Positions 1 to 64,000 of a stretch of 64,000 bases of DNA are shown piece by piece. Each line of letters starts with the position of its first letter. The first letter of the stretch is position 1. The notes beneath the pieces were generated by a model, which worked only from the letters and a program-made list of their open reading frames with translations, was not told the DNA's origin and made no database searches. Origin of the DNA: a virus (taxonomy: Duplodnaviria; Heunggongvirae; Uroviricota; Caudoviricetes); the IMG/VR virus record IMGVR_UViG_3300010280_000442, positions 1 through 64,000 of that record. One strand, written 5' to 3'. A program made the position numbers and the translations under genes.

Positions 1-16
1 ATGTTACTCCCTCCCG

Positions 17-2031
17 TTATTGTTTTCGGCGGCCCTTATTTTTTTCCAGCGCTTCAAACAAGTTTCCTGGAACTACCTCGTAACCGTCTAAAGAGAAAAC
101 CTGTTCCAATTCTTCTTTCCTTTGGTTCACTTCTGCAATCCTCTGCTCAGACCTGTCCTCTCCCGTTCCGGCATCCCAGCCGTCCATAATCTTCTCCGCC
201 TCGCGCATTAACGCATCCAGTTTTTCAGTCGTAAAGACGTTGTAATTTTCCAGTTCTTTCGCAGGCCGGAGCACGTCCCAGTTTCCAGAATATCGCTCCT
301 GGTCAAGAAAGCTGACACATGCAAGGCTTGTGACCGGGCGGCCGAAACTGTCAGCCCATGCCGGCGGAAAAACCATCATCTTTTTCTTGATGACGATTTC
401 TTCTTGCGCTCTGTTTTCCTCCTGATGCTCTGTCTCATCCGGTTCCTGTGGAGGGAGGATGATCTCCTCAATCTTTATCATTTCCGGTTCATCCAGTTCA
501 AAGAGCATCAGTCTGTGACTCCCATCCTCAATGAATTCCCCACGGAATCGGTATCGGACATTCTCTTCCCACTCCATGATATCAAACAAGGTCCTTGCCA
601 GCCCCCGGCAGGCAACCGGGTTCACGCTCCATCTGGAATCCTTGAGCCTTCCCCAGTGAATTGCATTTGGGTTTTCCTTCCCACAAGGACGGATAGCGAT
701 GCAGCGGTTCACTGTGTTCAGCAAAAGCTCTACATACTCCACATTCCCGAACTTTCTCAGGCAGGACGTATTGAACCTGAGTTTCCCGCCTGAGATCGTC
801 ATGGCAGGATTACCCATTGTAGAAAAGAACTGCGCCCTGACAAACTCATAACCTGAAAGGTCAAGTCGGCTTCCGGATTCCCCATAATCCGTTTCAACCC
901 CGCCATCTCTGTATACGCTTTCTGAAGCAGCCTGATATTCTTCCGCGGAAAAACCTGTCCAATCCTTATCTATTGGCACATACCCTTTCAGGACACCATC
1001 ATCCACAACGCTCAGGACAGGCAGGGGGCGGTTCTTTGAGGCATAGCCTTTCAAAGCCTGCATACTGTTCGCGGCATTGTAAACCTCCCTTGACACAATC
1101 GGCTCATGATGGTCACGCTGGCGGTACTGGTTCCGGTCGTTATTGTTTCTCCTCGACTTATGATCCAAATAGCTCGGTGTCCACGTCTTTCTTGCAAGCA
1201 CGTCCCCACAGTGGCGTTCATTCTGAATAACACCGATAATCGATCTTGGGCTCCATTCGGTATTCCCAATCTTTGTCTCCCGCCCGTATTCCGTCAGGAT
1301 ATCAGCAATATCTACGCAGGAGAATCCGTTCAGGTAAAGGTAATAGATTACCTTCACAGTCTCCGCTTCTACCGGATTGATGACAAGATTGCCCTCCTCG
1401 TCCTTATCGTAGCCAAGCAGCTCCGGCGTCAGGAAAATCCCCCTGGAGAAGCGATGCTCGATAGAAAAATTCATAATCTCGCTTTTCGTATGGGATTCTT
1501 CTTGCGCCGCAGCAGACAGAACCGTCAGTATCATTTCGCTGGTCTGGCTCAAGGTATAAAGATTTTCCGTTTCAAAAAGCACCCCGACCGGATTCCTAAG
1601 CTGCGCCAGTTTTCGGACCGTACCGATTGCATCTACAGTATTCCTCGCAAATCTTGAGATGGATTTGGTGATGATAAGATCAATCTTCCCGGCATAACAG
1701 TCCGCCAGCATTCGCCCAAATTCCTCCCTGTGTGCCAGGGAAGTGCCAGAGATGCCTTCATCCGCATAAATGTCAACCAGTTCCCAGCCAGGCTGCTCCC
1801 GGATATAGTCCTCATAATGGTTTTTCTGAAGCTCATAGGAAGTCGTCTGATTTGGATCATCCGTGGAGACGCGGCAGTATGCCGCCACACGCTTGTGGGA
1901 GGTATCCTCTTTTAGGCTCACGATCTCCCTTGCCGGGATCAGTTCCAGTTCATCCTTGTCTATGCCACGATAGCGCTCACGGATTTTCTTTTTTCGCTCA
2001 TCTGACTTCATATGCTTCTCATTTTCTGTCA
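17..2031 (-). CDS. large serine recombinase (resolvase/invertase-type catalytic domain plus large C-terminal recombinase domains)
   Basis: Translation contains the serine-recombinase catalytic core VAAYCRVSTDD...DIYADEGISGTS...GKIDLIITKSISRFARNT. Start moved to ATG MTENEKH at about 2031 to avoid the long overlap with the upstream ORF. Confidence 0.85.
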
Positions 2032-3023
2032 TTTTGTTCTTCCTCTTCTGGCTTAAGGCTCCAGTACCATTGGTACCTTCTACGGTAACAACGTACTCCG
2101 ATAGCTTTTTTTGTTTCTTCCGCAGTCCTCTGGCTGATGCCTTCTTCTCCCAAGCGCATGTATATATCCTTCGATGTCTTATCTCCGTCCGCAAGCAATC
2201 TGGCGATCAGGGATGCAGCTTTTTCCATTTTTGTGCCCGGCTTGAATTGTACGGGTTCCCCCTGTACAGGCTTATCTGCAGTCTTGCACTGCAACCATTG
2301 GAAACCCGTTTCTTCCAGTATTTGAAATTTAATATCTCCCCCGACCGGTGCGAGGCTATTTTTTATCTGACGAACTATCCTGATATCCGGGTCGTCTTCA
2401 GCCCGATCTACCTGCAGGACGCTCCGTGCCGCCGCAACAACATCGATGCTGCCAAGGCTCCTATATAGGCCTTTCGTCCCTTCTCGCTTATTAAGATGCC
2501 CAATCAGTACAATCGCACAATCATACACAGTTGCCCACATACCGAGTCTGCGCATAAGCCTTCTCGCCTTTCCCGCCATCTGCAGATCAGAATCGCTTCC
2601 GAGATAAGCCTGTATAGGGTCGATCACAACTAAGGCTGGGCGGAATGCTATAATTGCCTGCCGGATTCGTTCATCATCCAATGTAAGGCCTTCATAGACT
2701 TCTTCATTTATGAAGGCGATATTACTACAGTCTGCTCCGCTTTTTTCAAGCCGGGGCTTTATTGTGTCTGCCAATCCGTCCTCAGAGCACTGATAAATCA
2801 CGTGCTTTGCCAGTCCAAGTGAAACCCCATCAGGGCTTTTCCCGCCCTTTGATATTTCTGAGATCAGCTGGATCATCATAGTTGATTTCCCATCTCCGGG
2901 GTCGCCTTGAAGGAGAGTAATCTTTCCACAGGCAATGTAAGGATACCAAAGCCAGCGAACCGGTTCACTTCTCACTTTGCTGTACAGCGTGATCAGATCC
3001 TCTTTCTCTGCCATGTTCAACAC
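2019..3023 (-). CDS. RecA-like / AAA_25-type P-loop ATPase, usually linked with primase-type functions of mobile elements
   Basis: Walker A motif GDPGDGKST and Walker B-like motif LVVIDPIQAYLG. 14-nt overlap with the recombinase downstream on the minus strand. Confidence 0.6.
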   Translation of the reverse strand: MLNMAEKEDLITLYSKVRSEPVRWLWYPYIACGKITLLQGDPGDGKSTMMIQLISEISKGGKSPDGVSLGLAKHVIYQCSEDGLADTIKPRLEKSGADCSNIAFINEEVYEGLTLDDERIRQAIIAFRPALVVIDPIQAYLGSDSDLQMAGKARRLMRRLGMWATVYDCAIVLIGHLNKREGTKGLYRSLGSIDVVAAARSVLQVDRAEDDPDIRIVRQIKNSLAPVGGDIKFQILEETGFQWLQCKTADKPVQGEPVQFKPGTKMEKAASLIARLLADGDKTSKDIYMRLGEEGISQRTAEETKKAIGVRCYRRRYQWYWSLKPEEEEQNDRK

Positions 3024-3383
3024 CTCCCGACTGTGCTTTTATCCCAAATCACTCAAATTCACACTTTTATTATAACTGTTTCCAACCATTTTTTCTGTAA
3101 ACAGCCTGTTTACGCATTTCCAGAATTGTAGACAGACTGTTTACAAAAAAGCCTAAGACAACAGCTTACCAGAGGGCGTGAGATTTTCTGCGGTCTTATT
3201 CTTTTCCTGCCCATCAGGCTTTTTTTATAATCCGCGTGGTCATGTACCAGGCTAAGACGGCAGCATATCAAAAGGGGATGATTACGTCTTAACGATGCCA
3301 AAATGAAGAGGTTGACTTGCTATGTGCAAAATAAAGAGGTAATAATGTCATGCTTATGTGGAGCACTCGAAAGCGAGGTACTT

Positions 3384-3725
3384 ATGGATATAAACTATGG
3401 CGAACTCGGAAAACGCATCAGCCATTTCCGAAACAAAAGAAATCTTTCACAGGAAGACTTGAGCGAGACGCTTCATGTCACGCGGGAGTATGTCAGCTAT
3501 ATGGAGACAGGGAAACGAAAGCCCGCCCTGAAAACCATTGTGGAAATAGCAAACACATTGAATGTATCGACAGATGACCTTTTAGTGGACAGCCTGGAAA
3601 ACTCCGTATCCACGGCAGACTCAGAACTCCACCGGTTGTTGCTGGACTGTACTCCCACCGAAGAGGAGATCATTACCCGGACAGCAAAAGAACTAAAATC
3701 CATCCTGTACGGATTGGGAATCTAA
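3384..3725 (+). CDS. XRE-family helix-turn-helix transcriptional regulator
   Basis: N-terminal HTH LGKRISHFRNKRNLSQEDLSE...REYVSYMETGKRKP. Upstream TTGACTTGCTAT promoter-like sequence at about 3313-3345. Start chosen at MDINYG; ATG codons at 3303 and 3345 are alternatives. Confidence 0.65.
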   Translation: MDINYGELGKRISHFRNKRNLSQEDLSETLHVTREYVSYMETGKRKPALKTIVEIANTLNVSTDDLLVDSLENSVSTADSELHRLLLDCTPTEEEIITRTAKELKSILYGLGI

Positions 3726-3901
3726 CATAACAAAAAACTGCCCGCATAAGCCACTGGCGCACTCTGTATACTATTCAGGGTGCCGTCTGTGCTATGTCGG
3801 GCAGGAATAAATGACGGTCATCGAGACTTCCATTAATTCGAAGTCTTAGCTGCGTATATATGTATCCTATTCCCTGGCAGGGGACACGTCTTCCGTAGTT
3901 T

Positions 3902-4291
3902 TCACTCCAATACCTCATAACAGTCTGCCAGGAATTCGAGAAATCCTACTGTGATATTCTGCACAGCCAACTCCCCGTCAATGCGCTCCATCCCCTCTAA
4001 AGCCTTACCAATGCGTGCCGCATCTTCTCCCAATCCTGCTATCAGAATCCGTTCCTCCATCTGATCCCGGAAACTTCCGGCCGCAAGATTGATCAGTTCG
4101 ACGAGTTGCTGTCCATTGACTATAGTGGTGTTTTTGTTCATCCTCCCGCCTATTATAGCTCGTAACAGTTTCCGCGCAGATGTCACGTCAAGGCGTCCGA
4201 GATACCGTTGCACTTGCAGAGCTGTAACCGTCTCCAGCGTGTCCAATCCGTAATCCTTCACTCTAATCCCATCAATTCTATTTCTACCCAT
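3902..4291 (-). CDS. hypothetical protein between recombinase genes (possible accessory or directionality factor)
   Basis: ORF with strong RBS AAGGGAGG 8 nt before ATG MGRNRIDG; the upstream ATG at 4342 has no RBS. No recognisable domain. Confidence 0.4.
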   Translation of the reverse strand: MGRNRIDGIRVKDYGLDTLETVTALQVQRYLGRLDVTSARKLLRAIIGGRMNKNTTIVNGQQLVELINLAAGSFRDQMEERILIAGLGEDAARIGKALEGMERIDGELAVQNITVGFLEFLADCYEVLE

Positions 4292-4394
4292 GTACAATAC
4301 CTCCCTTGTATTTTTCTTCTGACTGGCTTGCCATTTTTCCATATAGCATTATGGCAACCTCACCATATATGAAAATTCTGCACATAGCAACAAG

Positions 4395-4455
4395 TTTTAA
4401 TGGATATTAAACGCAAAAAAGCGCCCCGACAGGCCCGCAGACAAATCCAGTCCAC
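4395..4455 (-). terminator. putative intrinsic terminator downstream of recombinase 2
   Basis: Minus-strand GC-rich inverted repeat GCGCC...GGCGC followed by TTTTTT; the loop contains the direct repeat GGGCCTGTCGGG. Confidence 0.35.
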
Positions 4456-4481
4456 AGGCCCGACAGGGCGCCGTTTTACTC

Positions 4482-6773
4482 TTATTCTTCTTTTGCATCT
4501 TCCTGTACTGCCATCGGCCCCACAGCCGCAGTGTCTTTCTTCCTGCGTCCTGTTTTGCCGTTCCCAACGGGCACCTTGCTGTGGTTGACTGGCTTGCCAT
4601 TGACCTGCCAGTTTTCAAGGAGTACCTCGACCGTGCCATCCTCCCTGTACCTACGGTAGCCCTGGAACGCAGCCAGTGTCCGGCCTGTACCGCAGCAGGT
4701 AAACTTCACTCCAAAATTCGTCTGGAACTCAATGCTGTCATCCCCCACAAACCCTTTCTCGATAAAAGCCACATAGATGCCCCTCTCAAATTTCAGGAAA
4801 TCCGGCGCAGCCTGTACTTTCTCCGGCGTGATGTGGCTCTTGCCTGAGCTGATGTTCCCCCGGACATACGGCCTTGCCTGTCCGTCAGCGGTCCGCAGGA
4901 AAGTCCCCTCTGTGTCCAACCCGTTCACGTTGATCTTCCCGCCGTCCGAGTTGGTCTCCGGCAGTTCTGCAAGGCAGCGGAGAAAGAAATCGAAGTTTTT
5001 TCTCATGGTGGCCGTGGAACCGAGTTCCGCCTCCAGCGATGCTTTTTCCGCCCGGCACTCCTCCAGCCGCTTGCTGATATCCCTTGCGAGGTTTGCGTAG
5101 ACCTCCGCCTCTTCCTGCCCGCCGCTCCACACAGGCTGCCGCATGTCGCCGCCCCGGATACCCTTGCGGATGTCCACCTCAATCTCATCCAGCGTGACCT
5201 CTCCTGCGTCGAGGGCCTGCCTCAGTTCCACGCTCTGCTCAATTGCCGCGCTGCGCATGGCTTCCATCTGACGGGATGTGGTCTTGCGGAGGTTCTCCTC
5301 CAGATCCCGGATACGGTCATCCAACAGCGCCATCCGTTCTGCCGAATATCCTCCGCCTTTGGAACGTTTGTAGGCGGCATTGTAGGCTTGCGCGTATTGC
5401 CGCATAAGCCATGAATTATCGCCATTGGCGTCGTAATCCCGCTTCAGCCGGTAGAGCATCTCCATGAAGCTCTGCTCAACAGCAACCTCATACACCCCGG
5501 AGGACGGACACCTGCCGTCATCCTGCACTTTCAGTTCATACCGGGATCCCAGCACATTATCCGTCCCGTCGGGCGCCTTGCCCCTCTTGCTGGAACACCT
5601 CCAGATGATATAAGTGAAGCGGTACTTATCCCTAAACCCAGCCTCGCCGGCGCAGCTCCGTTCATCTGTATAATTCTTCGCCGCAGCCTGGTAATCCGCC
5701 CGGTAATAGGGGGCCCCACAGGGCTTTCCGTCCCGGATGGTGCCGCAGAACAGGTTCCCGAACGGCGATTTATTGGGAAGGGAGCGCCCGTCGGCCGCCG
5801 CTTTCTTCCTTGACGTGCGGTTCCCACGCTCGTTTAGGAGCATCTGCGTCCTGTCCCATGTGTCCCGGTCGATGATGCCGACATGGTGGTCCTTTACATA
5901 ATACCTCGGCGCTTCCCCCATATTCTGTGTGGAGTAATGGGTCAGGAAGTCTTTTGTCACATACTTCTGCATCTCGCAGTCCCCAACAAACTTCTCATTT
6001 TTCAGCACATGGTAGACGGTGCAGTGTGTCCACAGTTTCCCGTTGACCGAACGCTTCCCCTGCCCGTTCAGCGCCTTTGCGATGCTGTTCGCGGATTTTC
6101 CTAAAAGGAACTGCTCAAAGATGAACCGGACAGTCTGCGCCTGCTCGGGCACGATCACCCATTCCCCGTCCGGCCCTTTCTCATAGCCGATCATCCTCTG
6201 CAGATTGACGTGCGGCCTGCCCGCCTGGAACCGTTTCTGGAATGACCAGCGGATGTTGTCCGAGATCGACCGACTCTCGTCCTGCGCCAGCGCGGACAGG
6301 ATCGTAAGGATTAGTTCCCCTTTCGCGTCCAGCGTGTCGATATGCTCTTTTTCAAAATAGACCCCCACCGGCGGGTCCTGACTCCGTAACTCCCGGATGC
6401 AGCTCAAGGTATCCACAGTGTTCCTCGCAAAACGGGAGATCGACTTGGTGATGATGTAATCTATCTTCCCATCCAGGGCGTCCCCCATCATGCGGTTAAA
6501 TTCCTTTCTCCGTATTCTTGAGGTGCCGGTGATGGCCTCGTCCGCGTATACCCCTGCTTTCGTCCACCCCTCCGTGCGGTCGATCAGGTCCGTGTAGAAC
6601 TTGTTTTGCTCCGTATAGGAGGTTTTCTGGCTCTCGTCCCCTGTGGAAACGCGGCAATATGCGGCCACGCGGACCTCCTTCTGCTCTTTCAGCTGCCCGC
6701 CGTTCTGTACGCTCCGTTTAGTCGCCGGTATGACAGATACCGTGGGCGCTGCTATTGACTGTGTATTCAACAT
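4482..6773 (-). CDS. large serine recombinase
   Basis: Catalytic core VAAYCRVSTGDESQ...VYADEAITGTS...GKIDYIITKSISRFARNT; 763 aa. Confidence 0.85.
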   Translation of the reverse strand: MLNTQSIAAPTVSVIPATKRSVQNGGQLKEQKEVRVAAYCRVSTGDESQKTSYTEQNKFYTDLIDRTEGWTKAGVYADEAITGTSRIRRKEFNRMMGDALDGKIDYIITKSISRFARNTVDTLSCIRELRSQDPPVGVYFEKEHIDTLDAKGELILTILSALAQDESRSISDNIRWSFQKRFQAGRPHVNLQRMIGYEKGPDGEWVIVPEQAQTVRFIFEQFLLGKSANSIAKALNGQGKRSVNGKLWTHCTVYHVLKNEKFVGDCEMQKYVTKDFLTHYSTQNMGEAPRYYVKDHHVGIIDRDTWDRTQMLLNERGNRTSRKKAAADGRSLPNKSPFGNLFCGTIRDGKPCGAPYYRADYQAAAKNYTDERSCAGEAGFRDKYRFTYIIWRCSSKRGKAPDGTDNVLGSRYELKVQDDGRCPSSGVYEVAVEQSFMEMLYRLKRDYDANGDNSWLMRQYAQAYNAAYKRSKGGGYSAERMALLDDRIRDLEENLRKTTSRQMEAMRSAAIEQSVELRQALDAGEVTLDEIEVDIRKGIRGGDMRQPVWSGGQEEAEVYANLARDISKRLEECRAEKASLEAELGSTATMRKNFDFFLRCLAELPETNSDGGKINVNGLDTEGTFLRTADGQARPYVRGNISSGKSHITPEKVQAAPDFLKFERGIYVAFIEKGFVGDDSIEFQTNFGVKFTCCGTGRTLAAFQGYRRYREDGTVEVLLENWQVNGKPVNHSKVPVGNGKTGRRKKDTAAVGPMAVQEDAKEE

Positions 6774-6855
6774 ATGTCATCCTTCCTTTCCGGATTTCCC
6801 TCTGAAATCATGTCTGTACCAATGGGTATAAAAAGGGCCGCAGTTACCTGCAGCC

Positions 6856-9243
6856 TCATTCCACCTTCCTGTTTATCTTCTTCCTGCGCCTCTCCCTCTT
6901 CTGTACCATCTTATGGCCATTGAAATACGCGGCAGTATAGCGATAATCCTCGATGTTGCTATACATCTCCACATCTGTCCTCGTGTCATCAAACCAATGG
7001 ACGGTGTAATGAAGCGGGTCATGGATGGTGATGGAAATTGCGAATGCCTTCACATACTCGGATGTCATGCCGTTGAGGAACTCGACCATGCCCTCCGGCC
7101 CCAGGGGAAGCCCCTCCATCCAAGCAATGGCTTTCTCCCTCCATTCGTAATCATCTTCCAGTGCATCCCAATATTCCTCCATGTAGGAGAGCCGGTCACT
7201 GAGCGTTTTAAACTCCGCCTCATCCTCTTCCAGCTTTTCCGTGGCTTCCCCGATCTGCCCTCTCAGTCCGGCGAGCAGAGCCGTGTCGATCTCCTCGCCC
7301 AAAAGTGACCGCCTTACTTCCATGGTTTCCGCCTGGGTGCGCAGCCGGCGCAATGCCTTACCGCCGTTGTCGATGGATACCTGTAGGGCGAGCATCTGCT
7401 GCTTCATAAAGGAACGGTCGCGCTCAATGAAATCCGCCTGCTGCATCCTCTCCAAACGTTCCCGCATCTGCCTTACGAACTGCGTGGCGCTGTCGGTAAA
7501 CTGCACGGAATCCCCCATGTACCGGCCGCTCATGATGTCTGCCACGGCCACGTCATCCCGTATATTCCCCTCGATGAGCTGGAACCTCTCCGTCACCGCC
7601 TTGCGGAACATGCGGATAAGCTGCTCCTCATAGACCTTCTCCGCATGGCAGATGGTCTTCCCGTTGTTCAGCGTTGTCGATGCGCACTTCCAGATATTGT
7701 TGGCCCTGCCGCCGTTGACGTGGTAATGCCGTCCGCATGAGGCGCAGACGAGCCGCCCGGCGAAAGCGTACTGCCGACGTTCCCCCTGCCCTGGCCTTTT
7801 CCCCATCCCCCTTATCCGCTTTGCTTCCTCAAAAAGCTCCCGGCTGATGATCGCAGGGTGGTGGTCCCTCACAAGGTACTGCGGCATCTCGCCTTCATTC
7901 ACTTTCTGCGTGTGGGTCAGGTGGTCCGTGGTAATGGACTTCTGGACAAGCACGTCTCCCGTATAACGTTCCTTTTCCAGTATCATCCTGACATTGCGGG
8001 TGGTCCACCCTTCATTGAGGCCTTCCTTCAGTTTGCCGTCCGGCATCTTCCTGCCGCCGCTGGTATTCTTGCTGAACGGCTCATAGACCGGGGATGGGAT
8101 ATGGTCGCGGTTTAAACCCCTCGCTATCTGCGCGGGGGACGATCCGTCCACAAATTCTTGGAAAACCCTTCGGACAACCTCTGCTTCTTCCTCTACAATC
8201 TCTACCCGACGCAACCGGTAACCGTCCGCCGTCACCATGTAGGCGTCCTCCCCTTCAGGGAAACGGTATCCGTAAACATCTATATTCCGCACCTTCCCTT
8301 CGGGGAACCGCTTGCTGTTCCCCCACAGGAGGTTCGTAGAGATGCTCCGGCTTTCCTCCTGGGCAATCGCCGCCAGCGTCGTCACAATGAATTCGCTGTA
8401 CTGCTCCGCGGTATCCAGCGCCTCCCTCTCGAACAGGATCGTCACGCCGCACTGCTTCAGTAGCTTCATGGCCATCAGGAAATCGTTTGTGTTGCGGGAG
8501 AAACGGGAAATGGATTTGCACACGATACGGTCCACCTTGCCCTCCCTGCAGTGACGCAGGAGACGTTTATACCCAGTCCGTTTATCGCCGGATGTGGCGG
8601 AAACCCCATAATCCGAATACACCCCAGCCGATATCCAATTCCCGTTTTGCGCCAACAGTTGGGAAAAGTACTGCTCCTGTATCTCGTAAGAGTCCTCTTG
8701 GGCGGCGCTGTCCGAGGATACCCGGATGTATGCGGCGACGCGCAGCGGGCCTTCGTGTCCTTCGGGCATGCGGCGCCCCATATCTTCCGAAGAAATGAAC
8801 TGCCCTTTGCCAAAGATACCAGTGTCCGACTGCGTGTTCCGGATGACGGATATCTCAAAGGGGCTCGCTTTCCCCAGAGGCCCAACAGCCAGCAGTGGCT
8901 CCAACTCAAGCATGCGTTCCTCCAGCACCTGCTGCATGGGGGTACTTTCCGGCGCGGTTTTCTGTTTCATCGCCTTTGCCCGGCTGATCAGTGCCGCAAT
9001 TTCTGTCTGGGCGGCAGGCTTTTCGCCTAGTTTTGCCTCTGGATTTGCGCCCGCCTGCGGCGCTGGTTTTCCAGATACTTTCCCCGGCGCGTCCTGCGAA
9101 CCAACCGGTATCCCAAGCGCCGACAGCACCGCGTTCACGTCCGGCTTCCTGCCCGGGGCTTTTTCCGCCCTGGGTTTCACCGTCGTCCGTGACAGCCTTT
9201 CCAGGAACGCCTGCGCCGATATGTTTTCATTCTTTGTCCCCAT
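6856..9243 (-). CDS. large serine recombinase with a ~150-aa N-terminal low-complexity extension
   Basis: Catalytic core VAAYIRVSSDSAAQ...VYSDYGVSATS...VDRIVCKSISRFSRNT. Start set at ATG MGTKNEN (9243) with RBS AAGGAGCC; an extra 51 codons upstream were rejected. Confidence 0.85.
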   Translation of the reverse strand: MGTKNENISAQAFLERLSRTTVKPRAEKAPGRKPDVNAVLSALGIPVGSQDAPGKVSGKPAPQAGANPEAKLGEKPAAQTEIAALISRAKAMKQKTAPESTPMQQVLEERMLELEPLLAVGPLGKASPFEISVIRNTQSDTGIFGKGQFISSEDMGRRMPEGHEGPLRVAAYIRVSSDSAAQEDSYEIQEQYFSQLLAQNGNWISAGVYSDYGVSATSGDKRTGYKRLLRHCREGKVDRIVCKSISRFSRNTNDFLMAMKLLKQCGVTILFEREALDTAEQYSEFIVTTLAAIAQEESRSISTNLLWGNSKRFPEGKVRNIDVYGYRFPEGEDAYMVTADGYRLRRVEIVEEEAEVVRRVFQEFVDGSSPAQIARGLNRDHIPSPVYEPFSKNTSGGRKMPDGKLKEGLNEGWTTRNVRMILEKERYTGDVLVQKSITTDHLTHTQKVNEGEMPQYLVRDHHPAIISRELFEEAKRIRGMGKRPGQGERRQYAFAGRLVCASCGRHYHVNGGRANNIWKCASTTLNNGKTICHAEKVYEEQLIRMFRKAVTERFQLIEGNIRDDVAVADIMSGRYMGDSVQFTDSATQFVRQMRERLERMQQADFIERDRSFMKQQMLALQVSIDNGGKALRRLRTQAETMEVRRSLLGEEIDTALLAGLRGQIGEATEKLEEDEAEFKTLSDRLSYMEEYWDALEDDYEWREKAIAWMEGLPLGPEGMVEFLNGMTSEYVKAFAISITIHDPLHYTVHWFDDTRTDVEMYSNIEDYRYTAAYFNGHKMVQKRERRRKKINRKVE

Positions 9244-9295
9244 AAGTGTGGCTCCTTTCCTTCCAGATTCCCCGTGGGTTCCCCCTTGGGGTAGT

Positions 9296-9335
9296 CCTAT
9301 ATTACCGTCCTGTCCCGAAATAGCAAGCAAATTGT
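9296..9335 (-). promoter_or_regulatory. copy of the conserved phage promoter unit (TTGCTA-N17-TAATAT) upstream of recombinase 3
   Basis: Plus strand reads TATATTACCGTCCTGTCCCGAAATAGCAAG. Reverse complement gives TTGCTA, 17 nt, TAATAT, matching the family repeated 41-52 kb. Confidence 0.45.
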
Positions 9336-9500
9336 GGTAGGTTCTGCTCAGAAATATCGGAGAAAACAGGCGTCTTAAATTGTGAATAAAGCACAACTGA
9401 GGTGCGTTGCCCTTCCTTGTAAAAAAAGGCGGCTGTGCAGCCGTCCGGCCACACAGCCTTTCCCCAAATGCATACTACAGTATCTCTGTTCCCCGCAGTA

Positions 9501-11105
9501 TCACTGCCTCTCGCAATAGTCGAGACTCACCCATCCGTTCCGCCCGGACTGATAGGATTTCAAAAGCCCCCAGCCTTTAGCGGAGCCGGTCCCGTTGCTC
9601 TCTTCCACGATAGTGAACACACCTTTGCCCGTATATTTCCCTGTCTTAGCGAAATCCGTCCCAGGGCCGGTCCTGATATTCAGGTTGGTAATGCTGACCT
9701 TTACCTTATACGGCACAGATGAGGCAGCCCCAGCGTTCCCACCATCTGATACGGTTTTGCCAACTGTACAGTAGCTGCTGTTGAGCAGGTAAATCCACCC
9801 CGCGCCGGATTTCAGCCTACCCCATCCGCCAGAAACTTCAGTAATGGTAAACGTTCCCTTGCCTGTCTGTCCTTTCACAGTGCCGCCCATGGACGGCTCA
9901 GAACGGTAGTTCAGGTCGCTAATCAGTACCTTCACTGTAAATGGCACGGCGGGGAGCGCAGACACGTTATTTGCGGTTTCTGTGCTGTTCGTGCCTCCTG
10001 TGCTCTCCGCTGTGGCCGCCACATCGTACTGCGTCAGATCCCACTTCTGGATGATATTGCAGAGCTTGTCCACGTAACTCACATCGGTCGCATATCCGCC
10101 ATCCTTGATGAGCTCCGCCACGGCCCTATAATCCGTCATCCTGGCGATACCCGCGTAGCGCAGGTTGCTGCCATTCTTCGCGCCAAGCAGATAAGCGGAA
10201 TGGTCAGCGATGGAGTCCTCCACACATGGGTACTTACGGAAATCCGCTGTGATGGTATATTCCGTTCCATCACTGTTCTGCTCCTGCGTTTTCTGGGTAT
10301 AGACGGATACTCCGTCCCAAGTCGAGCCGGACCATGTGTTGCCGGACAGAGACTTCTTCATCCCAAAGCAGTTGTTGGCGTTCTGGGAAAGTTCTGTCTT
10401 GCCGTATCCACTTTCCAGAATAAACTGTGCCAGAGAGATAGAGGCCAGGATACCAGAGGATTTTTGTTCTGCCGTGAACAACGGTCCTACTTTAGCGATC
10501 ACCTGTGCTTCGGTGAGATTAGCAAACTCTGTGGCCTGTGTGCCTTTGGCAGTGGAGGTGCTTCCACCCAGTGCCGCCGTTACTTTCGCAGCCAAATCTC
10601 CGAGTCTGCTATACAGCCAATCTCCAGGGCAGCTTTTATTTGCGAACCAACGGTGAACTGTGAGCACCATCTCGTCCGCTGCCGGAGTATAATTAAGCGT
10701 TTTATCCTTATCTGCAAGCCAGATCAGCTTTGACTTCCCGTTTCTCTGGCAGATATCCATACACAGTTTAATCAATGTCAAATAAACCGCGTCGTTCATT
10801 GCATATGGGTCTGTCTTATCACTGGCACACTCAATTGTCACAGCCCTCTGGTCGTTGGCACTGGATGAAGAGCACCATGAACGGTTCTTCTCTTCCACGC
10901 AAAGAGATACCCTGCCGTCCGTGCCGATACCATAGTTGCAGCTCGCCTGCCTGTCCGTGCTGGTAAAGCATCCGCAAATGCTCTCTGCCGACAGCTGACC
11001 AACCACACAATGCGGCGTGATACGGTCGATGCTGTGTGTCCTCTGCCCGGAGTGGTTCGGGCTGAGTTTCGTATAAACTACTAAACTGCTGTTCGTATAA
11101 GCCAT
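9501..11105 (-). CDS. modular endolysin: N-acetylmuramoyl-L-alanine amidase (Amidase_2/PGRP), glucosaminidase, 2x SH3b cell-wall-binding domains
   Basis: N-terminus has the Amidase_2 pattern (ITPHCV...ASCNYGIG...AVTIECASD...KSCPGD). Middle has glucosaminidase LAQFILESGYGKTELSQNANNCFGMK. C-terminus has two SH3_3-like repeats (LNYRSEPSMGGTVKG... and LNIRTGPGTDFAK...). Confidence 0.85.
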   Translation of the reverse strand: MAYTNSSLVVYTKLSPNHSGQRTHSIDRITPHCVVGQLSAESICGCFTSTDRQASCNYGIGTDGRVSLCVEEKNRSWCSSSSANDQRAVTIECASDKTDPYAMNDAVYLTLIKLCMDICQRNGKSKLIWLADKDKTLNYTPAADEMVLTVHRWFANKSCPGDWLYSRLGDLAAKVTAALGGSTSTAKGTQATEFANLTEAQVIAKVGPLFTAEQKSSGILASISLAQFILESGYGKTELSQNANNCFGMKKSLSGNTWSGSTWDGVSVYTQKTQEQNSDGTEYTITADFRKYPCVEDSIADHSAYLLGAKNGSNLRYAGIARMTDYRAVAELIKDGGYATDVSYVDKLCNIIQKWDLTQYDVAATAESTGGTNSTETANNVSALPAVPFTVKVLISDLNYRSEPSMGGTVKGQTGKGTFTITEVSGGWGRLKSGAGWIYLLNSSYCTVGKTVSDGGNAGAASSVPYKVKVSITNLNIRTGPGTDFAKTGKYTGKGVFTIVEESNGTGSAKGWGLLKSYQSGRNGWVSLDYCERQ

Positions 11106-11223
11106 AAATTCCTCCCATTCCGCGCCCTATGGCGCAATTAAAAATACATATTAATAAGGAAGAGAGACACATCACTGCATCCCTCCTCCCGGTTGATTGG
11201 TATACTGTTTTAGCTGCTGTGGG

Positions 11224-12018
11224 TCACTTCTCCGGCAGGATCAGCTGCATACCCACACGGGTCGCGTTGCTGGTCAGGCCATTTAAAGCCCTCAGATCCG
11301 TGTATCTAGTACCGTCACCGAGCTGCTCCTCAGCGATCATCCACAAATTATCCCCACGCTTGACGGTATACAGCCCATAGCCGATATCAGCATACTGGCC
11401 TTCCTCATTACTGACGTAGGCATAACCAGTACCCGATACGGCACTTCTGACACGCAGCCAACCTCCAGCGCAGAACTGGAGGACTTCCAGAATCGTGTCT
11501 TTCTTGCATGTGGTGAGAATATCTGCCTCCAACGAATTTCCCTCACGGATATTCATCAGCGTTTTTAGACGCGCATAAGCAATCGTCTTTTCATTATCAT
11601 CCGTCTCATATTCTGTTGCGGCCGGAAACTCATCATTGGAAGGAACCTCATCGGCGGTATTCTGTTCATGGCCTTCTTCTACTCTGTCATCACCGTATTC
11701 CGTTTCTTCGTCTGCCTCGTCGGTCGGCTCATCTGTGTCATCATCACCGCTGGATCCTTCATCTCCGTCAGACACAACGGTCCCTGTCTTGCCAGTGTCC
11801 TCTTCAACACCGCCTTCTTCCTCCACACCTGTCTCTTCCTCCGGGTAGATTGCCACGCCGTCATCGGTGAAAACATGGTATCCAGGGTTTTCATCCGCTT
11901 TCGCCATTGCGTTGGAAAGCAGGCGGTATGCGCCAAGCTGGCTTGCGGCCTCCTCCCAGGTCTCACGCACACGGTAATATCCTGTGGTCAGCCTTGCCGG
12001 GTAATTTTCAATATTCAT
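11224..12018 (-). CDS. LysM domain protein with long acidic linker (lysis-cassette accessory)
   Basis: C-terminal LysM YTVKRGDNLWMIAEEQLGDGTRYTDLRALNG. Central 90-aa D/E/G/T-rich low-complexity region. Lies between the holin and endolysin genes. Confidence 0.6.
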   Translation of the reverse strand: MNIENYPARLTTGYYRVRETWEEAASQLGAYRLLSNAMAKADENPGYHVFTDDGVAIYPEEETGVEEEGGVEEDTGKTGTVVSDGDEGSSGDDDTDEPTDEADEETEYGDDRVEEGHEQNTADEVPSNDEFPAATEYETDDNEKTIAYARLKTLMNIREGNSLEADILTTCKKDTILEVLQFCAGGWLRVRSAVSGTGYAYVSNEEGQYADIGYGLYTVKRGDNLWMIAEEQLGDGTRYTDLRALNGLTSNATRVGMQLILPEK

Positions 12019-12075
12019 AATCTTCCTCCTCGAAAAATGAAGGGCAGGAGATTTATAGTCTCCCGCCCCGTGTTA

Positions 12076-12492
12076 TCACTCATCTTTATTTTCGATTTTC
12101 TCGTCCGCCAGCTGCTTCAGCATCTCCTGGAGTTTCTCCGGAATCGGAAGCCCGATGACGGCGCTGTTCTCCAGAATGGACAGTCCCTCGTTAGAGAGGT
12201 AGAAGAAAATCACAGCGGTGCGGATGGCGGAACCATTCTGGATGATCTGCGTGTCGATGATATTTGCGATTCCCACCAGCACAAAGATGACCACCTTCTT
12301 GGCTATCCCCTTAAATCCGACCTCAGAGGACAGTTCTTTCCTTACCCCCGCCGCCAGCACTCCGGTGAAATAGTCCATGACCACAAAGATGATCAGCGCA
12401 TAAAGGAAACCGTCAAAGCCGCCGAAGAACCATCCGAGGAAGCCGCCGAACGCGGCAAAAGCCAACTCGATCTTGTCAATTACATTCTGCAT
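12076..12492 (-). CDS. phage holin (phage_holin_4_1 / phi LC3 family)
   Basis: Transmembrane segments plus the family hallmark YLSNEGLSILENSAVIGLPIP. Start at ATG MQNVIDK (12492), which has an RBS; the 12519 ATG has none. Confidence 0.8.
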   Translation of the reverse strand: MQNVIDKIELAFAAFGGFLGWFFGGFDGFLYALIIFVVMDYFTGVLAAGVRKELSSEVGFKGIAKKVVIFVLVGIANIIDTQIIQNGSAIRTAVIFFYLSNEGLSILENSAVIGLPIPEKLQEMLKQLADEKIENKDE

Positions 12493-12637
12493 AACGTTAC
12501 CTTTTCCTTTCCTGCCCATTTCAGGGCATAAAAAATGGACAGCTCCGTATGTAGGAGTTGCCCTGTGTAATTGGATATATATATATAAACACAGCTATAC
12601 GGGTGGGTTGGTCCCGCTGTGCTGTGGGATATTATTT

Positions 12638-15600
12638 TTACTCCATTCCCTTAAGAGCCAGCGTATACTTGATAAGCGCATACAGCTGGTATCCCCATGC
12701 CGCATGCGCATAGTTGTTCGGATGCCAGTTCGGGCCGCCATAGCCTTTTCCGAATCCGTGGAACCTCCCCAGCGTGTTCTCCGCGTCCCGCCCGGCTGAG
12801 TCCGCCGAAATGTAGACGAAGCAGGGGTAACTCTCCACAGGCGGCTGGACAAGATGGCCACTGCATACATAAATGCCTCTGCTCTCATCCTGCAGTTCCT
12901 CGCAGAAATACTCGTAAATGCTCACATTCTTTTCGTGGAGCGCCCCGATGGTAATGTCATCCGCCGCATACTGCGGATATTTTGCCGGGAAATAGGTCCC
13001 TGTCTCGTCAATGGACATAAGGATCACAATCATGTCCGGGTACTCAGCCTTGATTGTCCCCACAATAGCAGGGATGGTTTTCTGGTACTCCGCCAGGGAA
13101 CTGTTGTGGTTTAAGTTGATGACCACATGGGTAGGTGTGCAGAGGTCATAGGCCGATGCGTCCGTTACCATTGTCCCTGCTGTCTCCCCTGGGACAAGCC
13201 TTGTCACGCCGTCATCCGCAAGGGTGCGGAAATTGTCCAGGAAGGTTTTCAGTGAAAATGCCCCGGTATCCGCATCATAGAACGGGTTGCGGTTGGTATC
13301 ACTCTCGAACGTCTCAAGATCCAGATCCTCCGCCGACCAGCCGCCCTTGCCCACGGCATAGTTATTGAACCTCGTTCCATTCAGGGTGAAGGCGGAAGAT
13401 GTTCCGTAGCTTATCCCTCCTATGGACGGTACGCCTACCATCAGACAGTTGAAGTCGCCATCGCTTCCCCCGGCATCCGCACGGTCAAGTTCAAACAGGT
13501 ATTTCACCCACGCCCAATAGGGGTTCGGAAGGCTGCTGTCGCTCTTATTGGCATTTGCCAGGTATCCCACAGTCACGCTGTCCCCGATGGTCAATATTTT
13601 AGGAAACTCGCTTCTCCCCATGCTTGCCAGGGTACTCCTGTGCGTGAAGGCAATTTCTCTCGTCTGGAAGCCTTCCGAATGGAACTCCCTTGTGACCGTC
13701 TGCTCCAGCACATCCTCCCCGCCGTTGGCCCCATCCCTGGAAAAAGGCGAATAGAGGTTAAAGTGTTGGTCCATTTCCTTCCCGAAACCGGAGCCAATGT
13801 CCTTCCATCCTCTCTTTTGGATCAGATGGTCGATCCATATAGAAGCATAGTAGTTCCGCCCGGTGTTCAGGTCATTGCACACCGTATAGATCGGCATGGG
13901 CATTGAAAGCCCGATCTCCACTTTGTTCTCCCCGCTGAGTACATCCAGCCGCATCTGCGATTCCATGGCCGTGTTCCACAGTGCTGCCGCCGTGCCTTCA
14001 ATAATAATCACAGGGCTATAAGTGTAAGAGCTCGCCCGGATCTGGTATATCCCCTCCGGGATATGCAGCTCCTCATTTTCATACACAACTGCCGTCCCCG
14101 AGTCCACAGTATCCAGAATAGAGCAGACAAAGTTCCCTTCCCTGTCATATCCGGCCACGCCAACCCAGTTGAAGACCCGGCCAGTGTAATAGACCTTCTG
14201 TGTTTCCCTGTCAACCGGGATCAGGCCCGTGGTATACCCGGCACTAAAATTTACGATCTTCCCGTTTTCGGTATTGACCGAAATGCCCGCTGTTATCTCG
14301 CCGGTGGCGTTGTAGGCCGTGTCCATCTTCTTCTGCGTCACCGTTCGGATATGCTCACCGAGGGATCCGTAGGTGTTCCCGTCATAATCCGTCCGGGCAT
14401 CCAGTACCTCTTCGGAAGCCGCCCTGACCTGGATGGTCCCTTTGAATACCAGGACATTATTGTTATAGAGGTAGGTGATCCCTCCGGATGCCTCTCCGCA
14501 GAAATATTCATTCGTCAGGTATTCCGCAGAATCTGCCTTCGACGTATAACACTGCACCTTTCCAGCCGTCCTGTAGCGTATCCTGTAGGAGCCGGCCGGG
14601 ACAAACATCTTCGGGGTCACGGTAATCTCAAGGTCACCGTAGGCAGTTTCATCATCCACGGCCACATCAACCGGTACTGTTTCACTGTAAAGGATGTTCC
14701 CGTCCGCATCCTCCAAAGTGACTGCCATGCTGTCCGTTCCGTAAAACCGCTGTGTCCAGCTGATGGATTCGATATACACGCCCTTGAGCACGGTCAGCGG
14801 GTTCCAGTAATCTGCAAGCAGTGGTGAGCTGTTCGTCCAGACATTATTGCTGGGATAGAGCATCGGGACTGTTTCCAAAGGCAGGGCATTCTCAATCAGG
14901 TAGCTGTCCGATTCATACAACGATCCCATCTTTACATCCGCAAGGCTTGCTTTCCCCTCCAGCTCTTCCACACGCCCCTCCAATCCTGTCAGGGGAAGGT
15001 AGTCCGTATATTCCTCAAAGAAATACTCCGTCCCCTCCAGTACGCACAGATTTTCGCCGGAGGATGCATGGTAGCAGAATACCACATAGGCGTCCCCTTC
15101 CTCATAGGTGTACTGGTCGTTCCCATCCACATAGCGCAGGACATTGTGATTCGCGTCATAGACTATTTGGCTCGTGACGCCGTTGATGCCTGAGCCGCTG
15201 GTAACAAGGCCCGCCTTGCTTACCGGGAGATAGCTGGAGGATCCATAGCGCAGGTTATCCTCGTGGAAGGTGACGGAGCCGCTTCCTTTATACGCAAACC
15301 AGCCGGGACGGTAAGAGGCAGGGTCTAAGAGGTTGCGCCCCATCACCTTGTCCAGTTTTGCCCCCAGCGCTTTTCCAGCTGCCACCGCATCCGCTGGCAT
15401 TCCCGCAATGGACAGGGTGCTATCCACACCGCCTGTACGCACTGCTACTATCCCTTGGAATACAATCCTCTCATTGCTATGGGAAAATGTCACGTTCCCG
15501 GACGGCTCATTGCTGACATAATCATTGGAAATAAACCCGGCGTCCGGATTCCTGGTCGGATAGCACATCACGGTTTCTGTTGCCTTCAGCCGCATGATAT

Positions 15601-16930
15601 ACGCCCCCGCTGTAAAAACCCGTTTTGGTGTGATACCCACTTCTATCTCCGCGCCTTCTGTGGCATCCTCAGTCTCGCTGTACACTACTTTTCCTCCAAG
15701 CTCCAGCGTCACTGTAACGGATGTGTCCCCGATAAAGGTCTGTCTCCACCGGATGGACTCGATATACACATCCTTTATGATGGTGATCGGCACATAAAAC
15801 AGATCCAGGTACGGGCTTGACGTTGTCCAACCGTAGGAATCGGAATACCTTAACGTAAACTCCCACAGGTTCAGCGCTTCTTCCACAAGGTTTATATCCG
15901 CATTATAGAGGGCCGCGATATCCTCTTCCGCACCCTCTATGCGGTGTTGGGAATCAACTGCCTGCTCCCAGAACGGTATCGGCTCCGCAACAATCTTTAT
16001 GGAAAGGCCACTTTCGTTATAAGAGCTTGCGCGGATTTGCGCCACGCCTTCCGGGATTGTAAGCATCCTCCCCGTATACTTTTCCGAAGATCCGTCCTCC
16101 GTCAGATCCAGTATGGAGCAAACGAACTCCCCATCCCGGTCATACCCGGCAACCCCGATCCAATTGAAGACTCTCCCGGTGTAGTACACCTTCTGGTACT
16201 TACGGTCAACCGGAATCAATCCCGTGGTATACGCATTCTCAAAATCCTGTGTTTGGCCGGTGTTGGTGTTCACCGTGATACCTTTGGTAATCTCTCCCGT
16301 GGCGTCATAGGCACAGTCCAGCTTTCTTTCTGTAATGCTGCGGATGTGGGCACCAAGGTTCTCATGGCTGCTCCCTGCATAGTCCACTCTCGCGTCCAGT
16401 ATTTCTGTGTCCGTAGTCGCCCCTCCGACAATGCTGTCCATCCGGGTGTTCAGGTTCTCAGCCGTCTCCTGGAAAGCCGCATTTCCGGATTTGTATTCCT
16501 GCCTCGCCGTCTCGACGATCTTTTCCATATGCGCTACGCTGTCATTCACATGCTGCTTCGTAGCGGCGTTATCCTCTTTGACGGCGGCCTCGGTAGCGTC
16601 ATTGTCCGCTTTAATCGCATTTTCCGTCGCATCATTGTCCGCCTTGATTGCCTTCTCGGTGGCGTCATTATCTGTCTTGATCGCGTTTTCCGTTGCATTG
16701 TTGTCGGCCACAATGCCATCATAGGTTTCCTTTAACTGGGCGTTAAACACACCACTCCTTGCCCAGTATTCTGTGTTTGTAAGCGGTATACCAGCGGGCA
16801 CCGCTTTCCTGCTGGTGTAACTGTCACCTGTATTCGGGTCAAGGACGATAACCAACCCCTCGTAACTTAACGTGCTGTTCCACTCGCCATCGTGACGCGG
16901 GACAACTCTTTTTCCAATATATTCTGCCAT
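12638..16930 (-). CDS. tail fibre / receptor-binding protein with C-terminal SGNH (GDSL) hydrolase domain
   Basis: 1430 aa. N-terminal 11-residue repeats (DNDATE.AIKA x5), probably a coiled-coil stalk. Two large internally duplicated modules of about 480 aa (e.g. YTTGLIPVDRKYQKVYYTGRVFNWIGVAGYDRDGEFVCSILD vs YTTGLIPVDRETQKVYYTGRVFNWVGVAGYDREGNFVCSILD). C-terminal GDS block ILTIGDSVTVGY and HPN block NWHPNNYAHAAWG. RBS AGGGAGG. Confidence 0.65.
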   Translation of the reverse strand: MAEYIGKRVVPRHDGEWNSTLSYEGLVIVLDPNTGDSYTSRKAVPAGIPLTNTEYWARSGVFNAQLKETYDGIVADNNATENAIKTDNDATEKAIKADNDATENAIKADNDATEAAVKEDNAATKQHVNDSVAHMEKIVETARQEYKSGNAAFQETAENLNTRMDSIVGGATTDTEILDARVDYAGSSHENLGAHIRSITERKLDCAYDATGEITKGITVNTNTGQTQDFENAYTTGLIPVDRKYQKVYYTGRVFNWIGVAGYDRDGEFVCSILDLTEDGSSEKYTGRMLTIPEGVAQIRASSYNESGLSIKIVAEPIPFWEQAVDSQHRIEGAEEDIAALYNADINLVEEALNLWEFTLRYSDSYGWTTSSPYLDLFYVPITIIKDVYIESIRWRQTFIGDTSVTVTLELGGKVVYSETEDATEGAEIEVGITPKRVFTAGAYIMRLKATETVMCYPTRNPDAGFISNDYVSNEPSGNVTFSHSNERIVFQGIVAVRTGGVDSTLSIAGMPADAVAAGKALGAKLDKVMGRNLLDPASYRPGWFAYKGSGSVTFHEDNLRYGSSSYLPVSKAGLVTSGSGINGVTSQIVYDANHNVLRYVDGNDQYTYEEGDAYVVFCYHASSGENLCVLEGTEYFFEEYTDYLPLTGLEGRVEELEGKASLADVKMGSLYESDSYLIENALPLETVPMLYPSNNVWTNSSPLLADYWNPLTVLKGVYIESISWTQRFYGTDSMAVTLEDADGNILYSETVPVDVAVDDETAYGDLEITVTPKMFVPAGSYRIRYRTAGKVQCYTSKADSAEYLTNEYFCGEASGGITYLYNNNVLVFKGTIQVRAASEEVLDARTDYDGNTYGSLGEHIRTVTQKKMDTAYNATGEITAGISVNTENGKIVNFSAGYTTGLIPVDRETQKVYYTGRVFNWVGVAGYDREGNFVCSILDTVDSGTAVVYENEELHIPEGIYQIRASSYTYSPVIIIEGTAAALWNTAMESQMRLDVLSGENKVEIGLSMPMPIYTVCNDLNTGRNYYASIWIDHLIQKRGWKDIGSGFGKEMDQHFNLYSPFSRDGANGGEDVLEQTVTREFHSEGFQTREIAFTHRSTLASMGRSEFPKILTIGDSVTVGYLANANKSDSSLPNPYWAWVKYLFELDRADAGGSDGDFNCLMVGVPSIGGISYGTSSAFTLNGTRFNNYAVGKGGWSAEDLDLETFESDTNRNPFYDADTGAFSLKTFLDNFRTLADDGVTRLVPGETAGTMVTDASAYDLCTPTHVVINLNHNSSLAEYQKTIPAIVGTIKAEYPDMIVILMSIDETGTYFPAKYPQYAADDITIGALHEKNVSIYEYFCEELQDESRGIYVCSGHLVQPPVESYPCFVYISADSAGRDAENTLGRFHGFGKGYGGPNWHPNNYAHAAWGYQLYALIKYTLALKGME

Positions 16931-16956
16931 AAAAACCTCCCTATAAAGTTCTAAAA

Positions 16957-17637
16957 CTACTCTTCCACATTTGTAGACCGCGCATAAAGTACGCCCTTAT
17001 CATCCTGACTAAATTCCAGGTCAAGGCGGTCCTCATAGGTTATATGGAGCCGTTCCTCATCCACGAGGGTACTGTCTCCCATGAGGTTTTTCTTTACCAT
17101 TTCAAGCGTGGCGGACACAGAACCCTCGGTAAGCCCCATACCGTCGGTTGTGAACACAATTCTGCCTTTGTCATCGATATCCACGTTCTCCATCCCGTCT
17201 CCCAAGGCATCTGCTACATTCGCATAAGTCGCCACAGCCATGCGCCGGTTCCGGACAGATGCGCGCTCCACTTTTAATGTGAGCGTGAACATTCCGATCA
17301 CATCGCCATCACCGGACAAAATCAGAAGGTCGATTGGATATTGTCCAAATTTCTCCGTCATGAAATCAGTGATCGTGAAAACAATCTTACCATCCACGAT
17401 AAAGATATAATCCGGTGACGATTCGGAGGAATATTGGAATAGCAATCCGTCTGGTCTTGTACCAGTGCAGGAAATAATCACACCGTCTGGAATGGCATAC
17501 TCCGTTGCGTCTTGATAAATGACACATCGGATTTTTCTGCAGTTATGGTCAAACTGTTTTACGTGCAGGACAATCGGAATGAGTGATTCCGTCAGGGAAA
17601 GCTCTATCTCCTGGTAGATTTCTACAGCCATATACAT
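16957..17637 (-). CDS. hypothetical tail/baseplate-associated protein
   Basis: Sits between the Tal and fibre genes in the tail module. No recognisable motif. Start may be the second ATG, 17631. Confidence 0.4.
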   Translation of the reverse strand: MYMAVEIYQEIELSLTESLIPIVLHVKQFDHNCRKIRCVIYQDATEYAIPDGVIISCTGTRPDGLLFQYSSESSPDYIFIVDGKIVFTITDFMTEKFGQYPIDLLILSGDGDVIGMFTLTLKVERASVRNRRMAVATYANVADALGDGMENVDIDDKGRIVFTTDGMGLTEGSVSATLEMVKKNLMGDSTLVDEERLHITYEDRLDLEFSQDDKGVLYARSTNVEE

Positions 17638-19544
17638 TACTCTCCTTCCATTTCATCGGTTTCAGTTTCTGGATTCTCCGGATCTGTTGTGTCCGTCTCT
17701 CCCGTATCATCCGGGTCGGCCGGATCTGTCTTTTCCGTATTATCTGGGTCTGTAGTCTTTTCCGGCTCATAGCCGATCACAATCCACTTTGCCCCATCCC
17801 ACAGCTTTAATCTCTTGTTTTCCGTATCTATCCAAAGGCTATCTATGGCCGGGTCAGAAGGCTCCGTCCTGCCTTTCTCAATCCTTTCTCCCTCCACGGT
17901 CGTATAATAATTATTCACAGTCTCGCCGCCATTCACGCCGGTAAAACCCACAGCCTCCATCCAGTTAAGGCCGCCGTCAGAACTGACAGCTATGCCGTAC
18001 CTCCCTTCCGAATACTGTCCGATCTTGATCCTGCTGTCCACGTTCTCCGGGCTGTTCATCACAATGGCGTCCCCATCCCAGTAGAAATCATCCGTGCCGA
18101 GGATCTTTACCAGTGCTGTTTTTATCGTGCCTGACGTGAAAATGTCAAAAGAAAGCCCCACGGCTTCCACGGCCAGCTTCAGCACGGTATCCGTGTTCTC
18201 CCATCCGTAGCTCCATGACTTCCCGCCATCTGTAGAAAGAAATAATCCATTCGTACCGTATTTCCAGATGTACTCTGATGTTTCCATCGTCTCACCTGTG
18301 AAAGCGTACCGTACCGAACTGCCGTCATCCTCAAGGCCCGAACTGTAATGCAGGCCGAGCAGGTTTGCCGCCAGGTTATTGAAATATTCCTGCTGCACGA
18401 TATATGCCCTTGTGTCGGTCGCTGTGGCTTCCACCCGGTTGACCGCTTCCGTAGCCAACTGCGCCTGGTCGGAGAGGCTTCCGAGAGAAGATGATAACGA
18501 ACTGTTCTTGGAGTAGACGGATGCGTTAGATAGCGTAATGGATTTATATTTTTCCAAAAGCGTGTCATACTCCGTTTCCGTTACCTTGCAGGAAACCTCC
18601 AGCCCCAGCTTATCGATATACACATGGACAGTATCGCACAAAGAAACACGCTCCGCCGCCGCTATATCCTCATACCCCGGTTTCTGCCAGAGCTGGATAA
18701 AGTCGATATCGATATCAATATCCGGCTCCGTGAGCGAAGTGTTTTTCAGGTAAGATTTCGCATAGCTTCTCAGCTGCGCCTCAGTAGGTTTCTCCTCAAA
18801 CTCGCTTGTACAGTCCAGCACTGAAATCTTCTCATAGGACATCCCATGCTTAACCGTCACAATCTTCTCAGGAAGCTGCACAATTGTCCCGTCCTCAGAA
18901 TGCTTCCAGTAGGGATGCACACCCGTGATGACATTTTCGATACTTCTCTCCATCTTAAAATCCACAAGGTTTTTCCCGTACACAATCCTCACACCATTAT
19001 CTGATCCTCTATGGGCGTGCAGGCAGGTCTCAAACATATCCCATTCATATTCCCCGCCGTAGGTATCAAGGATTGATCCTTCCATGCCGCCCAGACAGGA
19101 GCGAACCGTTGCCGGAGCGGACAAGATAAAGCTGGCGGACGAATCAATATCCGTCCAAAATGTGAACGGGCAATCCGTGGTGCAGCTATCCTTTAGCCCT
19201 TGCAAGGCCGCTGCGCAGGAGGATGCCGTAAACGGGGATACTGTCATATAGTTCTGGCGGTACTGGATATGCCGTCCGTAAACTTCCAATATCCCGTTGA
19301 TCGGCGTCGCTATCTTATATATCCGAAACGGCTGCGCTGTGGCTTTTTCGGATGGCTTGGCGAGGATGATGCTGCCCTCAACGATATCCTCCGCATGGAG
19401 TCCGTCTGCCGGATGCTCCATTTTCAGTTCATAGCTGCCGTTTCTCTTTTCCGTCACCACACAAGACATTGCGTCTGACAGCTTACCGACGCCGTTTGTA
19501 GTAAAAGCTGTTTCTTTCTCATCATATAAGCACGGTATCATCTG
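17637..19544 (-). CDS. tail-associated lysin / prophage tail endopeptidase family protein (Tal)
   Basis: N-terminus MIPCLYDEKETAFTTNGVGKLSDA...FRIYKI is typical of siphovirus prophage-tail (Tal) proteins. Directly follows Dit. Start set at MIPCLY; the upstream 36 codons were rejected. Confidence 0.7.
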   Translation of the reverse strand, partial: QMIPCLYDEKETAFTTNGVGKLSDAMSCVVTEKRNGSYELKMEHPADGLHAEDIVEGSIILAKPSEKATAQPFRIYKIATPINGILEVYGRHIQYRQNYMTVSPFTASSCAAALQGLKDSCTTDCPFTFWTDIDSSASFILSAPATVRSCLGGMEGSILDTYGGEYEWDMFETCLHAHRGSDNGVRIVYGKNLVDFKMERSIENVITGVHPYWKHSEDGTIVQLPEKIVTVKHGMSYEKISVLDCTSEFEEKPTEAQLRSYAKSYLKNTSLTEPDIDIDIDFIQLWQKPGYEDIAAAERVSLCDTVHVYIDKLGLEVSCKVTETEYDTLLEKYKSITLSNASVYSKNSSLSSSLGSLSDQAQLATEAVNRVEATATDTRAYIVQQEYFNNLAANLLGLHYSSGLEDDGSSVRYAFTGETMETSEYIWKYGTNGLFLSTDGGKSWSYGWENTDTVLKLAVEAVGLSFDIFTSGTIKTALVKILGTDDFYWDGDAIVMNSPENVDSRIKIGQYSEGRYGIAVSSDGGLNWMEAVGFTGVNGGETVNNYYTTVEGERIEKGRTEPSDPAIDSLWIDTENKRLKLWDGAKWIVIGYEPEKTTDPDNTEKTDPADPDDTGETDTTDPENPETETDEMEGE

Positions 19545-19554
19545 CCCACCTCCT

Positions 19555-20316
19555 TCACAGCGTCCACCACTTTGGCGTGACCTCCACGGCGGTGATGCCG
19601 CCCGTCCATGTGATCGTGTTGCGGCCGGCTGCCAGTGTCGGGAAATCATCACTTTTTATACTTCCGTTGCAAAAACCGGTTGCATTGTAAGCGTTGTGCG
19701 TTTCACAGTTCAGATCGACATAACCTCCGGTAAAACTATAAATGGTGATGGCGTTATCGCCCACATACAAAACCCCCTCGCTGCCCCCATACACCCGTAT
19801 TAAAGGTTTCGAGGGGAAAGCAAAGGGGTTCCGTATCGCTCCCGGAGAATTCAATTTGACCTTCCTCTGGCCGTCTACGCTCCATCTCTGCGGCTGGCAG
19901 TGGAAGGTAAGTTCCATTTTGGCCGCCTTATGGTTTGTTGTGGTTTCAAAGGCGATAGCGGATTTGCAGACAGCTAACCGGAAGAAGTCCGGGTCATAGG
20001 TGTCCTGGAGTTTCTGATAGCCCACTGGTGACAGGAGCCAGCTCTTCACAGCCTGCGTCTTGGCCGGCAGGCCACTAAAGAAAAACGCATCGTAGGTGAT
20101 ATCCAGGTTTTTATATCTTCGCTGCCCCTTCTTGGCGTTATCTGTGATGATATCGCCATTCTTCCCCGGCACTGTAGTCAGTTCCATATCGGATTCCGGC
20201 GAATCATACACTCCAGGCCCGGAAATATATAACAAAAACTCTGTGCTACTCTTTCCGGCAAAAGAAAAGGACTGCCTCTTAAACAGCCCCTTCCGTTCCA
20301 TATTTGTCAGTGGCAT
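19555..20316 (-). CDS. distal tail protein (Dit; Sipho_tail family)
   Basis: Position between the tape measure protein (TMP) and Tal. Size 253 aa. RBS GAAAGGAGGGGG before ATG MPLTNMERKGLFK. Siphovirus-tail-like composition. Confidence 0.65.
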   Translation of the reverse strand: MPLTNMERKGLFKRQSFSFAGKSSTEFLLYISGPGVYDSPESDMELTTVPGKNGDIITDNAKKGQRRYKNLDITYDAFFFSGLPAKTQAVKSWLLSPVGYQKLQDTYDPDFFRLAVCKSAIAFETTTNHKAAKMELTFHCQPQRWSVDGQRKVKLNSPGAIRNPFAFPSKPLIRVYGGSEGVLYVGDNAITIYSFTGGYVDLNCETHNAYNATGFCNGSIKSDDFPTLAAGRNTITWTGGITAVEVTPKWWTL

Positions 20317-20396
20317 AGCCCCCTCCTTTCTGAATTTTTGGGGTGCAAAAAAGCACCCTGGATTTGACTCCAAGGTGCTCTCAGCTCCGCCGATTA

Positions 20397-20798
20397 TTAC
20401 GTTAAATATTTCTCGCAGAATTCTTTCGCTGTGACAATTTCAATATTCTCAAAACGCTCCAATACCAGCAAATCCTTATCTCCGCTGACAATATACATGG
20501 CATGGGCGTCCTTTGCGCATCCGAGGAATTTATCATCATCCGGATCACGGCTCATTTTTACCTGAGTGACCGGTTCGATAATCTCCATCGCCCTAATCAG
20601 TGGAACAAGGATATCACGGTTCAAATGCCCCTGCTTCCGCCCAATCATCTCCTGAATGATTTCTTCATACTCATCCACAATCTCTGCTGTCGCGCACGCT
20701 GTCAGATTACTCCGCACAATCTCGCTCAATATCTTTCGGGGAAATCCTCCGAAAAACACTCCGGAAATCAGGACATTTGTATCTACTACGATCCTCAT
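20397..20798 (-). CDS. PIN-domain (VapC-like) toxin
   Basis: MRIVVDTNVLISG...D...CAKDAHAMYIVSGDKDL carries the acidic residues of a PIN domain. 4-nt overlap with the upstream antitoxin ORF. Confidence 0.75.
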   Translation of the reverse strand: MRIVVDTNVLISGVFFGGFPRKILSEIVRSNLTACATAEIVDEYEEIIQEMIGRKQGHLNRDILVPLIRAMEIIEPVTQVKMSRDPDDDKFLGCAKDAHAMYIVSGDKDLLVLERFENIEIVTAKEFCEKYLT

Positions 20799-21061
20799 TT
20801 CCTTTTGCTCCTTCGTACTGATTTAATGATATCATTTACATCTTCCTCGGCATAGCCGACAGAAGATGCCCACTCCTGCGCCCGGTCCATGGATGCCTCA
20901 AATTCCTCTGCTGTTGGCAGTTTCAATACCTTAAGCATAATCACATCCCCCGATGTGTACGCCACCAGTTTATCGCCTGTGTCAATCGATAGGGATTTGC
21001 GGATAGCAATGGGGAGAGAAATCTGACCTTTAGACGAAACCGTCAATACCTGCGTATTCAC
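20795..21061 (-). CDS. AbrB/MazE/SpoVT-type antitoxin
   Basis: Looped-hinge-helix motif SSKGQISLPIAIRKSL. GTG start with RBS GAAAGGAGGAG. Overlaps the PIN gene by 4 nt. Confidence 0.7.
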   Translation of the reverse strand: MNTQVLTVSSKGQISLPIAIRKSLSIDTGDKLVAYTSGDVIMLKVLKLPTAEEFEASMDRAQEWASSVGYAEEDVNDIIKSVRRSKRK

Positions 21062-21140
21062 AAAACACTCCTCCTTTCAAAGTAAGAATTTCTTACTTAT
21101 ATTATGCCACGGATGCGCCATGATATCAAGGCCTACGGAA
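21062..21140 (-). promoter_or_regulatory. promoter (TTGATA-N17-CATAAT) plus palindromic operator AAGTAAGAAATTCTTACTT for the AbrB-PIN module
   Basis: Read from the minus strand. The perfect 19-bp palindrome between the -10 element and the RBS fits autoregulation by the AbrB-type antitoxin. Confidence 0.4.
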
Positions 21141-21189
21141 AAATTTACAAACAATTCACAGACACTCCAACCGGACGTACAGCCCCGCA

Positions 21190-24100
21190 TTACTTGAACA
21201 CCGAGCCGTCCTCATCCAGCATTTCATTGATCTTATTTGCCACCATCGACGCGAGCGCGTCATCATCCCGCACGTTGTAGCCGTTCACGGTCAGATGAAT
21301 GCCGCCCATATTGATGGTCCTTTGGTTATTGTTCGTAGTGGTCGTCGTACCGCCGCCCGCTAGTGCCAGTTCCGGCAGACGCAGGCCGTCAAGCCCCAGG
21401 CTGCCGATATCAGGCAGCCTGAATTCCGGGAAATCAAACTCCGGCAGTTCCTCAATGCCGAGACCATGCATCATCTCCCGGATCTTGCCGGTCATGGCCT
21501 TTACCTTGTCCAGCACAGAGCCGGCGTTACCGCTGATCCCCTTCGCCAGCAGGTCCATGAAGTCCGGCATATACTCATCCGCGTCAGACAGCGGCCCGGT
21601 ATCCGGCACGGAGAAATGGATCAGACTCTTGATCTTGCTCGCCAGAGATTTTGCTGCGTTGATCACCGAGCTTGCCGCTGACTTTACGCCCGCCGCCATC
21701 TGGGAACAGATATCCTTGCCCCAGCTGTATGCGGAAGACGCGAGGGAACTGAGGCTGCCAAAGCTGCTCTTGATCCCCGCAACTGCGGAAGATACCACCG
21801 ATTTCAGGCTGTTCATGGCCGACGATGTGACACTCTTCACGCTGTTCCACACTGTGGTTATGCCATTCTTGATGCCGTTCCAAACGGTAGTGGTCACGGT
21901 CTTAATACCGTTCCATGCGGAAGACACCACATTTTTAATTACCGGCAGCACAGTACTGGTTACAGACTTGATGGCATTCCATACGCTCTGTATTTCAGAC
22001 TTGATGCTCCTCCAGTGTGTTACCGTATAGGACAGGACGCTGGCCCAGCCCCCGGACACAGAAGCCGCCAGCCCCACGAGGGAACTGGAACTTGTGGATT
22101 TGATGACGTTCCAAGCTGTGCTGACGGTATTCCTGATTTTCTCCCACCCGCTGGAGGTGTCAGATGCCATCTCTGTCGTGGAGGTTTTCAGCACCTTTGC
22201 CATCTCAGAAGCAAGCTGGGTAACTTCCTGGACTACACTTCCAGAGTTGCCGCTGATCCCATCCGCTAGTAGCTGCATGAAATCCGGCATATAGGAATCT
22301 GCGTTGGAAAGCGGTCCCGTTTCCGGCACAGAGAAGCCGATGATGTCATCGATCTCGCTGGCAAGCTCCCTCGCCTGGGCAAGCACTGCTTCTTTATTTG
22401 CCGCAATTCCCGCCGCCATCTGCCTGCAGATATCTGCGCCCCAGGTGTAGGCGTCACTGACAAGGCTGGAGAAGGTGCTGCGGAAGCTCTCACTGATGGC
22501 ATTTAAGCCAGAGCTTACCGTGGTTTTCAGGCTGTTCATGCCGTTTGACACAGCGGTCTTGATCTCGCTCATGGCAGCGATCACGGTATTTTTGATACTG
22601 CTCCAGCTGGTACTGGTATTGCTGTTGACGGCAGTCCATGTGTTAGCGATGGTGTTCTTAATAACGCCCATAGCCGTAGAGTTATTATTTTTCATTGCCG
22701 TCAGGGAAGCAGTGATTGTGCTGCTGATGCTGCTCCACTGGCTTGCGGTGCTGGATTTTACCGAATCCCAGGAACTGTCTACGGCGGATTTCACCGCGTT
22801 CGCCGCCTTGGACACATTGGTCTGGATGGCACTCCAGTCCGTATCCAGGTTGCCGGTAACTGCTGACCACGCTTTCTTTGCGGAAGCCTCTACACCGTTC
22901 CATACGGAATCCAGCGCGCTTTTCATCCCGGACGCCGATGTAGTAACAGCGGACTGGATACCCTGCCAGGAGGCGGAAACGTTGCTTCGGATGTTTGCCC
23001 ATGCCATAGTTGCGGTCTGAGAGACGCTGCTCCAGACCGTTGATAGGCCGCTATTCATGCCCGTAGCGGATGTCCCCACCGTCTGCACCACAGCCTGTAC
23101 CTTCTCCGCCACAGTGGACCGGATACTCTCCCATGCGGCCGCCGTGGAAGTCTTCAGCCCGTTCCACGCCCCATCCAGCGCCGTCCCAATGCCGGAGGAT
23201 GCAGAAGTGACGGTATCCGTGATAGCGTTCCAACTTTGGGTAAAGGCCGTCTGGACACCCTGCATGGAGCTCGTAATGGCGTTTGAAAGGCTTTCCGCCA
23301 GTCCATTGGCCGCCTCGGTTACCACGGAGATATTTCCGGTGATGCCCTCTGCAAGACCATTCATAAAATCCGGCATCCAGCTTTCAAAGTCGGTAAGCGG
23401 GCCTTCATCTGGCACAGAGAAGTGAAGCACTGACCGGATTTTGTCCGCAACGCTGGTAACAGCGCTGGTCACAGAACTGATACAGGATTTGATGCCATTG
23501 ACAATACCGTTAATGATGTCGGCGCCCCAGTTGAACGCGGAGGAAGCCAGACCCTTTATATAGGAAACAGCGGAGTTAAACCCAGTCTGGATCGTGGATT
23601 TAATCCCGCTGATTTTACTGGAAACGGCACTTTTCACGCTGTCCCACATGGAGGAAACATTGGATTTAATCCCGTTCATCGCTGTGGAAACTGCGCTTTT
23701 TGCGCTGTTAAAGCCGCTGGTCACAACAGATTTGATTCCGTTTACCACTGTTGAAACAGCCGTTTTGATGCTGTTCCAGATGGAAGAAACCGTGCTCTGG
23801 ATTCCGGCCATTACAGAGGAAATCTGAGTTTTGATAGCGTTCCATGCTGTGGTCACTGTGGTCTGGATAGCGGTCAGTACCGCGGAGATCGCAGTGCTGA
23901 TGGCACCCCATGCCACCGCCAGAGCCGTCTGCAAAGCTGTCATTACAGTCGTAACCGTCGTACTGATGGCGTTCCATGCCGTGGACACAGCGGTCTGGAT
24001 GGCAGTCAAAACTGTACTTATTGCTGTGGATATGGCCGTCCACACCGTCTGCATGGTCGTCTGGATGCTCTGCAGAAGCGGCGTCAGGAAAGCAACGATG

Positions 24101-26763
24101 GCATTCCAGATTTCAGAGACTTTCGTCTGGATCGCTGTTAGCGCATTGCCGATCAGTATCTGGATCGCCTGCCAGATGGTTTCAAACAGATACCGGAATG
24201 CCTCCAGCAACGGCGAAATCGTGCTGTAGATTGCATTCCATACTGTGGTGATTGTCGTCTGGATTGCTGTCATAACGGTAGAGATCGCCGTGCTGATCGC
24301 ATTCCATACCGTGCTTACTGTTGTCTGGATTGTATTTAAAACGGCAGAGACCGCCGTGGAAATGGCTGTCCATACCGTAGAAATGGTATTCTGGATCGTA
24401 CCCATCACGGAGGTTACCGCCCCGCTGATGGCGCTCCAAATGGTTGTAAACGTGGTCTGGATGGCTGTCAATATCGTGGTAAAGAAACTGCTGACCGCAT
24501 TCCACACAGTCGTTGCAACGCTCTGGATGCCTGTAAGCACACCCGAGAAAAAGCTGCTGATGCCGTTCCAGACTCCCTCGAAGAAGGTTTTGATACTGCT
24601 CCACACACTGTTCCAATCCGTACCGAACCAGCCGAGGAATACGTCCACGACCCCCTTTAACGTATCAAGCACTGTAGACAGTGTGCTTTTAATGAATTCC
24701 CATGCGCCGGAGAATATCTGCTTCACGCCGTCCCATGCTCCCTGCCAGTCCCCGGTAAATACGCCGATAAACACAGAGAGCAGCCCGGACAGGGTGTTCA
24801 GTACCACGCTCAGCACGTTGGAGATAACCTGGAACGCCCCTTCAAAAACAGGGGCCAACACCGAGCAGAAACCGTTCCATACCGCTTTCAGCACATCGGT
24901 GACGGACTGGAAGTCAAATCCCAGCGAATTCAGCTTGTCTGTGATTTCCTGGGCAAATGTCGCAAACGTTTCCTTGATGCCGTTCCATATCTCCGTGATA
25001 GCTGTACGGAATTCTTCGTTGGTGTTCCACAGCGTCATAAACGCCGCCACCAGCGTCCCGATGACTGCCACTGCCGCTACTACCGGCGCCGATATCCCGC
25101 CGAGCGCCGCACCGAGCTTCCCAAGTAATCCGGATGTGCTTCCTACCTTTGTACCAAGCGCCGCTATTTTTGTCCCCAGGGACGCAAACGCTTTCATGGT
25201 ACTTCCTGTTACCGTGTTGATCTTTCCGAGTATGACAAGCGCCGGCCCCAGCGCAGCCACAAACAGCCCGATCTGGATAATGGTCTGTCTTGTCCCCTCA
25301 TCCATGCTGTTGAGTTTATCTACGAAAGCCTGCACCTTCTCCACCACAGATTTAACCATGGGCAGTAAAGCCTCACCAAAAGAAATAGCCAGCCCTTCTA
25401 TGGCTGACTTTAAAATGGTGATCTGTCCGTTTAGGTTATTCAGCTGGGTATCCGCCATCTGCTGGGCGGCGCCGCCGCTGTTGGTAATGGACTGCTGGAG
25501 GTCATCCCAGGTGTTGCCGGTGTTGGCAAGCAGGGCGTTTACAGAGGCAAGGTCAGTCTTATTGAAGATGGTGGAGATGATGTTGTCCTTCTCCGCCGAG
25601 GTCATCCCGTCGAGGCTGGTGTTCAGATCGCCCAGGATTTCGTTCAGGGAGCGCATGTTTCCCTCGGAATCGTATACCTGTAGTCCCAGGTCCTCCATAC
25701 AGCCCGCAGCCGTATCCGTAGGCGACTGGAGGGACAGGATCACGTTGCGCAGATGGGTGCCGCCCTCCGCCCCTTTGATGCCGTTATTGGCGAGGATACC
25801 AAGAGCCGTGTTCAGCTCCGCCGTACCACCCTTGATGGATTTCGCAGTCGCGCCGATTTTCAGGATGCCTTCGCCCAGCTGTGCAACAGAAGTATTGGTA
25901 GAAGACGCCGTTTTCGCCATTTGGTCTACCATCTTATCCGCCTCATCGGTTTCCATACCGAGGGCGGACATGGCGTCCGTCACCATATCCGATGCGGAGG
26001 CAAGGTCGATACTGCCCGCCGCCGCAAGGTTCAGGACAGTCGGGAGTGTATCCGCCATCTGCTGTGTGTCATAGCCCGCCAACGCAAGGTAATTTAATGC
26101 CTCAGCGCACTCAGACGCAGAGAACGCTGTGGTGGCGCCCATCTCCTTGGCAAGGTCAGACAGGGCGTCCATCGTGTTTACCGTCTCGCCGTTCAGCTCG
26201 GACATATCATCCGATGTGATGCCCATCGTGGCCTGCACCTGGCTCATGGCAGACTCGAAAGATGCCGCAGTTGTTACAGCAGCTGTTCCAAGGGCCGTCA
26301 CGGCGGCAGAAGCCACGGACACCTTCTTGCCCACATTGGTAATGGAAGTGCCGGCCTTTTCCAGCTTATCCCCGACTTCGGAAATCTTAAGAAGGGCAGT
26401 GTTACATTTCGCCGCCTGGGATTCCAGCGACTTTAAGGCTTCCTCCGTCGCAACGATCTCACGCTGGAGGGAATCGTACTGCTCCTGCGTGATCTCTCCC
26501 TTCTGAAGCTGCTCGTTTGCCTGTTCCGCAGCGGTCTTTAAGGTTGTGAGTTTTTCCTTTGTCGCTTCAATCTCCTGCGTCAGCAGTTTCTGCTTCTGGG
26601 TAAGGAGCTGCACATTGGTCGGGTCGAGCTTTAAGAGTTTCTCCACGTCCTTTAGCTGCGTCTGGGTGGATTTGATATTGGAATTGACATCTTTTAACGC
26701 AGACGAGAGTTTTGTGGTATCGCCGCCAATCTCGACGGTTATTCCAGCGATTCGTGAAGCCAT
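21190..26763 (-). CDS. tail tape measure protein (TMP), 1857 aa
   Basis: N-terminal coiled coil (MASRIAGITVEIGGDTTKLSSALKDVNSNIKSTQ...). Very long runs of degenerate ISTVWNAISTAVS-type repeats. Lies between the tail assembly chaperone (TAC) and Dit. Confidence 0.85.
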   Translation of the reverse strand: MASRIAGITVEIGGDTTKLSSALKDVNSNIKSTQTQLKDVEKLLKLDPTNVQLLTQKQKLLTQEIEATKEKLTTLKTAAEQANEQLQKGEITQEQYDSLQREIVATEEALKSLESQAAKCNTALLKISEVGDKLEKAGTSITNVGKKVSVASAAVTALGTAAVTTAASFESAMSQVQATMGITSDDMSELNGETVNTMDALSDLAKEMGATTAFSASECAEALNYLALAGYDTQQMADTLPTVLNLAAAGSIDLASASDMVTDAMSALGMETDEADKMVDQMAKTASSTNTSVAQLGEGILKIGATAKSIKGGTAELNTALGILANNGIKGAEGGTHLRNVILSLQSPTDTAAGCMEDLGLQVYDSEGNMRSLNEILGDLNTSLDGMTSAEKDNIISTIFNKTDLASVNALLANTGNTWDDLQQSITNSGGAAQQMADTQLNNLNGQITILKSAIEGLAISFGEALLPMVKSVVEKVQAFVDKLNSMDEGTRQTIIQIGLFVAALGPALVILGKINTVTGSTMKAFASLGTKIAALGTKVGSTSGLLGKLGAALGGISAPVVAAVAVIGTLVAAFMTLWNTNEEFRTAITEIWNGIKETFATFAQEITDKLNSLGFDFQSVTDVLKAVWNGFCSVLAPVFEGAFQVISNVLSVVLNTLSGLLSVFIGVFTGDWQGAWDGVKQIFSGAWEFIKSTLSTVLDTLKGVVDVFLGWFGTDWNSVWSSIKTFFEGVWNGISSFFSGVLTGIQSVATTVWNAVSSFFTTILTAIQTTFTTIWSAISGAVTSVMGTIQNTISTVWTAISTAVSAVLNTIQTTVSTVWNAISTAISTVMTAIQTTITTVWNAIYSTISPLLEAFRYLFETIWQAIQILIGNALTAIQTKVSEIWNAIVAFLTPLLQSIQTTMQTVWTAISTAISTVLTAIQTAVSTAWNAISTTVTTVMTALQTALAVAWGAISTAISAVLTAIQTTVTTAWNAIKTQISSVMAGIQSTVSSIWNSIKTAVSTVVNGIKSVVTSGFNSAKSAVSTAMNGIKSNVSSMWDSVKSAVSSKISGIKSTIQTGFNSAVSYIKGLASSAFNWGADIINGIVNGIKSCISSVTSAVTSVADKIRSVLHFSVPDEGPLTDFESWMPDFMNGLAEGITGNISVVTEAANGLAESLSNAITSSMQGVQTAFTQSWNAITDTVTSASSGIGTALDGAWNGLKTSTAAAWESIRSTVAEKVQAVVQTVGTSATGMNSGLSTVWSSVSQTATMAWANIRSNVSASWQGIQSAVTTSASGMKSALDSVWNGVEASAKKAWSAVTGNLDTDWSAIQTNVSKAANAVKSAVDSSWDSVKSSTASQWSSISSTITASLTAMKNNNSTAMGVIKNTIANTWTAVNSNTSTSWSSIKNTVIAAMSEIKTAVSNGMNSLKTTVSSGLNAISESFRSTFSSLVSDAYTWGADICRQMAAGIAANKEAVLAQARELASEIDDIIGFSVPETGPLSNADSYMPDFMQLLADGISGNSGSVVQEVTQLASEMAKVLKTSTTEMASDTSSGWEKIRNTVSTAWNVIKSTSSSSLVGLAASVSGGWASVLSYTVTHWRSIKSEIQSVWNAIKSVTSTVLPVIKNVVSSAWNGIKTVTTTVWNGIKNGITTVWNSVKSVTSSAMNSLKSVVSSAVAGIKSSFGSLSSLASSAYSWGKDICSQMAAGVKSAASSVINAAKSLASKIKSLIHFSVPDTGPLSDADEYMPDFMDLLAKGISGNAGSVLDKVKAMTGKIREMMHGLGIEELPEFDFPEFRLPDIGSLGLDGLRLPELALAGGGTTTTTNNNQRTINMGGIHLTVNGYNVRDDDALASMVANKINEMLDEDGSVFK

Positions 26764-26974
26764 GTCCTGAGCACCTCCTTTCCCACATGAACAAAAATAT
26801 CAAAAAGCAAACAAAACAAAATCCCGGATTCCTCCGGGATCAAACGATTTCTTGAACTATACTTCCAGATTGGCCCATAGGTGGCACGTAAAAAACACCT
26901 TCTGTACTGAATTTTTTTGCCAAAGTAGCATATAATATTTAAGGAACTATTTGTTCAGACCGGCGCAAGGGGCT

Positions 26975-27007
26975 TGACTTTTGCACTTTTTTCTGCTACA
27001 ATACGTT
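26975..27007 (+). promoter_or_regulatory. sigma70-type promoter for the Abi cassette (TTGACT-N17-TACAAT)
   Basis: CTTGACTTTTGCACTTTTTTCTGCTACAATACG, about 100 nt upstream of the Abi ATG. Confidence 0.5.
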
Positions 27008-27110
27008 CCAGTGATCAGGTTTCAGATACTCGCGAGGACTGAGACCGGGGGAGGACCTGAGGGCCCTCCTTTTTTATTTGAGTCACGAATAACTTTATGA
27101 GCGTGATAAA

Positions 27111-28043
27111 ATGTCGAAACCTTTTCTTACATACGAACAGCAAATTCAAAAGCTGACCGTAGATAAAAAACTAATAATTAATGATACTGTCTCGGCAAAG
27201 GCAGCCTTGGAAAATATCGGCTATTTTTCTCTCATTGGAGGCTATAAAACTCCTTTTATTAACCCAATGACCAGAATTTATGAACATACCGCATTTGAAG
27301 ATATTTTTGCGCTCTATACGTTTGACCGAGGTTTAAGAGAACTGACTTTCAAATATCTGTGCGAAATTGAGCAGAAAATACGTCAGCTGATTTCTTACAG
27401 TTTTTGCAGCCAGCACGGAGAACAACAAGTTTTTTATTTAACCTCTTCCTGTTATAACCTTACCAAAAAGAATACAAGAGATATCACGAAGCTCATTTCA
27501 ATTCTGGACTACCATGCGAATAAGAACACTGAACATGCGTATTTGGTTCATCAGCGTAAAGTATACAATAATGTACCTCTATGGGTTGTGATAAATGCAC
27601 TTACATTTGGACAAAGTTCTAAATTCTATAGCTTATTGCCATATAACATGCAGAGCAATATTAGCAAATCCTATGACCATATAAACGAAAAGAATTTAGA
27701 ACGTTATCTAAAAAACCTAACTCTTTTCCGCAATGTATGCGCCCACAATGAACGCCTTTATAATTTCCGTCTGCAGGTAGATTTTCCTGATACAATTCTC
27801 CACTTGAAAATGGGAATTCCTAAAGTCGGAATACAATATACACAAGGGAAACGGGACTATTTTGGCCTTGTTATCGCTTTCCGCTATCTTTTATCTAAAG
27901 AAAGCTTCAAGGATTATAAAAAATCATTAACCCGCTTAATTAATTCGTACTGTAAAACCAGTACTCGTATTTCAAAAAGTAAGCTTCTAGACACAATGGG
28001 ACTCCCTGAAAACTGGGAAAACATCACCCGATATAAACTGTAA
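27111..28043 (+). CDS. Abi (abortive infection) family protein, Abi_2 / AbiD-AbiF-like
   Basis: Conserved C-terminal FRNVCAHNERLYN motif and the general Abi_2 layout. AT-rich gene, far lower GC than the phage backbone. Opposite strand to the structural genes. Confidence 0.8.
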   Translation: MSKPFLTYEQQIQKLTVDKKLIINDTVSAKAALENIGYFSLIGGYKTPFINPMTRIYEHTAFEDIFALYTFDRGLRELTFKYLCEIEQKIRQLISYSFCSQHGEQQVFYLTSSCYNLTKKNTRDITKLISILDYHANKNTEHAYLVHQRKVYNNVPLWVVINALTFGQSSKFYSLLPYNMQSNISKSYDHINEKNLERYLKNLTLFRNVCAHNERLYNFRLQVDFPDTILHLKMGIPKVGIQYTQGKRDYFGLVIAFRYLLSKESFKDYKKSLTRLINSYCKTSTRISKSKLLDTMGLPENWENITRYKL

Positions 28044-28085
28044 CGGCACGTTGCCCCGCCCAACCAAATGAAAAAGCTGGGTGGG
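28044..28085 (+). terminator. intrinsic terminator (hairpin CCCACCC...GCTGGGTGGGG then ATTTTTC), copy 1
   Basis: Immediately after the Abi stop. The same hairpin recurs at 29059 and 30811. Confidence 0.6.
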
Positions 28086-28207
28086 GATTTTTCATGCCGT
28101 CAGAAAACGTCAAAGTCGTGCTGAGAAGCGAGATCTTTGTATGGGTAAGAATCGTTCATGCTCTCAGTGAACAGATCGTTGACCAAACCGATAGTGAGCA
28201 GATCGAG
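28050..28207 (+). repeat. direct repeat R1 (truncated, about 158 bp): copy of the 3' region downstream of the tail assembly chaperone gene, including the terminator
   Basis: Near-identical by eye to 29063-29215 and 30818-30975 (CCAACCAAATGAAAAAGCTGGGTGGGGATTTTTCATGCC...GATCGAGGTC). Confidence 0.8.
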
Positions 28208-28333
28208 GTCATAGAAATAATAAAAAAATCCTGTTAACTGCGCATAAAATATTACGACGCACTATTTCAAAATCAGTCATTCATTTGCAAAACCAACGCA
28301 ATAAATTTATCAGTTTTTTCGCTGATAAACCTG

Positions 28334-28362
28334 TTGATATTTTATAAAATTCGTGCTATACT
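28334..28362 (+). promoter_or_regulatory. promoter TTGATA-N17-TATACT with upstream palindrome TTATCAG-N9-CTGATAA (candidate Phd operator)
   Basis: Read from sequence just upstream of the phd RBS GAAAGGAG. Confidence 0.45.
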
Positions 28363-28382
28363 ATAGCCAGAGAAAGGAGTTG

Positions 28383-28712
28383 ATGATCATGGGTTCTGTT
28401 TTAAGTGCAATTACTAACACTATTCCGATTTCCCTCTTCAACCGCGGTCTTGCTGGTAAGATTTTTGAAGAAGTCAAGCAGTGCGGTGCAAAGGTTGTTA
28501 TGAAAAACAACACCGCCGAATGCGTTTTGCTTTCTCCCGATGAATATGTGCGCTTGATGGATGAAATAAATGACGCTCGCCTGCTGGCTATCGCCACTGA
28601 GCGTATGGCGCATTACGATCCTTCCACTGTCATCTCTGGTGACGAAATGAACCGCCGTCTTGGTATTACCGATGAAGACCTTGCCGGTTATGACGAGGTG
28701 GAACTCGAATGA
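28383..28712 (+). CDS. Phd/YefM-family type II antitoxin
   Basis: AKVVMKNNTAECVLLSPDEYVRLMDE matches Phd/YefM. Start at ATG 5 nt after the RBS; ATG codons at 28353 and 28389 are alternatives. 4-nt overlap with the toxin gene. Confidence 0.75.
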   Translation: MIMGSVLSAITNTIPISLFNRGLAGKIFEEVKQCGAKVVMKNNTAECVLLSPDEYVRLMDEINDARLLAIATERMAHYDPSTVISGDEMNRRLGITDEDLAGYDEVELE

Positions 28713-29044
28713 ACTGGAAACTTGCCTATCTACCTGAAGCTGAAAAAGACCTGAAAGCCCTGGATGGCAGCCAGCGCATCCTTGTCCTAAAAGCAATTAA
28801 GAAGGTTCAGCAAAACCCTCTGCCTGCCGATGAGAACGGATATGGAAAACCTCTTGGGAACCAGAACGGAACAAGTCTTGTCGGTTTTCTCAAAATCAAA
28901 CTCAAATCTGCCGGATTGCGTGTTGTTTACAAACTTCAGCGCACTGAAAATGCAATGCTCGTCATTGTAATAGGTGTCAGAGCTGATGAAGAGGTCTATG
29001 AGATTGCTCAGAAACGCTCCATTAAACACAATCTTCTTGACTGA
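28709..29044 (+). CDS. RelE/ParE-family type II toxin
   Basis: MNWKLAYLPEAEKDLKALDGSQRILVLKAIKKVQQNP...LRVVYKL...MLVIVIGVRADEEVY matches the RelE/StbE fold. ATGA overlap with phd. Confidence 0.8.
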   Translation: MNWKLAYLPEAEKDLKALDGSQRILVLKAIKKVQQNPLPADENGYGKPLGNQNGTSLVGFLKIKLKSAGLRVVYKLQRTENAMLVIVIGVRADEEVYEIAQKRSIKHNLLD

Positions 29045-29054
29045 TAAGCCAAGA

Positions 29055-29485
29055 ATTCCCCCACCCAACCAAATGAAAAAGCTGGGTGGGGATTTTTCAT
29101 GCCATCAGAAAACGTCAAAGTCATGCTGAGAAGCCAGGTCTTTGTATGGATAAGAGTCATTTATGCTCTCAGTGAACAGATCGTTGACCAAACCGATAGT
29201 GAGCAGATCGAGGTCTCGGATACTGATGCCTAACTGGACACATCGAAGCAGGAACAGCGGCGTTGTCATTTCACGCTCACTTTTGCGAGGTTTTTTTCGC
29301 ATCCACCTGCGTCTGCACGTTCAGCCCCCACAGGTCGATCAGTTCAGGAAGGATCTGATAAATACTGAAAGTATTGAACTGCTCCAGCCACTCGTCCGGC
29401 TCAGACGGTACTCCCTTGGGGTCCGCGTGCTTCGCCATGATATAAGCGATATTTTCAAAGAGCTCCAGACTGAATAGGACTTTTC
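29055..29485 (+). repeat. direct repeat R2 (about 430 bp): copy of the C-terminal ~72 codons of the tail assembly chaperone, the frameshift-extension region and the terminator
   Basis: Aligns base-for-base by eye with 30810-31235 apart from a few mismatches and a T7 run (29291-29297) where R3 has T8. Begins with terminator hairpin 29059-29098. Confidence 0.85.
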
Positions 29486-29581
29486 TTTGGACTTTTTGAA
29501 ATTAACAAGCAGAATTTCATCCGAATCATTCACTTTTTCCAATTTTATGAATTTTGCTCCTTACTATATTTTCAGAAAAAC

Positions 29582-29610
29582 TTGATTTTTTGAATTTTCT
29601 ATGCTATAAT
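29582..29610 (+). promoter_or_regulatory. promoter TTGATT-N17-TATAAT for the Fic cassette
   Basis: CTTGATTTTTTGAATTTTCTATGCTATAATTC, 50 nt upstream of RBS GGAGAAAGGAG. Confidence 0.45.
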
Positions 29611-29659
29611 TCTTTTCGTAATTTCAAGTTCCGCACTTCGGCGGAGAAAGGAGTATCAT

Positions 29660-30805
29660 ATGGAAAACCGTGCAGGTACTTTTATTAGTAACCTTTCCGG
29701 AGAAATGGCGTATAAGTCCTTTCGTCCTTCACCCTTGCCGCCCACCCCTCCTGTTGATATAGACCCTGATATGCTTGCTAAATTAATTGAAGCAAATAAA
29801 GAACTTTCTTATCTTGAAGGAGTGTCTTCCAGAATTCCGAATATTGACCTCTTTGTTTCCATGTATGTCCGCAAAGAGGCTCTGATGTCTTCCCAAATTG
29901 AAGGTACACAATGTACCTTGGATGACATTCTTGACCCTTTGATGGATGCAAATGCCAATCGAGATGTGTCTGATGTCGTCAACTATATTCGGGCTACGGA
30001 ATATGCAATAGAGAGGCTTCAAACTCTTCCTCTTTGCAACCGTTTAATCAAGGAAATACACGCTGTCCTTATGCAGGGAGTGCGTGGACAGGAAAAAAGC
30101 CCCGGTGAATTTCGCTATTCCCAAAACTGGATTGGAGGTCAGGGAAGCACGCTTAAAAATGCACGCTATATTCCCCCGAATCCGATTGACATGGTTGAGT
30201 CAATGTCTGATCTGGAGAAATATATCAACAGCGATGACACGCTTGACCCATTAATCCAAGCGGCACTTATCCATTATCAATTTGAAACAACACACCCTTT
30301 CCTGGACGGCAACGGCCGCGTTGGAAGGCTTTTAATTACACTGTTTCTGATGGAAAAGAAAATTCTTACCACTCCGGCTCTGTATATTTCTTACTACTTG
30401 AAAATGAACCGTGTAGAATACTATGACCGGATGACCCAAGTCCGCCGCACCGGTGATTACGAACAATGGATTAAATTCTTTCTGCAGGCTTTCTCGGAAT
30501 CTGCAAAAGATGCGGTTGAAACAATAAATATGCTCTCCGCACTCCATGACCAAAGCGTCTCTTCCTTTGATGATTTGTCAAAACGGCAGAGGAATTCGAT
30601 TATGAAGGTATTTACGTACCTTGAAACGAACCCAATTATTGACATTCAGAAAACTGCAACGGCTCTGAATCTTTCTTATAACACAGTTGCAAAAGCGGTT
30701 TCGATTCTGATGGATAAAGGGATTCTGTCACAGACGGACAAATCCGGTAAAGCAAAAATATATTCTTATACTGCTTACCTTGACATTCTCCGTAAAGACA
30801 CATAA
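29660..30805 (+). CDS. Fic/DOC family protein (AMPylase-type; HPFx[DE]GNGR motif) with C-terminal winged-helix
   Basis: Core Fic motif HPFLDGNGRVGR. C-terminal HTH-like region (SYNTVAKAVSILMDKGIL). Low-GC gene. Confidence 0.8.
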   Translation: MENRAGTFISNLSGEMAYKSFRPSPLPPTPPVDIDPDMLAKLIEANKELSYLEGVSSRIPNIDLFVSMYVRKEALMSSQIEGTQCTLDDILDPLMDANANRDVSDVVNYIRATEYAIERLQTLPLCNRLIKEIHAVLMQGVRGQEKSPGEFRYSQNWIGGQGSTLKNARYIPPNPIDMVESMSDLEKYINSDDTLDPLIQAALIHYQFETTHPFLDGNGRVGRLLITLFLMEKKILTTPALYISYYLKMNRVEYYDRMTQVRRTGDYEQWIKFFLQAFSESAKDAVETINMLSALHDQSVSSFDDLSKRQRNSIMKVFTYLETNPIIDIQKTATALNLSYNTVAKAVSILMDKGILSQTDKSGKAKIYSYTAYLDILRKDT

Positions 30806-30809
30806 CCAT

Positions 30810-31235
30810 TCCCCACTCAGCCAAATGAAAAAGCTGGGTGGGGATTTTTCATGCCGTCAGAAAACGTCAAAGTCGTGCTGAGAAGCGAGATCTTTGTATG
30901 GGTAAGAATCGTTCATGCTTTCTGTGAACAGGTCGTTGACCAAACCGATAGTGAGCAGATCGAGGTCTCGGATACTGATGCCTAACTGGACACACCGAAG
31001 CAGGAACAGCGGCGTTGTCATTTCACGCTCACTTTTGCGAGGTTTTTTTTCGCATCCACCTGCGTCTGCACGTTCAGCCCCCACAGGTCGATCAGTTCAG
31101 GAAGAATCTGATAAATACTGAAGGTGTTGAACTGCTCCAGCCACTCGTCCGGCTCAGACGGTACTCCCTTGGGGTCCGCGTGTTTCGCCATAATATAAGC
31201 GATATTTTCAAAGAGCTCCAGACTGAATAGGTCGA
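30810..31235 (+). repeat. direct repeat R3 (master copy, contiguous with the intact tail assembly chaperone gene)
   Basis: Same sequence as R2. Begins with terminator hairpin 30811-30850 and runs into the TAC coding sequence. Confidence 0.85.
30857..31084 (-). other. -1 programmed-frameshift extension of the tail assembly chaperone (gpGT-like), slippery run A8 (plus-strand T8 at 31042-31049)
   Basis: In the TAC frame the sequence reads GCG AAA AAA AAC (an A_AAA_AAC heptamer). The -1 frame is open for 58 further codons (KKPRKSEREMTTPLF...DFDVF) and ends just before the terminator hairpin. Confidence 0.5.
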
Positions 31236-31398
31236 GGCTGGATTCGTCCTCGTCGTTGTCACCCACACTCTTTTCCAACTGTCTCAAGTCCTTATAAATA
31301 TCTCTGCCAAATTTCAGCCGGTACATTCTCGGAACCGCCGCACTCGCACGGAACTCCACTTCCTGCCCGTCGATCTCAATCTTTTTTGTCACTGCCAT
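31018..31398 (-). CDS. tail assembly chaperone (gpG-like)
   Basis: Small acidic protein between the expected major-tail-protein position and the tape measure gene. Carries a canonical slippery site and overlapping -1 ORF at its 3' end. Start at ATG MAVTKK with RBS GGAGGA. Confidence 0.7.
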   Translation of the reverse strand: MAVTKKIEIDGQEVEFRASAAVPRMYRLKFGRDIYKDLRQLEKSVGDNDEDESSLDLFSLELFENIAYIMAKHADPKGVPSEPDEWLEQFNTFSIYQILPELIDLWGLNVQTQVDAKKNLAKVSVK

Positions 31399-31458
31399 GA
31401 TAAAATCCTCCATTTCATGTAAGGACAGGGTGCTGTCCCTGCCCTGCGTTTCTGTCCC

Positions 31459-32226
31459 TTATTCCTCAGTATCAATGCTGACCAGCGAATTGCCTCCCGT
31501 CACAGTCGGGAGCTTCCCGTCCCATTTCTGGATCTTCTGGTATTCGATCAGCTCCTCAGACAGGCTTTCCGCAATCTTACGGTTCGCCTCCGCCTGCGCA
31601 TCTGCCGTGATGGCCGCCTTCTCTGCTTCCGCTTCTGCGTTGGTGATCGCCACCCGCTTATCCGCTTCCGCCTTCGCAATCGCCGCAGCGTTCTCAATCT
31701 CCTGCTGCTGGGCCTTCTGTTGGGCGATAGACCTCTGCTGGATCGCCTCGTTGTAGGCGTCCTCAAAGTCCATGTCATTGATGGTTACCTTATTGATATA
31801 CACCGTTTCTTCGCCGTACTTCTGCTCAAGCGATGTGTTCAGCTTTTCCTGCACGAGAGGCTCGATCTTTGCACGGTTGGTGACTTCCTCCGGTCCCAGT
31901 TCCACCATTGCCGATTTGACTGCGGAGGCCACAAGGCTGTCCGTGACCAGATTTTTGGTATCAGACACATTAGCATAAATCCATACGGAACGCTCCGGCA
32001 TGATCTGGTAAGTGACCGTGATATCTGCGGCGTACACCGGGGTCTTGTCGGATGCCTCGCCCCAAACCTGCACTTCCACCGTCTTATCCTGCTGTTTGTT
32101 GTTTACCTTATGGATGCTCTCAACAAAGGGAACCGTGAAAATAAGCCTTCCGCTGGGGATGGTCTCCTCCTGGACCTGACCGAAGGAGGTCTTCACGCCG
32201 GTATACCCGGTGGGGATGATCGTCAT
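31459..32226 (-). CDS. SPFH / band-7 (prohibitin-HflK/C-like) domain protein lacking an N-terminal membrane anchor
   Basis: SPFH core (IPSGRLIFTVPFVESIHKVNNKQQ...YQIMPERSVWIYANV...) followed by an Ala/Glu-rich coiled coil (QQKAQQQEIENAAAIAKAEADKRVAITNAEAEAEKAAITADAQAEANRKIAE). Start ATG overlaps the stop of the upstream remnant (ATGA). Confidence 0.8.
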   Translation of the reverse strand: MTIIPTGYTGVKTSFGQVQEETIPSGRLIFTVPFVESIHKVNNKQQDKTVEVQVWGEASDKTPVYAADITVTYQIMPERSVWIYANVSDTKNLVTDSLVASAVKSAMVELGPEEVTNRAKIEPLVQEKLNTSLEQKYGEETVYINKVTINDMDFEDAYNEAIQQRSIAQQKAQQQEIENAAAIAKAEADKRVAITNAEAEAEKAAITADAQAEANRKIAESLSEELIEYQKIQKWDGKLPTVTGGNSLVSIDTEE

Positions 32227-32378
32227 TGATTCTCCCCGCTGGGGTCGATGGATAGTGACACGGCGCCGGGCATACGCACCGGCTTGGCGTAGGTCACATT
32301 GCCGTCATCGTCAAAGGCCGCCTTTGCGTAATGGCAGTTTTTAAGGCCGAATTTGACCTTGTTGGATTTATTAGGCAT
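32223..32378 (-). pseudogene. 51-codon N-terminal remnant of a phi13/TP901-type major tail protein
   Basis: Translation MPNKSNKVKFGLKNCHYAKAAFDDDGNVTYAKPVRMPGAVSLSIDPSGENQ resembles the conserved N-terminus of Phage_TTP_1 major tail proteins. Strong RBS AAAGGAGA. Stops after 51 codons where a tube protein of about 190 aa is expected. Confidence 0.45.
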
Positions 32379-32418
32379 AATCAAGCGTCTCCTTTCAAAA
32401 AATAATGGCCGCCTGGGA

Positions 32419-32736
32419 TCAGACGGTCATCTCATACAAAACTTCGTACATCTTTTCATCCTCGATCCACACCTCGGATTTGTGGTAGAAGATTTCATGC
32501 TCCTTCAGCACAGCCTCTACCCTTTCCTCCAATTCCGGGTCTTTGAGGTCTGTATATACCTCAATGTCCAGATTGTTGAAGGCATGGTAGACGGTATTGT
32601 CCGCCCCAAACTCCACCTCTTCCGGGTAAAGGAAGCAGACAAACGGCGGGTCCGGGCTTTCCCCCTCGGCAAAATGGTCATAGGCGTATGGGATGCCTAT
32701 CGCTTCCATCAGTGCGAGTACATCATCGTGTGTCAT
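32419..32736 (-). CDS. hypothetical tail-completion / tail-terminator-position protein
   Basis: 105-aa acidic ORF immediately upstream of the major-tail-protein position; synteny only. Confidence 0.4.
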   Translation of the reverse strand: MTHDDVLALMEAIGIPYAYDHFAEGESPDPPFVCFLYPEEVEFGADNTVYHAFNNLDIEVYTDLKDPELEERVEAVLKEHEIFYHKSEVWIEDEKMYEVLYEMTV

Positions 32737-32757
32737 ATATCCTCCTGTCCCGCTGGG

Positions 32758-33138
32758 TCAATCGCTCAGCGCCTTTTCAATCAGCTGCTGTAAAAGTTCC
32801 ACCCCTGCTTCCTCTGCAGGCGCAATATGGGGCTTTGCCGCTACCCGTCCGCCGCCCCGCTTGGCGTGGCCTTTCTCCAGCAGATGGGCCAGCATATACC
32901 GGGTCGGAGAACACACGGTCTGCACCAGTTTCTGGCTGTTCTCCTCCGTGGTCTTCGCCACCCAGCTTTTTGCGTACTTTCCCGTCCGCACAGGCGCATT
33001 TTCGGATATCTGTTCCTTGACCGTCCTCGCGGATTTCCTGACGGCGGATTTCATCTCCGTGGCGGCAAGGTCCGCATATTCCTGCAGTCCCTTATTGATG
33101 GCGTCTGCCATCTCATCAATGCTGTAAGTCTTGCTCAC
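32758..33138 (-). CDS. HK97 gp10-family head-tail joining protein
   Basis: KSAVRKSARTVKEQISENAPVRTGKYAKSW resembles the gp10 family. GTG start after RBS GGAGGGAGG; the annotated upstream ATG would overlap the previous gene. Confidence 0.55.
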   Translation of the reverse strand: MSKTYSIDEMADAINKGLQEYADLAATEMKSAVRKSARTVKEQISENAPVRTGKYAKSWVAKTTEENSQKLVQTVCSPTRYMLAHLLEKGHAKRGGGRVAAKPHIAPAEEAGVELLQQLIEKALSD

Positions 33139-33467
33139 TGGCGCACCTCCCTCCGGCAAAGGAGTTTGATCTCCTTGCGCTGGTAGTTCATCATGTCAAC
33201 AGAAGCGATATTATAGACATCTCCGTGGAAGCGGACTCGGAAGCCGGTGGATGTGATATTTTTCAATTCCGAGCAGTACCGCACGTTAAACGTAACCGTC
33301 CGTTCTTCCGTCGTTACCTCCCCGGCTTTCTCCTCCGCCTCATAGGTTGAGGCATAAGTGAAGCAGGAGAAATACTCCTCCCACTGGTTCACATGGTTGC
33401 CCACCTTATCGACCACAGTGGTGTTTTTCTCAATGGTAATTCGCTCGTTCATCCTTGCGATCTCCAT
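33135..33467 (-). CDS. head closure / head-tail adaptor (SPP1 gp16-like)
   Basis: 110 aa. Position and size fit. The ATG follows the connector gene stop with a 1-nt gap. Confidence 0.55.
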   Translation of the reverse strand: MEIARMNERITIEKNTTVVDKVGNHVNQWEEYFSCFTYASTYEAEEKAGEVTTEERTVTFNVRYCSELKNITSTGFRVRFHGDVYNIASVDMMNYQRKEIKLLCRREVRQ

Positions 33468-33468
33468 C

Positions 33469-33831
33469 TTAGAAATTCACCCCTTCCCGCACAGCGAACA
33501 GCAGGCTCCTAAGCGTCAGGGTCAGCGCGTGGTGGTCCGCTTCCTCCCGGTGCTCATAGAGATAGCCGAGGGCGTACAGCACCGCCACACGCATGACGCT
33601 GCGGAGTTTTTCCAGTTCTTCCTCTGTGTAAAGGTCTGTATCAGTCGGCAGGATATTTCCTTCCTCATCACAGGCCAGCGCGTCGATGGCTTTCCACTGT
33701 TCAGCGGTCAGCCTTGCCACATCCACACATAACTGCTCGGCGGAAGCAAGAAGGACGCCGACCAGGACATCCTCATCGCCGCTGTCCACACGGAGATAGG
33801 TCTTTGCCTCATAAAGCGGTATCAAAGCCAT
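33469..33831 (-). CDS. gp6-like head-tail connector protein
   Basis: Connector-like composition (LYEAKTYLRVDSGDEDVLVGVLLASAEQLC). Start at MALIPLY with RBS GGAGGGAGG. Confidence 0.6.
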   Translation of the reverse strand: MALIPLYEAKTYLRVDSGDEDVLVGVLLASAEQLCVDVARLTAEQWKAIDALACDEEGNILPTDTDLYTEEELEKLRSVMRVAVLYALGYLYEHREEADHHALTLTLRSLLFAVREGVNF

Positions 33832-33853
33832 GATCGGCACCTCCCTCCGTTTT

Positions 33854-35065
33854 TTAAGCGCCAGCCTTCATCTGAAGGACCTGCACCGCCTCCGGCAGAA
33901 TCAGCTTGCCATCCACACGCTGGGTGGTCAGGAAGCCAACCTGGTCAGTACGGGCATACAGCTCGTTCAGGCGGCGGAAGGTGCGGCTCTGGCGATCAGC
34001 AACCCAGTAATAGCTGTAGTCACCGAATACCAGCGCTTTGTTGCCCGCCGCAAGCGCCGGCATGAAGCTGCTGGTACGGATAGGCTTATTCAGGATGGTG
34101 TCCGGCTTGCCCACATCCAGACCCGGCTTCCAGATATAGTTGTCGTTGTTGTCCTTTAAGAGCATCAGCTGCAAAAGCAGCGCCTCATTACACAGGAAGG
34201 ACGCCTTCTTGCGGTACGGGGATTTCAGGCTGTAATACAGCTTGAACACCTCATCAAAGGTCACAGCCGTTGCAGACGCGGCGGTCACACCGACCTGGGC
34301 GCAGGCGTCGTCCAGAAGGCCCAGGGGCTTGCCGATGCCGTCGCCGGTAATGAAAGCCTTCTCCTCGGCATTGCCCATGCGCACACCAAAGCGGCGGGCG
34401 ATATAGCTGGCGAGGTCGAAAGCGGAATCGTTCAGCAGCTCGTTAGAGATCTTGATCATCGTCCCCAGCTTATAAGCAGACAGAGTCGTCTGGCCGAAAG
34501 CGGCATCACTCTCCGGAATCTCCTCGCCCTCATCAATCCACTCGGCAAGGCCGGTGTCCTGGGCAATCGGGATCTTGCGGGTGCCGGAACTGGTGTGAAT
34601 GATGGTGGCAAGGCCACGGAAGATATTGTTCTCCTCCAGGGCTTCCACCAGCTTGCGCTCAAACTCGTCCGGGACCGTGAAGCCGCCCTCAGTGTCCACG
34701 CCCACAGAAAGAGCGTTCTGGATCTCGCCGTAGCTGCCACGGCTACGGATCATGTTCCAAAACGCCTCGGAATACTCCGGTGTGCCGGTCGGGCTGGCGT
34801 TCTTCGCCGCCACAGGCGCATTGGCCTTCGGCTTGCTTGTGATGGGCTGGGAGGTCGGCTGGGAAAGCTGTGCGTCCAGCTGCGCCTGCTGCTCCAGGCG
34901 TTCAATCTCAAGCCCCAGGTCTTTAACCTCCTGCGCCATCTTGTTGTACTGCTCCACCGCGTCGGCGGCCACAAGGCCGTTCTCACCGCGGTGCTTCTCC
35001 AGGAACGCCTTGGTCTGCTCCCAGAGGGTGTTACGCTTCGTGCGCAGTTCCAAAATCTTACTCAT
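33854..35065 (-). CDS. major capsid protein, HK97 family
   Basis: N-terminal coiled coil (KILELRTKRNTLWEQTKAFLEKH) typical of HK97-type MCP. Core GGFTVPDEF...KIPIAQDTGLAEW. Start at ATG MSKILEL with RBS GGAGGT. Confidence 0.85.
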   Translation of the reverse strand: MSKILELRTKRNTLWEQTKAFLEKHRGENGLVAADAVEQYNKMAQEVKDLGLEIERLEQQAQLDAQLSQPTSQPITSKPKANAPVAAKNASPTGTPEYSEAFWNMIRSRGSYGEIQNALSVGVDTEGGFTVPDEFERKLVEALEENNIFRGLATIIHTSSGTRKIPIAQDTGLAEWIDEGEEIPESDAAFGQTTLSAYKLGTMIKISNELLNDSAFDLASYIARRFGVRMGNAEEKAFITGDGIGKPLGLLDDACAQVGVTAASATAVTFDEVFKLYYSLKSPYRKKASFLCNEALLLQLMLLKDNNDNYIWKPGLDVGKPDTILNKPIRTSSFMPALAAGNKALVFGDYSYYWVADRQSRTFRRLNELYARTDQVGFLTTQRVDGKLILPEAVQVLQMKAGA

Positions 35066-35133
35066 AGTGGTTACCTCCATAAAATTTGCATTTCGGTTAA
35101 TTGATGTGTATATGAAAACAGCCGGAGTGCCAA

Positions 35134-36114
35134 TCATTTCAGGCAGTCCAGCTGGTTCATCAAAATTTCATACGGCACAGAGCCGTCTGCGGTTTTACCG
35201 TCCATACCGATCGCGGGCGGCACGTCCATCTTTTCGGACAGTTCTGACAGGATATCCGTCAGAGACCGGAATTTGCCGTTTTCATCCACAAGGCTGATGG
35301 AATGCTCTTCCAGCACTCCCGATACTGTGGTCTGCGCCGCAACAGGCTTCTCCGGCATATTCCCTGCACCCAGACGGTTGAGGATCGTAAGCCCCATCTG
35401 CTTTGTGGAATACATCAGCGGTTCCAAAGCAAAGCTGTCCAGATGGACGCCTTTCTTTTTCTCATTGTCGTTATCCCCGTCATCATCGTCACCACCGCCC
35501 TCGCCAGGCTCTTCCTTGGGTTCTCCTTCCGGCCCGTCCGCCTTCTTTTTCTTGGGAGCGAAGGGATTCTCCGCATTAAAAAGAATCTCATCCACAAAGC
35601 CCAGGTCATAGGCTTTCTTAGCGTTGAGCCAGGTTTCATTGCTCATGAGCGCTGCGATTCGGTTGCGCGACAGATGGGATTTCGTCATATAAGCGTTGAT
35701 GATGCTCTCTTTTACCTCATTCAACACATCGATGGCATGCTCCATGTCCTTAGACGTACCCTTGGCGATAGTGGACGGATCATGGATCATGAGTAACCCG
35801 GTCGGGCTGATCGCTACATGGTCTCCAGCCATGGCAATGACGGATGCCGCTGATGCCACCACGGAATCGATCTTAACCGTGACCTTACCCTTATAATCCC
35901 GGAGCATCGTGTAGATTTCGCTCGCGGCGAACACGTTCCCACCGGGACTATTCAGCCATAGGATCACGTCCCCCTCCCCGGCATTCAGCTCATCCCGGAA
36001 TGCTTTAGGCGTTACACCGTCACTGCCCCATGTGGACTCCTCATCGATTGGTCCAACCATGCGCAGGACACGCTCGCCCGCGTCATTCCTGATCCAGTTC
36101 CAGAACTTCTTCAT
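35134..36114 (-). CDS. ClpP-like (S14) prohead maturation protease with C-terminal scaffold-like acidic region
   Basis: ClpP signature LWLNSPGGNVFAASEIYTMLRDYKGKVTVKIDSVVASAASVIAMAGDHVAISPTGLLMIHDP. Acidic EEPGEGGGDDDDGDNDNEKKK linker. Confidence 0.8.
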   Translation of the reverse strand: MKKFWNWIRNDAGERVLRMVGPIDEESTWGSDGVTPKAFRDELNAGEGDVILWLNSPGGNVFAASEIYTMLRDYKGKVTVKIDSVVASAASVIAMAGDHVAISPTGLLMIHDPSTIAKGTSKDMEHAIDVLNEVKESIINAYMTKSHLSRNRIAALMSNETWLNAKKAYDLGFVDEILFNAENPFAPKKKKADGPEGEPKEEPGEGGGDDDDGDNDNEKKKGVHLDSFALEPLMYSTKQMGLTILNRLGAGNMPEKPVAAQTTVSGVLEEHSISLVDENGKFRSLTDILSELSEKMDVPPAIGMDGKTADGSVPYEILMNQLDCLK

Positions 36115-36171
36115 CAGGTTCTCCTCCTCTTCGATTTCTTCGGCGTACTCTCATTCCGCCTGTTTTCGCTG

Positions 36172-37287
36172 TCACTCATACCGCATAAAATCCTTTCCAT
36201 AGATTTCATTGCACCAATCAAAAATGCGCCCCATACCGAGCCCGGATCTACTGGGCACCCAGATCTGTCTGGGATTCCAGCATTCCTTATCGGTAAGAAG
36301 CGCATCATATTTAGGGTTTTCTATCCATTGCCCTCCGCCAATGCAGTATTCATATTGTTTTGGATGCGTATGCATTAACCTTTGGAAACGTGTTTCGCCA
36401 CGCTCCCTGTGGAAACCATACGCACAAAAAATGCACCCGGTCCGGTCACAGCCGGTACAATGAAATTTCTGATTCTTTTCATCACGTACCACTTCCCCGT
36501 ATACGGAACAGATAGGAACATTATATCGGACAATATATTCCAGCACGTCTTGCTCTGTCCAAAATGACATAGGATTGCTGATTGGCTTTTTCATATAGAA
36601 ACCATTGCACCCATTCCGAATCCACTGTTGTCTCCGCAACCTGCTTTCTGAGGCGAGTTGGCCAGTGATCGCATAACGATGTTCCTGCCGGGCATACCGA
36701 TTAGCAGGACGTTTTTTCATAGCGCTGCAGCATTGTGCAGAAATTCGGAACGGCAAATAATACAGCGGCTTCCACTTTGAAAAATCCATCTGACTCCCCG
36801 GTGACTTTACATCACCGTTCAGCCTCCTCATCCGATAAGCGTATTTTCCATTTGCCGTACTGATTCTGGCTTGGCCGATACACTCGGATACTTCTTTTCC
36901 TATAATCGGGTATCCATATACAGAAACCACATCCCGAAATGATAAACGGTCCGTGTGAAGATGACCATTTCTCTTGCCCGCCTTTCCCCACAAGGGATAG
37001 ATTGTTACCACATTCTCAAAGGATTGTGCGAACTTCCTGATCTCTGGGTATTCAAGGCCGGTATCAACAAACACAGCCGGAATGTCAGGACACGTCCTCT
37101 GGACAAGGTCGAGAAGAACCCGACTGTCCTTACCTCCACTGAAGCTCAAGTACACGCTACCGCCATAATGGAAATACCATTCTAAAATCCTTGTCTGGGT
37201 AATCATAATTTTTCTTTCAAGTGGCAGCCTTTGCAGCTCTTTCAGACGTCCCGCATCATGAATTCCGGTATCATAATCATTACTCAT
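36172..37287 (-). CDS. PAPS-reductase-family (PP-loop ATP pyrophosphatase) protein with C-terminal Cys cluster
   Basis: PP-loop SFSGGKDS. C-terminal CTGCDRTGCIFCAYG. Inserted between the portal and prohead protease genes. Confidence 0.8.
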   Translation of the reverse strand: MSNDYDTGIHDAGRLKELQRLPLERKIMITQTRILEWYFHYGGSVYLSFSGGKDSRVLLDLVQRTCPDIPAVFVDTGLEYPEIRKFAQSFENVVTIYPLWGKAGKRNGHLHTDRLSFRDVVSVYGYPIIGKEVSECIGQARISTANGKYAYRMRRLNGDVKSPGSQMDFSKWKPLYYLPFRISAQCCSAMKKRPANRYARQEHRYAITGQLASESRLRRQQWIRNGCNGFYMKKPISNPMSFWTEQDVLEYIVRYNVPICSVYGEVVRDEKNQKFHCTGCDRTGCIFCAYGFHRERGETRFQRLMHTHPKQYEYCIGGGQWIENPKYDALLTDKECWNPRQIWVPSRSGLGMGRIFDWCNEIYGKDFMRYE

Positions 37288-37288
37288 T

Positions 37289-38725
37289 TCATAACCTGCT
37301 TTCTCCCATCAAGTTACTTCTCCGTTGCTTCTCTCTGTTATTTGTTTTTTCATTTTCATCTGGCGGGCGCTCTTTTTGGGGGTTGTCAGAGGTATTTTCA
37401 TTAGACTCATCCGCCTCTGACTTCTGCCCCTCCTCGCCAAGCTGCTTATTAACCTGCTGTTGGAAATATGCCGCCCCGATATCCTTCAACTGTACATAAG
37501 AACCGTTCGCAACGAACACATTTCCACCCTGCTCATCCGGGATCGGGTCCATATTCTCCAGCCTGCGGATGTCGTTAGGGCATAGGAACCCATTCGCAAA
37601 TCCCGTGGCATAACCGTTCATGCGGCTCTGGTAGTCGCCACGAAGCAGACCGTCCACGTTGAATTTTGGGAAATACGCATCCTGTTCTTCTTCCAGGAGC
37701 AGGTCCTTCATGATCCCCTGCTCAAAACGGATGATCCATGGGGTCAGCGTGTGCTGGACGAAATCAATCGACTGGTGTTCGATATTACTGTAGGTGGCGT
37801 GTTCCAGATCCTGCACCAGATGGGGCGGGACACGGAAAATGCGGCAGATCTCATCCACCGTGAACTTCCGGGTCTCAAGGAACTGGCTGTCTTCCGGCGG
37901 AAGAGAAATCGCTTTGTAAGTCATGCCCTCTTCCAGGACACACACCTTATGGGCGTTGTTCGCCCCGCCATATACGGCTGTCCAGTTTTCACGGATCTTC
38001 GCCGGGTCTTTCAGTACCCCCGGATGCTCCAGGACACCGCTGGGCTGCGCTCCGTTTCTAAAGAATGCCGCCCCGTATTTCTCCACTGCCAACGTCGTGC
38101 CGAGGCTGTTCTTCATCATGGCTATAGGGGAGAAACCAACAAGACCATTGAAGCCCAGCCCTGGGATATGGAACACATCCTCATTCCTCAGATAGATATC
38201 CTTGTTGTTCTCACCCGGCACCTCATCCGTATAGGCGTGGTAGATATAATAAATTTCGCCGGATTCGTCACGGTCGACCTCCACGTTTTCCGGGGACAGC
38301 GGATACAGCCCCAGGATGCCATTCTTTCCATCCCTGACAATCTGTGCATAGGCGTTGCCCCACAGCAAAAGGTGGGTCATCATGGTTTCCCGGAAGACAA
38401 AGGACGTCATCTCAGGATTCGGCTGGCGGTACAGCACCTTATAAAGCGGATGGTCTATTGCTTTTTCTTTCTCCCCGTTTTTCCCTGCGTACCGGTATAA
38501 GTGCAGCGGCAGCCCCGCGATGGACTCCGCCAGCAAGCGGACACAGGCGTACACCGTGGAGATCTGCATGGCGGATTTCTCGTCCACCCGTTCCCCGCTG
38601 TCTGCCCGCCCGAAAATGAACATCTGCCCGCTGTCCCGGACGTTGTCGGTAATGTCCGGCATCTTCGGCCTGTTTCCAGGCGCGTCCCTCGGCTTCGCAA
38701 AGCCGATCCAGTCTAAAAATCCCAT
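37289..38725 (-). CDS. portal protein (HK97/SPP1-type)
   Basis: 478 aa, directly downstream of TerL. Portal-like N-terminus (QISTVYACVRLLAESIAGLPLHLYRY). Confidence 0.8.
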   Translation of the reverse strand: MGFLDWIGFAKPRDAPGNRPKMPDITDNVRDSGQMFIFGRADSGERVDEKSAMQISTVYACVRLLAESIAGLPLHLYRYAGKNGEKEKAIDHPLYKVLYRQPNPEMTSFVFRETMMTHLLLWGNAYAQIVRDGKNGILGLYPLSPENVEVDRDESGEIYYIYHAYTDEVPGENNKDIYLRNEDVFHIPGLGFNGLVGFSPIAMMKNSLGTTLAVEKYGAAFFRNGAQPSGVLEHPGVLKDPAKIRENWTAVYGGANNAHKVCVLEEGMTYKAISLPPEDSQFLETRKFTVDEICRIFRVPPHLVQDLEHATYSNIEHQSIDFVQHTLTPWIIRFEQGIMKDLLLEEEQDAYFPKFNVDGLLRGDYQSRMNGYATGFANGFLCPNDIRRLENMDPIPDEQGGNVFVANGSYVQLKDIGAAYFQQQVNKQLGEEGQKSEADESNENTSDNPQKERPPDENEKTNNREKQRRSNLMGESRL

Positions 38726-38730
38726 CGTGT

Positions 38731-38916
38731 TTACCTCCTGTACGTTTTCTGGTTGCCATGGTCATCCGTGATGGTCACGACACTCCCAGTCAAAAACCAG
38801 CATTTTTGTGATGCCCACACCGCATCCAGTGTGGTGTTCTCATTTCCTATCACCGCATAAAAACGATGGTCATGGGTAACAGTAAAATATCTCTCCATCC
38901 TGTTCTCCTCCATCAA
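38731..38916 (-). CDS. hypothetical small protein between TerL and portal
   Basis: 61-aa ORF, overlaps the TerL stop by 4 nt. Confidence 0.35.
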   Translation of the reverse strand: MMEENRMERYFTVTHDHRFYAVIGNENTTLDAVWASQKCWFLTGSVVTITDDHGNQKTYRR

Positions 38917-40544
38917 AACACTAAAAGCCCCCTGTCCGGGTCATCATAGATGCTGCCCTGCTGCGCCCCCGCATTACGGATACAACGATCCAGCGCCATG
39001 ATCGCGGCAACAATTCCGTCAATCTTCTCTGGCGATTTTGCTTTCGTCGGCTTGATATTTTCAGCGGGGTCACGGTCAACCACAACATTCCCCGCCATCC
39101 AGCGCATGACCGGATTGCCGCCGTGGATAATCTCCCCTTCCATAAGCAACTTGTAGAATTCCTTTGTTGGTGGGCTCATGTCTTTAAAACCCTGGCCAAA
39201 GGGAACCACCGTAAAGCCCATTCCCTCAAGGTTCTGTGTCATCTGTACTGCTCCCCAGCGATCAAAAGCAATCTCCAGAATGTGATACTTTTTCCCCAAC
39301 TCCTCGATAAACTTCTCAATGAAGCCATAATGGATCACATTTCCCTCGGTTGCGTTCAGATACCCCTGCTGATACCACACATCGTAAGGGACCGACGCCC
39401 GGCGGACACGGATAGGGATTGTCTCCTCCGGTATCCAGAAGAACGGCAGCATGATATATTTCTCCGTCTCATCCCTCGGCGGGAACATCAATACAAAAGC
39501 CGTGATGTCGCCTGTACTGGACAAGTCCAGACCGGCGTAGCAATCACGGCCCTCTAAGGCTTTCATATCAATTGGAGCATTTCCCAGCTCATAGATGTGT
39601 TCTGGGATAAAGCGGGTCAAAGACGCCACCCACATATTTAAACGGAGCTGCTTGAACACGTTTTCTTCTGCCGGGTTATCCAGTGCGTCGCGGTACATAT
39701 CCCTCACACGCTCGATCTGAATCGTCTGTCCGAGAGAGGGATTTGCCTTGTACCAGTTCCTCTCATCGTGCCAATCCTCGTCATCAGCCAGTCCATAAAC
39801 CACCGGATAAAAAGTGTGGTCGTTCTTCCTCCCTGACAGAATATCCAGCGCCTTCATATGCAGCTCATAGCAGATGCTCTCTTTGTCCGTGCCAGCTGTA
39901 GTGATCAGGAAATACAGCGGCTGTTCCCTGGCGTCGCCGGAGCCTTTGGTCAGGACATCATAAAGTTTCCGGTTTGGCTGGGCATGCACCTCATCCAGCA
40001 CAAGCCCGGACACGTTCAGGCCGTGCTTGGTGCCGACCTCTGCGGAAAGCACCTGGTAAAACCCGGCGTTACTGTAGTTGACGATCCGCTTTGTCGCAGC
40101 CATAATTTTGGAGCGTTTCATCAGCGCCGGCGTCATCTGCACCATCTGGTTAGCCACGTCAAAAACAATCGACGCCTGCTGGCGGTCAGCGGCAGCGCCG
40201 TAGACTTCTGCAGAAGGCTCATTGTCCGCATACAGAAGATACAGGGCAACAGCCGCGGCAAGTTCGGATTTACCATTCTTCTTGCCTATTTCCACATAAG
40301 CTGTCCGAAACTGACGCTTCCCGTTCCCATCAACAATGCCAAACAGGTCACGGATAATCTGTTCCTGCCATGGAAGCAGCCAAAAACGCTTGCCCGCCCA
40401 CTTTCCTTTTGTGTGCCGCAGGTTCTCAATGAATGTCACAGCCCGGTTCGCCCTGGTTTCATCATAGTGGGAAGCAGGCAGCATAAACCGGGACGGCTGG
40501 TAATCCTTCAGTTTCGGATAATTCTCAGGCCTGTTTTCAGCCAT
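38913..40544 (-). CDS. terminase large subunit
   Basis: 543 aa with terminase ATPase-like N-terminus (WAGKRFWLLPWQEQIIRDLFG...VEIGKKNGKSELAA) and a nuclease half. Confidence 0.85.
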   Translation of the reverse strand: MAENRPENYPKLKDYQPSRFMLPASHYDETRANRAVTFIENLRHTKGKWAGKRFWLLPWQEQIIRDLFGIVDGNGKRQFRTAYVEIGKKNGKSELAAAVALYLLYADNEPSAEVYGAAADRQQASIVFDVANQMVQMTPALMKRSKIMAATKRIVNYSNAGFYQVLSAEVGTKHGLNVSGLVLDEVHAQPNRKLYDVLTKGSGDAREQPLYFLITTAGTDKESICYELHMKALDILSGRKNDHTFYPVVYGLADDEDWHDERNWYKANPSLGQTIQIERVRDMYRDALDNPAEENVFKQLRLNMWVASLTRFIPEHIYELGNAPIDMKALEGRDCYAGLDLSSTGDITAFVLMFPPRDETEKYIMLPFFWIPEETIPIRVRRASVPYDVWYQQGYLNATEGNVIHYGFIEKFIEELGKKYHILEIAFDRWGAVQMTQNLEGMGFTVVPFGQGFKDMSPPTKEFYKLLMEGEIIHGGNPVMRWMAGNVVVDRDPAENIKPTKAKSPEKIDGIVAAIMALDRCIRNAGAQQGSIYDDPDRGLLVF

Positions 40545-41020
40545 CAGCTTCCACCTCCCAGCAGATCCTCCATCTCATCCACCGATCCGTCACGGCTATT
40601 TGTATCCGCAATAATCCGGCTCCGGGAGGAAGGTGTCAGGCCGAACTGCTCGGCAAACCGGTTCATAATTTTCAGATAGGTCTGGGCAATGCTCACTTGT
40701 GGCACCTGCTGCCAGTAGCCGGATGGTGTCTTCACAATGGAGCCATGCTGAGTAATAAACTCCTCTGCTTCCTTCCACCGGGCGTATGCCTGACAGTAAC
40801 CTGCAAAGGCCGCCATGTCTACCTCTGTCAGGATGCCTATCTGCTCCATCTGCTTCGCAAGCCGCCTCCATTCCTTTTTTGCTTCCGGCTCCAGCCACTT
40901 TGGACAAGAAGGCGCTTTCTTCGTTGGCTTTGGTTCGCTGTTATTAAGCGGCCTCTTTCCCGGATTTCCTTCCAGTTCCTTAATTGCAGTCGGCGTTGGT
41001 TTTCTTCCTCTTGTTGCCAT
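40544..41020 (-). CDS. terminase small subunit (P27 family)
   Basis: ATRGRKPTPTAIKELEGNPGKRPLNNSEPKP...FAGYCQAYARWKEAEEFI is typical of P27-family TerS. Start at ATG MATRGRK with RBS GAGGGGAGGG. Confidence 0.7.
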   Translation of the reverse strand: MATRGRKPTPTAIKELEGNPGKRPLNNSEPKPTKKAPSCPKWLEPEAKKEWRRLAKQMEQIGILTEVDMAAFAGYCQAYARWKEAEEFITQHGSIVKTPSGYWQQVPQVSIAQTYLKIMNRFAEQFGLTPSSRSRIIADTNSRDGSVDEMEDLLGGGS

Positions 41021-41182
41021 TCGGCATCCCTCCCCTCTCATCAAAATAGGTAAAGAAAAAGGCTGCCAGCGTCAGCCGATAGCCTCAATGATAATCTATA
41101 TTAAAATGGATTCTACGACAGACACAGCCCTCTGCGGACTGTGTTGTTCTTGCTTTTATGCGTCGGGGTTAGCTTCCTTCCA

Positions 41183-41347
41183 AGCCTAGTATTCGTCCTC
41201 CAGCTCCGCCTCCTCGATGATCTGATAGGCGCTCATGAACCTTGCTCTCTGCAGCTCTTTCTCCTCTTCAGTGTAAGTGTCATCCATTCCGATGTACCCG
41301 TCGCACTCTGCCTTGCATCTGAAGAACACCACATACTTTAAATCCAT
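41183..41347 (-). CDS. hypothetical small protein (54 aa, Cys-containing)
   Basis: Not in the supplied ORF track (<60 aa). RBS AGAGAGGA. Preceded by a copy of the conserved promoter unit. Confidence 0.4.
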
Positions 41348-41394
41348 TTTCAAATCCTCTCTTTCGTTTTTGTGGTCGCCCCGCTAGGCTGTTT

Positions 41395-41475
41395 CCCTTT
41401 GGTTGTGTGTATATTACCGTCACATGCGAAGAATAGCAAGTTATACCTTCGCTATAAATACACCAAAGATCGTAC
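41395..41475 (-). promoter_or_regulatory. conserved early-promoter unit, copy 1 (TTGCTA-N17-TAATAT with extended conserved flanks)
   Basis: Plus strand reads GTATATTACCGTCACATGCGAAGAATAGCAAGTTATA.... Confidence 0.5.
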
Positions 41476-41549
41476 CGGATAATCGGGCATTATATACAAA
41501 CGGCAAGGAGCCGGATGGCCAGCTCCCCATGCGCATGGTTTCTGGAATG

Positions 41550-41759
41550 TCAGCTTTCCAGGACTGCGGTAATCTTGAACCGTTTATTGAACTGCGCCGC
41601 CGTGATGGTGGCGTCGTCGCTGCCGTCATCTGCCCCAAAGAACACCTGGACTTTGCCGTTGCAGGTATTCGCCACACCGCATTTGCCGGTCTTGGTTTCC
41701 CTTATCTCGATGGTGTGTGCGGTATTTTCCGCTTTGACCAACTTTTCGAATTCCGTCAT
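41550..41759 (-). CDS. hypothetical small protein
   Basis: RBS GGAGGAGG; 69 aa. Confidence 0.45.
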   Translation of the reverse strand: MTEFEKLVKAENTAHTIEIRETKTGKCGVANTCNGKVQVFFGADDGSDDATITAAQFNKRFKITAVLES

Positions 41760-41808
41760 ATCAAATCCTCCTCCAAATTAATGCTGATTTTCCTTGCCAG
41801 TCCTACGG

Positions 41809-42030
41809 TTATTTTTCCAGCGTAACGATCAGTGTATTTTCTGAGATGGTGTCATCTGGATTTCGGAGTTGCCAGTTTACTGTATAACTTGTTTCATCCC
41901 ATTCATTATGCCGAAAAAGCTTCAGTGTTTCCTTTTTGATGTATTTAAGTGCCTCAACTCTGACCAGTTTTTGCTCTAACAGTTCCGCCTCATTGATTTC
42001 AATGCCATTAATTTTGTAAGTATACTTCAT
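41809..42030 (-). CDS. hypothetical small protein
   Basis: RBS GGAGGA; 73 aa. Promoter-unit copy at 42055-42140. Confidence 0.45.
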   Translation of the reverse strand: MKYTYKINGIEINEAELLEQKLVRVEALKYIKKETLKLFRHNEWDETSYTVNWQLRNPDDTISENTLIVTLEK

Positions 42031-42054
42031 CTCTGTGTCCTCCGTTTGCTTTGT

Positions 42055-42140
42055 TTTCCTTTTCGGTGTCTGTATATTACCGTCTTGTGCGAAGGATATC
42101 CAGTCAATTCTGCATCATAAATGTGACAAAGATGACGCCC
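42055..42140 (-). promoter_or_regulatory. conserved early-promoter unit, variant copy (TGGATA at the -35 position)
   Basis: TGTATATTACCGTCTTGTGCGAAGGATATCCAGTCAATTCTG. Confidence 0.4.
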
Positions 42141-42206
42141 TATTATCGGGCAATATAGACACTGATAACACAGAGAAAACAGCCCCTTTCGGAGCTGCTC
42201 CGCTGT

Positions 42207-42494
42207 TTATTGTGCTGCTTCCTGCAATGCCCAGGCTATTGCGTGGCCCTCATCCCAAAACTCAACTGCGCTGACCGCCGCAAGTCCGATGGTGCCTTCG
42301 CAACTCAAATCATCATCCAGATGCTCGTAAACCGCAGCGAAGTAGCAAGGCTTGTTCATTCCATTGAAGAAGTGGCCCGCCATAATCACCTTATCTCCGA
42401 AGTTCAGTACCTTTCTCCAAATGCACTCCAAATTCTCTGACGTGGTCGGATTAGGCAGTTTGTATTTTTCTGCCCTCTTTGTCATTTCACTCAT
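42207..42494 (-). CDS. hypothetical protein
   Basis: RBS AAGGAGG; 95 aa. Promoter-unit copy at 42520-42620. Confidence 0.45.
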   Translation of the reverse strand: MSEMTKRAEKYKLPNPTTSENLECIWRKVLNFGDKVIMAGHFFNGMNKPCYFAAVYEHLDDDLSCEGTIGLAAVSAVEFWDEGHAIAWALQEAAQ

Positions 42495-42519
42495 CGTGGC
42501 ATCCTCCTTGTTAGGGTTT

Positions 42520-42620
42520 GTTCCCCTTTTGTTGTGGACATATTACCGTCTCTCCTCACATTTATCCAGTCAATTGTGAGTTGTAATCTGCACAAATATC
42601 TCCGGCGAAATCAGGTCAAT
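42520..42620 (-). promoter_or_regulatory. conserved early-promoter unit, variant copy
   Basis: GGACATATTACCGTCTCTCCTCACATTTATCCAGTCAATTGTG. Confidence 0.4.
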
Positions 42621-42626
42621 AATACG

Positions 42627-42821
42627 TTAATTCAACGCATCAATAATTTCCTCCACTATATCCTTTGCATCCCCAGAAACACTGCATCCGCTGGTCTCGT
42701 ATTTGCTGAGAAGTCCCTGCAAAAGAGGTTCATCCATAGGAATATCCGGAAACCAAACTTCATACCCTGTTTGCTCATTCTTAAAAAGCATCGCTACTAA
42801 TGCCATCCCATCCATATTCAT
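42627..42821 (-). CDS. hypothetical small protein
   Basis: RBS AAAGGAGA; 64 aa. Promoter-unit copy at 42845-42950. Confidence 0.4.
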   Translation of the reverse strand: MNMDGMALVAMLFKNEQTGYEVWFPDIPMDEPLLQGLLSKYETSGCSVSGDAKDIVEEIIDALN

Positions 42822-42844
42822 AATCTCCTTTTAATTTGTGGGGT

Positions 42845-42950
42845 TCGTTCCCCTTCGTTGTGACTGCATATTACCGTCTCTTCGCACATATATCCAGTCT
42901 TTTCTGTATCATAATCTGCACAAATATCTGCGGCAGAATCAGTGCAGGAT
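42845..42950 (-). promoter_or_regulatory. conserved early-promoter unit, variant copy
   Basis: GACTGCATATTACCGTCTCTTCGCACATATATCCAGTC. Confidence 0.4.
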
Positions 42951-43066
42951 ATACGGTCACAGTTGGGGCGCATTTGCCCTTTGTGGGGCTTTCCTCTTGA
43001 ATGGACAAACACATCGAGGGGCGGTTTTCCGCCCCTCTGTGCCCGCCCTGTGCGGCTGTGTTGGGC

Positions 43067-43516
43067 TTATTCTTCTTCGTCCCAATCATCCTCTTCTTCC
43101 CAGCAGTCCTCTTCCTTCTCGTCCCAGCTGTCATCCACATCCTCCTCCGCGTCCTGGAAGTCCCACATATCTTCGGTAGGCATCTCCCTGAGCGCCGGGG
43201 TTCCTTCGATGTAATCGGCAACCGCACCGGTCAGCTGGTCGAGGATCGCATCGTAGGCCCTGTCGTTTTCAATTCCCCAGATGGCATCCACCAGTTCCCT
43301 GATCTCCTTGTTGCCCTTCGCCCGCAGGAAGCGGGCCGCTGGGTTGCAGGTTTCTTTACCGTACTCAACCCCAATGTGGTCGCCGTCGTTAAAGCAGCGG
43401 TATCCGATCCTTGCCATTGCCCTGGTAAGCTCCCCCGCGAGGTTCTCCGCCTTGCCGCTTACCGGTACCAGTTCCTCAAAAAGTTTATTGATTCTTTCAT
43501 CGTTCTTCGTAATCAT
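43067..43516 (-). CDS. hypothetical protein with extremely acidic Trp-containing C-terminal tail
   Basis: RBS AAGGAGGA before ATG MITKND. C-terminus EDVDDSWDEKEEDCWEEEDDWDEEE. Confidence 0.5.
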   Translation of the reverse strand: MITKNDERINKLFEELVPVSGKAENLAGELTRAMARIGYRCFNDGDHIGVEYGKETCNPAARFLRAKGNKEIRELVDAIWGIENDRAYDAILDQLTGAVADYIEGTPALREMPTEDMWDFQDAEEDVDDSWDEKEEDCWEEEDDWDEEE

Positions 43517-43539
43517 GGTGTTATCCTCCTTGTTTTTTG

Positions 43540-43625
43540 GGTGTTCCCCTTTGGTTGTGTGTATATTACCGTCATGTCCGGAGAATAGCAAGTTATATCC
43601 GCGCCATAATGTACACAATCATTTG
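43540..43625 (-). promoter_or_regulatory. conserved early-promoter unit copy
   Basis: TGTATATTACCGTCATGTCCGGAGAATAGCAAGTTATATCCGCGCCATAATGTACACAATCA. Confidence 0.5.
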
Positions 43626-43761
43626 CCCCCGGAATTGGCACATTTACAGCATATTATGTATAGAAAAACGGACAGAGGAAAGCGGCCGGTGATTGCTCTT
43701 CCAGCCGTTTTCCTTTGCCTGTTTATTGGTTCTGTGCTTTCTCAGGAGGTCCGCCCAAGCC

Positions 43762-44004
43762 CTACAAAATCCCTTTCTCTTTCTCATCCCAGATATGTCC
43801 GGCGGCGTCCACATACAGCCGAAGGTCTTCTTCCCTGTCGTAAGTTTCGTAAAGGTAATTGACCATACCGGTCGCCCGGAAGGTATATGCGTAGGTGCTT
43901 CTGTACCAATGGCAGCCGTTATAGTCGATTTCAAAAGGAAACTCTTTTTCGCTTTGGTATTTGATTTCGCCGTATCCGAATTTGTTGTCTTTTGTTTGTT
44001 TCAT
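43762..44004 (-). CDS. hypothetical small protein
   Basis: Start at ATG MKQTKDN with RBS GAAAGGGG; 80 aa. Confidence 0.45.
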   Translation of the reverse strand: MKQTKDNKFGYGEIKYQSEKEFPFEIDYNGCHWYRSTYAYTFRATGMVNYLYETYDREEDLRLYVDAAGHIWDEKEKGIL

Positions 44005-44009
44005 GGCTT

Positions 44010-44095
44010 TCTGCCCCTTTCGTTTTGGTAGCTGTATATTACCGTCGTTTGGAACATATAGCAAGCGGCCACATGTACCAAACATTCACGACAGG
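44010..44095 (-). promoter_or_regulatory. conserved early-promoter unit copy
   Basis: TGTATATTACCGTCGTTTGGAACATATAGCAAGCGGCCACATGTACCAAACATTCAC. Confidence 0.5.
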
Positions 44096-44108
44096 GATTG
44101 TGCGCCTT

Positions 44109-44396
44109 TTACTTCTGTGAAATCAGTGCCATAGGGCCTTCGGAATTATAATACTCCTCAATATACTGGCTGCCATCCTCGTTGGTTACCACTGCCGGAT
44201 ACCGTACTTTCTTTCCGTATTTTGAGAGAATGTCAGCGGCGATATCTGCAATCTCCCCAATAAACTCCATGTCCCAGGCCAGTTCCGGCTCTTCACACAA
44301 AACCTTGCACATTTCCATAACTGCGTTGTGAACCTCATCAATTCGGGCAGCCTGCCCATCATCCAGTTCCAACTCTTCTAATTCATCATCATACAT
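44109..44396 (-). CDS. hypothetical acidic protein
   Basis: Start at ATG MYDDELEEL with RBS AAAGAGAGG; 95 aa. Confidence 0.45.
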   Translation of the reverse strand: MYDDELEELELDDGQAARIDEVHNAVMEMCKVLCEEPELAWDMEFIGEIADIAADILSKYGKKVRYPAVVTNEDGSQYIEEYYNSEGPMALISQK

Positions 44397-44419
44397 TTTC
44401 GTTTGCCTCTCTTTCCGGG

Positions 44420-44510
44420 ATGGTCCCTTTGCGGTGATACATATTACCGTCACGTCCCGGTAATAGCAAGTCAATTCTGTTCCATAAATGTACAAAATAT
44501 TCGTACTGAA
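44420..44510 (-). promoter_or_regulatory. conserved early-promoter unit copy
   Basis: ACATATTACCGTCACGTCCCGGTAATAGCAAGTCAATTCTGTTCCATAAATGTACAAAATATTC. Confidence 0.5.
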
Positions 44511-44521
44511 CTCTGTCGCAT

Positions 44522-44986
44522 TTATGATTCGGCGGCTGCGTAAAAAACTGGAATCCCTATGGATTCATCCTCAATTCCAAGTTCCTCACACATCCCCTCC
44601 AGCATCGCCCTGCTGTAACAGTGCAGGTAAAGATTATATTCCTTCTTCCGTGTATTCATACGGAGCCAGTAAAACCCGTACTCTCCCATAAGGTAAGCAT
44701 TGTATTCCACACCACTATCTGCGCCAACAGCCTCCGCCGATTTCTGGCAGAACCTCCCGACCTCATTCAAATTCGCAAACTCCTGTGTGAACGCATTATA
44801 GACAGCATCGAATTCCGCCAGCAACTCCGGCGTCTCCAATTCCTTGTGGATCGGCCACACTGTATTCCACCAGCGCCATCCGTCATGGTCGGCGCGGATA
44901 TAGCCCACCTCGCTATTTGGCCTGCTGTCCACAGAATCCAGCCATGCTTGTCTGAAAAATAAATGTTTCTGTAAAAGTTCTCTCAT
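44522..44986 (-). CDS. hypothetical protein (154 aa, Trp-rich)
   Basis: ORF with weak RBS; no recognisable motif. Confidence 0.45.
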   Translation of the reverse strand: MRELLQKHLFFRQAWLDSVDSRPNSEVGYIRADHDGWRWWNTVWPIHKELETPELLAEFDAVYNAFTQEFANLNEVGRFCQKSAEAVGADSGVEYNAYLMGEYGFYWLRMNTRKKEYNLYLHCYSRAMLEGMCEELGIEDESIGIPVFYAAAES

Positions 44987-45044
44987 ATAAAAAACGTTTC
45001 TTTCAAATTACTGTGGGGTGACCGCAGCCACCCTCATCTTTCTT

Positions 45045-45227
45045 TTACTCTGCCATCTCTCCAAGGGACCTCACCTCATAGCGGATCAGCAGTCCGTTGA
45101 TGTCACACCCCCGCCTCTTCTCCGCTTCCTTTTTGCAAGCCTCCGCTTCCCTCTGGGTTGAGTAGATGCCGCTGTACGGCACCCACCTTGCCCCCTTTTT
45201 TCCGCCTCTGCAAAATACCTGGTACAT
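45045..45227 (-). CDS. hypothetical small basic protein
   Basis: RBS AGGAGGG; 60 aa. Confidence 0.35.
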   Translation of the reverse strand: MYQVFCRGGKKGARWVPYSGIYSTQREAEACKKEAEKRRGCDINGLLIRYEVRSLGEMAE

Positions 45228-45260
45228 CTCAAGCCCTCCTATGTTGTTCTGCCTTAGTTT

Positions 45261-45452
45261 TCATCTGGATTTCCGGCCCAAGAGGAATGCCTGTTCCAGC
45301 ATCGCCTCAATAGCTCCGACTGAAATGTCCAGGAAGTCCTCGCTGTCGCTCATGCGGTACTCCAAATCCCCGCGCTGCTCTATAGTGTAGGATGCTTTCT
45401 TTGCGATCTCTAAAAGTGCCTCGGCCTGCTTTTTTGTTATGTTCTTCATCAT
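45261..45452 (-). CDS. hypothetical small protein
   Basis: RBS AAGGAGGG before ATG MMKNITKK; 63 aa. Promoter-unit copy at 45490-45575. Confidence 0.4.
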   Translation of the reverse strand: MMKNITKKQAEALLEIAKKASYTIEQRGDLEYRMSDSEDFLDISVGAIEAMLEQAFLLGRKSR

Positions 45453-45489
45453 GGTAAAGCCCTCCTTGTATTTCCGCTTAGGCTTCTCT

Positions 45490-45575
45490 CCCTTGCGTTG
45501 TGGACATATTACCGTCACGTTCCGATAATAGCAAGTCAATTTTGCGCCATAATGTTCACAAATATCAAAAGCAGA
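45490..45575 (-). promoter_or_regulatory. conserved early-promoter unit copy
   Basis: GACATATTACCGTCACGTTCCGATAATAGCAAGTCAATTTTGCGCCATAATGTTCACAAATATC. Confidence 0.5.
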
Positions 45576-45598
45576 AACTGTATAAATTATGGCGCCTT

Positions 45599-45961
45599 CT
45601 ACTTTGAGGGTCCGCCATTTTTCTTTCCTAATTCATAAAACGCTTTGGCAATTTCGGTGCGATTCTTATCCATGAAAAGATCCCTGCACCTAAAACAGAA
45701 TTCTTCATTTTTATGCTCCAGCTGCTTAAATTTTTCTCCGCAGATTACACAGAAACTGTTTTTGTATTGTTCTCTCACATGACCGGATAGTTTCACGCCG
45801 CAGTGCGGGCAAAAAGAATTCCCTTTTGCTGTTTCCGATCCACATGCGGAGCAGCAATAATGTTCAACGTCCCTTTCTACCCATTCCTGAAACTTTGTAC
45901 CTCTGTCCACGCACTCTTCAAGGACTCTTTGTCTTCTCCAATAATGTTTAATATATGCCAT
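45599..45961 (-). CDS. Zn-ribbon protein (multiple CxxC pairs)
   Basis: CCSACGSE...CPHCG...CVICGEKF...CFRCRD. RBS AGGAGG. Promoter-unit copy at 45980-46060. Confidence 0.5.
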   Translation of the reverse strand: MAYIKHYWRRQRVLEECVDRGTKFQEWVERDVEHYCCSACGSETAKGNSFCPHCGVKLSGHVREQYKNSFCVICGEKFKQLEHKNEEFCFRCRDLFMDKNRTEIAKAFYELGKKNGGPSK

Positions 45962-45979
45962 GCTCTTTTCCTCCTGGTT

Positions 45980-46060
45980 TTAACTTTTTCTCTTTGTATG
46001 TGCATATTACCGTCACGTCCCGGTAATAGCAAGTCAATTCTGAGCCATAATGTTCACAAT
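45980..46060 (-). promoter_or_regulatory. conserved early-promoter unit copy
   Basis: GCATATTACCGTCACGTCCCGGTAATAGCAAGTCAATTCTGAGCCATAATGTTCACAATCATCC. Confidence 0.5.
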
Positions 46061-46175
46061 CATCCAGCCAGATATTTGGTACATTTATTCTCCGAAATTG
46101 ACTTGATAATATCTGCTTTTAGAGCGAATATACACACACCGAAAGGAAAACACACCACACACGGAGGGAACAAAC

Positions 46176-46430
46176 ATGGCAAAGAAAAACTACACCGAAA
46201 TCGAAAAGATCATCGAAAAACGCATCGCGGAGCTTGAGGAAGAATACGAACTCGACAATGACGACATCGAGGAAATCAGGACGGAAGCCTACAAGGAAAA
46301 CGGCTGGAACTACGACCCCTTCCCGCTGGAAGAAGAAGAGGAACCGGAAGAAGAGGAAATTTTCTACGGCTACCGCAGCCTTGAAGACCAGCTTTGGGAA
46401 GTTGGGATGAGCATGAGGGATTTCCTTTAA
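46176..46430 (+). CDS. small highly acidic protein (candidate DNA-mimic / anti-restriction-type protein)
   Basis: 84 aa, very acidic (…PFPLEEEEEPEEEEIFYGY…). Plus-strand promoter-like AATTGACTTGATAATATCTGC at about 46088-46120. Confidence 0.5.
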   Translation: MAKKNYTEIEKIIEKRIAELEEEYELDNDDIEEIRTEAYKENGWNYDPFPLEEEEEPEEEEIFYGYRSLEDQLWEVGMSMRDFL

Positions 46431-46558
46431 AGGAAACCCTCCCCAAAAAAGGGGCAAGCCGCCCCGCCGCCCATGAGGGCGGTCTCTCTCGTGTGTGTTT
46501 GTTATATAGTGCCGGATTCCCATCGAAAACTTTGTGTACTTTATGCAGCCGAATGTTC

Positions 46559-46635
46559 TTGATAATATTCCATTCTGACGGTAATATGGCTACAATGGAA
46601 AAGGGTCTCGGATTATCCGGGGCCCCCGTTTCCGT
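46559..46635 (+). ncRNA. candidate tiny plus-strand transcription unit A (TTGATA-N17-TAATAT promoter, about 40-nt transcript, hairpin)
   Basis: TTGATA 46559-46564, TAATAT 46582-46587, then GGCTACAATGGAAAAGGG, hairpin CGGATTATCCG and GGGGCCCCC, then GTTTCC. Paralogous to 50422-50496. Confidence 0.3.
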
Positions 46636-46848
46636 ATCAGCTGAAGTTTACCATATTGGCTGTCCGGCATATTTTTTTATAATCGCCTCCGCGGAAACTG
46701 ATACTGCGGGAATGCCGTACCTTCCGGTTCAGAACCCGTTTATTCATGGATATCCCCCTACGAAGCTCCCCACGGAAGCTGTATGCGCCTTTGCCTCTGA
46801 TCCAGCAGTTACGCTTTACCGCAGCCGCTCCCTGCATTGCTTTCTGCA

Positions 46849-47043
46849 TCACGTTTCCTCCCACGCCTTCTGTGCGATCCGCATCCTGTTTTTCGCTCTT
46901 GAATGCTTTTTCAGGTTTCTTTTCCAGCGGCGGATTGTTTCCGCCCTGTGATGGTTCCTTGACCATGTATACTCATCCAGCACATAGCCTCCGCCGTGTT
47001 CCATTTCCCCATAAGCGGGCATCCGCCTGTGTCCGTTTTTCAT
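46849..47043 (-). CDS. hypothetical small basic protein
   Basis: Strong RBS TAGGAGGCGG before the ATG; 64 aa, Arg/Lys/His-rich. Confidence 0.35.
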   Translation of the reverse strand: MKNGHRRMPAYGEMEHGGGYVLDEYTWSRNHHRAETIRRWKRNLKKHSRAKNRMRIAQKAWEET

Positions 47044-47178
47044 TTCCGCCTCCTATTCCGCCTGTGTCCCGTCATCCATCCGGAAGACCACCAGCCTTCC
47101 CTGTGTCCATATGAATTTTTCCAGCATCCAAAACCGCTTCTTATATTTTTCATCAATTTCGGCCGCAGGTCTGCAAAG

Positions 47179-47646
47179 TTATCCCTCCAGCCACCAGCTT
47201 TCCTTCATTGCGGCCCATTCCATCAGTTCTTTGCGTTCCGCCATGCCTGCGTCCTCCAAAGCTTCCCATGTGCCGCAGGACTCACATATGGTAATGTCCG
47301 CCCTTCGGCTGAGGGCAAGCAAGCGGTTATCCGGTGCGGCTTTTCTTCCGCACCTGGGGCAACGTGCGCCCCTGTGTCGCTTTCTCCCGATCAGTTCAAT
47401 CGTAGCCTTTGCCTCGGATTCCGCCGCGACTCTGTGGCATCTGTCCGCTCCGTAAGCCACGTTTAAGGAGCTGCCATTGTCCCATGAAACAAGCACGTTG
47501 CCAGCGTCATCGACGCCCCGGCAGGTTCCCTGCAGTCCGGCCGGCATTTTGCAGTAGGGGTCATTCATCTCATCTAAAACGAGCCGGCAGCCGCCGGGGT
47601 AATCCCGCCGAAGACGCTCCAGTTCTTTTTTATCTGCAAAAATCAT
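47179..47646 (-). CDS. DUF4314-like protein
   Basis: YPGGCRLVLDEMNDPYCKMPAGLQGTCRGVDDAGNVLVSWDNGSSLNVAYGADRC matches my recollection of the DUF4314 consensus. C-terminal Cys pairs CPRCG...CESCG. RBS GGAGGAG. Confidence 0.55.
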   Translation of the reverse strand: MIFADKKELERLRRDYPGGCRLVLDEMNDPYCKMPAGLQGTCRGVDDAGNVLVSWDNGSSLNVAYGADRCHRVAAESEAKATIELIGRKRHRGARCPRCGRKAAPDNRLLALSRRADITICESCGTWEALEDAGMAERKELMEWAAMKESWWLEG

Positions 47647-47649
47647 CGC

Positions 47650-48321
47650 TTACTCCTCCCCGTCCGTGCATTTCGTTTTTCCTTCCCGTAGCTGAAGGTA
47701 GATATTCACATACCGGTCCCGTTCTGCGCCTTCACTGCCCGCCATGCATTTCAGGTAAAAATCCTCTGCCGCTTCCCTGCTGTCGTATACCTCGGTTTTT
47801 CCATAACAGGTCACTTTGATTTCTTCTTTACCAGTCCCTCTGGTCAGGCTGCATTCGCCAAGCCTCTCAATGGCGGCCTTCCTACCAATGCTATCCGCAA
47901 GCGCCTGCTCCAAAATGTGGATCGGGAAATGAAAATCTTTATAGCCATCCTTCAGTACCTTATAGTAGGATGGGTACGGCTCCGCCAGCCTGCGGCCGTC
48001 CGCCATGATGTAGACCATCGCTGTCAGCGTTTTCGGTTCCTCGCCGTCCAGAGGGAACACCTCCACCGGCAGGTCTTTCTTGTAGTAGTAGGTGGGGAAG
48101 CCTTCATAGCGGTCAAGGTTTCTTTCGTCCCTCTCGGAAATCTCCCACACCAGAACCGGCGTGTTCTTTTTCTCATTCGGTTCGATGGTGGCATGCACCT
48201 TGAACAAGAGCTGCCAACCGTAAAGGATCGCCGTCCCCACGATCTTTGCGTCCGGAGTGCGCTCCTTCATCTGTTCCACCGAAAGGTTACTGCCGTAAGC
48301 AATGTAATATTTTTTCTCCAT
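47650..48321 (-). CDS. AIG2-like / gamma-glutamylcyclotransferase-family protein (paralogue 1)
   Basis: N-terminal YYIAYGSNLSVEQMKERTPDAKIVG (YGSNL motif) and later YEGFPTYYYKKDL. Start ATG MEKKYY with RBS AAAGGAG. Confidence 0.7.
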   Translation of the reverse strand: MEKKYYIAYGSNLSVEQMKERTPDAKIVGTAILYGWQLLFKVHATIEPNEKKNTPVLVWEISERDERNLDRYEGFPTYYYKKDLPVEVFPLDGEEPKTLTAMVYIMADGRRLAEPYPSYYKVLKDGYKDFHFPIHILEQALADSIGRKAAIERLGECSLTRGTGKEEIKVTCYGKTEVYDSREAAEDFYLKCMAGSEGAERDRYVNIYLQLREGKTKCTDGEE

Positions 48322-48344
48322 AAAACTCACGCTCCTTTGTCTTG

Positions 48345-48435
48345 TTTCCGCCGCCTTGGCGGTATGTTATTAATCACTCTTTCTGCGAATAATAGCAAGC
48401 GGATTCGCCGCCATATATCTCACAAATATGTCTGG
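48345..48435 (-). promoter_or_regulatory. conserved early-promoter unit, subfamily with ATTAAT -10
   Basis: GGTATGTTATTAATCACTCTTTCTGCGAATAATAGCAAGCGGATTCGCCGCCATATATCTCACAAATATG; shares AGAGTGATTAATA-CATACCGCC with the copy at 51695. Confidence 0.45.
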
Positions 48436-48450
48436 CCCGTTTTGTGCAGT

Positions 48451-48996
48451 TTACAGCCTCTGGAATTCCCGGATATATGCTTTCGCCGCTTTGACGCCGA
48501 TGCTGTCCGAAAGCCCTTTATCAAGGATTTCCACGTCAAATCCCCAATGGGCATATCCGTCGTCCAGCAGCCTGTAGTATTCCATCCCCGGTTCCCCAAG
48601 CAGCCGTTCCTCATGCAGGACATACGCCATGCACTGCTTCTGCCCCTTCAGTCTGCCGCCCCGCAGCGTGGTAACAGGAAGCTGGAAATAACGCTTATAA
48701 TAATACTTGGGATAGCCTTCATACCGGTTCAGCAGGGCCTCATCGAATTCGCTGATTTTGTACACCAACACCGGCACATAGCAGTTGGCGTCCTGCTCGA
48801 TAGTGGCGTAAAACCCGGATTTACTCTTTTTGAACAGGAGCCGGTAGCCATGGATTTTGGCTGTGCCGGCCACCTGCGCGTCCGGGCAGCGGACGGACAT
48901 CCGTTCCAGCGACAGGTTGCTTCCATAGGCAAGGTAAAACAGGCTGGGTTTGCGGGAAGGGCCGCCGCAAAGTTCAAAACGTTTCCAATCAGGCAT
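48451..48996 (-). CDS. AIG2-like / gamma-glutamylcyclotransferase-family protein (paralogue 2)
   Basis: LFYLAYGSNLSLERMSVRCPDAQVAG and YEGYPKYYYKRYF. Start at ATG MPDWKRF with RBS AAGGAAGG; overlaps the stop of the upstream 85-aa ORF. Confidence 0.65.
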   Translation of the reverse strand: MPDWKRFELCGGPSRKPSLFYLAYGSNLSLERMSVRCPDAQVAGTAKIHGYRLLFKKSKSGFYATIEQDANCYVPVLVYKISEFDEALLNRYEGYPKYYYKRYFQLPVTTLRGGRLKGQKQCMAYVLHEERLLGEPGMEYYRLLDDGYAHWGFDVEILDKGLSDSIGVKAAKAYIREFQRL

Positions 48997-49246
48997 CCCT
49001 CTCACCGCCTTCCTTAATCTCCTCTGCTTCAAACTCCACATCCACGAAATCCTCCGCCTCAAGGATGATCTGGCTGTTATGCCACCAGTCGCTGACGGTC
49101 TGCACCGCGTCATCCACAGTGGACTCCTTCAATTCCGACTCATGGACGAGGACCTTCCGTTTGAGGGTTTCGGTGATCGTAACCTGAAAGGTTCTGCCTG
49201 ACGGCTGTGTCTGGTTTTCGATGTTCTGGTTTTTATTATTTTTCAT
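48989..49246 (-). CDS. hypothetical small acidic protein, translationally coupled to GGCT paralogue 2
   Basis: RBS GAAGGAGG; 85 aa. Confidence 0.4.
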   Translation of the reverse strand: MKNNKNQNIENQTQPSGRTFQVTITETLKRKVLVHESELKESTVDDAVQTVSDWWHNSQIILEAEDFVDVEFEAEEIKEGGERDA

Positions 49247-49325
49247 GGTGTCTACCTCCTTCTCCTACCACCTAAAGGGCGGTTGCCCGCCCGGAGGATT
49301 CCCGTTTCCGTTTTAGGTGGTGGGG

Positions 49326-50270
49326 TTATGCCATCCTGTTCCGCCATGCGCTGTTGCCTTCCATATTGGCGAGGAAGAAGTCCCTTGCCGTTTTGAACTC
49401 GTCCCCGATGAATCCCAGCCGGAGCATCCAGCACCGGAATGCGTAGGCTTCGTTTTCCGTCTGCTGGGGCTTAGGGCTTGCGAACCGCACCTGCTTAGCA
49501 AGCTGGCTGATTGCGAGGCAAAGCTGGATCATCGCTTTCAGCTGGCCAGCGTGCATGCCGTTCTGTTTTCCGTCCGCCGGTGCGTCGAATTGGAAAAGCC
49601 GGAATTCGATTGTGCCTTTGGTAAAGGTTGCGTGGAGGTTGGTCATGTGATAGCGGCTGTCGTTGTAGTGATGAGTCCTGCCATATTCGCATCCCTGGCT
49701 CTTGTACCAGACATCCGCAAGGGCTTCCATGGTCTTGGGCTTCTTTTTGTTGACCTGCTCCAGGAATCTTGGGTCAACCGTGCGGCAGTATCTGCTCTGG
49801 CGGCCTCGGTCTACTTTGATCGCTTTGGCAATCTGTGTTTCATGCGCCGCCATGATGTTCACCAGGTTTCGAATGGTCTGCGGGGTGTGTCCTTTCGCTC
49901 CGATGTGAATGTGGACTCCACAGCCTCTGGAGGCGTCACTCTTCATTCCGCTTTTGCGAAGGGTACGAATAAGCCCCTGCAGAAGCTCCATATCCTCGTA
50001 GGTAAGGATTGGGGTAACCATCTCGCATTTCTGGCTGTCTGGTCCGCTGATGCTCACATCCCTCTGGAATTTCCATTCCCGGCCCTGCTGGTCCCATGCG
50101 CTGTAGGTTTCGTATCCATTGCGGCGGGCGGTGTACTCACTCCGGTAGGTTCCAAAGTAAGCGGCGGCTTTCTCAGCTGCTTTCTGGCGGGTAATATTGT
50201 TGCCCTCGACCTCCACTCCGAAGGTCTGTTTCTTCATGTTCTCAATCTGGATTCTGGTGCTTTCTTTCAT
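49326..50270 (-). CDS. putative amidoligase (Amidoligase_2-like, glutamine-synthetase-related fold), paralogue 1
   Basis: My assignment rests on shared C-terminal block FRCWMLRLGFIGDEFKTARDFF (compare RIWLVRIGMDGDEFKKTRKIL in the neighbour) and on the neighbourhood with AIG2 cyclotransferases, which Pfam describes for Amidoligase_2 in Firmicutes. Start ATG MKESTRIQ with RBS AAAGGAGA. Confidence 0.55.
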   Translation of the reverse strand: MKESTRIQIENMKKQTFGVEVEGNNITRQKAAEKAAAYFGTYRSEYTARRNGYETYSAWDQQGREWKFQRDVSISGPDSQKCEMVTPILTYEDMELLQGLIRTLRKSGMKSDASRGCGVHIHIGAKGHTPQTIRNLVNIMAAHETQIAKAIKVDRGRQSRYCRTVDPRFLEQVNKKKPKTMEALADVWYKSQGCEYGRTHHYNDSRYHMTNLHATFTKGTIEFRLFQFDAPADGKQNGMHAGQLKAMIQLCLAISQLAKQVRFASPKPQQTENEAYAFRCWMLRLGFIGDEFKTARDFFLANMEGNSAWRNRMA

Positions 50271-50309
50271 GGTCTTTATCTCCTTTTCCTTGTCGGTCGT
50301 CGTTTTCCC

Positions 50310-50395
50310 TTTCGGTATGTGCATATTACCGTCAGGTGCCGACTATATCAAGTTAATTCGGAGCCATAATGTACACAAACATTTCAGCAAAAGAT
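50310..50395 (-). promoter_or_regulatory. conserved early-promoter unit copy
   Basis: GTGCATATTACCGTCAGGTGCCGACTATATCAAGTTAATTCGGAGCCATAATGTACACAAACATTTC. Confidence 0.45.
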
Positions 50396-50421
50396 TGTGT
50401 ACATTACGGGAGAAAAGACCG

Positions 50422-50496
50422 TTGATAAATGTGCGTTTCAGAGCTAATATGGCTATAATGGAAGAGGGGGCTCTTAATTTTGCGGCCCCCATTTTC
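50422..50496 (+). ncRNA. candidate tiny plus-strand transcription unit B (TTGATA-N17-TAATAT, about 40-nt transcript, intrinsic terminator)
   Basis: TTGATA 50422-50427, TAATAT 50445-50450, GGCTATAATGGAAGA, hairpin GGGGGC (50466-50471) ... GCCCCC (50485-50490) then ATTTT. Confidence 0.35.
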
Positions 50497-50499
50497 GGT

Positions 50500-51663
50500 T
50501 CAAAGCGCCGCTTCTACTTCTGCGGTTCCTGCCGTGTCCACAGTGGCTTCCAAAGACTGCGACGGCTCTCCGGGTTCCATACTCCCGGTCTGTGCCTGCC
50601 CCGACGCAGCTTCTTCCTTCGCCGCCTTCAGCGCGTCCCGTTTCTTCTGATTTTTAATCCTTGCCTTTTCCGCATCTGCCGGAGTGCGGAAAGCGGTGTG
50701 TCCGCCGAGGTTCTCCATCAGGATTTTCCGGGTCTTCTTGAACTCGTCACCGTCCATGCCGATCCGCACCAGCCAAATCCTCATGGCGTATTTCTCATTG
50801 GTATCATCCACAGCTTTTGCCTGGATGCGCTTCTGGTTCAGCGCCTGCTCATTCATCAGAACCGCAAGATGTCCGTAGGCGGTCAGATGCTCCATATCGG
50901 GGGCCTCGCCAAAACCAGTAAACCGAAGTTCCTCCGGGGTGATGGTCAGGCCGTAGAGGCTCTTGCCATGCTGTGTTTCATAATCCCCAACCATCTTGAG
51001 GAAATTCGCCCTGCTGAAAGTGCAGGAGTCATCCTTAAGCGTCTCCACCAGTTCCTCATCCACACTGAAATGGCCTCCGGTCGCTTTGTTGATCAGTGCG
51101 CCGCGGCTGTAGATCAGGTTGATAAGGTTGCGGAGGGATGTTCCCGTATGCCTGCCTATCGAAATAGGGAATGCCATGTTCATGTCGATGGCGTCCGCCT
51201 GTGCCGCGGCTTCCTCTTCAATCTCCTGCTGATACTCAGCGTCGGAAACCGTGTCTTCCGCTTCGTCCTCCACAGCCGCTTCCATCGGCTCTGCCCCACT
51301 CTCCGTTTCCGGCTCTGTGTCTGTCTCCGCCTGCTGCTGGCCTTCCGGCTCCGTCCCTACCGTTTCCTCTGGCACGGCGCTGTCGGCGGCAGTTCCTACC
51401 GTCACCTCAATCGGCCCTGCCTGGGCTTCCTCGCTTACGATCTCTCCGTCTCCGATCAGCCCTTCTTCCATAAGGGTCTTCAGGATAGCCTCATCCGCTT
51501 TGTTCTCATCAATAAAAAGGTCGCCGCTGCGGTCAATCAGGTAGTCGCCGACTTCGTATGCGTACAGCGGCGCCCGCGTGTACATAGGATGGATACCGGT
51601 CAGCTCTCCCAGCCTTTTTGCCAGGATCCTTCTCTCGTTTACGTTCTTTTTAAATTTCAGCAT
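50500..51663 (-). CDS. amidoligase-like protein, paralogue 2 (divergent, with acidic low-complexity insert)
   Basis: Shares the C-terminal YAMRIWLVRIGMDGDEFKKTRKILMENLGG block with 49326-50270. Central E/A/T-rich region. RBS GAAAGGGG. Confidence 0.5.
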   Translation of the reverse strand: MLKFKKNVNERRILAKRLGELTGIHPMYTRAPLYAYEVGDYLIDRSGDLFIDENKADEAILKTLMEEGLIGDGEIVSEEAQAGPIEVTVGTAADSAVPEETVGTEPEGQQQAETDTEPETESGAEPMEAAVEDEAEDTVSDAEYQQEIEEEAAAQADAIDMNMAFPISIGRHTGTSLRNLINLIYSRGALINKATGGHFSVDEELVETLKDDSCTFSRANFLKMVGDYETQHGKSLYGLTITPEELRFTGFGEAPDMEHLTAYGHLAVLMNEQALNQKRIQAKAVDDTNEKYAMRIWLVRIGMDGDEFKKTRKILMENLGGHTAFRTPADAEKARIKNQKKRDALKAAKEEAASGQAQTGSMEPGEPSQSLEATVDTAGTAEVEAAL

Positions 51664-51694
51664 CGTATATTGCCCCTTTCTGTCCCGCCCGCTT

Positions 51695-51790
51695 TTTCTT
51701 TGTCCTCCGGCGGTATGGTATTAATCACTCTTTTATCGGAAAATAGCAAGTCAATTCCGCGATAATTATCAGAACCTACCTATTGCACAA
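51695..51790 (-). promoter_or_regulatory. conserved early-promoter unit, ATTAAT -10 subfamily
   Basis: GGTATGGTATTAATCACTCTTTTATCGGAAAATAGCAAGTCAATTCCGCG. Confidence 0.45.
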
Positions 51791-51902
51791 ATTCCTTCGG
51801 CACTGGCTGCGCAGATTATGACGGCCAGCCGCAATGCCCTTATGTAAGATGGCATCGGCCAGCCGGGTTATCCCAACCCAGCCGGCCAGCGCCATTCTTC
51901 AT

Positions 51903-53999
51903 TTATTCCTTTCCATCCAGTCCCGCTGCCCAAGCGATGCCGCACAGAACGAAATAGGCACAGGGGAGCGCGATCCCATTTCCCCAAAGGCGGTACTCTG
52001 CAGAATCGGAATGCGGATTCTTCAGCCATTTCCTGATTTGCTTCTCCGTCTTGGGCTTGGAAGCATGGGTAACAACTTTCCTGTGCGTCTCAAACACGTC
52101 CTTCCAGAATGCTATTACCTCATCGGTCGGCTCCTCCGTTCCAAGACCACGGCACCACCAGCCCGGAAAGCCCTGCAGCCTCGCACATTCGGTAGGCGTC
52201 AGGCGCCGCACGATGTAGTACGGCTCCTCCGTTACCACAGGCGGGTCTTTATAGTCCCTCGCCATCAACGCCGGCGTTTTGTCTTCCGTAATCTGCGTGA
52301 ATTCCCCGGTTGTCATGCAGTAGGCAACGGCATGGCGGTCCACGGTATCAAGCGTAAAGGACACATCTTCATTGACGCCGTCCCCCTGCGGCCCGTTCTT
52401 ATCCGAACGCCCGACCATGCTGCCCTGCAGGACGTAGGTCTGCTGCTTCATCCCCGGCTCTGCCGCCAGTGTGCCAGATCTGTCCCCAAGGTCACGTACC
52501 TCATTCCTTTGGTTCTGTGTAAACGCCACAATAGCGATTCCCCCTTGCGAACAGTCCGGCCGCCCGCCGTTCTGGTCAAGTGTCCTTGAGGTCTTTGCTT
52601 CATAGAAACCGGAATTGGGATTGTCCGAGAGCATCGCATGGCTGGCTTTGGAACACACTCCATAGGCTTTGACTACCAGTTCATTGCACCGGGCTTCACC
52701 CACATCAAAAGTATTCAAAGTGTTCGCCACATCCGCCTTTTTCCACTGTTGCCCTTCCTCTTTTGAGTGGGGCCGTGTTCCCTTGCAGAATGGAACAAAT
52801 ACAGTCTGGTCATTGTTACATCCGAGATTAGCAGAAAGATCAGCGGCAATCTGTGCGCCTTTCCCTCCGCCCTCACATCCGCCGCGGATTTTTAAAGTCT
52901 GGGGCGGCAGGCCGCCGTCCATAACGAGAGGCACATTGTTCCCGCCAGTGCCCATCCTGCCAGTCAGCGTCTGACACTTTTCCGGTTCCCCAATCCCAAT
53001 ACGGGAATCTGCAGGATGGTAGTCCAGCGCAATTGCGGCTGGGACAACACCGGCTCTAAGCGTCGGGGATTTTTCCTTTTCGTATCCAATGCTCCGCGCT
53101 TTTGCGCTGTGCTCCGTACAGAAGCCAGCGGCGGCGACCTCTTCCAGCACCACAGGCGGGTGGTGCGCTTCCGCCCGGAGCGTACTGGTAATGTCCTCGG
53201 ACACATCCATTCTGGCACCGCCCTGGTCATTGAGGATCAGTCTTCCCCGTCCTGTCTCATCCTCTCCGCCTGCTGCTCCAGCGCATTTTTCAAAATCTCC
53301 GGCAGTGCCTTGCCACGTGCGGAAGCCCTGCGGAGTATACCCAGACACGCTTTCCGACTTAAATAAAATCTCCGGGGCACGTCTGCCTCCAAAATCTGCG
53401 ACAAGAAAGATTCTTGCCCTTCGTTGGGGGACGGACCAATATTGAGCGTCGAGAACTCTGTATGCCACGCTCCATCCGTCTCCCAGGTAGCAGTCGGCGT
53501 AGGGCCATCCTTTTTTGTCAGGCGGAGGCACTTGGGTTCCCGGTTCTTTGACGCCGATGACCGCTTCAAGGACTGCTTTGAAGTCTTCTCCCTGATTTGA
53601 GGAGAAAGCGCCGGGGACATTCTCCCAGCAGATAAACCTTGGTTTTTCTCCATTAGTTGCACACCTCATTTCCTTCACGATTCGGATTGCTTCGTAAAAC
53701 AGGCTGGACCGTGAACCATCCAGACCGCTTCTTTTTCCGGCGATAGACATATCCTGGCATGGGCTTCCGAAGGTGATGACATCCACCGGTTCTAAATCAG
53801 CGCCATTCATTTGGGACACATCCCCGTAATGCTTCATCCATGGCAGCCGCTTTGTCGTCACACAGATGGCGAAAGGCTCAACTTCTGCCGCCCAAATCGT
53901 CGTTACTCCCGCAAGGATTCCAGCCAAAGGGAAACCCCCGGAGCCATCAAACAGGCTTCCGAGGGTAAGTCCATAAGAAAGCTGTGTCTTATTCCCCAT
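51903..53999 (-). CDS. DNA (cytosine-5)-methyltransferase, unusually long (698 aa; possibly multispecific)
   Basis: Motif I LFDGSGG, motif IV GSPCQDMS, motif VI ENV (FICWENVPG), late block RRLTPTECARLQGFP. Roughly 300 extra residues between the ENV and RRLTPTE blocks. Start ATG MGNKTQL with RBS ACGGAGGGCGG. Confidence 0.85.
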   Translation of the reverse strand: MGNKTQLSYGLTLGSLFDGSGGFPLAGILAGVTTIWAAEVEPFAICVTTKRLPWMKHYGDVSQMNGADLEPVDVITFGSPCQDMSIAGKRSGLDGSRSSLFYEAIRIVKEMRCATNGEKPRFICWENVPGAFSSNQGEDFKAVLEAVIGVKEPGTQVPPPDKKGWPYADCYLGDGWSVAYRVLDAQYWSVPQRRARIFLVADFGGRRAPEILFKSESVSGYTPQGFRTWQGTAGDFEKCAGAAGGEDETGRGRLILNDQGGARMDVSEDITSTLRAEAHHPPVVLEEVAAAGFCTEHSAKARSIGYEKEKSPTLRAGVVPAAIALDYHPADSRIGIGEPEKCQTLTGRMGTGGNNVPLVMDGGLPPQTLKIRGGCEGGGKGAQIAADLSANLGCNNDQTVFVPFCKGTRPHSKEEGQQWKKADVANTLNTFDVGEARCNELVVKAYGVCSKASHAMLSDNPNSGFYEAKTSRTLDQNGGRPDCSQGGIAIVAFTQNQRNEVRDLGDRSGTLAAEPGMKQQTYVLQGSMVGRSDKNGPQGDGVNEDVSFTLDTVDRHAVAYCMTTGEFTQITEDKTPALMARDYKDPPVVTEEPYYIVRRLTPTECARLQGFPGWWCRGLGTEEPTDEVIAFWKDVFETHRKVVTHASKPKTEKQIRKWLKNPHSDSAEYRLWGNGIALPCAYFVLCGIAWAAGLDGKE

Positions 54000-55269
54000 T
54001 GCCGCCCTCCGTTTCTGCCTCGAAGGTAGCAACCTCATCAAACTTCAGCTTCTGTCCGTCACGGATGACATACACGTCATCGTACCGGCCTTCCCGGAAT
54101 TTGATATACCGCTTCACTGCGACATCCACGAACTTTGGTTCCAGCTCTACCCCATAGCAGATGCGATCCAGCTGTTCACAGGCGATCAGCGTGGAAGCGG
54201 AACCGAGGAACCCATCCAGGACGATGCCATTGGTCATGGTACACTGCCTGATCAGATACGCGATCAGCGGCACAGGCTTAGAGGATGGATGCCCACAGCC
54301 CTCATCCTTTGAACTCTTTACACGGGGGAATTCAAACACAGTCGTTTGTTTCTGGTCGCCATACCAGCGGTGCCGCCCGTCTTTCCGCCACCCCCAGATG
54401 ATCGGCTCATGGTTATATTTCCAATCCGTCCGGGTCAGCACCAGCCGGTCCTTTTTCCAGACCAGCCCGGCGCCAACTTTAAAACCGGCGTCCTCAAAAG
54501 CGTCATGGAAAATGCGGGCTTTCGCCGTGGCATAGAATACATAGATGGATGCGTCCTGCGCCATCGCTTCGTGGAAACAGGCAAACGCTTTCATGAGAAA
54601 CTGCAAAGCGTCATAGTCATCCAGGTCATCGTTGGTGATGGAACCGGACGTACTCTCCAGACGGACCATATACGGCGGGTCTGTGCAGACCAGATTTGCT
54701 TTCACCCCCGCCAGCAACTTATCGTAAGTCTCCTGCGAAGTGGAATCACCACAGATAACTGAATGCTTCCCAAGATTCCAAATGTCCCCCGGCTTCGAGA
54801 AGGCAGGCTGCTTCAGCTCGGATTCCACATCGAAATCATCTTCGGTGATCTCCTTGCTGTGGACCTTGTTGAACAGCGTCTCAATCTCCGGAGGGTCAAA
54901 GCCTGTCTTGCCGAGGTCAAAGTCGCTGCTTTCGATATCCTTCAAAAGTTCCGCCAGCAGGGAATCATCCCATGCGCCGGTAATCTTGTTGAGCGCAATA
55001 TTGAGTGCTTTTTCCCGAACCTTATCCACATCCACCACGGCGCAGGGCACTTCCGTGTATCCAAGATCCATCGCAACGGTCAGGCGCTGATGCCCGCCGA
55101 TAATCGTCATGTCCGCATTCACTACCAGCGGATCGGCAAAGCCGAACTCTTCTATGGAATTCTTGATTTTTTCGTACTCCTTATCCCCTGGCTTCAGCTT
55201 TTTCCGGGGATTGTAGGCGGCCGGCTTGAGTACGCCAACCGGCAGCACTTTTAATTCTGCTGTTTTCAT
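53989..55269 (-). CDS. ParB-like nuclease domain fused to an N6-adenine/N4-cytosine DNA methyltransferase (DPPY)
   Basis: N-terminal ParB/Srx fold (LKVLPVGVLKPAAYNPRK...GGHQRL). MTase motif IV VCTDPPY. Overlaps the C5-MTase start. Confidence 0.8.
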   Translation of the reverse strand: MKTAELKVLPVGVLKPAAYNPRKKLKPGDKEYEKIKNSIEEFGFADPLVVNADMTIIGGHQRLTVAMDLGYTEVPCAVVDVDKVREKALNIALNKITGAWDDSLLAELLKDIESSDFDLGKTGFDPPEIETLFNKVHSKEITEDDFDVESELKQPAFSKPGDIWNLGKHSVICGDSTSQETYDKLLAGVKANLVCTDPPYMVRLESTSGSITNDDLDDYDALQFLMKAFACFHEAMAQDASIYVFYATAKARIFHDAFEDAGFKVGAGLVWKKDRLVLTRTDWKYNHEPIIWGWRKDGRHRWYGDQKQTTVFEFPRVKSSKDEGCGHPSSKPVPLIAYLIRQCTMTNGIVLDGFLGSASTLIACEQLDRICYGVELEPKFVDVAVKRYIKFREGRYDDVYVIRDGQKLKFDEVATFEAETEGGNGE

Positions 55270-55293
55270 TTCTGCCTCCCATGTATGATTGGT

Positions 55294-55542
55294 TTACACA
55301 CGCATGACCTCGGAAAACGGGACAAAAAAGGAGCCGAACAAAAAGCCCGACTCCCACGTATCTTCATCCTTTTCATCCCCGGTGATTTCCGACAAAGGCT
55401 TTTTCGTAATCAGATACCACTGTGGCTCTTTTCCTCCCATGGATGCCAGCACCTTATCCTCCGCCTCGTCAATCGCATGTACACAAATACCTCCCGCATT
55501 GCACACGGGAAACACCCCGATGATCTTCAATGCTTCACTCAT
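55294..55542 (-). CDS. hypothetical small protein
   Basis: RBS GGGAGGAGAG before ATG MSEALKII; overlaps the stop of the upstream gene by 8 nt. Confidence 0.3.
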   Translation of the reverse strand: MSEALKIIGVFPVCNAGGICVHAIDEAEDKVLASMGGKEPQWYLITKKPLSEITGDEKDEDTWESGFLFGSFFVPFSEVMRV

Positions 55543-56059
55543 CTTCAGACACTCTCCTCCCATACCGGTACTCAAAATAACACTCCCGGCAGCAGAATCG
55601 CCTCTTCCGCCGCGCCGCCTTCGCCACCGGGAATTTTTTTCCACAGTTTTCACAGGTTATCTCCCCGCCGCTTTCATCCCGTCGCTTCTCCCTATTCCAC
55701 CATTTGTCACGGCAGGCATTGGAACAGAATTTCTTCCACCGCCCGCGCTGGGGCTGCTCCAGCACACTGCCGCATACAGGGCATCTCATGCCGGCCGGCT
55801 CCCTTTTACGATATCTGAGCCATTCCTCCTCTTCCTCTGAAAACCCAAGCCCGCAAATGCCGGAAGTGGGAAGACCCAGCTGAAGGCAGTACACAAGGGC
55901 CTGCCCCACAGGAATACCCGTCTGCTCCGCTATTTCACGGCACTCCAGCCCCGCCAGACGGAGACGCCGCACTTTTTCCCGTTCGGCGTCATATGCGCTC
56001 CCCTCCAACACACATTCCAATGGGATGCCTGTTTCTCTTTGTTCAGCCAATACTGCCAC
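55535..56059 (-). CDS. sigma-70 region-4-like HTH fused to two Zn-ribbon repeats (candidate phage transcription regulator)
   Basis: HTH-like LRLAGLECREIAEQTGIPVGQ. Repeats CPVCGSV...RWKKFCSNACRDKWW and CENCGKKF...RRFCCRECYFEY. Start probably GTG; uncertain. Confidence 0.45.
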   Translation of the reverse strand: MAVLAEQRETGIPLECVLEGSAYDAEREKVRRLRLAGLECREIAEQTGIPVGQALVYCLQLGLPTSGICGLGFSEEEEEWLRYRKREPAGMRCPVCGSVLEQPQRGRWKKFCSNACRDKWWNREKRRDESGGEITCENCGKKFPVAKAARRKRRFCCRECYFEYRYGRRVSEDE

Positions 56060-56086
56060 CCGCCTTTCCCTTCAGACATTTTCTGT

Positions 56087-56392
56087 TTACACACATTTGG
56101 TTTTCTTTCCCTTTGCCCTGCCCTTATTAGCGCAGGCGTGGCTGCAGTATTTCCGCGGATTCCCATATTCGCGGCTGGCCGTAAACTGCCTCCCGCATTC
56201 CGGGCAGACGGCGGTCCGTGCGGACTTCCAGTTCTCCGGCTTCGGGTGGCTCCACCTCCATGCGTCCCGGCACTTCGCGGAACAGAACTTCCTTGGCCTG
56301 CCGACCGGGTTGCGTTCCACCGCTTTTCCGCAGTTCGGGCAGAAGCCCATCGCCACGCTGTCTATATACTCCTGTTCCTCCCCTTCTTCCAT
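56087..56392 (-). CDS. tandem Zn-ribbon protein (TRASH/YHS-like C-P-x-C-G ... [RK][FY]CS-x2-C repeats)
   Basis: CPNCGKAVERNPVGRPRKFCSAKCRDAWR and CPECGRQFTASREYGNPRKYCSHACANKGR. Confidence 0.45.
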   Translation of the reverse strand: MEEGEEQEYIDSVAMGFCPNCGKAVERNPVGRPRKFCSAKCRDAWRWSHPKPENWKSARTAVCPECGRQFTASREYGNPRKYCSHACANKGRAKGKKTKCV

Positions 56393-56940
56393 TGGTACAG
56401 CCCCCTTTCTTTCTCCGCGGCCTCATGTTGCGCCGAAACGCCCCCGTTTTTCACAAAAAAGGTTAAAAAACAGGCAAAAAACGGGTCGGTCCCTCTGCGC
56501 CCCAAAACAGATTTTTATTTTTGCGGGTTCTTGTTTCCTAATACGGATTTCATTTTGAATAAAAATATCCGGAACAAACAAAAACGCATGGAAAATCAAC
56601 GGTTTTCACCGATTTTTCCACACGCTTTGGTTCATCCCGAATCTAATATTTCCGGGGAACCGGCTGTCCTGCCGCGCCTCTTATCCTCATATCTCATTTT
56701 GCGCCGAAACTGCCAGACCCCCGGCCTATCAAATTCGCGGATTTTTACGTTTGAGGGGGCGGCGGTCTCCGCGGCACTTCACCACAGAGAAGTGAACCCG
56801 GCCCCCGGCGGGCCCTTTCCGCCATAATGTACACAAACAAAACCGCAAAAATCTGTGTAGATTATGGGATCGGATTTGCTGGATATATTCCGATTTCAGA
56901 GGTAACATGACCATACTTCAAAGAAAGGAGGCATGAACCT

Positions 56941-57126
56941 TTGAACGACAAACAGAAAAGGAACCGCCGCAGGAAAGTCTATCTCACTTACCAGGGGAAC
57001 ATCCCTTCCCCACAGATCCGTCTGGAAGGGAAGTGGCTGGAGCAGCTCGGCTTCACGACCGGCTGCTTCGTGTCCATCCAGTGTGAGGAGGGACGGCTGG
57101 TGATTGAGAAAGACACCACTCAGTAG
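56941..57126 (+). CDS. SymE-like (AbrB-fold) small protein
   Basis: SPQIRLEGKWLEQLGFTTGCFVSIQCEEGRLVIE aligns with the conserved SymE core [33 protein letters not shown]. TTG start after RBS AAAGGAGG. Confidence 0.55.
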   Translation: MNDKQKRNRRRKVYLTYQGNIPSPQIRLEGKWLEQLGFTTGCFVSIQCEEGRLVIEKDTTQ

Positions 57127-57485
57127 GTGTAGGTCGGATTGCTATCCTCCGCCCGTGTCTTTTTATCATGGCACTGCTTACATAAACTTCTCCAGTTGCT
57201 CCGGTCCCAGAACAGCCTTTGGTCGCCTCGGTGTGGGGTGATGTGGTCAACCACTGTCGCCTTCACATACCGCGGCGGCTGTTTCTTCATGCACAGCACA
57301 CACAGCGGATGCGCCTGCAGGTATTCCCGGCTGGCTTTCTGCCACTTCCTTCCGTACCCGCGCTTTGCAGCTGACCGCACTTCTTCCGGGTGCAGCGCCT
57401 TGTGTTTCTCACAGTATTTCTGCCCGTAAGGGACAAGAGCAGCACAGCCGGGATGTCTGCACGGTGTGTTCGGTCTGTATGGCAT
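57120..57485 (-). CDS. HNH endonuclease
   Basis: Cys pairs plus the HNH core VDHITPHRGDQRLFWDRSNWRSLCKQCHDKKT. RBS GGGAGGCGG. Confidence 0.75.
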   Translation of the reverse strand: MPYRPNTPCRHPGCAALVPYGQKYCEKHKALHPEEVRSAAKRGYGRKWQKASREYLQAHPLCVLCMKKQPPRYVKATVVDHITPHRGDQRLFWDRSNWRSLCKQCHDKKTRAEDSNPTYTY

Positions 57486-57533
57486 ATGCTCCGCCTCCCA
57501 TCTTAAAAAAATTTTCTCGTTGCTATTTAGGCA

Positions 57534-57562
57534 TGATTTGAGTACAATAGTAATGAGATGTA
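57534..57562 (+). promoter_or_regulatory. promoter P1 TTGCTA-N17-TACAAT (duplicate of P2) driving a structured ~120-nt leader/small RNA
   Basis: TTGCTATTTAGGCATGATTTGAGTACAAT. Downstream inverted repeat GTAATGAGATGTACGCTCGCCAGTCATTAC, ending in A8T5. Confidence 0.4.
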
Positions 57563-57683
57563 CGCTCGCCAGTCATTACGTCTGGAATATCTTGAACGTA
57601 CATGTTTATCTTCCGCAAGCGACGGGGTGCTGCAAAGCGTAGAATATCGCTTACGTGTACTCAAAAAAAATTTTTCAAAGCAG

Positions 57684-57712
57684 TTGCTATTTCGGCGCAT
57701 TTTGAGTATAAT
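57684..57712 (+). promoter_or_regulatory. promoter P2 TTGCTA-N17-TATAAT for the type III TA locus
   Basis: TTGCTATTTCGGCGCATTTTGAGTATAAT. Confidence 0.5.
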
Positions 57713-57734
57713 AATAGTGAGCCAAGAGCTCGAT

Positions 57735-57855
57735 GCGCTTTACAGTGTGCGGTTCAAACACTGTTTATGCAAAAATGTTTCGCAATGTACGGCACTGAAA
57801 CATTGCTTATACAAGTACGCTTCACAATGTGCGGCACTGAAACATTGTTTAACAG
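57735..57855 (+). ncRNA. ToxI-like antitoxin RNA: three tandem ~41-nt repeats, each with an internal inverted repeat
   Basis: ACAGTGTGCGGTTCAAACACTGTTTAT / CAATGTACGGCACTGAAACATTGCTTAT / CAATGTGCGGCACTGAAACATTGTTTAA, spaced 40-42 nt apart, lying between promoter and terminator directly upstream of the toxin ORF. Confidence 0.55.
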
Positions 57856-57885
57856 CCTCCGGTTTAGGCCGGAGGCTTACTTTTA
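57854..57885 (+). terminator. intrinsic terminator between the repeat array and the toxin gene
   Basis: AGCCTCCGGTTTAGGCCGGAGGCT then TACTTTT. Confidence 0.55.
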
Positions 57886-57911
57886 GCAAAAGAAACAGCA
57901 GGAGTCACAAC

Positions 57912-58415
57912 ATGATTGAACGGGGATTATATTATGCCACTACTTCTTTTCAGAAAATGATACAGTCCGTAGGCGGCACATGGAATGATACAAAGCACAG
58001 GCCGATTGTATGCCTGATAAAATCAAGTGAACATGACCAGCTTTATTGGGCAATCCCAATGGGAAAACTAAACCACCGTGATGCCCAACAGCAAAAAAGG
58101 CTAAACTTTTATCTAAACCTTCCCGAACGAGATATTCGTTCCTGCTATTACCACATTGGTCGAACCACGACAAAATCTATATTTTTCATCAGTGACGCAA
58201 TCCCCATTACTGATAAATACATAGACGGAGTTCATGTGGGTGCAGACAAACAGCACTATATTATTAAAAATCCAAAGTTGGTTGCTGAACTTGAAAGAAA
58301 GCTACTCCGTATTTTGTCCGTGGAGAACTCCAAAAATAATAGTTTCCGTCAACATATCACAGATGTAAAAAACTATCTGCTATCTGAATTGAATTCTACC
58401 AGCACCTCAGAATAA
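57912..58415 (+). CDS. ToxN/AbiQ-family type III toxin (endoribonuclease), low GC
   Basis: 167 aa. Layout is promoter, tandem repeats, terminator, toxin. N-terminal region LYYATTSFQKMIQS...RPIVCLIKSSEHDQLYWAIPMGKL resembles the AbiQ/ToxN N-terminus (FYTISSKYIEYL...KAFIGIVLEIQGHKYLAPLTSPK) in pattern only, not identity. The ORF-track start at 57558 was rejected because it runs through the repeats. Confidence 0.55.
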   Translation: MIERGLYYATTSFQKMIQSVGGTWNDTKHRPIVCLIKSSEHDQLYWAIPMGKLNHRDAQQQKRLNFYLNLPERDIRSCYYHIGRTTTKSIFFISDAIPITDKYIDGVHVGADKQHYIIKNPKLVAELERKLLRILSVENSKNNSFRQHITDVKNYLLSELNSTSTSE

Positions 58416-58429
58416 TCTGAGGTGCTTTT

Positions 58430-59497
58430 TTATTCCTCCCACGGAAGTCCGGGTCTGCCGAAGTGTCCGTAAGAAGATACCAGGTTGTAGTCCACATCCA
58501 AGAGATGCAATCTGCTGATAATCCCCCTCGGCGTCAGATCGTAGCTGTCCCCCACATAAGCCTGAATGAAATCCAGCGGCTGGAACTCTGTGCCGAAGCA
58601 GTCCACGTTGACGGACACAGGCTCCGTCATGCCAATCGCATAGGCAAGCTGTACCTCGCATTTCTCCGCATAGCCGGCCTGCACAATATCACGGGCGATC
58701 TTCCGTGCCATGTATGCGGCGCTGCGGTCAACCTTGCTGGGGTCTTTCCCGGACAGGGCTCCTCCCCCAATCCTGCCGATGCCGCCGTAGGTGTCACACG
58801 CCAGCTTACGGCCAGTCACGCCACAGTCTGCAAAGCTGCCGCCCACCACAAAGCGCCCGGTCGGATTGACCAGCTTTACAAAATCACCGTTCAACCCATA
58901 CTCACAAGCGGCAAGCACCATCATGCCCTCGATGATGTGCCGGAAGTCGTTCACTTCCACATCCGGGCTGTGCTGCACGGAGCAAAGGAAAGTAGTGATC
59001 CTGCCGGACTGGTAATCAAAGCTGACCTGCGCCTTCGCGTCCACACGGAACATCTTTGACGGATGGTTCTTTAAGAGCCGCAGAAACTTGGTAGCAACCA
59101 CAAAAGGAATCGGCAGAAGCTCCGGAGTTTCATTAGTGGCGTACCCGAACATGATCCCCTGGTCTCCCGCGCCTCCTTTATCCACACCGAGTGCAATATC
59201 CGGAGACTGCTCTTTTACCAGAATACCGATATCAAGGTGCTGTTCCATGCCGTACCCCAGTTTCCCGTATCCGATCCGTTCCAGCACCTCATCCACCAGT
59301 TTGCGGTAATTCGGCTGATGCTTACTGGTCAGTTCTCCAGCGATAATCAGATGGCTGTCCTTCAAAAGACACTCAATCGCCACACGGCTGTTTTTGTCAT
59401 GCTCTAGGCAGTCGGTCACAATGGCATCCGCGATCTGGTCGCAGATTTTATCCGGATGTCCAGCCGACACCTGCTCACAGGTATAAATCTTACTCAT
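58430..59497 (-). CDS. metK: S-adenosylmethionine synthetase (methionine adenosyltransferase)
   Basis: Signature blocks GHPDKICDQIADA, GAGDQGIMFGYA, DTYGG, GGGALSGKDPSKVDRSAAY. Start ATG MSKIYT with RBS GGAGGAAAAATAAA. Confidence 0.9.
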   Translation of the reverse strand: MSKIYTCEQVSAGHPDKICDQIADAIVTDCLEHDKNSRVAIECLLKDSHLIIAGELTSKHQPNYRKLVDEVLERIGYGKLGYGMEQHLDIGILVKEQSPDIALGVDKGGAGDQGIMFGYATNETPELLPIPFVVATKFLRLLKNHPSKMFRVDAKAQVSFDYQSGRITTFLCSVQHSPDVEVNDFRHIIEGMMVLAACEYGLNGDFVKLVNPTGRFVVGGSFADCGVTGRKLACDTYGGIGRIGGGALSGKDPSKVDRSAAYMARKIARDIVQAGYAEKCEVQLAYAIGMTEPVSVNVDCFGTEFQPLDFIQAYVGDSYDLTPRGIISRLHLLDVDYNLVSSYGHFGRPGLPWEE

Positions 59498-59498
59498 T

Positions 59499-59693
59499 TT
59501 ATTTTTCCTCCACTTCCCATTCGAAAACCACAACGGAAATCAGATCCCCATCCACAACCACCGTATTCATTGCCGCTACAGTAGCGCCTGGATGCGCTTC
59601 AATCCATTTGTTCATTTTAACTGCGATGCCATCACCACGCATATCAGCCTCTTGAATAGATGTGTACTCCTTAAATTCCACTACCACAGTCAT
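59499..59693 (-). CDS. hypothetical small protein, translationally coupled to metK
   Basis: 64-aa ORF ending 1 nt before the metK start. Confidence 0.35.
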   Translation of the reverse strand: MTVVVEFKEYTSIQEADMRGDGIAVKMNKWIEAHPGATVAAMNTVVVDGDLISVVVFEWEVEEK

Positions 59694-59879
59694 ATCAAAA
59701 ATCTCCTCTCATTTTCTCTATGCATCAAAACAGGCACCCTTTGCCCTTGCCCACAATTCTGGCCAGTGCAATGGATGCCCACAATGAGTCATATTAACGA
59801 TCCATACATATCAAACACACTCCGAAAACGTGTTGCCGAATCCGTTGCCGAATAATCAGCCTCTTTTTCCGTTCTTTCC

Positions 59880-60240
59880 GTCGCCTCAAACCGTGTTTTC
59901 CATTGAAAATACGCTGTTTTTTTGCTGTTGCCAGATTTATATTTTTCTTTTTGTTGCTAATGTTGCTGATAAAATATAAATCGTTCACGTGAAAATAAAT
60001 AAAAAAAGCTAACCATAGCAACAGCAACATCAGCAACGCTCAAGCATTCTAAAAGAGGGCTTCCTAAAAAAGCACGTTTTTCCGCACTTTCCATCCGATA
60101 AACCGGTCAAATTTCGTTGCGGGAAGTTGCCACATGGTTGCCGATGCAAAATCCATTGTCGCTGATGTTGCCGAAGATAATGTTCAATGCTGTAAAATGC
60201 AAAATGACGCATACACTGAATCTATCGGCAACACCGGCGA
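59880..60240. other. putative origin of replication: GTTGC(T/C)-type iterons in both orientations flanking an AT-rich stretch
   Basis: TTGCTGTTGCCAG, TTGTTGCTAATGTTGCTGAT, AT-rich AAAATATAAATCGTTCACGTGAAAATAAATAAAAAAAG, ATAGCAACAGCAACATCAGCAAC, then GTTGCGGGAAGTTGCCACATGGTTGCCGATGC and CGCTGATGTTGCCGAAG. Lies immediately downstream of the primase-helicase gene. Confidence 0.35.
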
Positions 60241-60250
60241 CATTTCTGTG

Positions 60251-62680
60251 TTAATCGACTGGCACCAAATCAGGCGCAATGTCTTCATCTGGTAAGAACT
60301 CCACATCCAATACCATCGGTGTCGCACATCCACTTCCATCTGCTGGACGCTTCTTTACGATAGCATACTTCCTACTGATAGCCGGTTTGAAATTCTTCAT
60401 ACTCTCTGGACGGTACCCATTTTCCGTACACCAATCCTTGTATCGGTTATACATGGCAGAAGTACGCAGTTCCTTTCCAGGAGCGTCCGCTATACAGGAC
60501 ATGAAAAACTGAGCCATCCGGTCAGACTCCTTGTGATAGGCATTAGTTGCCTCCAGCACCGACTCCGGCATATCCAGTCCCTCGCTCTCAAAGAGACTGT
60601 ATCCATCCAGCAGCCAGTTAAAAATACCTGACATGTTATCCGGTTCAGCGAAGAACGCTTTCAAGCCCTTATCCTGCTCTTCCTCCTCGAAATGACGGTT
60701 AAACGGGATGATCTTAATCCGCCCGGAATCAAACAAAGTCAGATCTGTGATATTCGGCAGATGGTTTGTGTTAATGAAAATTTTGAAATTAGGCCGGAAC
60801 TCAAAGCTATTCTCATGCAGGAACCGGGCTGTGATGGAATCATTACCCGTCAGCCGCTTGGTAAACGCGGCATCCATTGTGAGCTTCTTTTCCGGCTCCG
60901 AAATATTAACGAATCGGGAACCCGCCAAGCGTGCCACTTCCTCTGTCGGTCCATTGCTCTGTGCATTAAACTTCATGGCAAGAAGTGCCGGATCTGCATT
61001 GCGTCCATAGTCTCCCATAATCCGCAAAAAGGTTTCCATCATTGTACCTTTTCCATTTCTGGACGTTGCTCCGTATAGAATAAACAGACATTCCATCCGT
61101 GTGTCGCCGGAAAGGGCATACCCCAGTGCTTTCCGAATGTATCTGATACGTGCTTCATCCCCCTGCATAACTTCCTCCATGAATTGTGTCCATCGCGGAC
61201 ATTGCGCCTCCGGGTCATAAGTAATCGGAGAAATTTTAGTCAGATAATCCTCTGCCCTGTGCTCCCTGAATTCCAGTGTTCTTAAATTTAAAGTCCCATT
61301 GGTAAGGTTGAACAGATAGATATCCCGGTCAAAGAAAGACATTGCCAAAGGATACACCGACCTTGCATCCTTCAGCATCGTTTCCCTGTGCTTTCTCAGC
61401 TGCAGCTTACGCACACGGTCAATAAACCGCTTTCTGCTATCTTCCTCCTTGATTTTGATGGAATAATTCAAAAGGCGGTCAGCAAGAAGTTTTGCCAGCT
61501 CCGCCACCTTTAAACCTCCCGTGTCCGCCCTCCAGACAGTACCATCATACACATACCAGATACCCCTGTCCCGGTTATACCGCGCTACCCCCTTAAAATA
61601 ATCGGCAAACATATTTCCAACACCGATCTCATCCCTGCCATAGCGGGGATTGGTCTGTGGCTGCATCTCATCCAGTGTCAGCTTGATCTGAGATAAGTCC
61701 GGATTGTAATCTACGTCCTCTCCATCAAGATTTTGGAACTCATCCCCGGCATCAGTGATATCCTGCGGATCAACCGGGAGGTAAACAGTCTTGCAGGTGG
61801 ACACGGCATTTCGGATAGAAATTGCTCCATAAGTCGTACCCGCCTGTTTCCTGTCCCACTTTGGACGCATCATGCCTGATGAACGGAAGATTCGGTCGAT
61901 CTGCTCCTCGTCACACCCGCACCAAAAAGCAAGCATAGAAATAAAACCCATGTCGGCGTCTGACTGGTTGTCAAAATATTTCTGCCAGTTGCCTTCATAG
62001 TAATCCATGAAGCGTTCACCATTCTCCGCTCTGGCAGCGTGCTCCAGTACCTCATCATCAGACAGATATGAGCATGGCTCAATATGTGTGTTTACCACCT
62101 GGCTCTTGCGTTTCATTAAAGTATCCAGCAGCGTTTGGAGAGCCGCCATATCTGTCGGCACAATACCCTCCCGGTAGCAATTTCCAGTAACCGTCACAAA
62201 GCGGTTCGTTGCCCCGGCAAGATACACCTCCAATCCAAGAGTCCGGTTATTGATGTAGTAAACGGTCTTGTCAAAATTAAAATCTGCATCCACATGAAAG
62301 AATCCCCGCAGGCCAGAGCCGGACGGGGACCTCTCAACATATGCATCTTTGAAAATTCCCAATACGGAAGCTGCCACATCATTCAGCGAGCCATCCTCAC
62401 GAATACAGTGGTCAATATCGAAAGCTCCGATCCCGTTATCTACACGGATACCGATGCCATCATATCCGCCCATTGCATAGGTCTTAATGGCTGTGTTAAA
62501 ATCAGAAAATGTCGCGGCATGATTGCTTTGCGCCTTCTGTCCAGTCAAAGGATTATATGGTATCTTGGTCAGCCTGGATGATTTGCCCTTTCCTTTTTCC
62601 ATCTTCCAAACGCAAAAACGGCAGGATGTTTTTAGACCCGCCGGAATGTTCACAAAATTAACTGTACCCACAAATTTCAC
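60251..62680 (-). CDS. bifunctional primase-polymerase / D5-P4 family primase-helicase
   Basis: N-terminal prim-pol block (WK...KGKSSRLTKIPYNPLTGQKAQSNHAATFSDFNTA) and C-terminal D5-type NTPase with Walker A GATSRNGKGT. GTG start overlaps the MazF stop (GTGA); ATG at 62602 is an alternative. Confidence 0.8.
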   Translation of the reverse strand: MKFVGTVNFVNIPAGLKTSCRFCVWKMEKGKGKSSRLTKIPYNPLTGQKAQSNHAATFSDFNTAIKTYAMGGYDGIGIRVDNGIGAFDIDHCIREDGSLNDVAASVLGIFKDAYVERSPSGSGLRGFFHVDADFNFDKTVYYINNRTLGLEVYLAGATNRFVTVTGNCYREGIVPTDMAALQTLLDTLMKRKSQVVNTHIEPCSYLSDDEVLEHAARAENGERFMDYYEGNWQKYFDNQSDADMGFISMLAFWCGCDEEQIDRIFRSSGMMRPKWDRKQAGTTYGAISIRNAVSTCKTVYLPVDPQDITDAGDEFQNLDGEDVDYNPDLSQIKLTLDEMQPQTNPRYGRDEIGVGNMFADYFKGVARYNRDRGIWYVYDGTVWRADTGGLKVAELAKLLADRLLNYSIKIKEEDSRKRFIDRVRKLQLRKHRETMLKDARSVYPLAMSFFDRDIYLFNLTNGTLNLRTLEFREHRAEDYLTKISPITYDPEAQCPRWTQFMEEVMQGDEARIRYIRKALGYALSGDTRMECLFILYGATSRNGKGTMMETFLRIMGDYGRNADPALLAMKFNAQSNGPTEEVARLAGSRFVNISEPEKKLTMDAAFTKRLTGNDSITARFLHENSFEFRPNFKIFINTNHLPNITDLTLFDSGRIKIIPFNRHFEEEEQDKGLKAFFAEPDNMSGIFNWLLDGYSLFESEGLDMPESVLEATNAYHKESDRMAQFFMSCIADAPGKELRTSAMYNRYKDWCTENGYRPESMKNFKPAISRKYAIVKKRPADGSGCATPMVLDVEFLPDEDIAPDLVPVD

Positions 62681-63222
62681 GCTCCTTCACATATGGTACG
62701 GAAATGCGAAGCGTCGGAAGCATGGCGCGACGTCAAGCCAAGCTGCATTTCCACGGCTTTCTCGATCTCACATATCTTAGACGCACTGACCGTACCCACA
62801 TAATTCTTGAGGGCTCCTTTCCCAATAGTCGTCAGCTGCTCCGCCAGCACCATTGAAGGCTCAAGGTTTGCGCAGTCAGCATCAGACAGGGAAACATGCG
62901 TCGGCAGATGTCTCTTTTTCATCTTGGAGGTCAGCGGGATAACCGATAGTATATCTGAGTATAAATTGCCGATATCGTTGCTCATAATAAAAGCCGGCCG
63001 GCACCCTTCCTGGACGCTTGTCCCCGGATGCTCTCCCAGCTCTGCGAACCAAATTTCCCCTCGATGCGGAGTAACACCAACATGCTCTTCCTGACCAGCT
63101 GCCGTTCCCTGAATGACAGGACTTTTATGTACCTGCTCCGGCTTTTTTGCTATCAATCGTTTGGGATTCGTCCGCATCTTTCTCGAATATGCGGACCTCT
63201 TCCGCTTGTTCTTCCTGCCCAC
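62677..63222 (-). CDS. MazF/PemK-like toxin-fold protein with ~70-aa basic N-terminal extension; no adjacent MazE-like gene
   Basis: PemK core GEIWFAELGEHPGTSVQEGCRPAFIMSNDIGNLYSDILSVIPLTSK. N-terminal GRKNKRKRSAYSRKMRTNPKRLIAKK. Start probably GTG after RBS GGAGGT. Confidence 0.55.
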   Translation of the reverse strand: MGRKNKRKRSAYSRKMRTNPKRLIAKKPEQVHKSPVIQGTAAGQEEHVGVTPHRGEIWFAELGEHPGTSVQEGCRPAFIMSNDIGNLYSDILSVIPLTSKMKKRHLPTHVSLSDADCANLEPSMVLAEQLTTIGKGALKNYVGTVSASKICEIEKAVEMQLGLTSRHASDASHFRTICEGA

Positions 63223-63437
63223 AACTCTCACCTCCATGTATTACTGCAAAAGAAAAAGCCAGAGTCCGCCAGCATCCCATCGGATGCTGTGCAACTCCAG
63301 CTATGTAAGAAGGGCTCTTCTGCCCTCCGCCTCTTGGCATTATAAAATATACACCCGTTTCCACTCAAAAAAACAGTAGGAAAAGTACCATCTTATCAAT
63401 CGAAAGTAACAGGTTATGGCGATGAAGTACCTGATTT

Positions 63438-63923
63438 TTATAATATTATCTGCCCCATTAACTCGTCTGCTTTGATTGCATACGCATATGCCTCTGGACT
63501 AGCTTTCCTTAAATATTTCAATGATGTCATGTCTGGTCTAGTAAAACGTTTCGTAAGGTATGGGGTAAAGTCATATACTTGTTCAAACTTCGCATCATTC
63601 ATGACACATGCGACAAAATACATGACTTTTGCAGCTCTTACTGCAGCAACTTCCGGACTATAATTTTCAGCATAAATGTGCGACCTCAAATCCCTAATCC
63701 CCTTTACATACAAAGGATATTCCTCCGAATTGACCTTTCCCCGCGATGCAATACAAAGTGCGGCATAATATGTATCAGCAAGAGCATCTTGGGGCTGGAT
63801 GCTACTGCCCCTGTAACTGATCTCCGACGCAGCAACTTTATAGTATGTATCGGAGACTGCTTCTAAATCAGAGAACGCCTCCAGCAGCGAACACACATCG
63901 TACATCTGCTTCATTACCTCCAT
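63438..63923 (-). CDS. hypothetical protein, low GC (cargo-like)
   Basis: 161-aa AT-rich ORF with no recognisable motif. Confidence 0.35.
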   Translation of the reverse strand: MEVMKQMYDVCSLLEAFSDLEAVSDTYYKVAASEISYRGSSIQPQDALADTYYAALCIASRGKVNSEEYPLYVKGIRDLRSHIYAENYSPEVAAVRAAKVMYFVACVMNDAKFEQVYDFTPYLTKRFTRPDMTSLKYLRKASPEAYAYAIKADELMGQIIL

Positions 63924-64000
63924 ATCTTTACCAGCATTCAGCGGTATCCCAGTAGTATGTGGCGCAAATGCCGTCAGCTTATCTCCAAGTATACAGTCTA

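What the first reader, a model, noticed from the sequence alone, without database searches (positions are those of the whole stretch)
47179..51663. Cluster of two amidoligase-like and two AIG2/gamma-glutamylcyclotransferase paralogues plus a DUF4314 gene in the phage early region
Five linked minus-strand genes: DUF4314-like (47179-47646), AIG2/GGCT paralogue 1 (47650-48321, YGSNL motif), a small acidic ORF coupled to AIG2/GGCT paralogue 2 (48451-48996), and two paralogous amidoligase-like proteins (49326-50270, 50500-51663) sharing the C-terminal block W-[ML]-[LV]-R-[LI]-G-x-x-G-D-E-F-K. The Pfam description of Amidoligase_2 notes an association with AIG2-family cyclotransferases in Firmicutes. 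Comparative-genomic work has predicted phage and plasmid peptide-tagging or small-metabolite systems of this kind. To my knowledge none has been characterised biochemically. Here each gene has its own copy of the conserved early promoter, which suggests host-takeover or counter-defence use, for example making or cleaving a gamma-glutamyl-type modification.
Basis: partly seen in the sequence, partly recalled or inferred. Interest (0 to 1): 0.7.

Follow-up and report, generated by a model that had tools for sequence, protein, structure and literature searches.

The report
Phage amidoligase plus gamma-glutamyl cyclotransferase cassette
A prophage of a gut Clostridia bacterium carries a real and very widespread gene set: one active amide-forming ligase, two enzymes that break gamma-glutamyl amide bonds, a catalytically dead copy of the ligase and small unknown proteins. 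The set is already annotated in gut phages, but its target has never been found.

Summary

The 387-aa protein is not a second enzyme. Only its C-terminal half is homologous to the ligase, and every family-invariant residue in that half is replaced. It also occurs without the ligase in Streptococcus and Clostridium phages.

Only three promoter-family elements serve the six genes.

The element is a siphovirus-type prophage related to Ca. Heliusvirales. The cluster lies between DNA methyltransferases and the terminase; early timing is unproven.

Ligase and cyclotransferase are adjacent in 58/59 viral loci and 58/58 bacterial loci, and again in a distant Bacillus phage.

Best reading: a ligase/cyclotransferase pair that makes and then resolves a gamma-glutamyl-amine bond on an unknown substrate, next to a separate dead-ligase/DUF4314 module.

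This is a new member of a known, predicted but uncharacterised kind. Interest is moderate.

The parts
51709..51770 (-). Promoter-family element upstream of F (variant: -35-like TTGCTA, -10 region AGAGTGATTAATA)
   Evidence: Direct repeat D7, 76% identical to 48358-48419. The same -10 variant lies upstream of the amidoligase in related locus L081. Not flagged by the sigma-70 consensus scan.
50500..51663 (-). F: 387-aa catalytically dead amidoligase paralogue. Conserved N-domain 1-75, disordered acidic linker about 76-160, C-domain 161-330 homologous to the C-terminal half of the ligase, then a basic helix and a variable tail.
50469..50495 (+). G+C-rich hairpin followed by a T-run on the + strand, 3' of F
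   Evidence: Read from the sequence. It lies downstream of the + strand promoter-like site 50422-50450.
50364..50409 (.). Inverted repeat: two TTGTGTACATTATGG half-sites, 21-nt arms, 4-nt spacer, between two back-to-back promoter-like sites
   Evidence: (14 half-site matches in the window against 1.08 expected).
50323..50351 (-). Sigma-70-type promoter-like site TTGATA-17-TAATAT driving E, followed by the conserved leader ACCGAAAGGGAAAAC
   Evidence: The element is conserved upstream of the amidoligase in about 70 related viral loci.
49326..50270 (-). E: 314-aa Amidoligase_2 enzyme (GS/GCL-like carboxylate-amine ligase) with a C-terminal three-helix extension that carries the shared block
49264..49324 (.). 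13-nt inverted repeat enclosing a GC hairpin between E and D; a possible partial terminator or attenuator
   Evidence: sequence.
48989..49246 (-). D: 85-aa acidic DpnD/PcfM-like protein; its stop overlaps the GGCT2 start by 8 nt
   Evidence: Pfam PF14207 E 1.2e-9. pI 4.47. Present in only 10/59 related viral loci.
48451..48996 (-). C: GGCT paralogue 2 (181 aa)
   Evidence: PF06094 E 7e-9. PHROG 2520 E 2.7e-34. YGSNL and LNRYEG motifs present.
48358..48419 (-). Promoter-family element upstream of B (same variant as the one upstream of F)
   Evidence: Repeat D7; comparison.
47650..48321 (-). B: GGCT paralogue 1 (aa 1-150) fused to a 55-aa C-terminal domain (PHROG 34775). That domain is a separate small ORF next to DUF4314 in many related phages.
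   Evidence: Alignment to human GGCT 2pn7, E 2.4e-5, with YGSNL and the LDxxEG Glu aligned.
47179..47646 (-). A: DUF4314 domain (aa 6-72) plus a C-terminal CxxC...CxxC zinc-ribbon domain; starts 4 nt after the stop of B
   Evidence: Pfam 1.4e-27. PHROGs 2431/3782 and 6105/2945. The zinc-ribbon part is a separate ORF in Faecalibacterium phage Pioen.

Best explanation
The region is an accessory part of a temperate siphovirus-type prophage of a gut Clostridia bacterium, related to Ca. Heliusvirales. It lies between the DNA-methyltransferase genes and the packaging genes. It holds two sub-modules.

(1) An enzyme pair, E plus GGCT. E is an active ATP-dependent carboxylate-amine ligase of the glutamine-synthetase / glutamate-cysteine-ligase fold. 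By analogy with the characterised top structural matches, it most likely activates the gamma-carboxylate of free glutamate and joins it to an amine. The cyclotransferases are duplicated in this clade and both keep their catalytic motifs. They then resolve that gamma-glutamyl-amine bond into 5-oxoproline plus the free amine. The pair would therefore make and break one bond: a transient gamma-glutamyl tag or protecting group on a substrate that is still unknown.

(2) A non-enzymatic set: F, DUF4314 and a small PHROG-34775 domain. F is a dead paralogue of the ligase. It keeps the ligase's C-terminal half and its three-helix extension but none of the aligned catalytic residues. This set is older and more widespread than the enzyme pair. 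It probably acts by binding, as an adaptor, scaffold or regulator. In this phage the small domain is fused to GGCT1, which ties the two sub-modules together.

Shown: family membership, fold, residue conservation or loss, synteny, and a three-part promoter layout (F | E-D-C | B-A).
Inferred: glutamate as the acyl donor, the sequential make-and-break logic, and any role of F or DUF4314 in it.
For: - Families and motifs.
- E-GGCT linkage: 58/59 viral loci, with GGCT within 400 nt downstream of E in 55; 58/58 species-representative bacterial loci. It also holds at 38% identity (Syntrophomonadaceae phage) and at 27% identity (Bacillus phage 031MP004, GGACT E 1.6e-24, 1.1 kb downstream).
- One cluster representative (P0474) fuses Amidoligase_2 to a weak GGACT-like region.
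- A promoter-family element sits directly upstream of E in about 70 related loci, so E-GGCT would be one unit.
- F-like plus DUF4314 occur without E and GGCT, at the same position, in Streptococcus phage Javan630. F-like alone does so in Clostridium phage CWou-2020b.
Against: - No substrate is identified.
- Co-expressing a ligase with the enzyme that undoes its product is paradoxical unless an intermediate step exists. No enzyme for such a step was found.
- Some Amidoligase_2 genes lack a neighbouring GGCT: Faecalibacterium phage Pioen and the C. perfringens plasmid SWIM-amidoligase.
- F-like exists without E, so it may have nothing to do with gamma-glutamyl chemistry.
- The fusion in P0474 scores below Pfam's threshold and its GGCT motifs are degenerate.
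- The F model has low confidence (pLDDT 60.9).
- The close relatives counted are not phylogenetically independent.
Confidence: 0.45

Rival explanations
1. Reversible protein tagging, analogous to pupylation and depupylation. E attaches glutamate or a peptide to lysines of a host defence protein or a phage protein. GGCT erases the mark. F would serve as a substrate adaptor. The purpose would be counter-defence or host takeover.
Against: No small tag protein with a conserved C-terminal Glu or Gln was seen. The C-termini of the F family are variable, and PcfM is present in only 10/59 loci. GCL/YbdK-type enzymes match E better than PafA does. There are no PADLOC or anti-defence matches. As far as I recall, GGCT-fold enzymes are known to act on free gamma-glutamyl compounds, not on protein-bound marks.
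Confidence: 0.12
2. Cell-envelope modification. The pair makes or remodels a gamma-glutamyl-containing wall component, such as a peptidoglycan stem-peptide derivative, to block superinfection or to aid lysis.
For: This is the prediction attributed to Iyer et al. 2009 for phage amidoligases, as relayed in PMC11318856. Firmicute peptidoglycan contains gamma-linked D-Glu (established knowledge, my recall).
Against: No signal peptides, membrane segments or Mur-type partners were noted. The cluster sits with DNA-modification genes, not with the lysis genes at 9.5-12 kb. E is a basic soluble protein, pI 9.6.
Confidence: 0.1
3. A DNA or nucleotide hypermodification step. The ligase adds an amino acid to a modified base or a nucleotide precursor, and GGCT trims it.
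For: The gene is almost always next to ParB-type N6/N4 and C5 DNA methyltransferases (57/58 genome loci). The window also holds SAM synthetase, a PAPS-reductase-like gene and Nmad4. In a C. perfringens plasmid a SWIM-amidoligase follows dcm. Amidoligase Pfam matches co-occur with thymidine-hypermodification genes in viral contigs (PMC8989533).
Against: None of the genes I scanned between the replication and packaging modules matched a base hydroxymethylase, a 5-hmdU kinase, a TET/JBP enzyme or an aGPT-Pplase. This was not an exhaustive search of the window. No known DNA modification needs a gamma-glutamyl intermediate.
Confidence: 0.1
4. Metabolic drain or auxiliary metabolic function. With a catalytic amine, ligase plus cyclotransferase convert glutamate and ATP into 5-oxoproline. 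This would be a truncated gamma-glutamyl cycle that alters host glutamate, ATP or thiol pools.
For: The best structural matches of E are glutamate-cysteine ligases. GCL plus GGCT without glutathione synthetase gives this futile cycle in known biochemistry (my recall). PHROG files the GGCT under 'moron, auxiliary metabolic gene and host takeover'.
Against: No benefit to a temperate phage is evident. It does not explain the conserved F, DUF4314 and small-domain partners, nor the fusion of GGCT1 to one of them.
Confidence: 0.1

Closest known systems
Amidoligase_2 (PF12224) with AIG2-family neighbours in Firmicutes: the comparative-genomic prediction credited to Iyer, Abhiman, Burroughs & Aravind 2009. 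PHROG 2443 and 2520 are the phage equivalents.
   Same: Same ligase family (E 3.1e-54), same GGACT/AIG2 partner, same host phylum, and a mobile-element context. The same pair, including two PHROG-2443 genes, is listed for C. clostridioforme LM41 prophages.
   Different: This clade has a duplicated GGCT, and one copy is fused to a PHROG-34775 domain. One of the 'two amidoligases' is a dead paralogue that also occurs on its own. I could not read the 2009 paper (not held), so what it says rests on my recall and on its citation in PMC11318856.
Glutamate-cysteine ligase / YbdK-type carboxylate-amine ligases, together with gamma-glutamyl cyclotransferase of the gamma-glutamyl cycle
   Different: Sequence identity is only 9-12%, and no PDB sequence hit appears even with a profile. 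There is no glutathione synthetase partner. E is much smaller (314 aa) and has a phage-specific C-terminal three-helix extension.
PafA / Dop (pupylation ligase and depupylase)
   Different: No Pup-like tag was found. F lacks the aligned catalytic residues, whereas Dop is an active enzyme. Removal here would be by a GGCT-fold enzyme, not by a GS-fold amidase.
Butirosin BtrJ/BtrG logic: a gamma-glutamyl group added by a ligase as a protecting group and later removed by a gamma-glutamyl cyclotransferase (from my own knowledge, not checked here)
   Same: A ligase and a GGCT-fold enzyme encoded together and acting on the same gamma-glutamyl amide in sequence.
   Different: BtrJ is an ATP-grasp enzyme, not GS-like. 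That pathway has a carrier protein and a transferase between the two steps, and nothing comparable was found here.

Membership tests
Amidoligase_2 (PF12224), GS/GCL-like carboxylate-amine ligases: protein E (49326-50270) | Full-length match to the family profile above the curated threshold | tested here: met
   184.9 bits against a cutoff of 22, profile positions 1-244 of 245.
Amidoligase_2 (PF12224), GS/GCL-like carboxylate-amine ligases: protein E (49326-50270) | GS/GCL-type fold | tested here: met
Amidoligase_2 (PF12224), GS/GCL-like carboxylate-amine ligases: protein E (49326-50270) | Family-invariant acidic, His and Arg residues on the core strands (ExE, E83, HxH, R206, N211, ExR) | tested here: met
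   Invariant across homologues of 23-42% identity and in 18 close relatives. The mapping of these residues onto metal and ATP sites was not verified on coordinates.
Amidoligase_2 (PF12224), GS/GCL-like carboxylate-amine ligases: protein E (49326-50270) | ATP-dependent amide-bond formation | not testable with these tools
   Needs an enzyme assay.
Amidoligase_2: protein F (50500-51663) | Match to the family profile | tested here: not met
   No Pfam hit at E<=1. Only the C-terminal half is homologous.
Amidoligase_2: protein F (50500-51663) | Catalytic residues | tested here: not met
   H120 to P, H122 to S, E222 to R, R224 to T in the hhalign/BLAST alignment. The ExE strand is not detectable.
Amidoligase_2: protein F (50500-51663) | GS/GCL-type fold | tested here: inconclusive
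GGCT / AIG2 / GGACT fold: proteins B and C | Pfam match above threshold | tested here: met
   PF06094 at 43.2 and 36.7 bits against a cutoff of 22.8. PHROG 2520 E 3e-37 and 3e-34.
GGCT / AIG2 / GGACT fold: proteins B and C | YGSNL substrate-binding motif and catalytic Glu (human GGCT E98 in LDEQEG) | tested here: met
   Both motifs align in the phmmer alignment of B to 2pn7. Both are present in C.
GGCT / AIG2 / GGACT fold: proteins B and C | Release of 5-oxoproline from a gamma-glutamyl amide | not testable with these tools
   Needs an enzyme assay.
Conserved amidoligase-AIG2 neighbourhood of Firmicutes mobile elements | The two genes are adjacent across many genomes, including distant ones | tested here: met
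   58/59 viral loci and 58/58 bacterial loci. Also seen in a Bacillus phage at 27% identity and a Syntrophomonadaceae phage at 38%. Exceptions: phage Pioen and a C. perfringens plasmid.
Pupylation-like peptide tagging | A small tag protein with a conserved C-terminal Gln or Glu encoded alongside | tested here: not met
   No such ORF was noted. The C-termini of the F family are variable, and PcfM ends in ...GERDA and is sporadic. This was not an exhaustive search.
Known anti-phage defence or anti-defence systems | Match to a PADLOC model | tested here: not met
   No hit for any of the six proteins.
Leading-region single-stranded-DNA promoter (Frpo-like) of conjugative elements | A conjugative-element context, and a hairpin that rebuilds the -35 and -10 boxes in single-stranded DNA | tested here: not met
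   The window is a tailed phage with terminase, portal, capsid and tail genes. The mirror symmetry at 50318-50470 is explained by two back-to-back promoter-like sites. The ssDNA fold z-score is only -2.9. I did not see a mirrored promoter at the 45.5-kb copy I read.

The most novel reading that the evidence does not exclude
The active ligase, its dead paralogue F, DUF4314 and the cyclotransferases form one phage-encoded reversible gamma-glutamylation system. F, through its shared three-helix C-terminal domain and acidic linker, would direct the ligase to a specific protein or nucleic-acid-associated target. GGCT would remove the mark. That would be a new post-translational tagging pathway used by one of the most prevalent human-gut phage lineages during takeover or counter-defence.
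Probability: 0.12. Interest if true: 0.75.

Novelty: new member of a known kind. Interest (0 to 1): 0.4.

Why it matters
The ligase family is very abundant. I found at least 8000 close relatives in the 5.8-billion-protein set, 4302 clusters at 50% identity and at least 494 loci among species-representative genomes of gut Clostridia. It sits in a phage lineage reported as widespread in the human gut (PMC11283538).

No member has a solved structure, and I found no known substrate for any member. Finding the amine it modifies would annotate thousands of phage genes. It could also reveal a new gamma-glutamyl-based modification.

Two results give concrete constructs for experiments. One of the 'two amidoligases' is a conserved dead paralogue with its own wider distribution. 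The E-GGCT pair appears to be an independently promoted two-gene cassette.

Tried and rejected
1. Conjugative-element leading region with Frpo-type ssDNA promoters. DUF4314, PcfM and the mirrored -35/-10 boxes suggested it. Rejected: the window is a complete tailed prophage, and the symmetry is explained by two back-to-back promoter-like sites.
2. F as a full-length split amidoligase. Its N-domain has the same order of strands and helices as the N-half of E, but hhalign finds no homology. Left as unsupported.
3. Sequence searches of the PDB with E, with the E-family profile, and with protein A: no usable hit. B was searched too and did hit human GGCT.
4. NCBIfam and PADLOC scans of all six proteins: nothing meaningful.
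5. Profile search with the shared C-terminal block. It returned only short fragments, a few of them named 'virulence protein', and no informative domain fusions.
6. Foldseek of the F model against the PDB: nothing significant.
7. Rfam at a permissive threshold on 46-52 kb: no RNA family.
8. Literature searches for any biochemical or anti-defence work on this family: none found. The key 2009 paper is not held.


Full report
**What the window is.** Nearly all of the larger ORFs with family matches lie on the minus strand and describe a temperate tailed phage:
- three large serine recombinases (17-9396)
- an endolysin
- tail genes, including a 1857-aa tape-measure protein
- capsid, ClpP-type protease, portal, and large and small terminase subunits (38913-41044)
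- about 6 kb of small cassettes
- the cluster in question
- a 712-aa C5 DNA methyltransferase and a ParB-N6/N4 methyltransferase
- SAM synthetase, a D5-type primase-helicase and a MazF toxin

The exact F protein lies on a 390-kb metagenome contig, so this is an integrated prophage. The nearest annotated relatives are gut phages filed under Ca. Heliusvirales. The closest bacterial-genome copies, with the ligase 85-88% identical, are in Lachnospiraceae, Acetatifactor, Blautia and Eubacteriales MAGs.

| Gene | Coordinates | Assignment | Evidence |
|---|---|---|---|
| A | 47179-47646 | DUF4314 plus C-terminal zinc ribbon | Pfam E 1.4e-27 |
| B | 47650-48321 | GGACT/AIG2 cyclotransferase | Pfam E 6.7e-11 |
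| C | 48451-48996 | GGACT/AIG2 cyclotransferase | Pfam E 7e-9 |
| D | 48989-49246 | DpnD/PcfM, acidic (pI 4.5) | Pfam E 1.2e-9 |
| E | 49326-50270 | Amidoligase_2, full length | Pfam E 3.1e-54 |
| F | 50500-51663 | no Pfam hit | |

- B and C are 47% identical.
- B aligns with human gamma-glutamyl cyclotransferase (2pn7, E 2.4e-5). The YGSNL motif and the Glu of LDxxEG are in register. C has both motifs as well.
The PDB alignment is independent of it.
- D overlaps the start of C by 8 nt.

**The active ligase.**
- The AlphaFold2 model of E is confident (pLDDT 84.5, pTM 0.88).
- Residues E20, E22, E83, H120, H122, R206, N211, E222 and R224 are invariant in 18 close relatives. They are also invariant in homologues of only 23-42% identity from a Syntrophomonadaceae phage, Faecalibacterium phage Pioen, a Bacillus phage and a C. 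perfringens plasmid.
- No PDB entry matches by sequence, even with a family profile. The family therefore has no solved structure.

**The 'second amidoligase' is a dead paralogue.**
- F matches only the phage profile PHROG 2443, over residues 163-349.
- BLASTP (E 3e-11) and profile-profile comparison (probability 99%, E 5e-18) align E 119-314 with F 163-329.
- In that alignment HIH becomes PIS and EFR becomes RFT. The N-terminal ExE strand has no detectable counterpart.
- A 20-member alignment of the F family shows an invariant 75-residue N-domain, a hypervariable acidic linker (28 acidic and 0 basic residues here), a conserved C-domain and a basic helix.
- F-like proteins, annotated 'virulence-related protein', sit between the ParB-methyltransferase and the terminase in Streptococcus phage Javan630 and Clostridium phage CWou-2020b. 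Those loci have no ligase and no cyclotransferase. In Javan630 a DUF4314 gene follows F-like immediately.
- F is therefore an older, independently useful, non-catalytic protein. It is not a second enzyme.

**Conservation of the neighbourhood.**

| Set of loci (at least 2.5 kb on both sides) | n | GGCT | Two GGCTs | F-like | DUF4314 | PcfM |
|---|---|---|---|---|---|---|
| Viral contigs, ligase 69-85% identical | 59 | 58 | 5 | 58 | 56 | 10 |
| Species-representative bacterial genomes | 58 | 58 | 6 | 52 | 53 | 5 |

- Among the 58 bacterial loci, a methyltransferase is present in 57 and a terminase within 6 kb in 51.
- The usual order is MTases, F-like, DUF4314, a small ORF, E, GGCT, then the terminase. 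The small ORF is homologous to residues 166-222 of B; it was detected in 25 of the 59 viral loci.
- The window belongs to a minority clade with the order F, E, PcfM, GGCT2, GGCT1 fused to that small domain, then DUF4314 fused to a zinc ribbon.
- The ligase-cyclotransferase link also holds at depth. A Syntrophomonadaceae phage (38% identity) has MTase-E-GGACT. Bacillus phage 031MP004 (27%) has a GGACT gene 1.1 kb downstream.
- It is not universal. Phage Pioen and the C. perfringens plasmid pCP8533etx (dcm, DUF4417, SWIM-Amidoligase_2) show no GGCT nearby.
- One cluster representative (P0474) fuses the ligase to a GGACT-like region. The match is below Pfam's threshold and the motifs are degenerate.

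**Promoters.**
- A repeated element occurs at least 11 times on the minus strand. It has the form TTGCTA or TTGATA, a 17-nt spacer, TAATAT, and then the leader ...ACCGAAAGGGAA. Several copies have a TTGTGTACATTATGG half-site upstream.
- The minus-strand copies lie at 9298 (upstream of a recombinase), at nine sites between 41.4 and 46.0 kb, and at 50322. Further copies lie on the plus strand, upstream of an 84-aa acidic ORF and of a SymE toxin gene.
- Within the cluster, only E has a copy that passes the sigma-70 consensus scan.
- B and F are preceded by a variant with the same -35 part and AGAGTGATTAATA in place of the -10 part. This variant, and the intermediates AGAGCGAATAT and AGAGTGATATAT, occupy the same position upstream of the ligase in related phages. 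I therefore count them as family members.
- D, C and A have no element and are coupled to the gene upstream.
- The predicted layout is three units: F | E-D-C | B-A.
- Nothing here shows when these promoters fire.

The tightest and deepest linkage in the data is E with GGCT, usually as an E-GGCT unit with its own promoter. The best-supported reading is therefore a make-and-break pair acting on one gamma-glutamyl-amine bond.

From my own knowledge, known precedents for encoding both activities together are the gamma-glutamyl cycle and protecting-group chemistry in butirosin biosynthesis. Which amine is involved, and whether F, DUF4314 and the small domain take part, is inferred only. The basis is synteny and the fusion of that small domain to GGCT1 in this clade.

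The rivals cannot be excluded: protein tagging, cell-wall modification, DNA hypermodification, or a glutamate/ATP drain. Each lacks a defining partner in this locus.

**Novelty and score.** The pair is a known, predicted, uncharacterised kind:
- it is described in the Pfam family note (my recall)
- it is represented by PHROGs 2443 and 2520
- it is listed, with two PHROG-2443 genes, in C. clostridioforme prophages

What this analysis adds:
- the dead-paralogue status and wider distribution of F
- the two-sub-module structure
- the clade-specific duplication and fusions
- the three-unit promoter layout

A specialist would not be surprised by the find. Its abundance and the complete lack of biochemistry still make it a reasonable experimental target, hence moderate interest.

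Noticed in passing
window 9298; 41410-46014 (nine copies); 50322; plus-strand copies near 46100, 46559, 50422 and 56880: A repeated regulatory cassette of about 100-130 nt precedes at least 14 genes, including a recombinase, a SymE toxin and many small ORFs. It consists of a TTGTGTACATTATGG half-site or inverted repeat, a -35/-10 pair and the conserved leader ACCGAAAGGGAA. Motif counts far exceed the shuffles (15 against 4.1; 14 against 1.1). It is conserved upstream of the amidoligase in about 70 related phage contigs. Which regulator binds the half-sites is unknown.
   Followed up: partly
window 46559-46640 and 50422-50500 (+ strand): There are two paralogous plus-strand mini-units (repeat D10, 72% identical). 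Each has TTGATA-17-TAATAT, then GGCTAYAATGGAARAGGG, a G+C hairpin and a T-run. They would give transcripts of about 40-50 nt running against the minus-strand genes. One lies just 3' of F. They could be small antisense RNAs or insulators.
   Followed up: no
window 57731-57848 (+): The only Rfam hit at gathering threshold is Fusobacteriales-1 (93 bits, E 2e-11), here in a Clostridia prophage. It consists of three hairpin repeats (42-nt tandem repeat D13) inside a 285-aa plus-strand ORF with no Pfam hit. Two duplicated promoter-like repeats lie at its start (57519 and 57683). It may be iterons of a phage origin or a cis-regulatory RNA.
   Followed up: no
window 42207-42494 (-): A 95-aa protein matches Nmad4, 'nucleotide modification associated domain 4' (PF18756, E 1.2e-20). 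This adds to the DNA-modification flavour of the region, alongside two methyltransferases, SAM synthetase and a PAPS-reductase-like gene.
   Followed up: partly
window 36172-37287 (-): A PAPS-reductase-domain protein (371 aa) is encoded between the portal and the ClpP-type prohead protease genes. That is an unusual place for such an enzyme. It might point to a DndC-like DNA-modification role.
   Followed up: no
window 56941-57126 (+) and 57120-57485 (-): A SymE-type toxin gene on the opposite strand (Pfam call taken from the public contig) is driven by the same hairpin-plus-promoter cassette. It sits next to an HNH endonuclease gene. C. clostridioforme prophage phi13-alpha also combines SymE, amidoligases and GGCT.
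   Followed up: partly
window 27111-30805 (+), G+C 0.43-0.44: A low-G+C island on the opposite strand lies downstream of the tape-measure gene. It encodes an Abi_2 abortive-infection protein and a Fic/DOC protein. It is probably a prophage-borne defence moron.
   Followed up: no
window 17-9396 (-): Three consecutive large serine recombinases (725, 763 and 846 aa as listed) sit at one end of the prophage. The third has the repeated promoter cassette just inside its listed ORF, so its true start is probably near 9240.
   Followed up: no
L082 (Streptococcus phage Javan630) 4644-5433; L083 (Clostridium phage CWou-2020b) 4776-5498: Proteins annotated 'virulence-related protein' in Firmicutes phages are F-like dead amidoligase derivatives. 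They are encoded between the ParB-methyltransferase and the terminase. In Javan630 the DUF4314 gene appears to start about 14 nt before the F-like stop, upstream of the annotated CDS start.
   Followed up: partly
P0474 (457 aa, representative of a 50% cluster): This protein is an apparent fusion of a complete Amidoligase_2 to a degenerate GGACT-like domain. The GGACT match scores 21.3 bits, below the cutoff of 22.8, and the YGS and EG motifs are altered. It could be a true Rosetta-stone fusion or a lost stop codon.
   Followed up: partly
L087 (C. perfringens plasmid pCP8533etx) 2156-5885: A conjugative-type plasmid carries dcm, a DUF4417 protein and a SWIM-zinc-finger::Amidoligase_2 protein in a row. 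This is a second, independent association of this ligase family with a C5 DNA methyltransferase.
   Followed up: no
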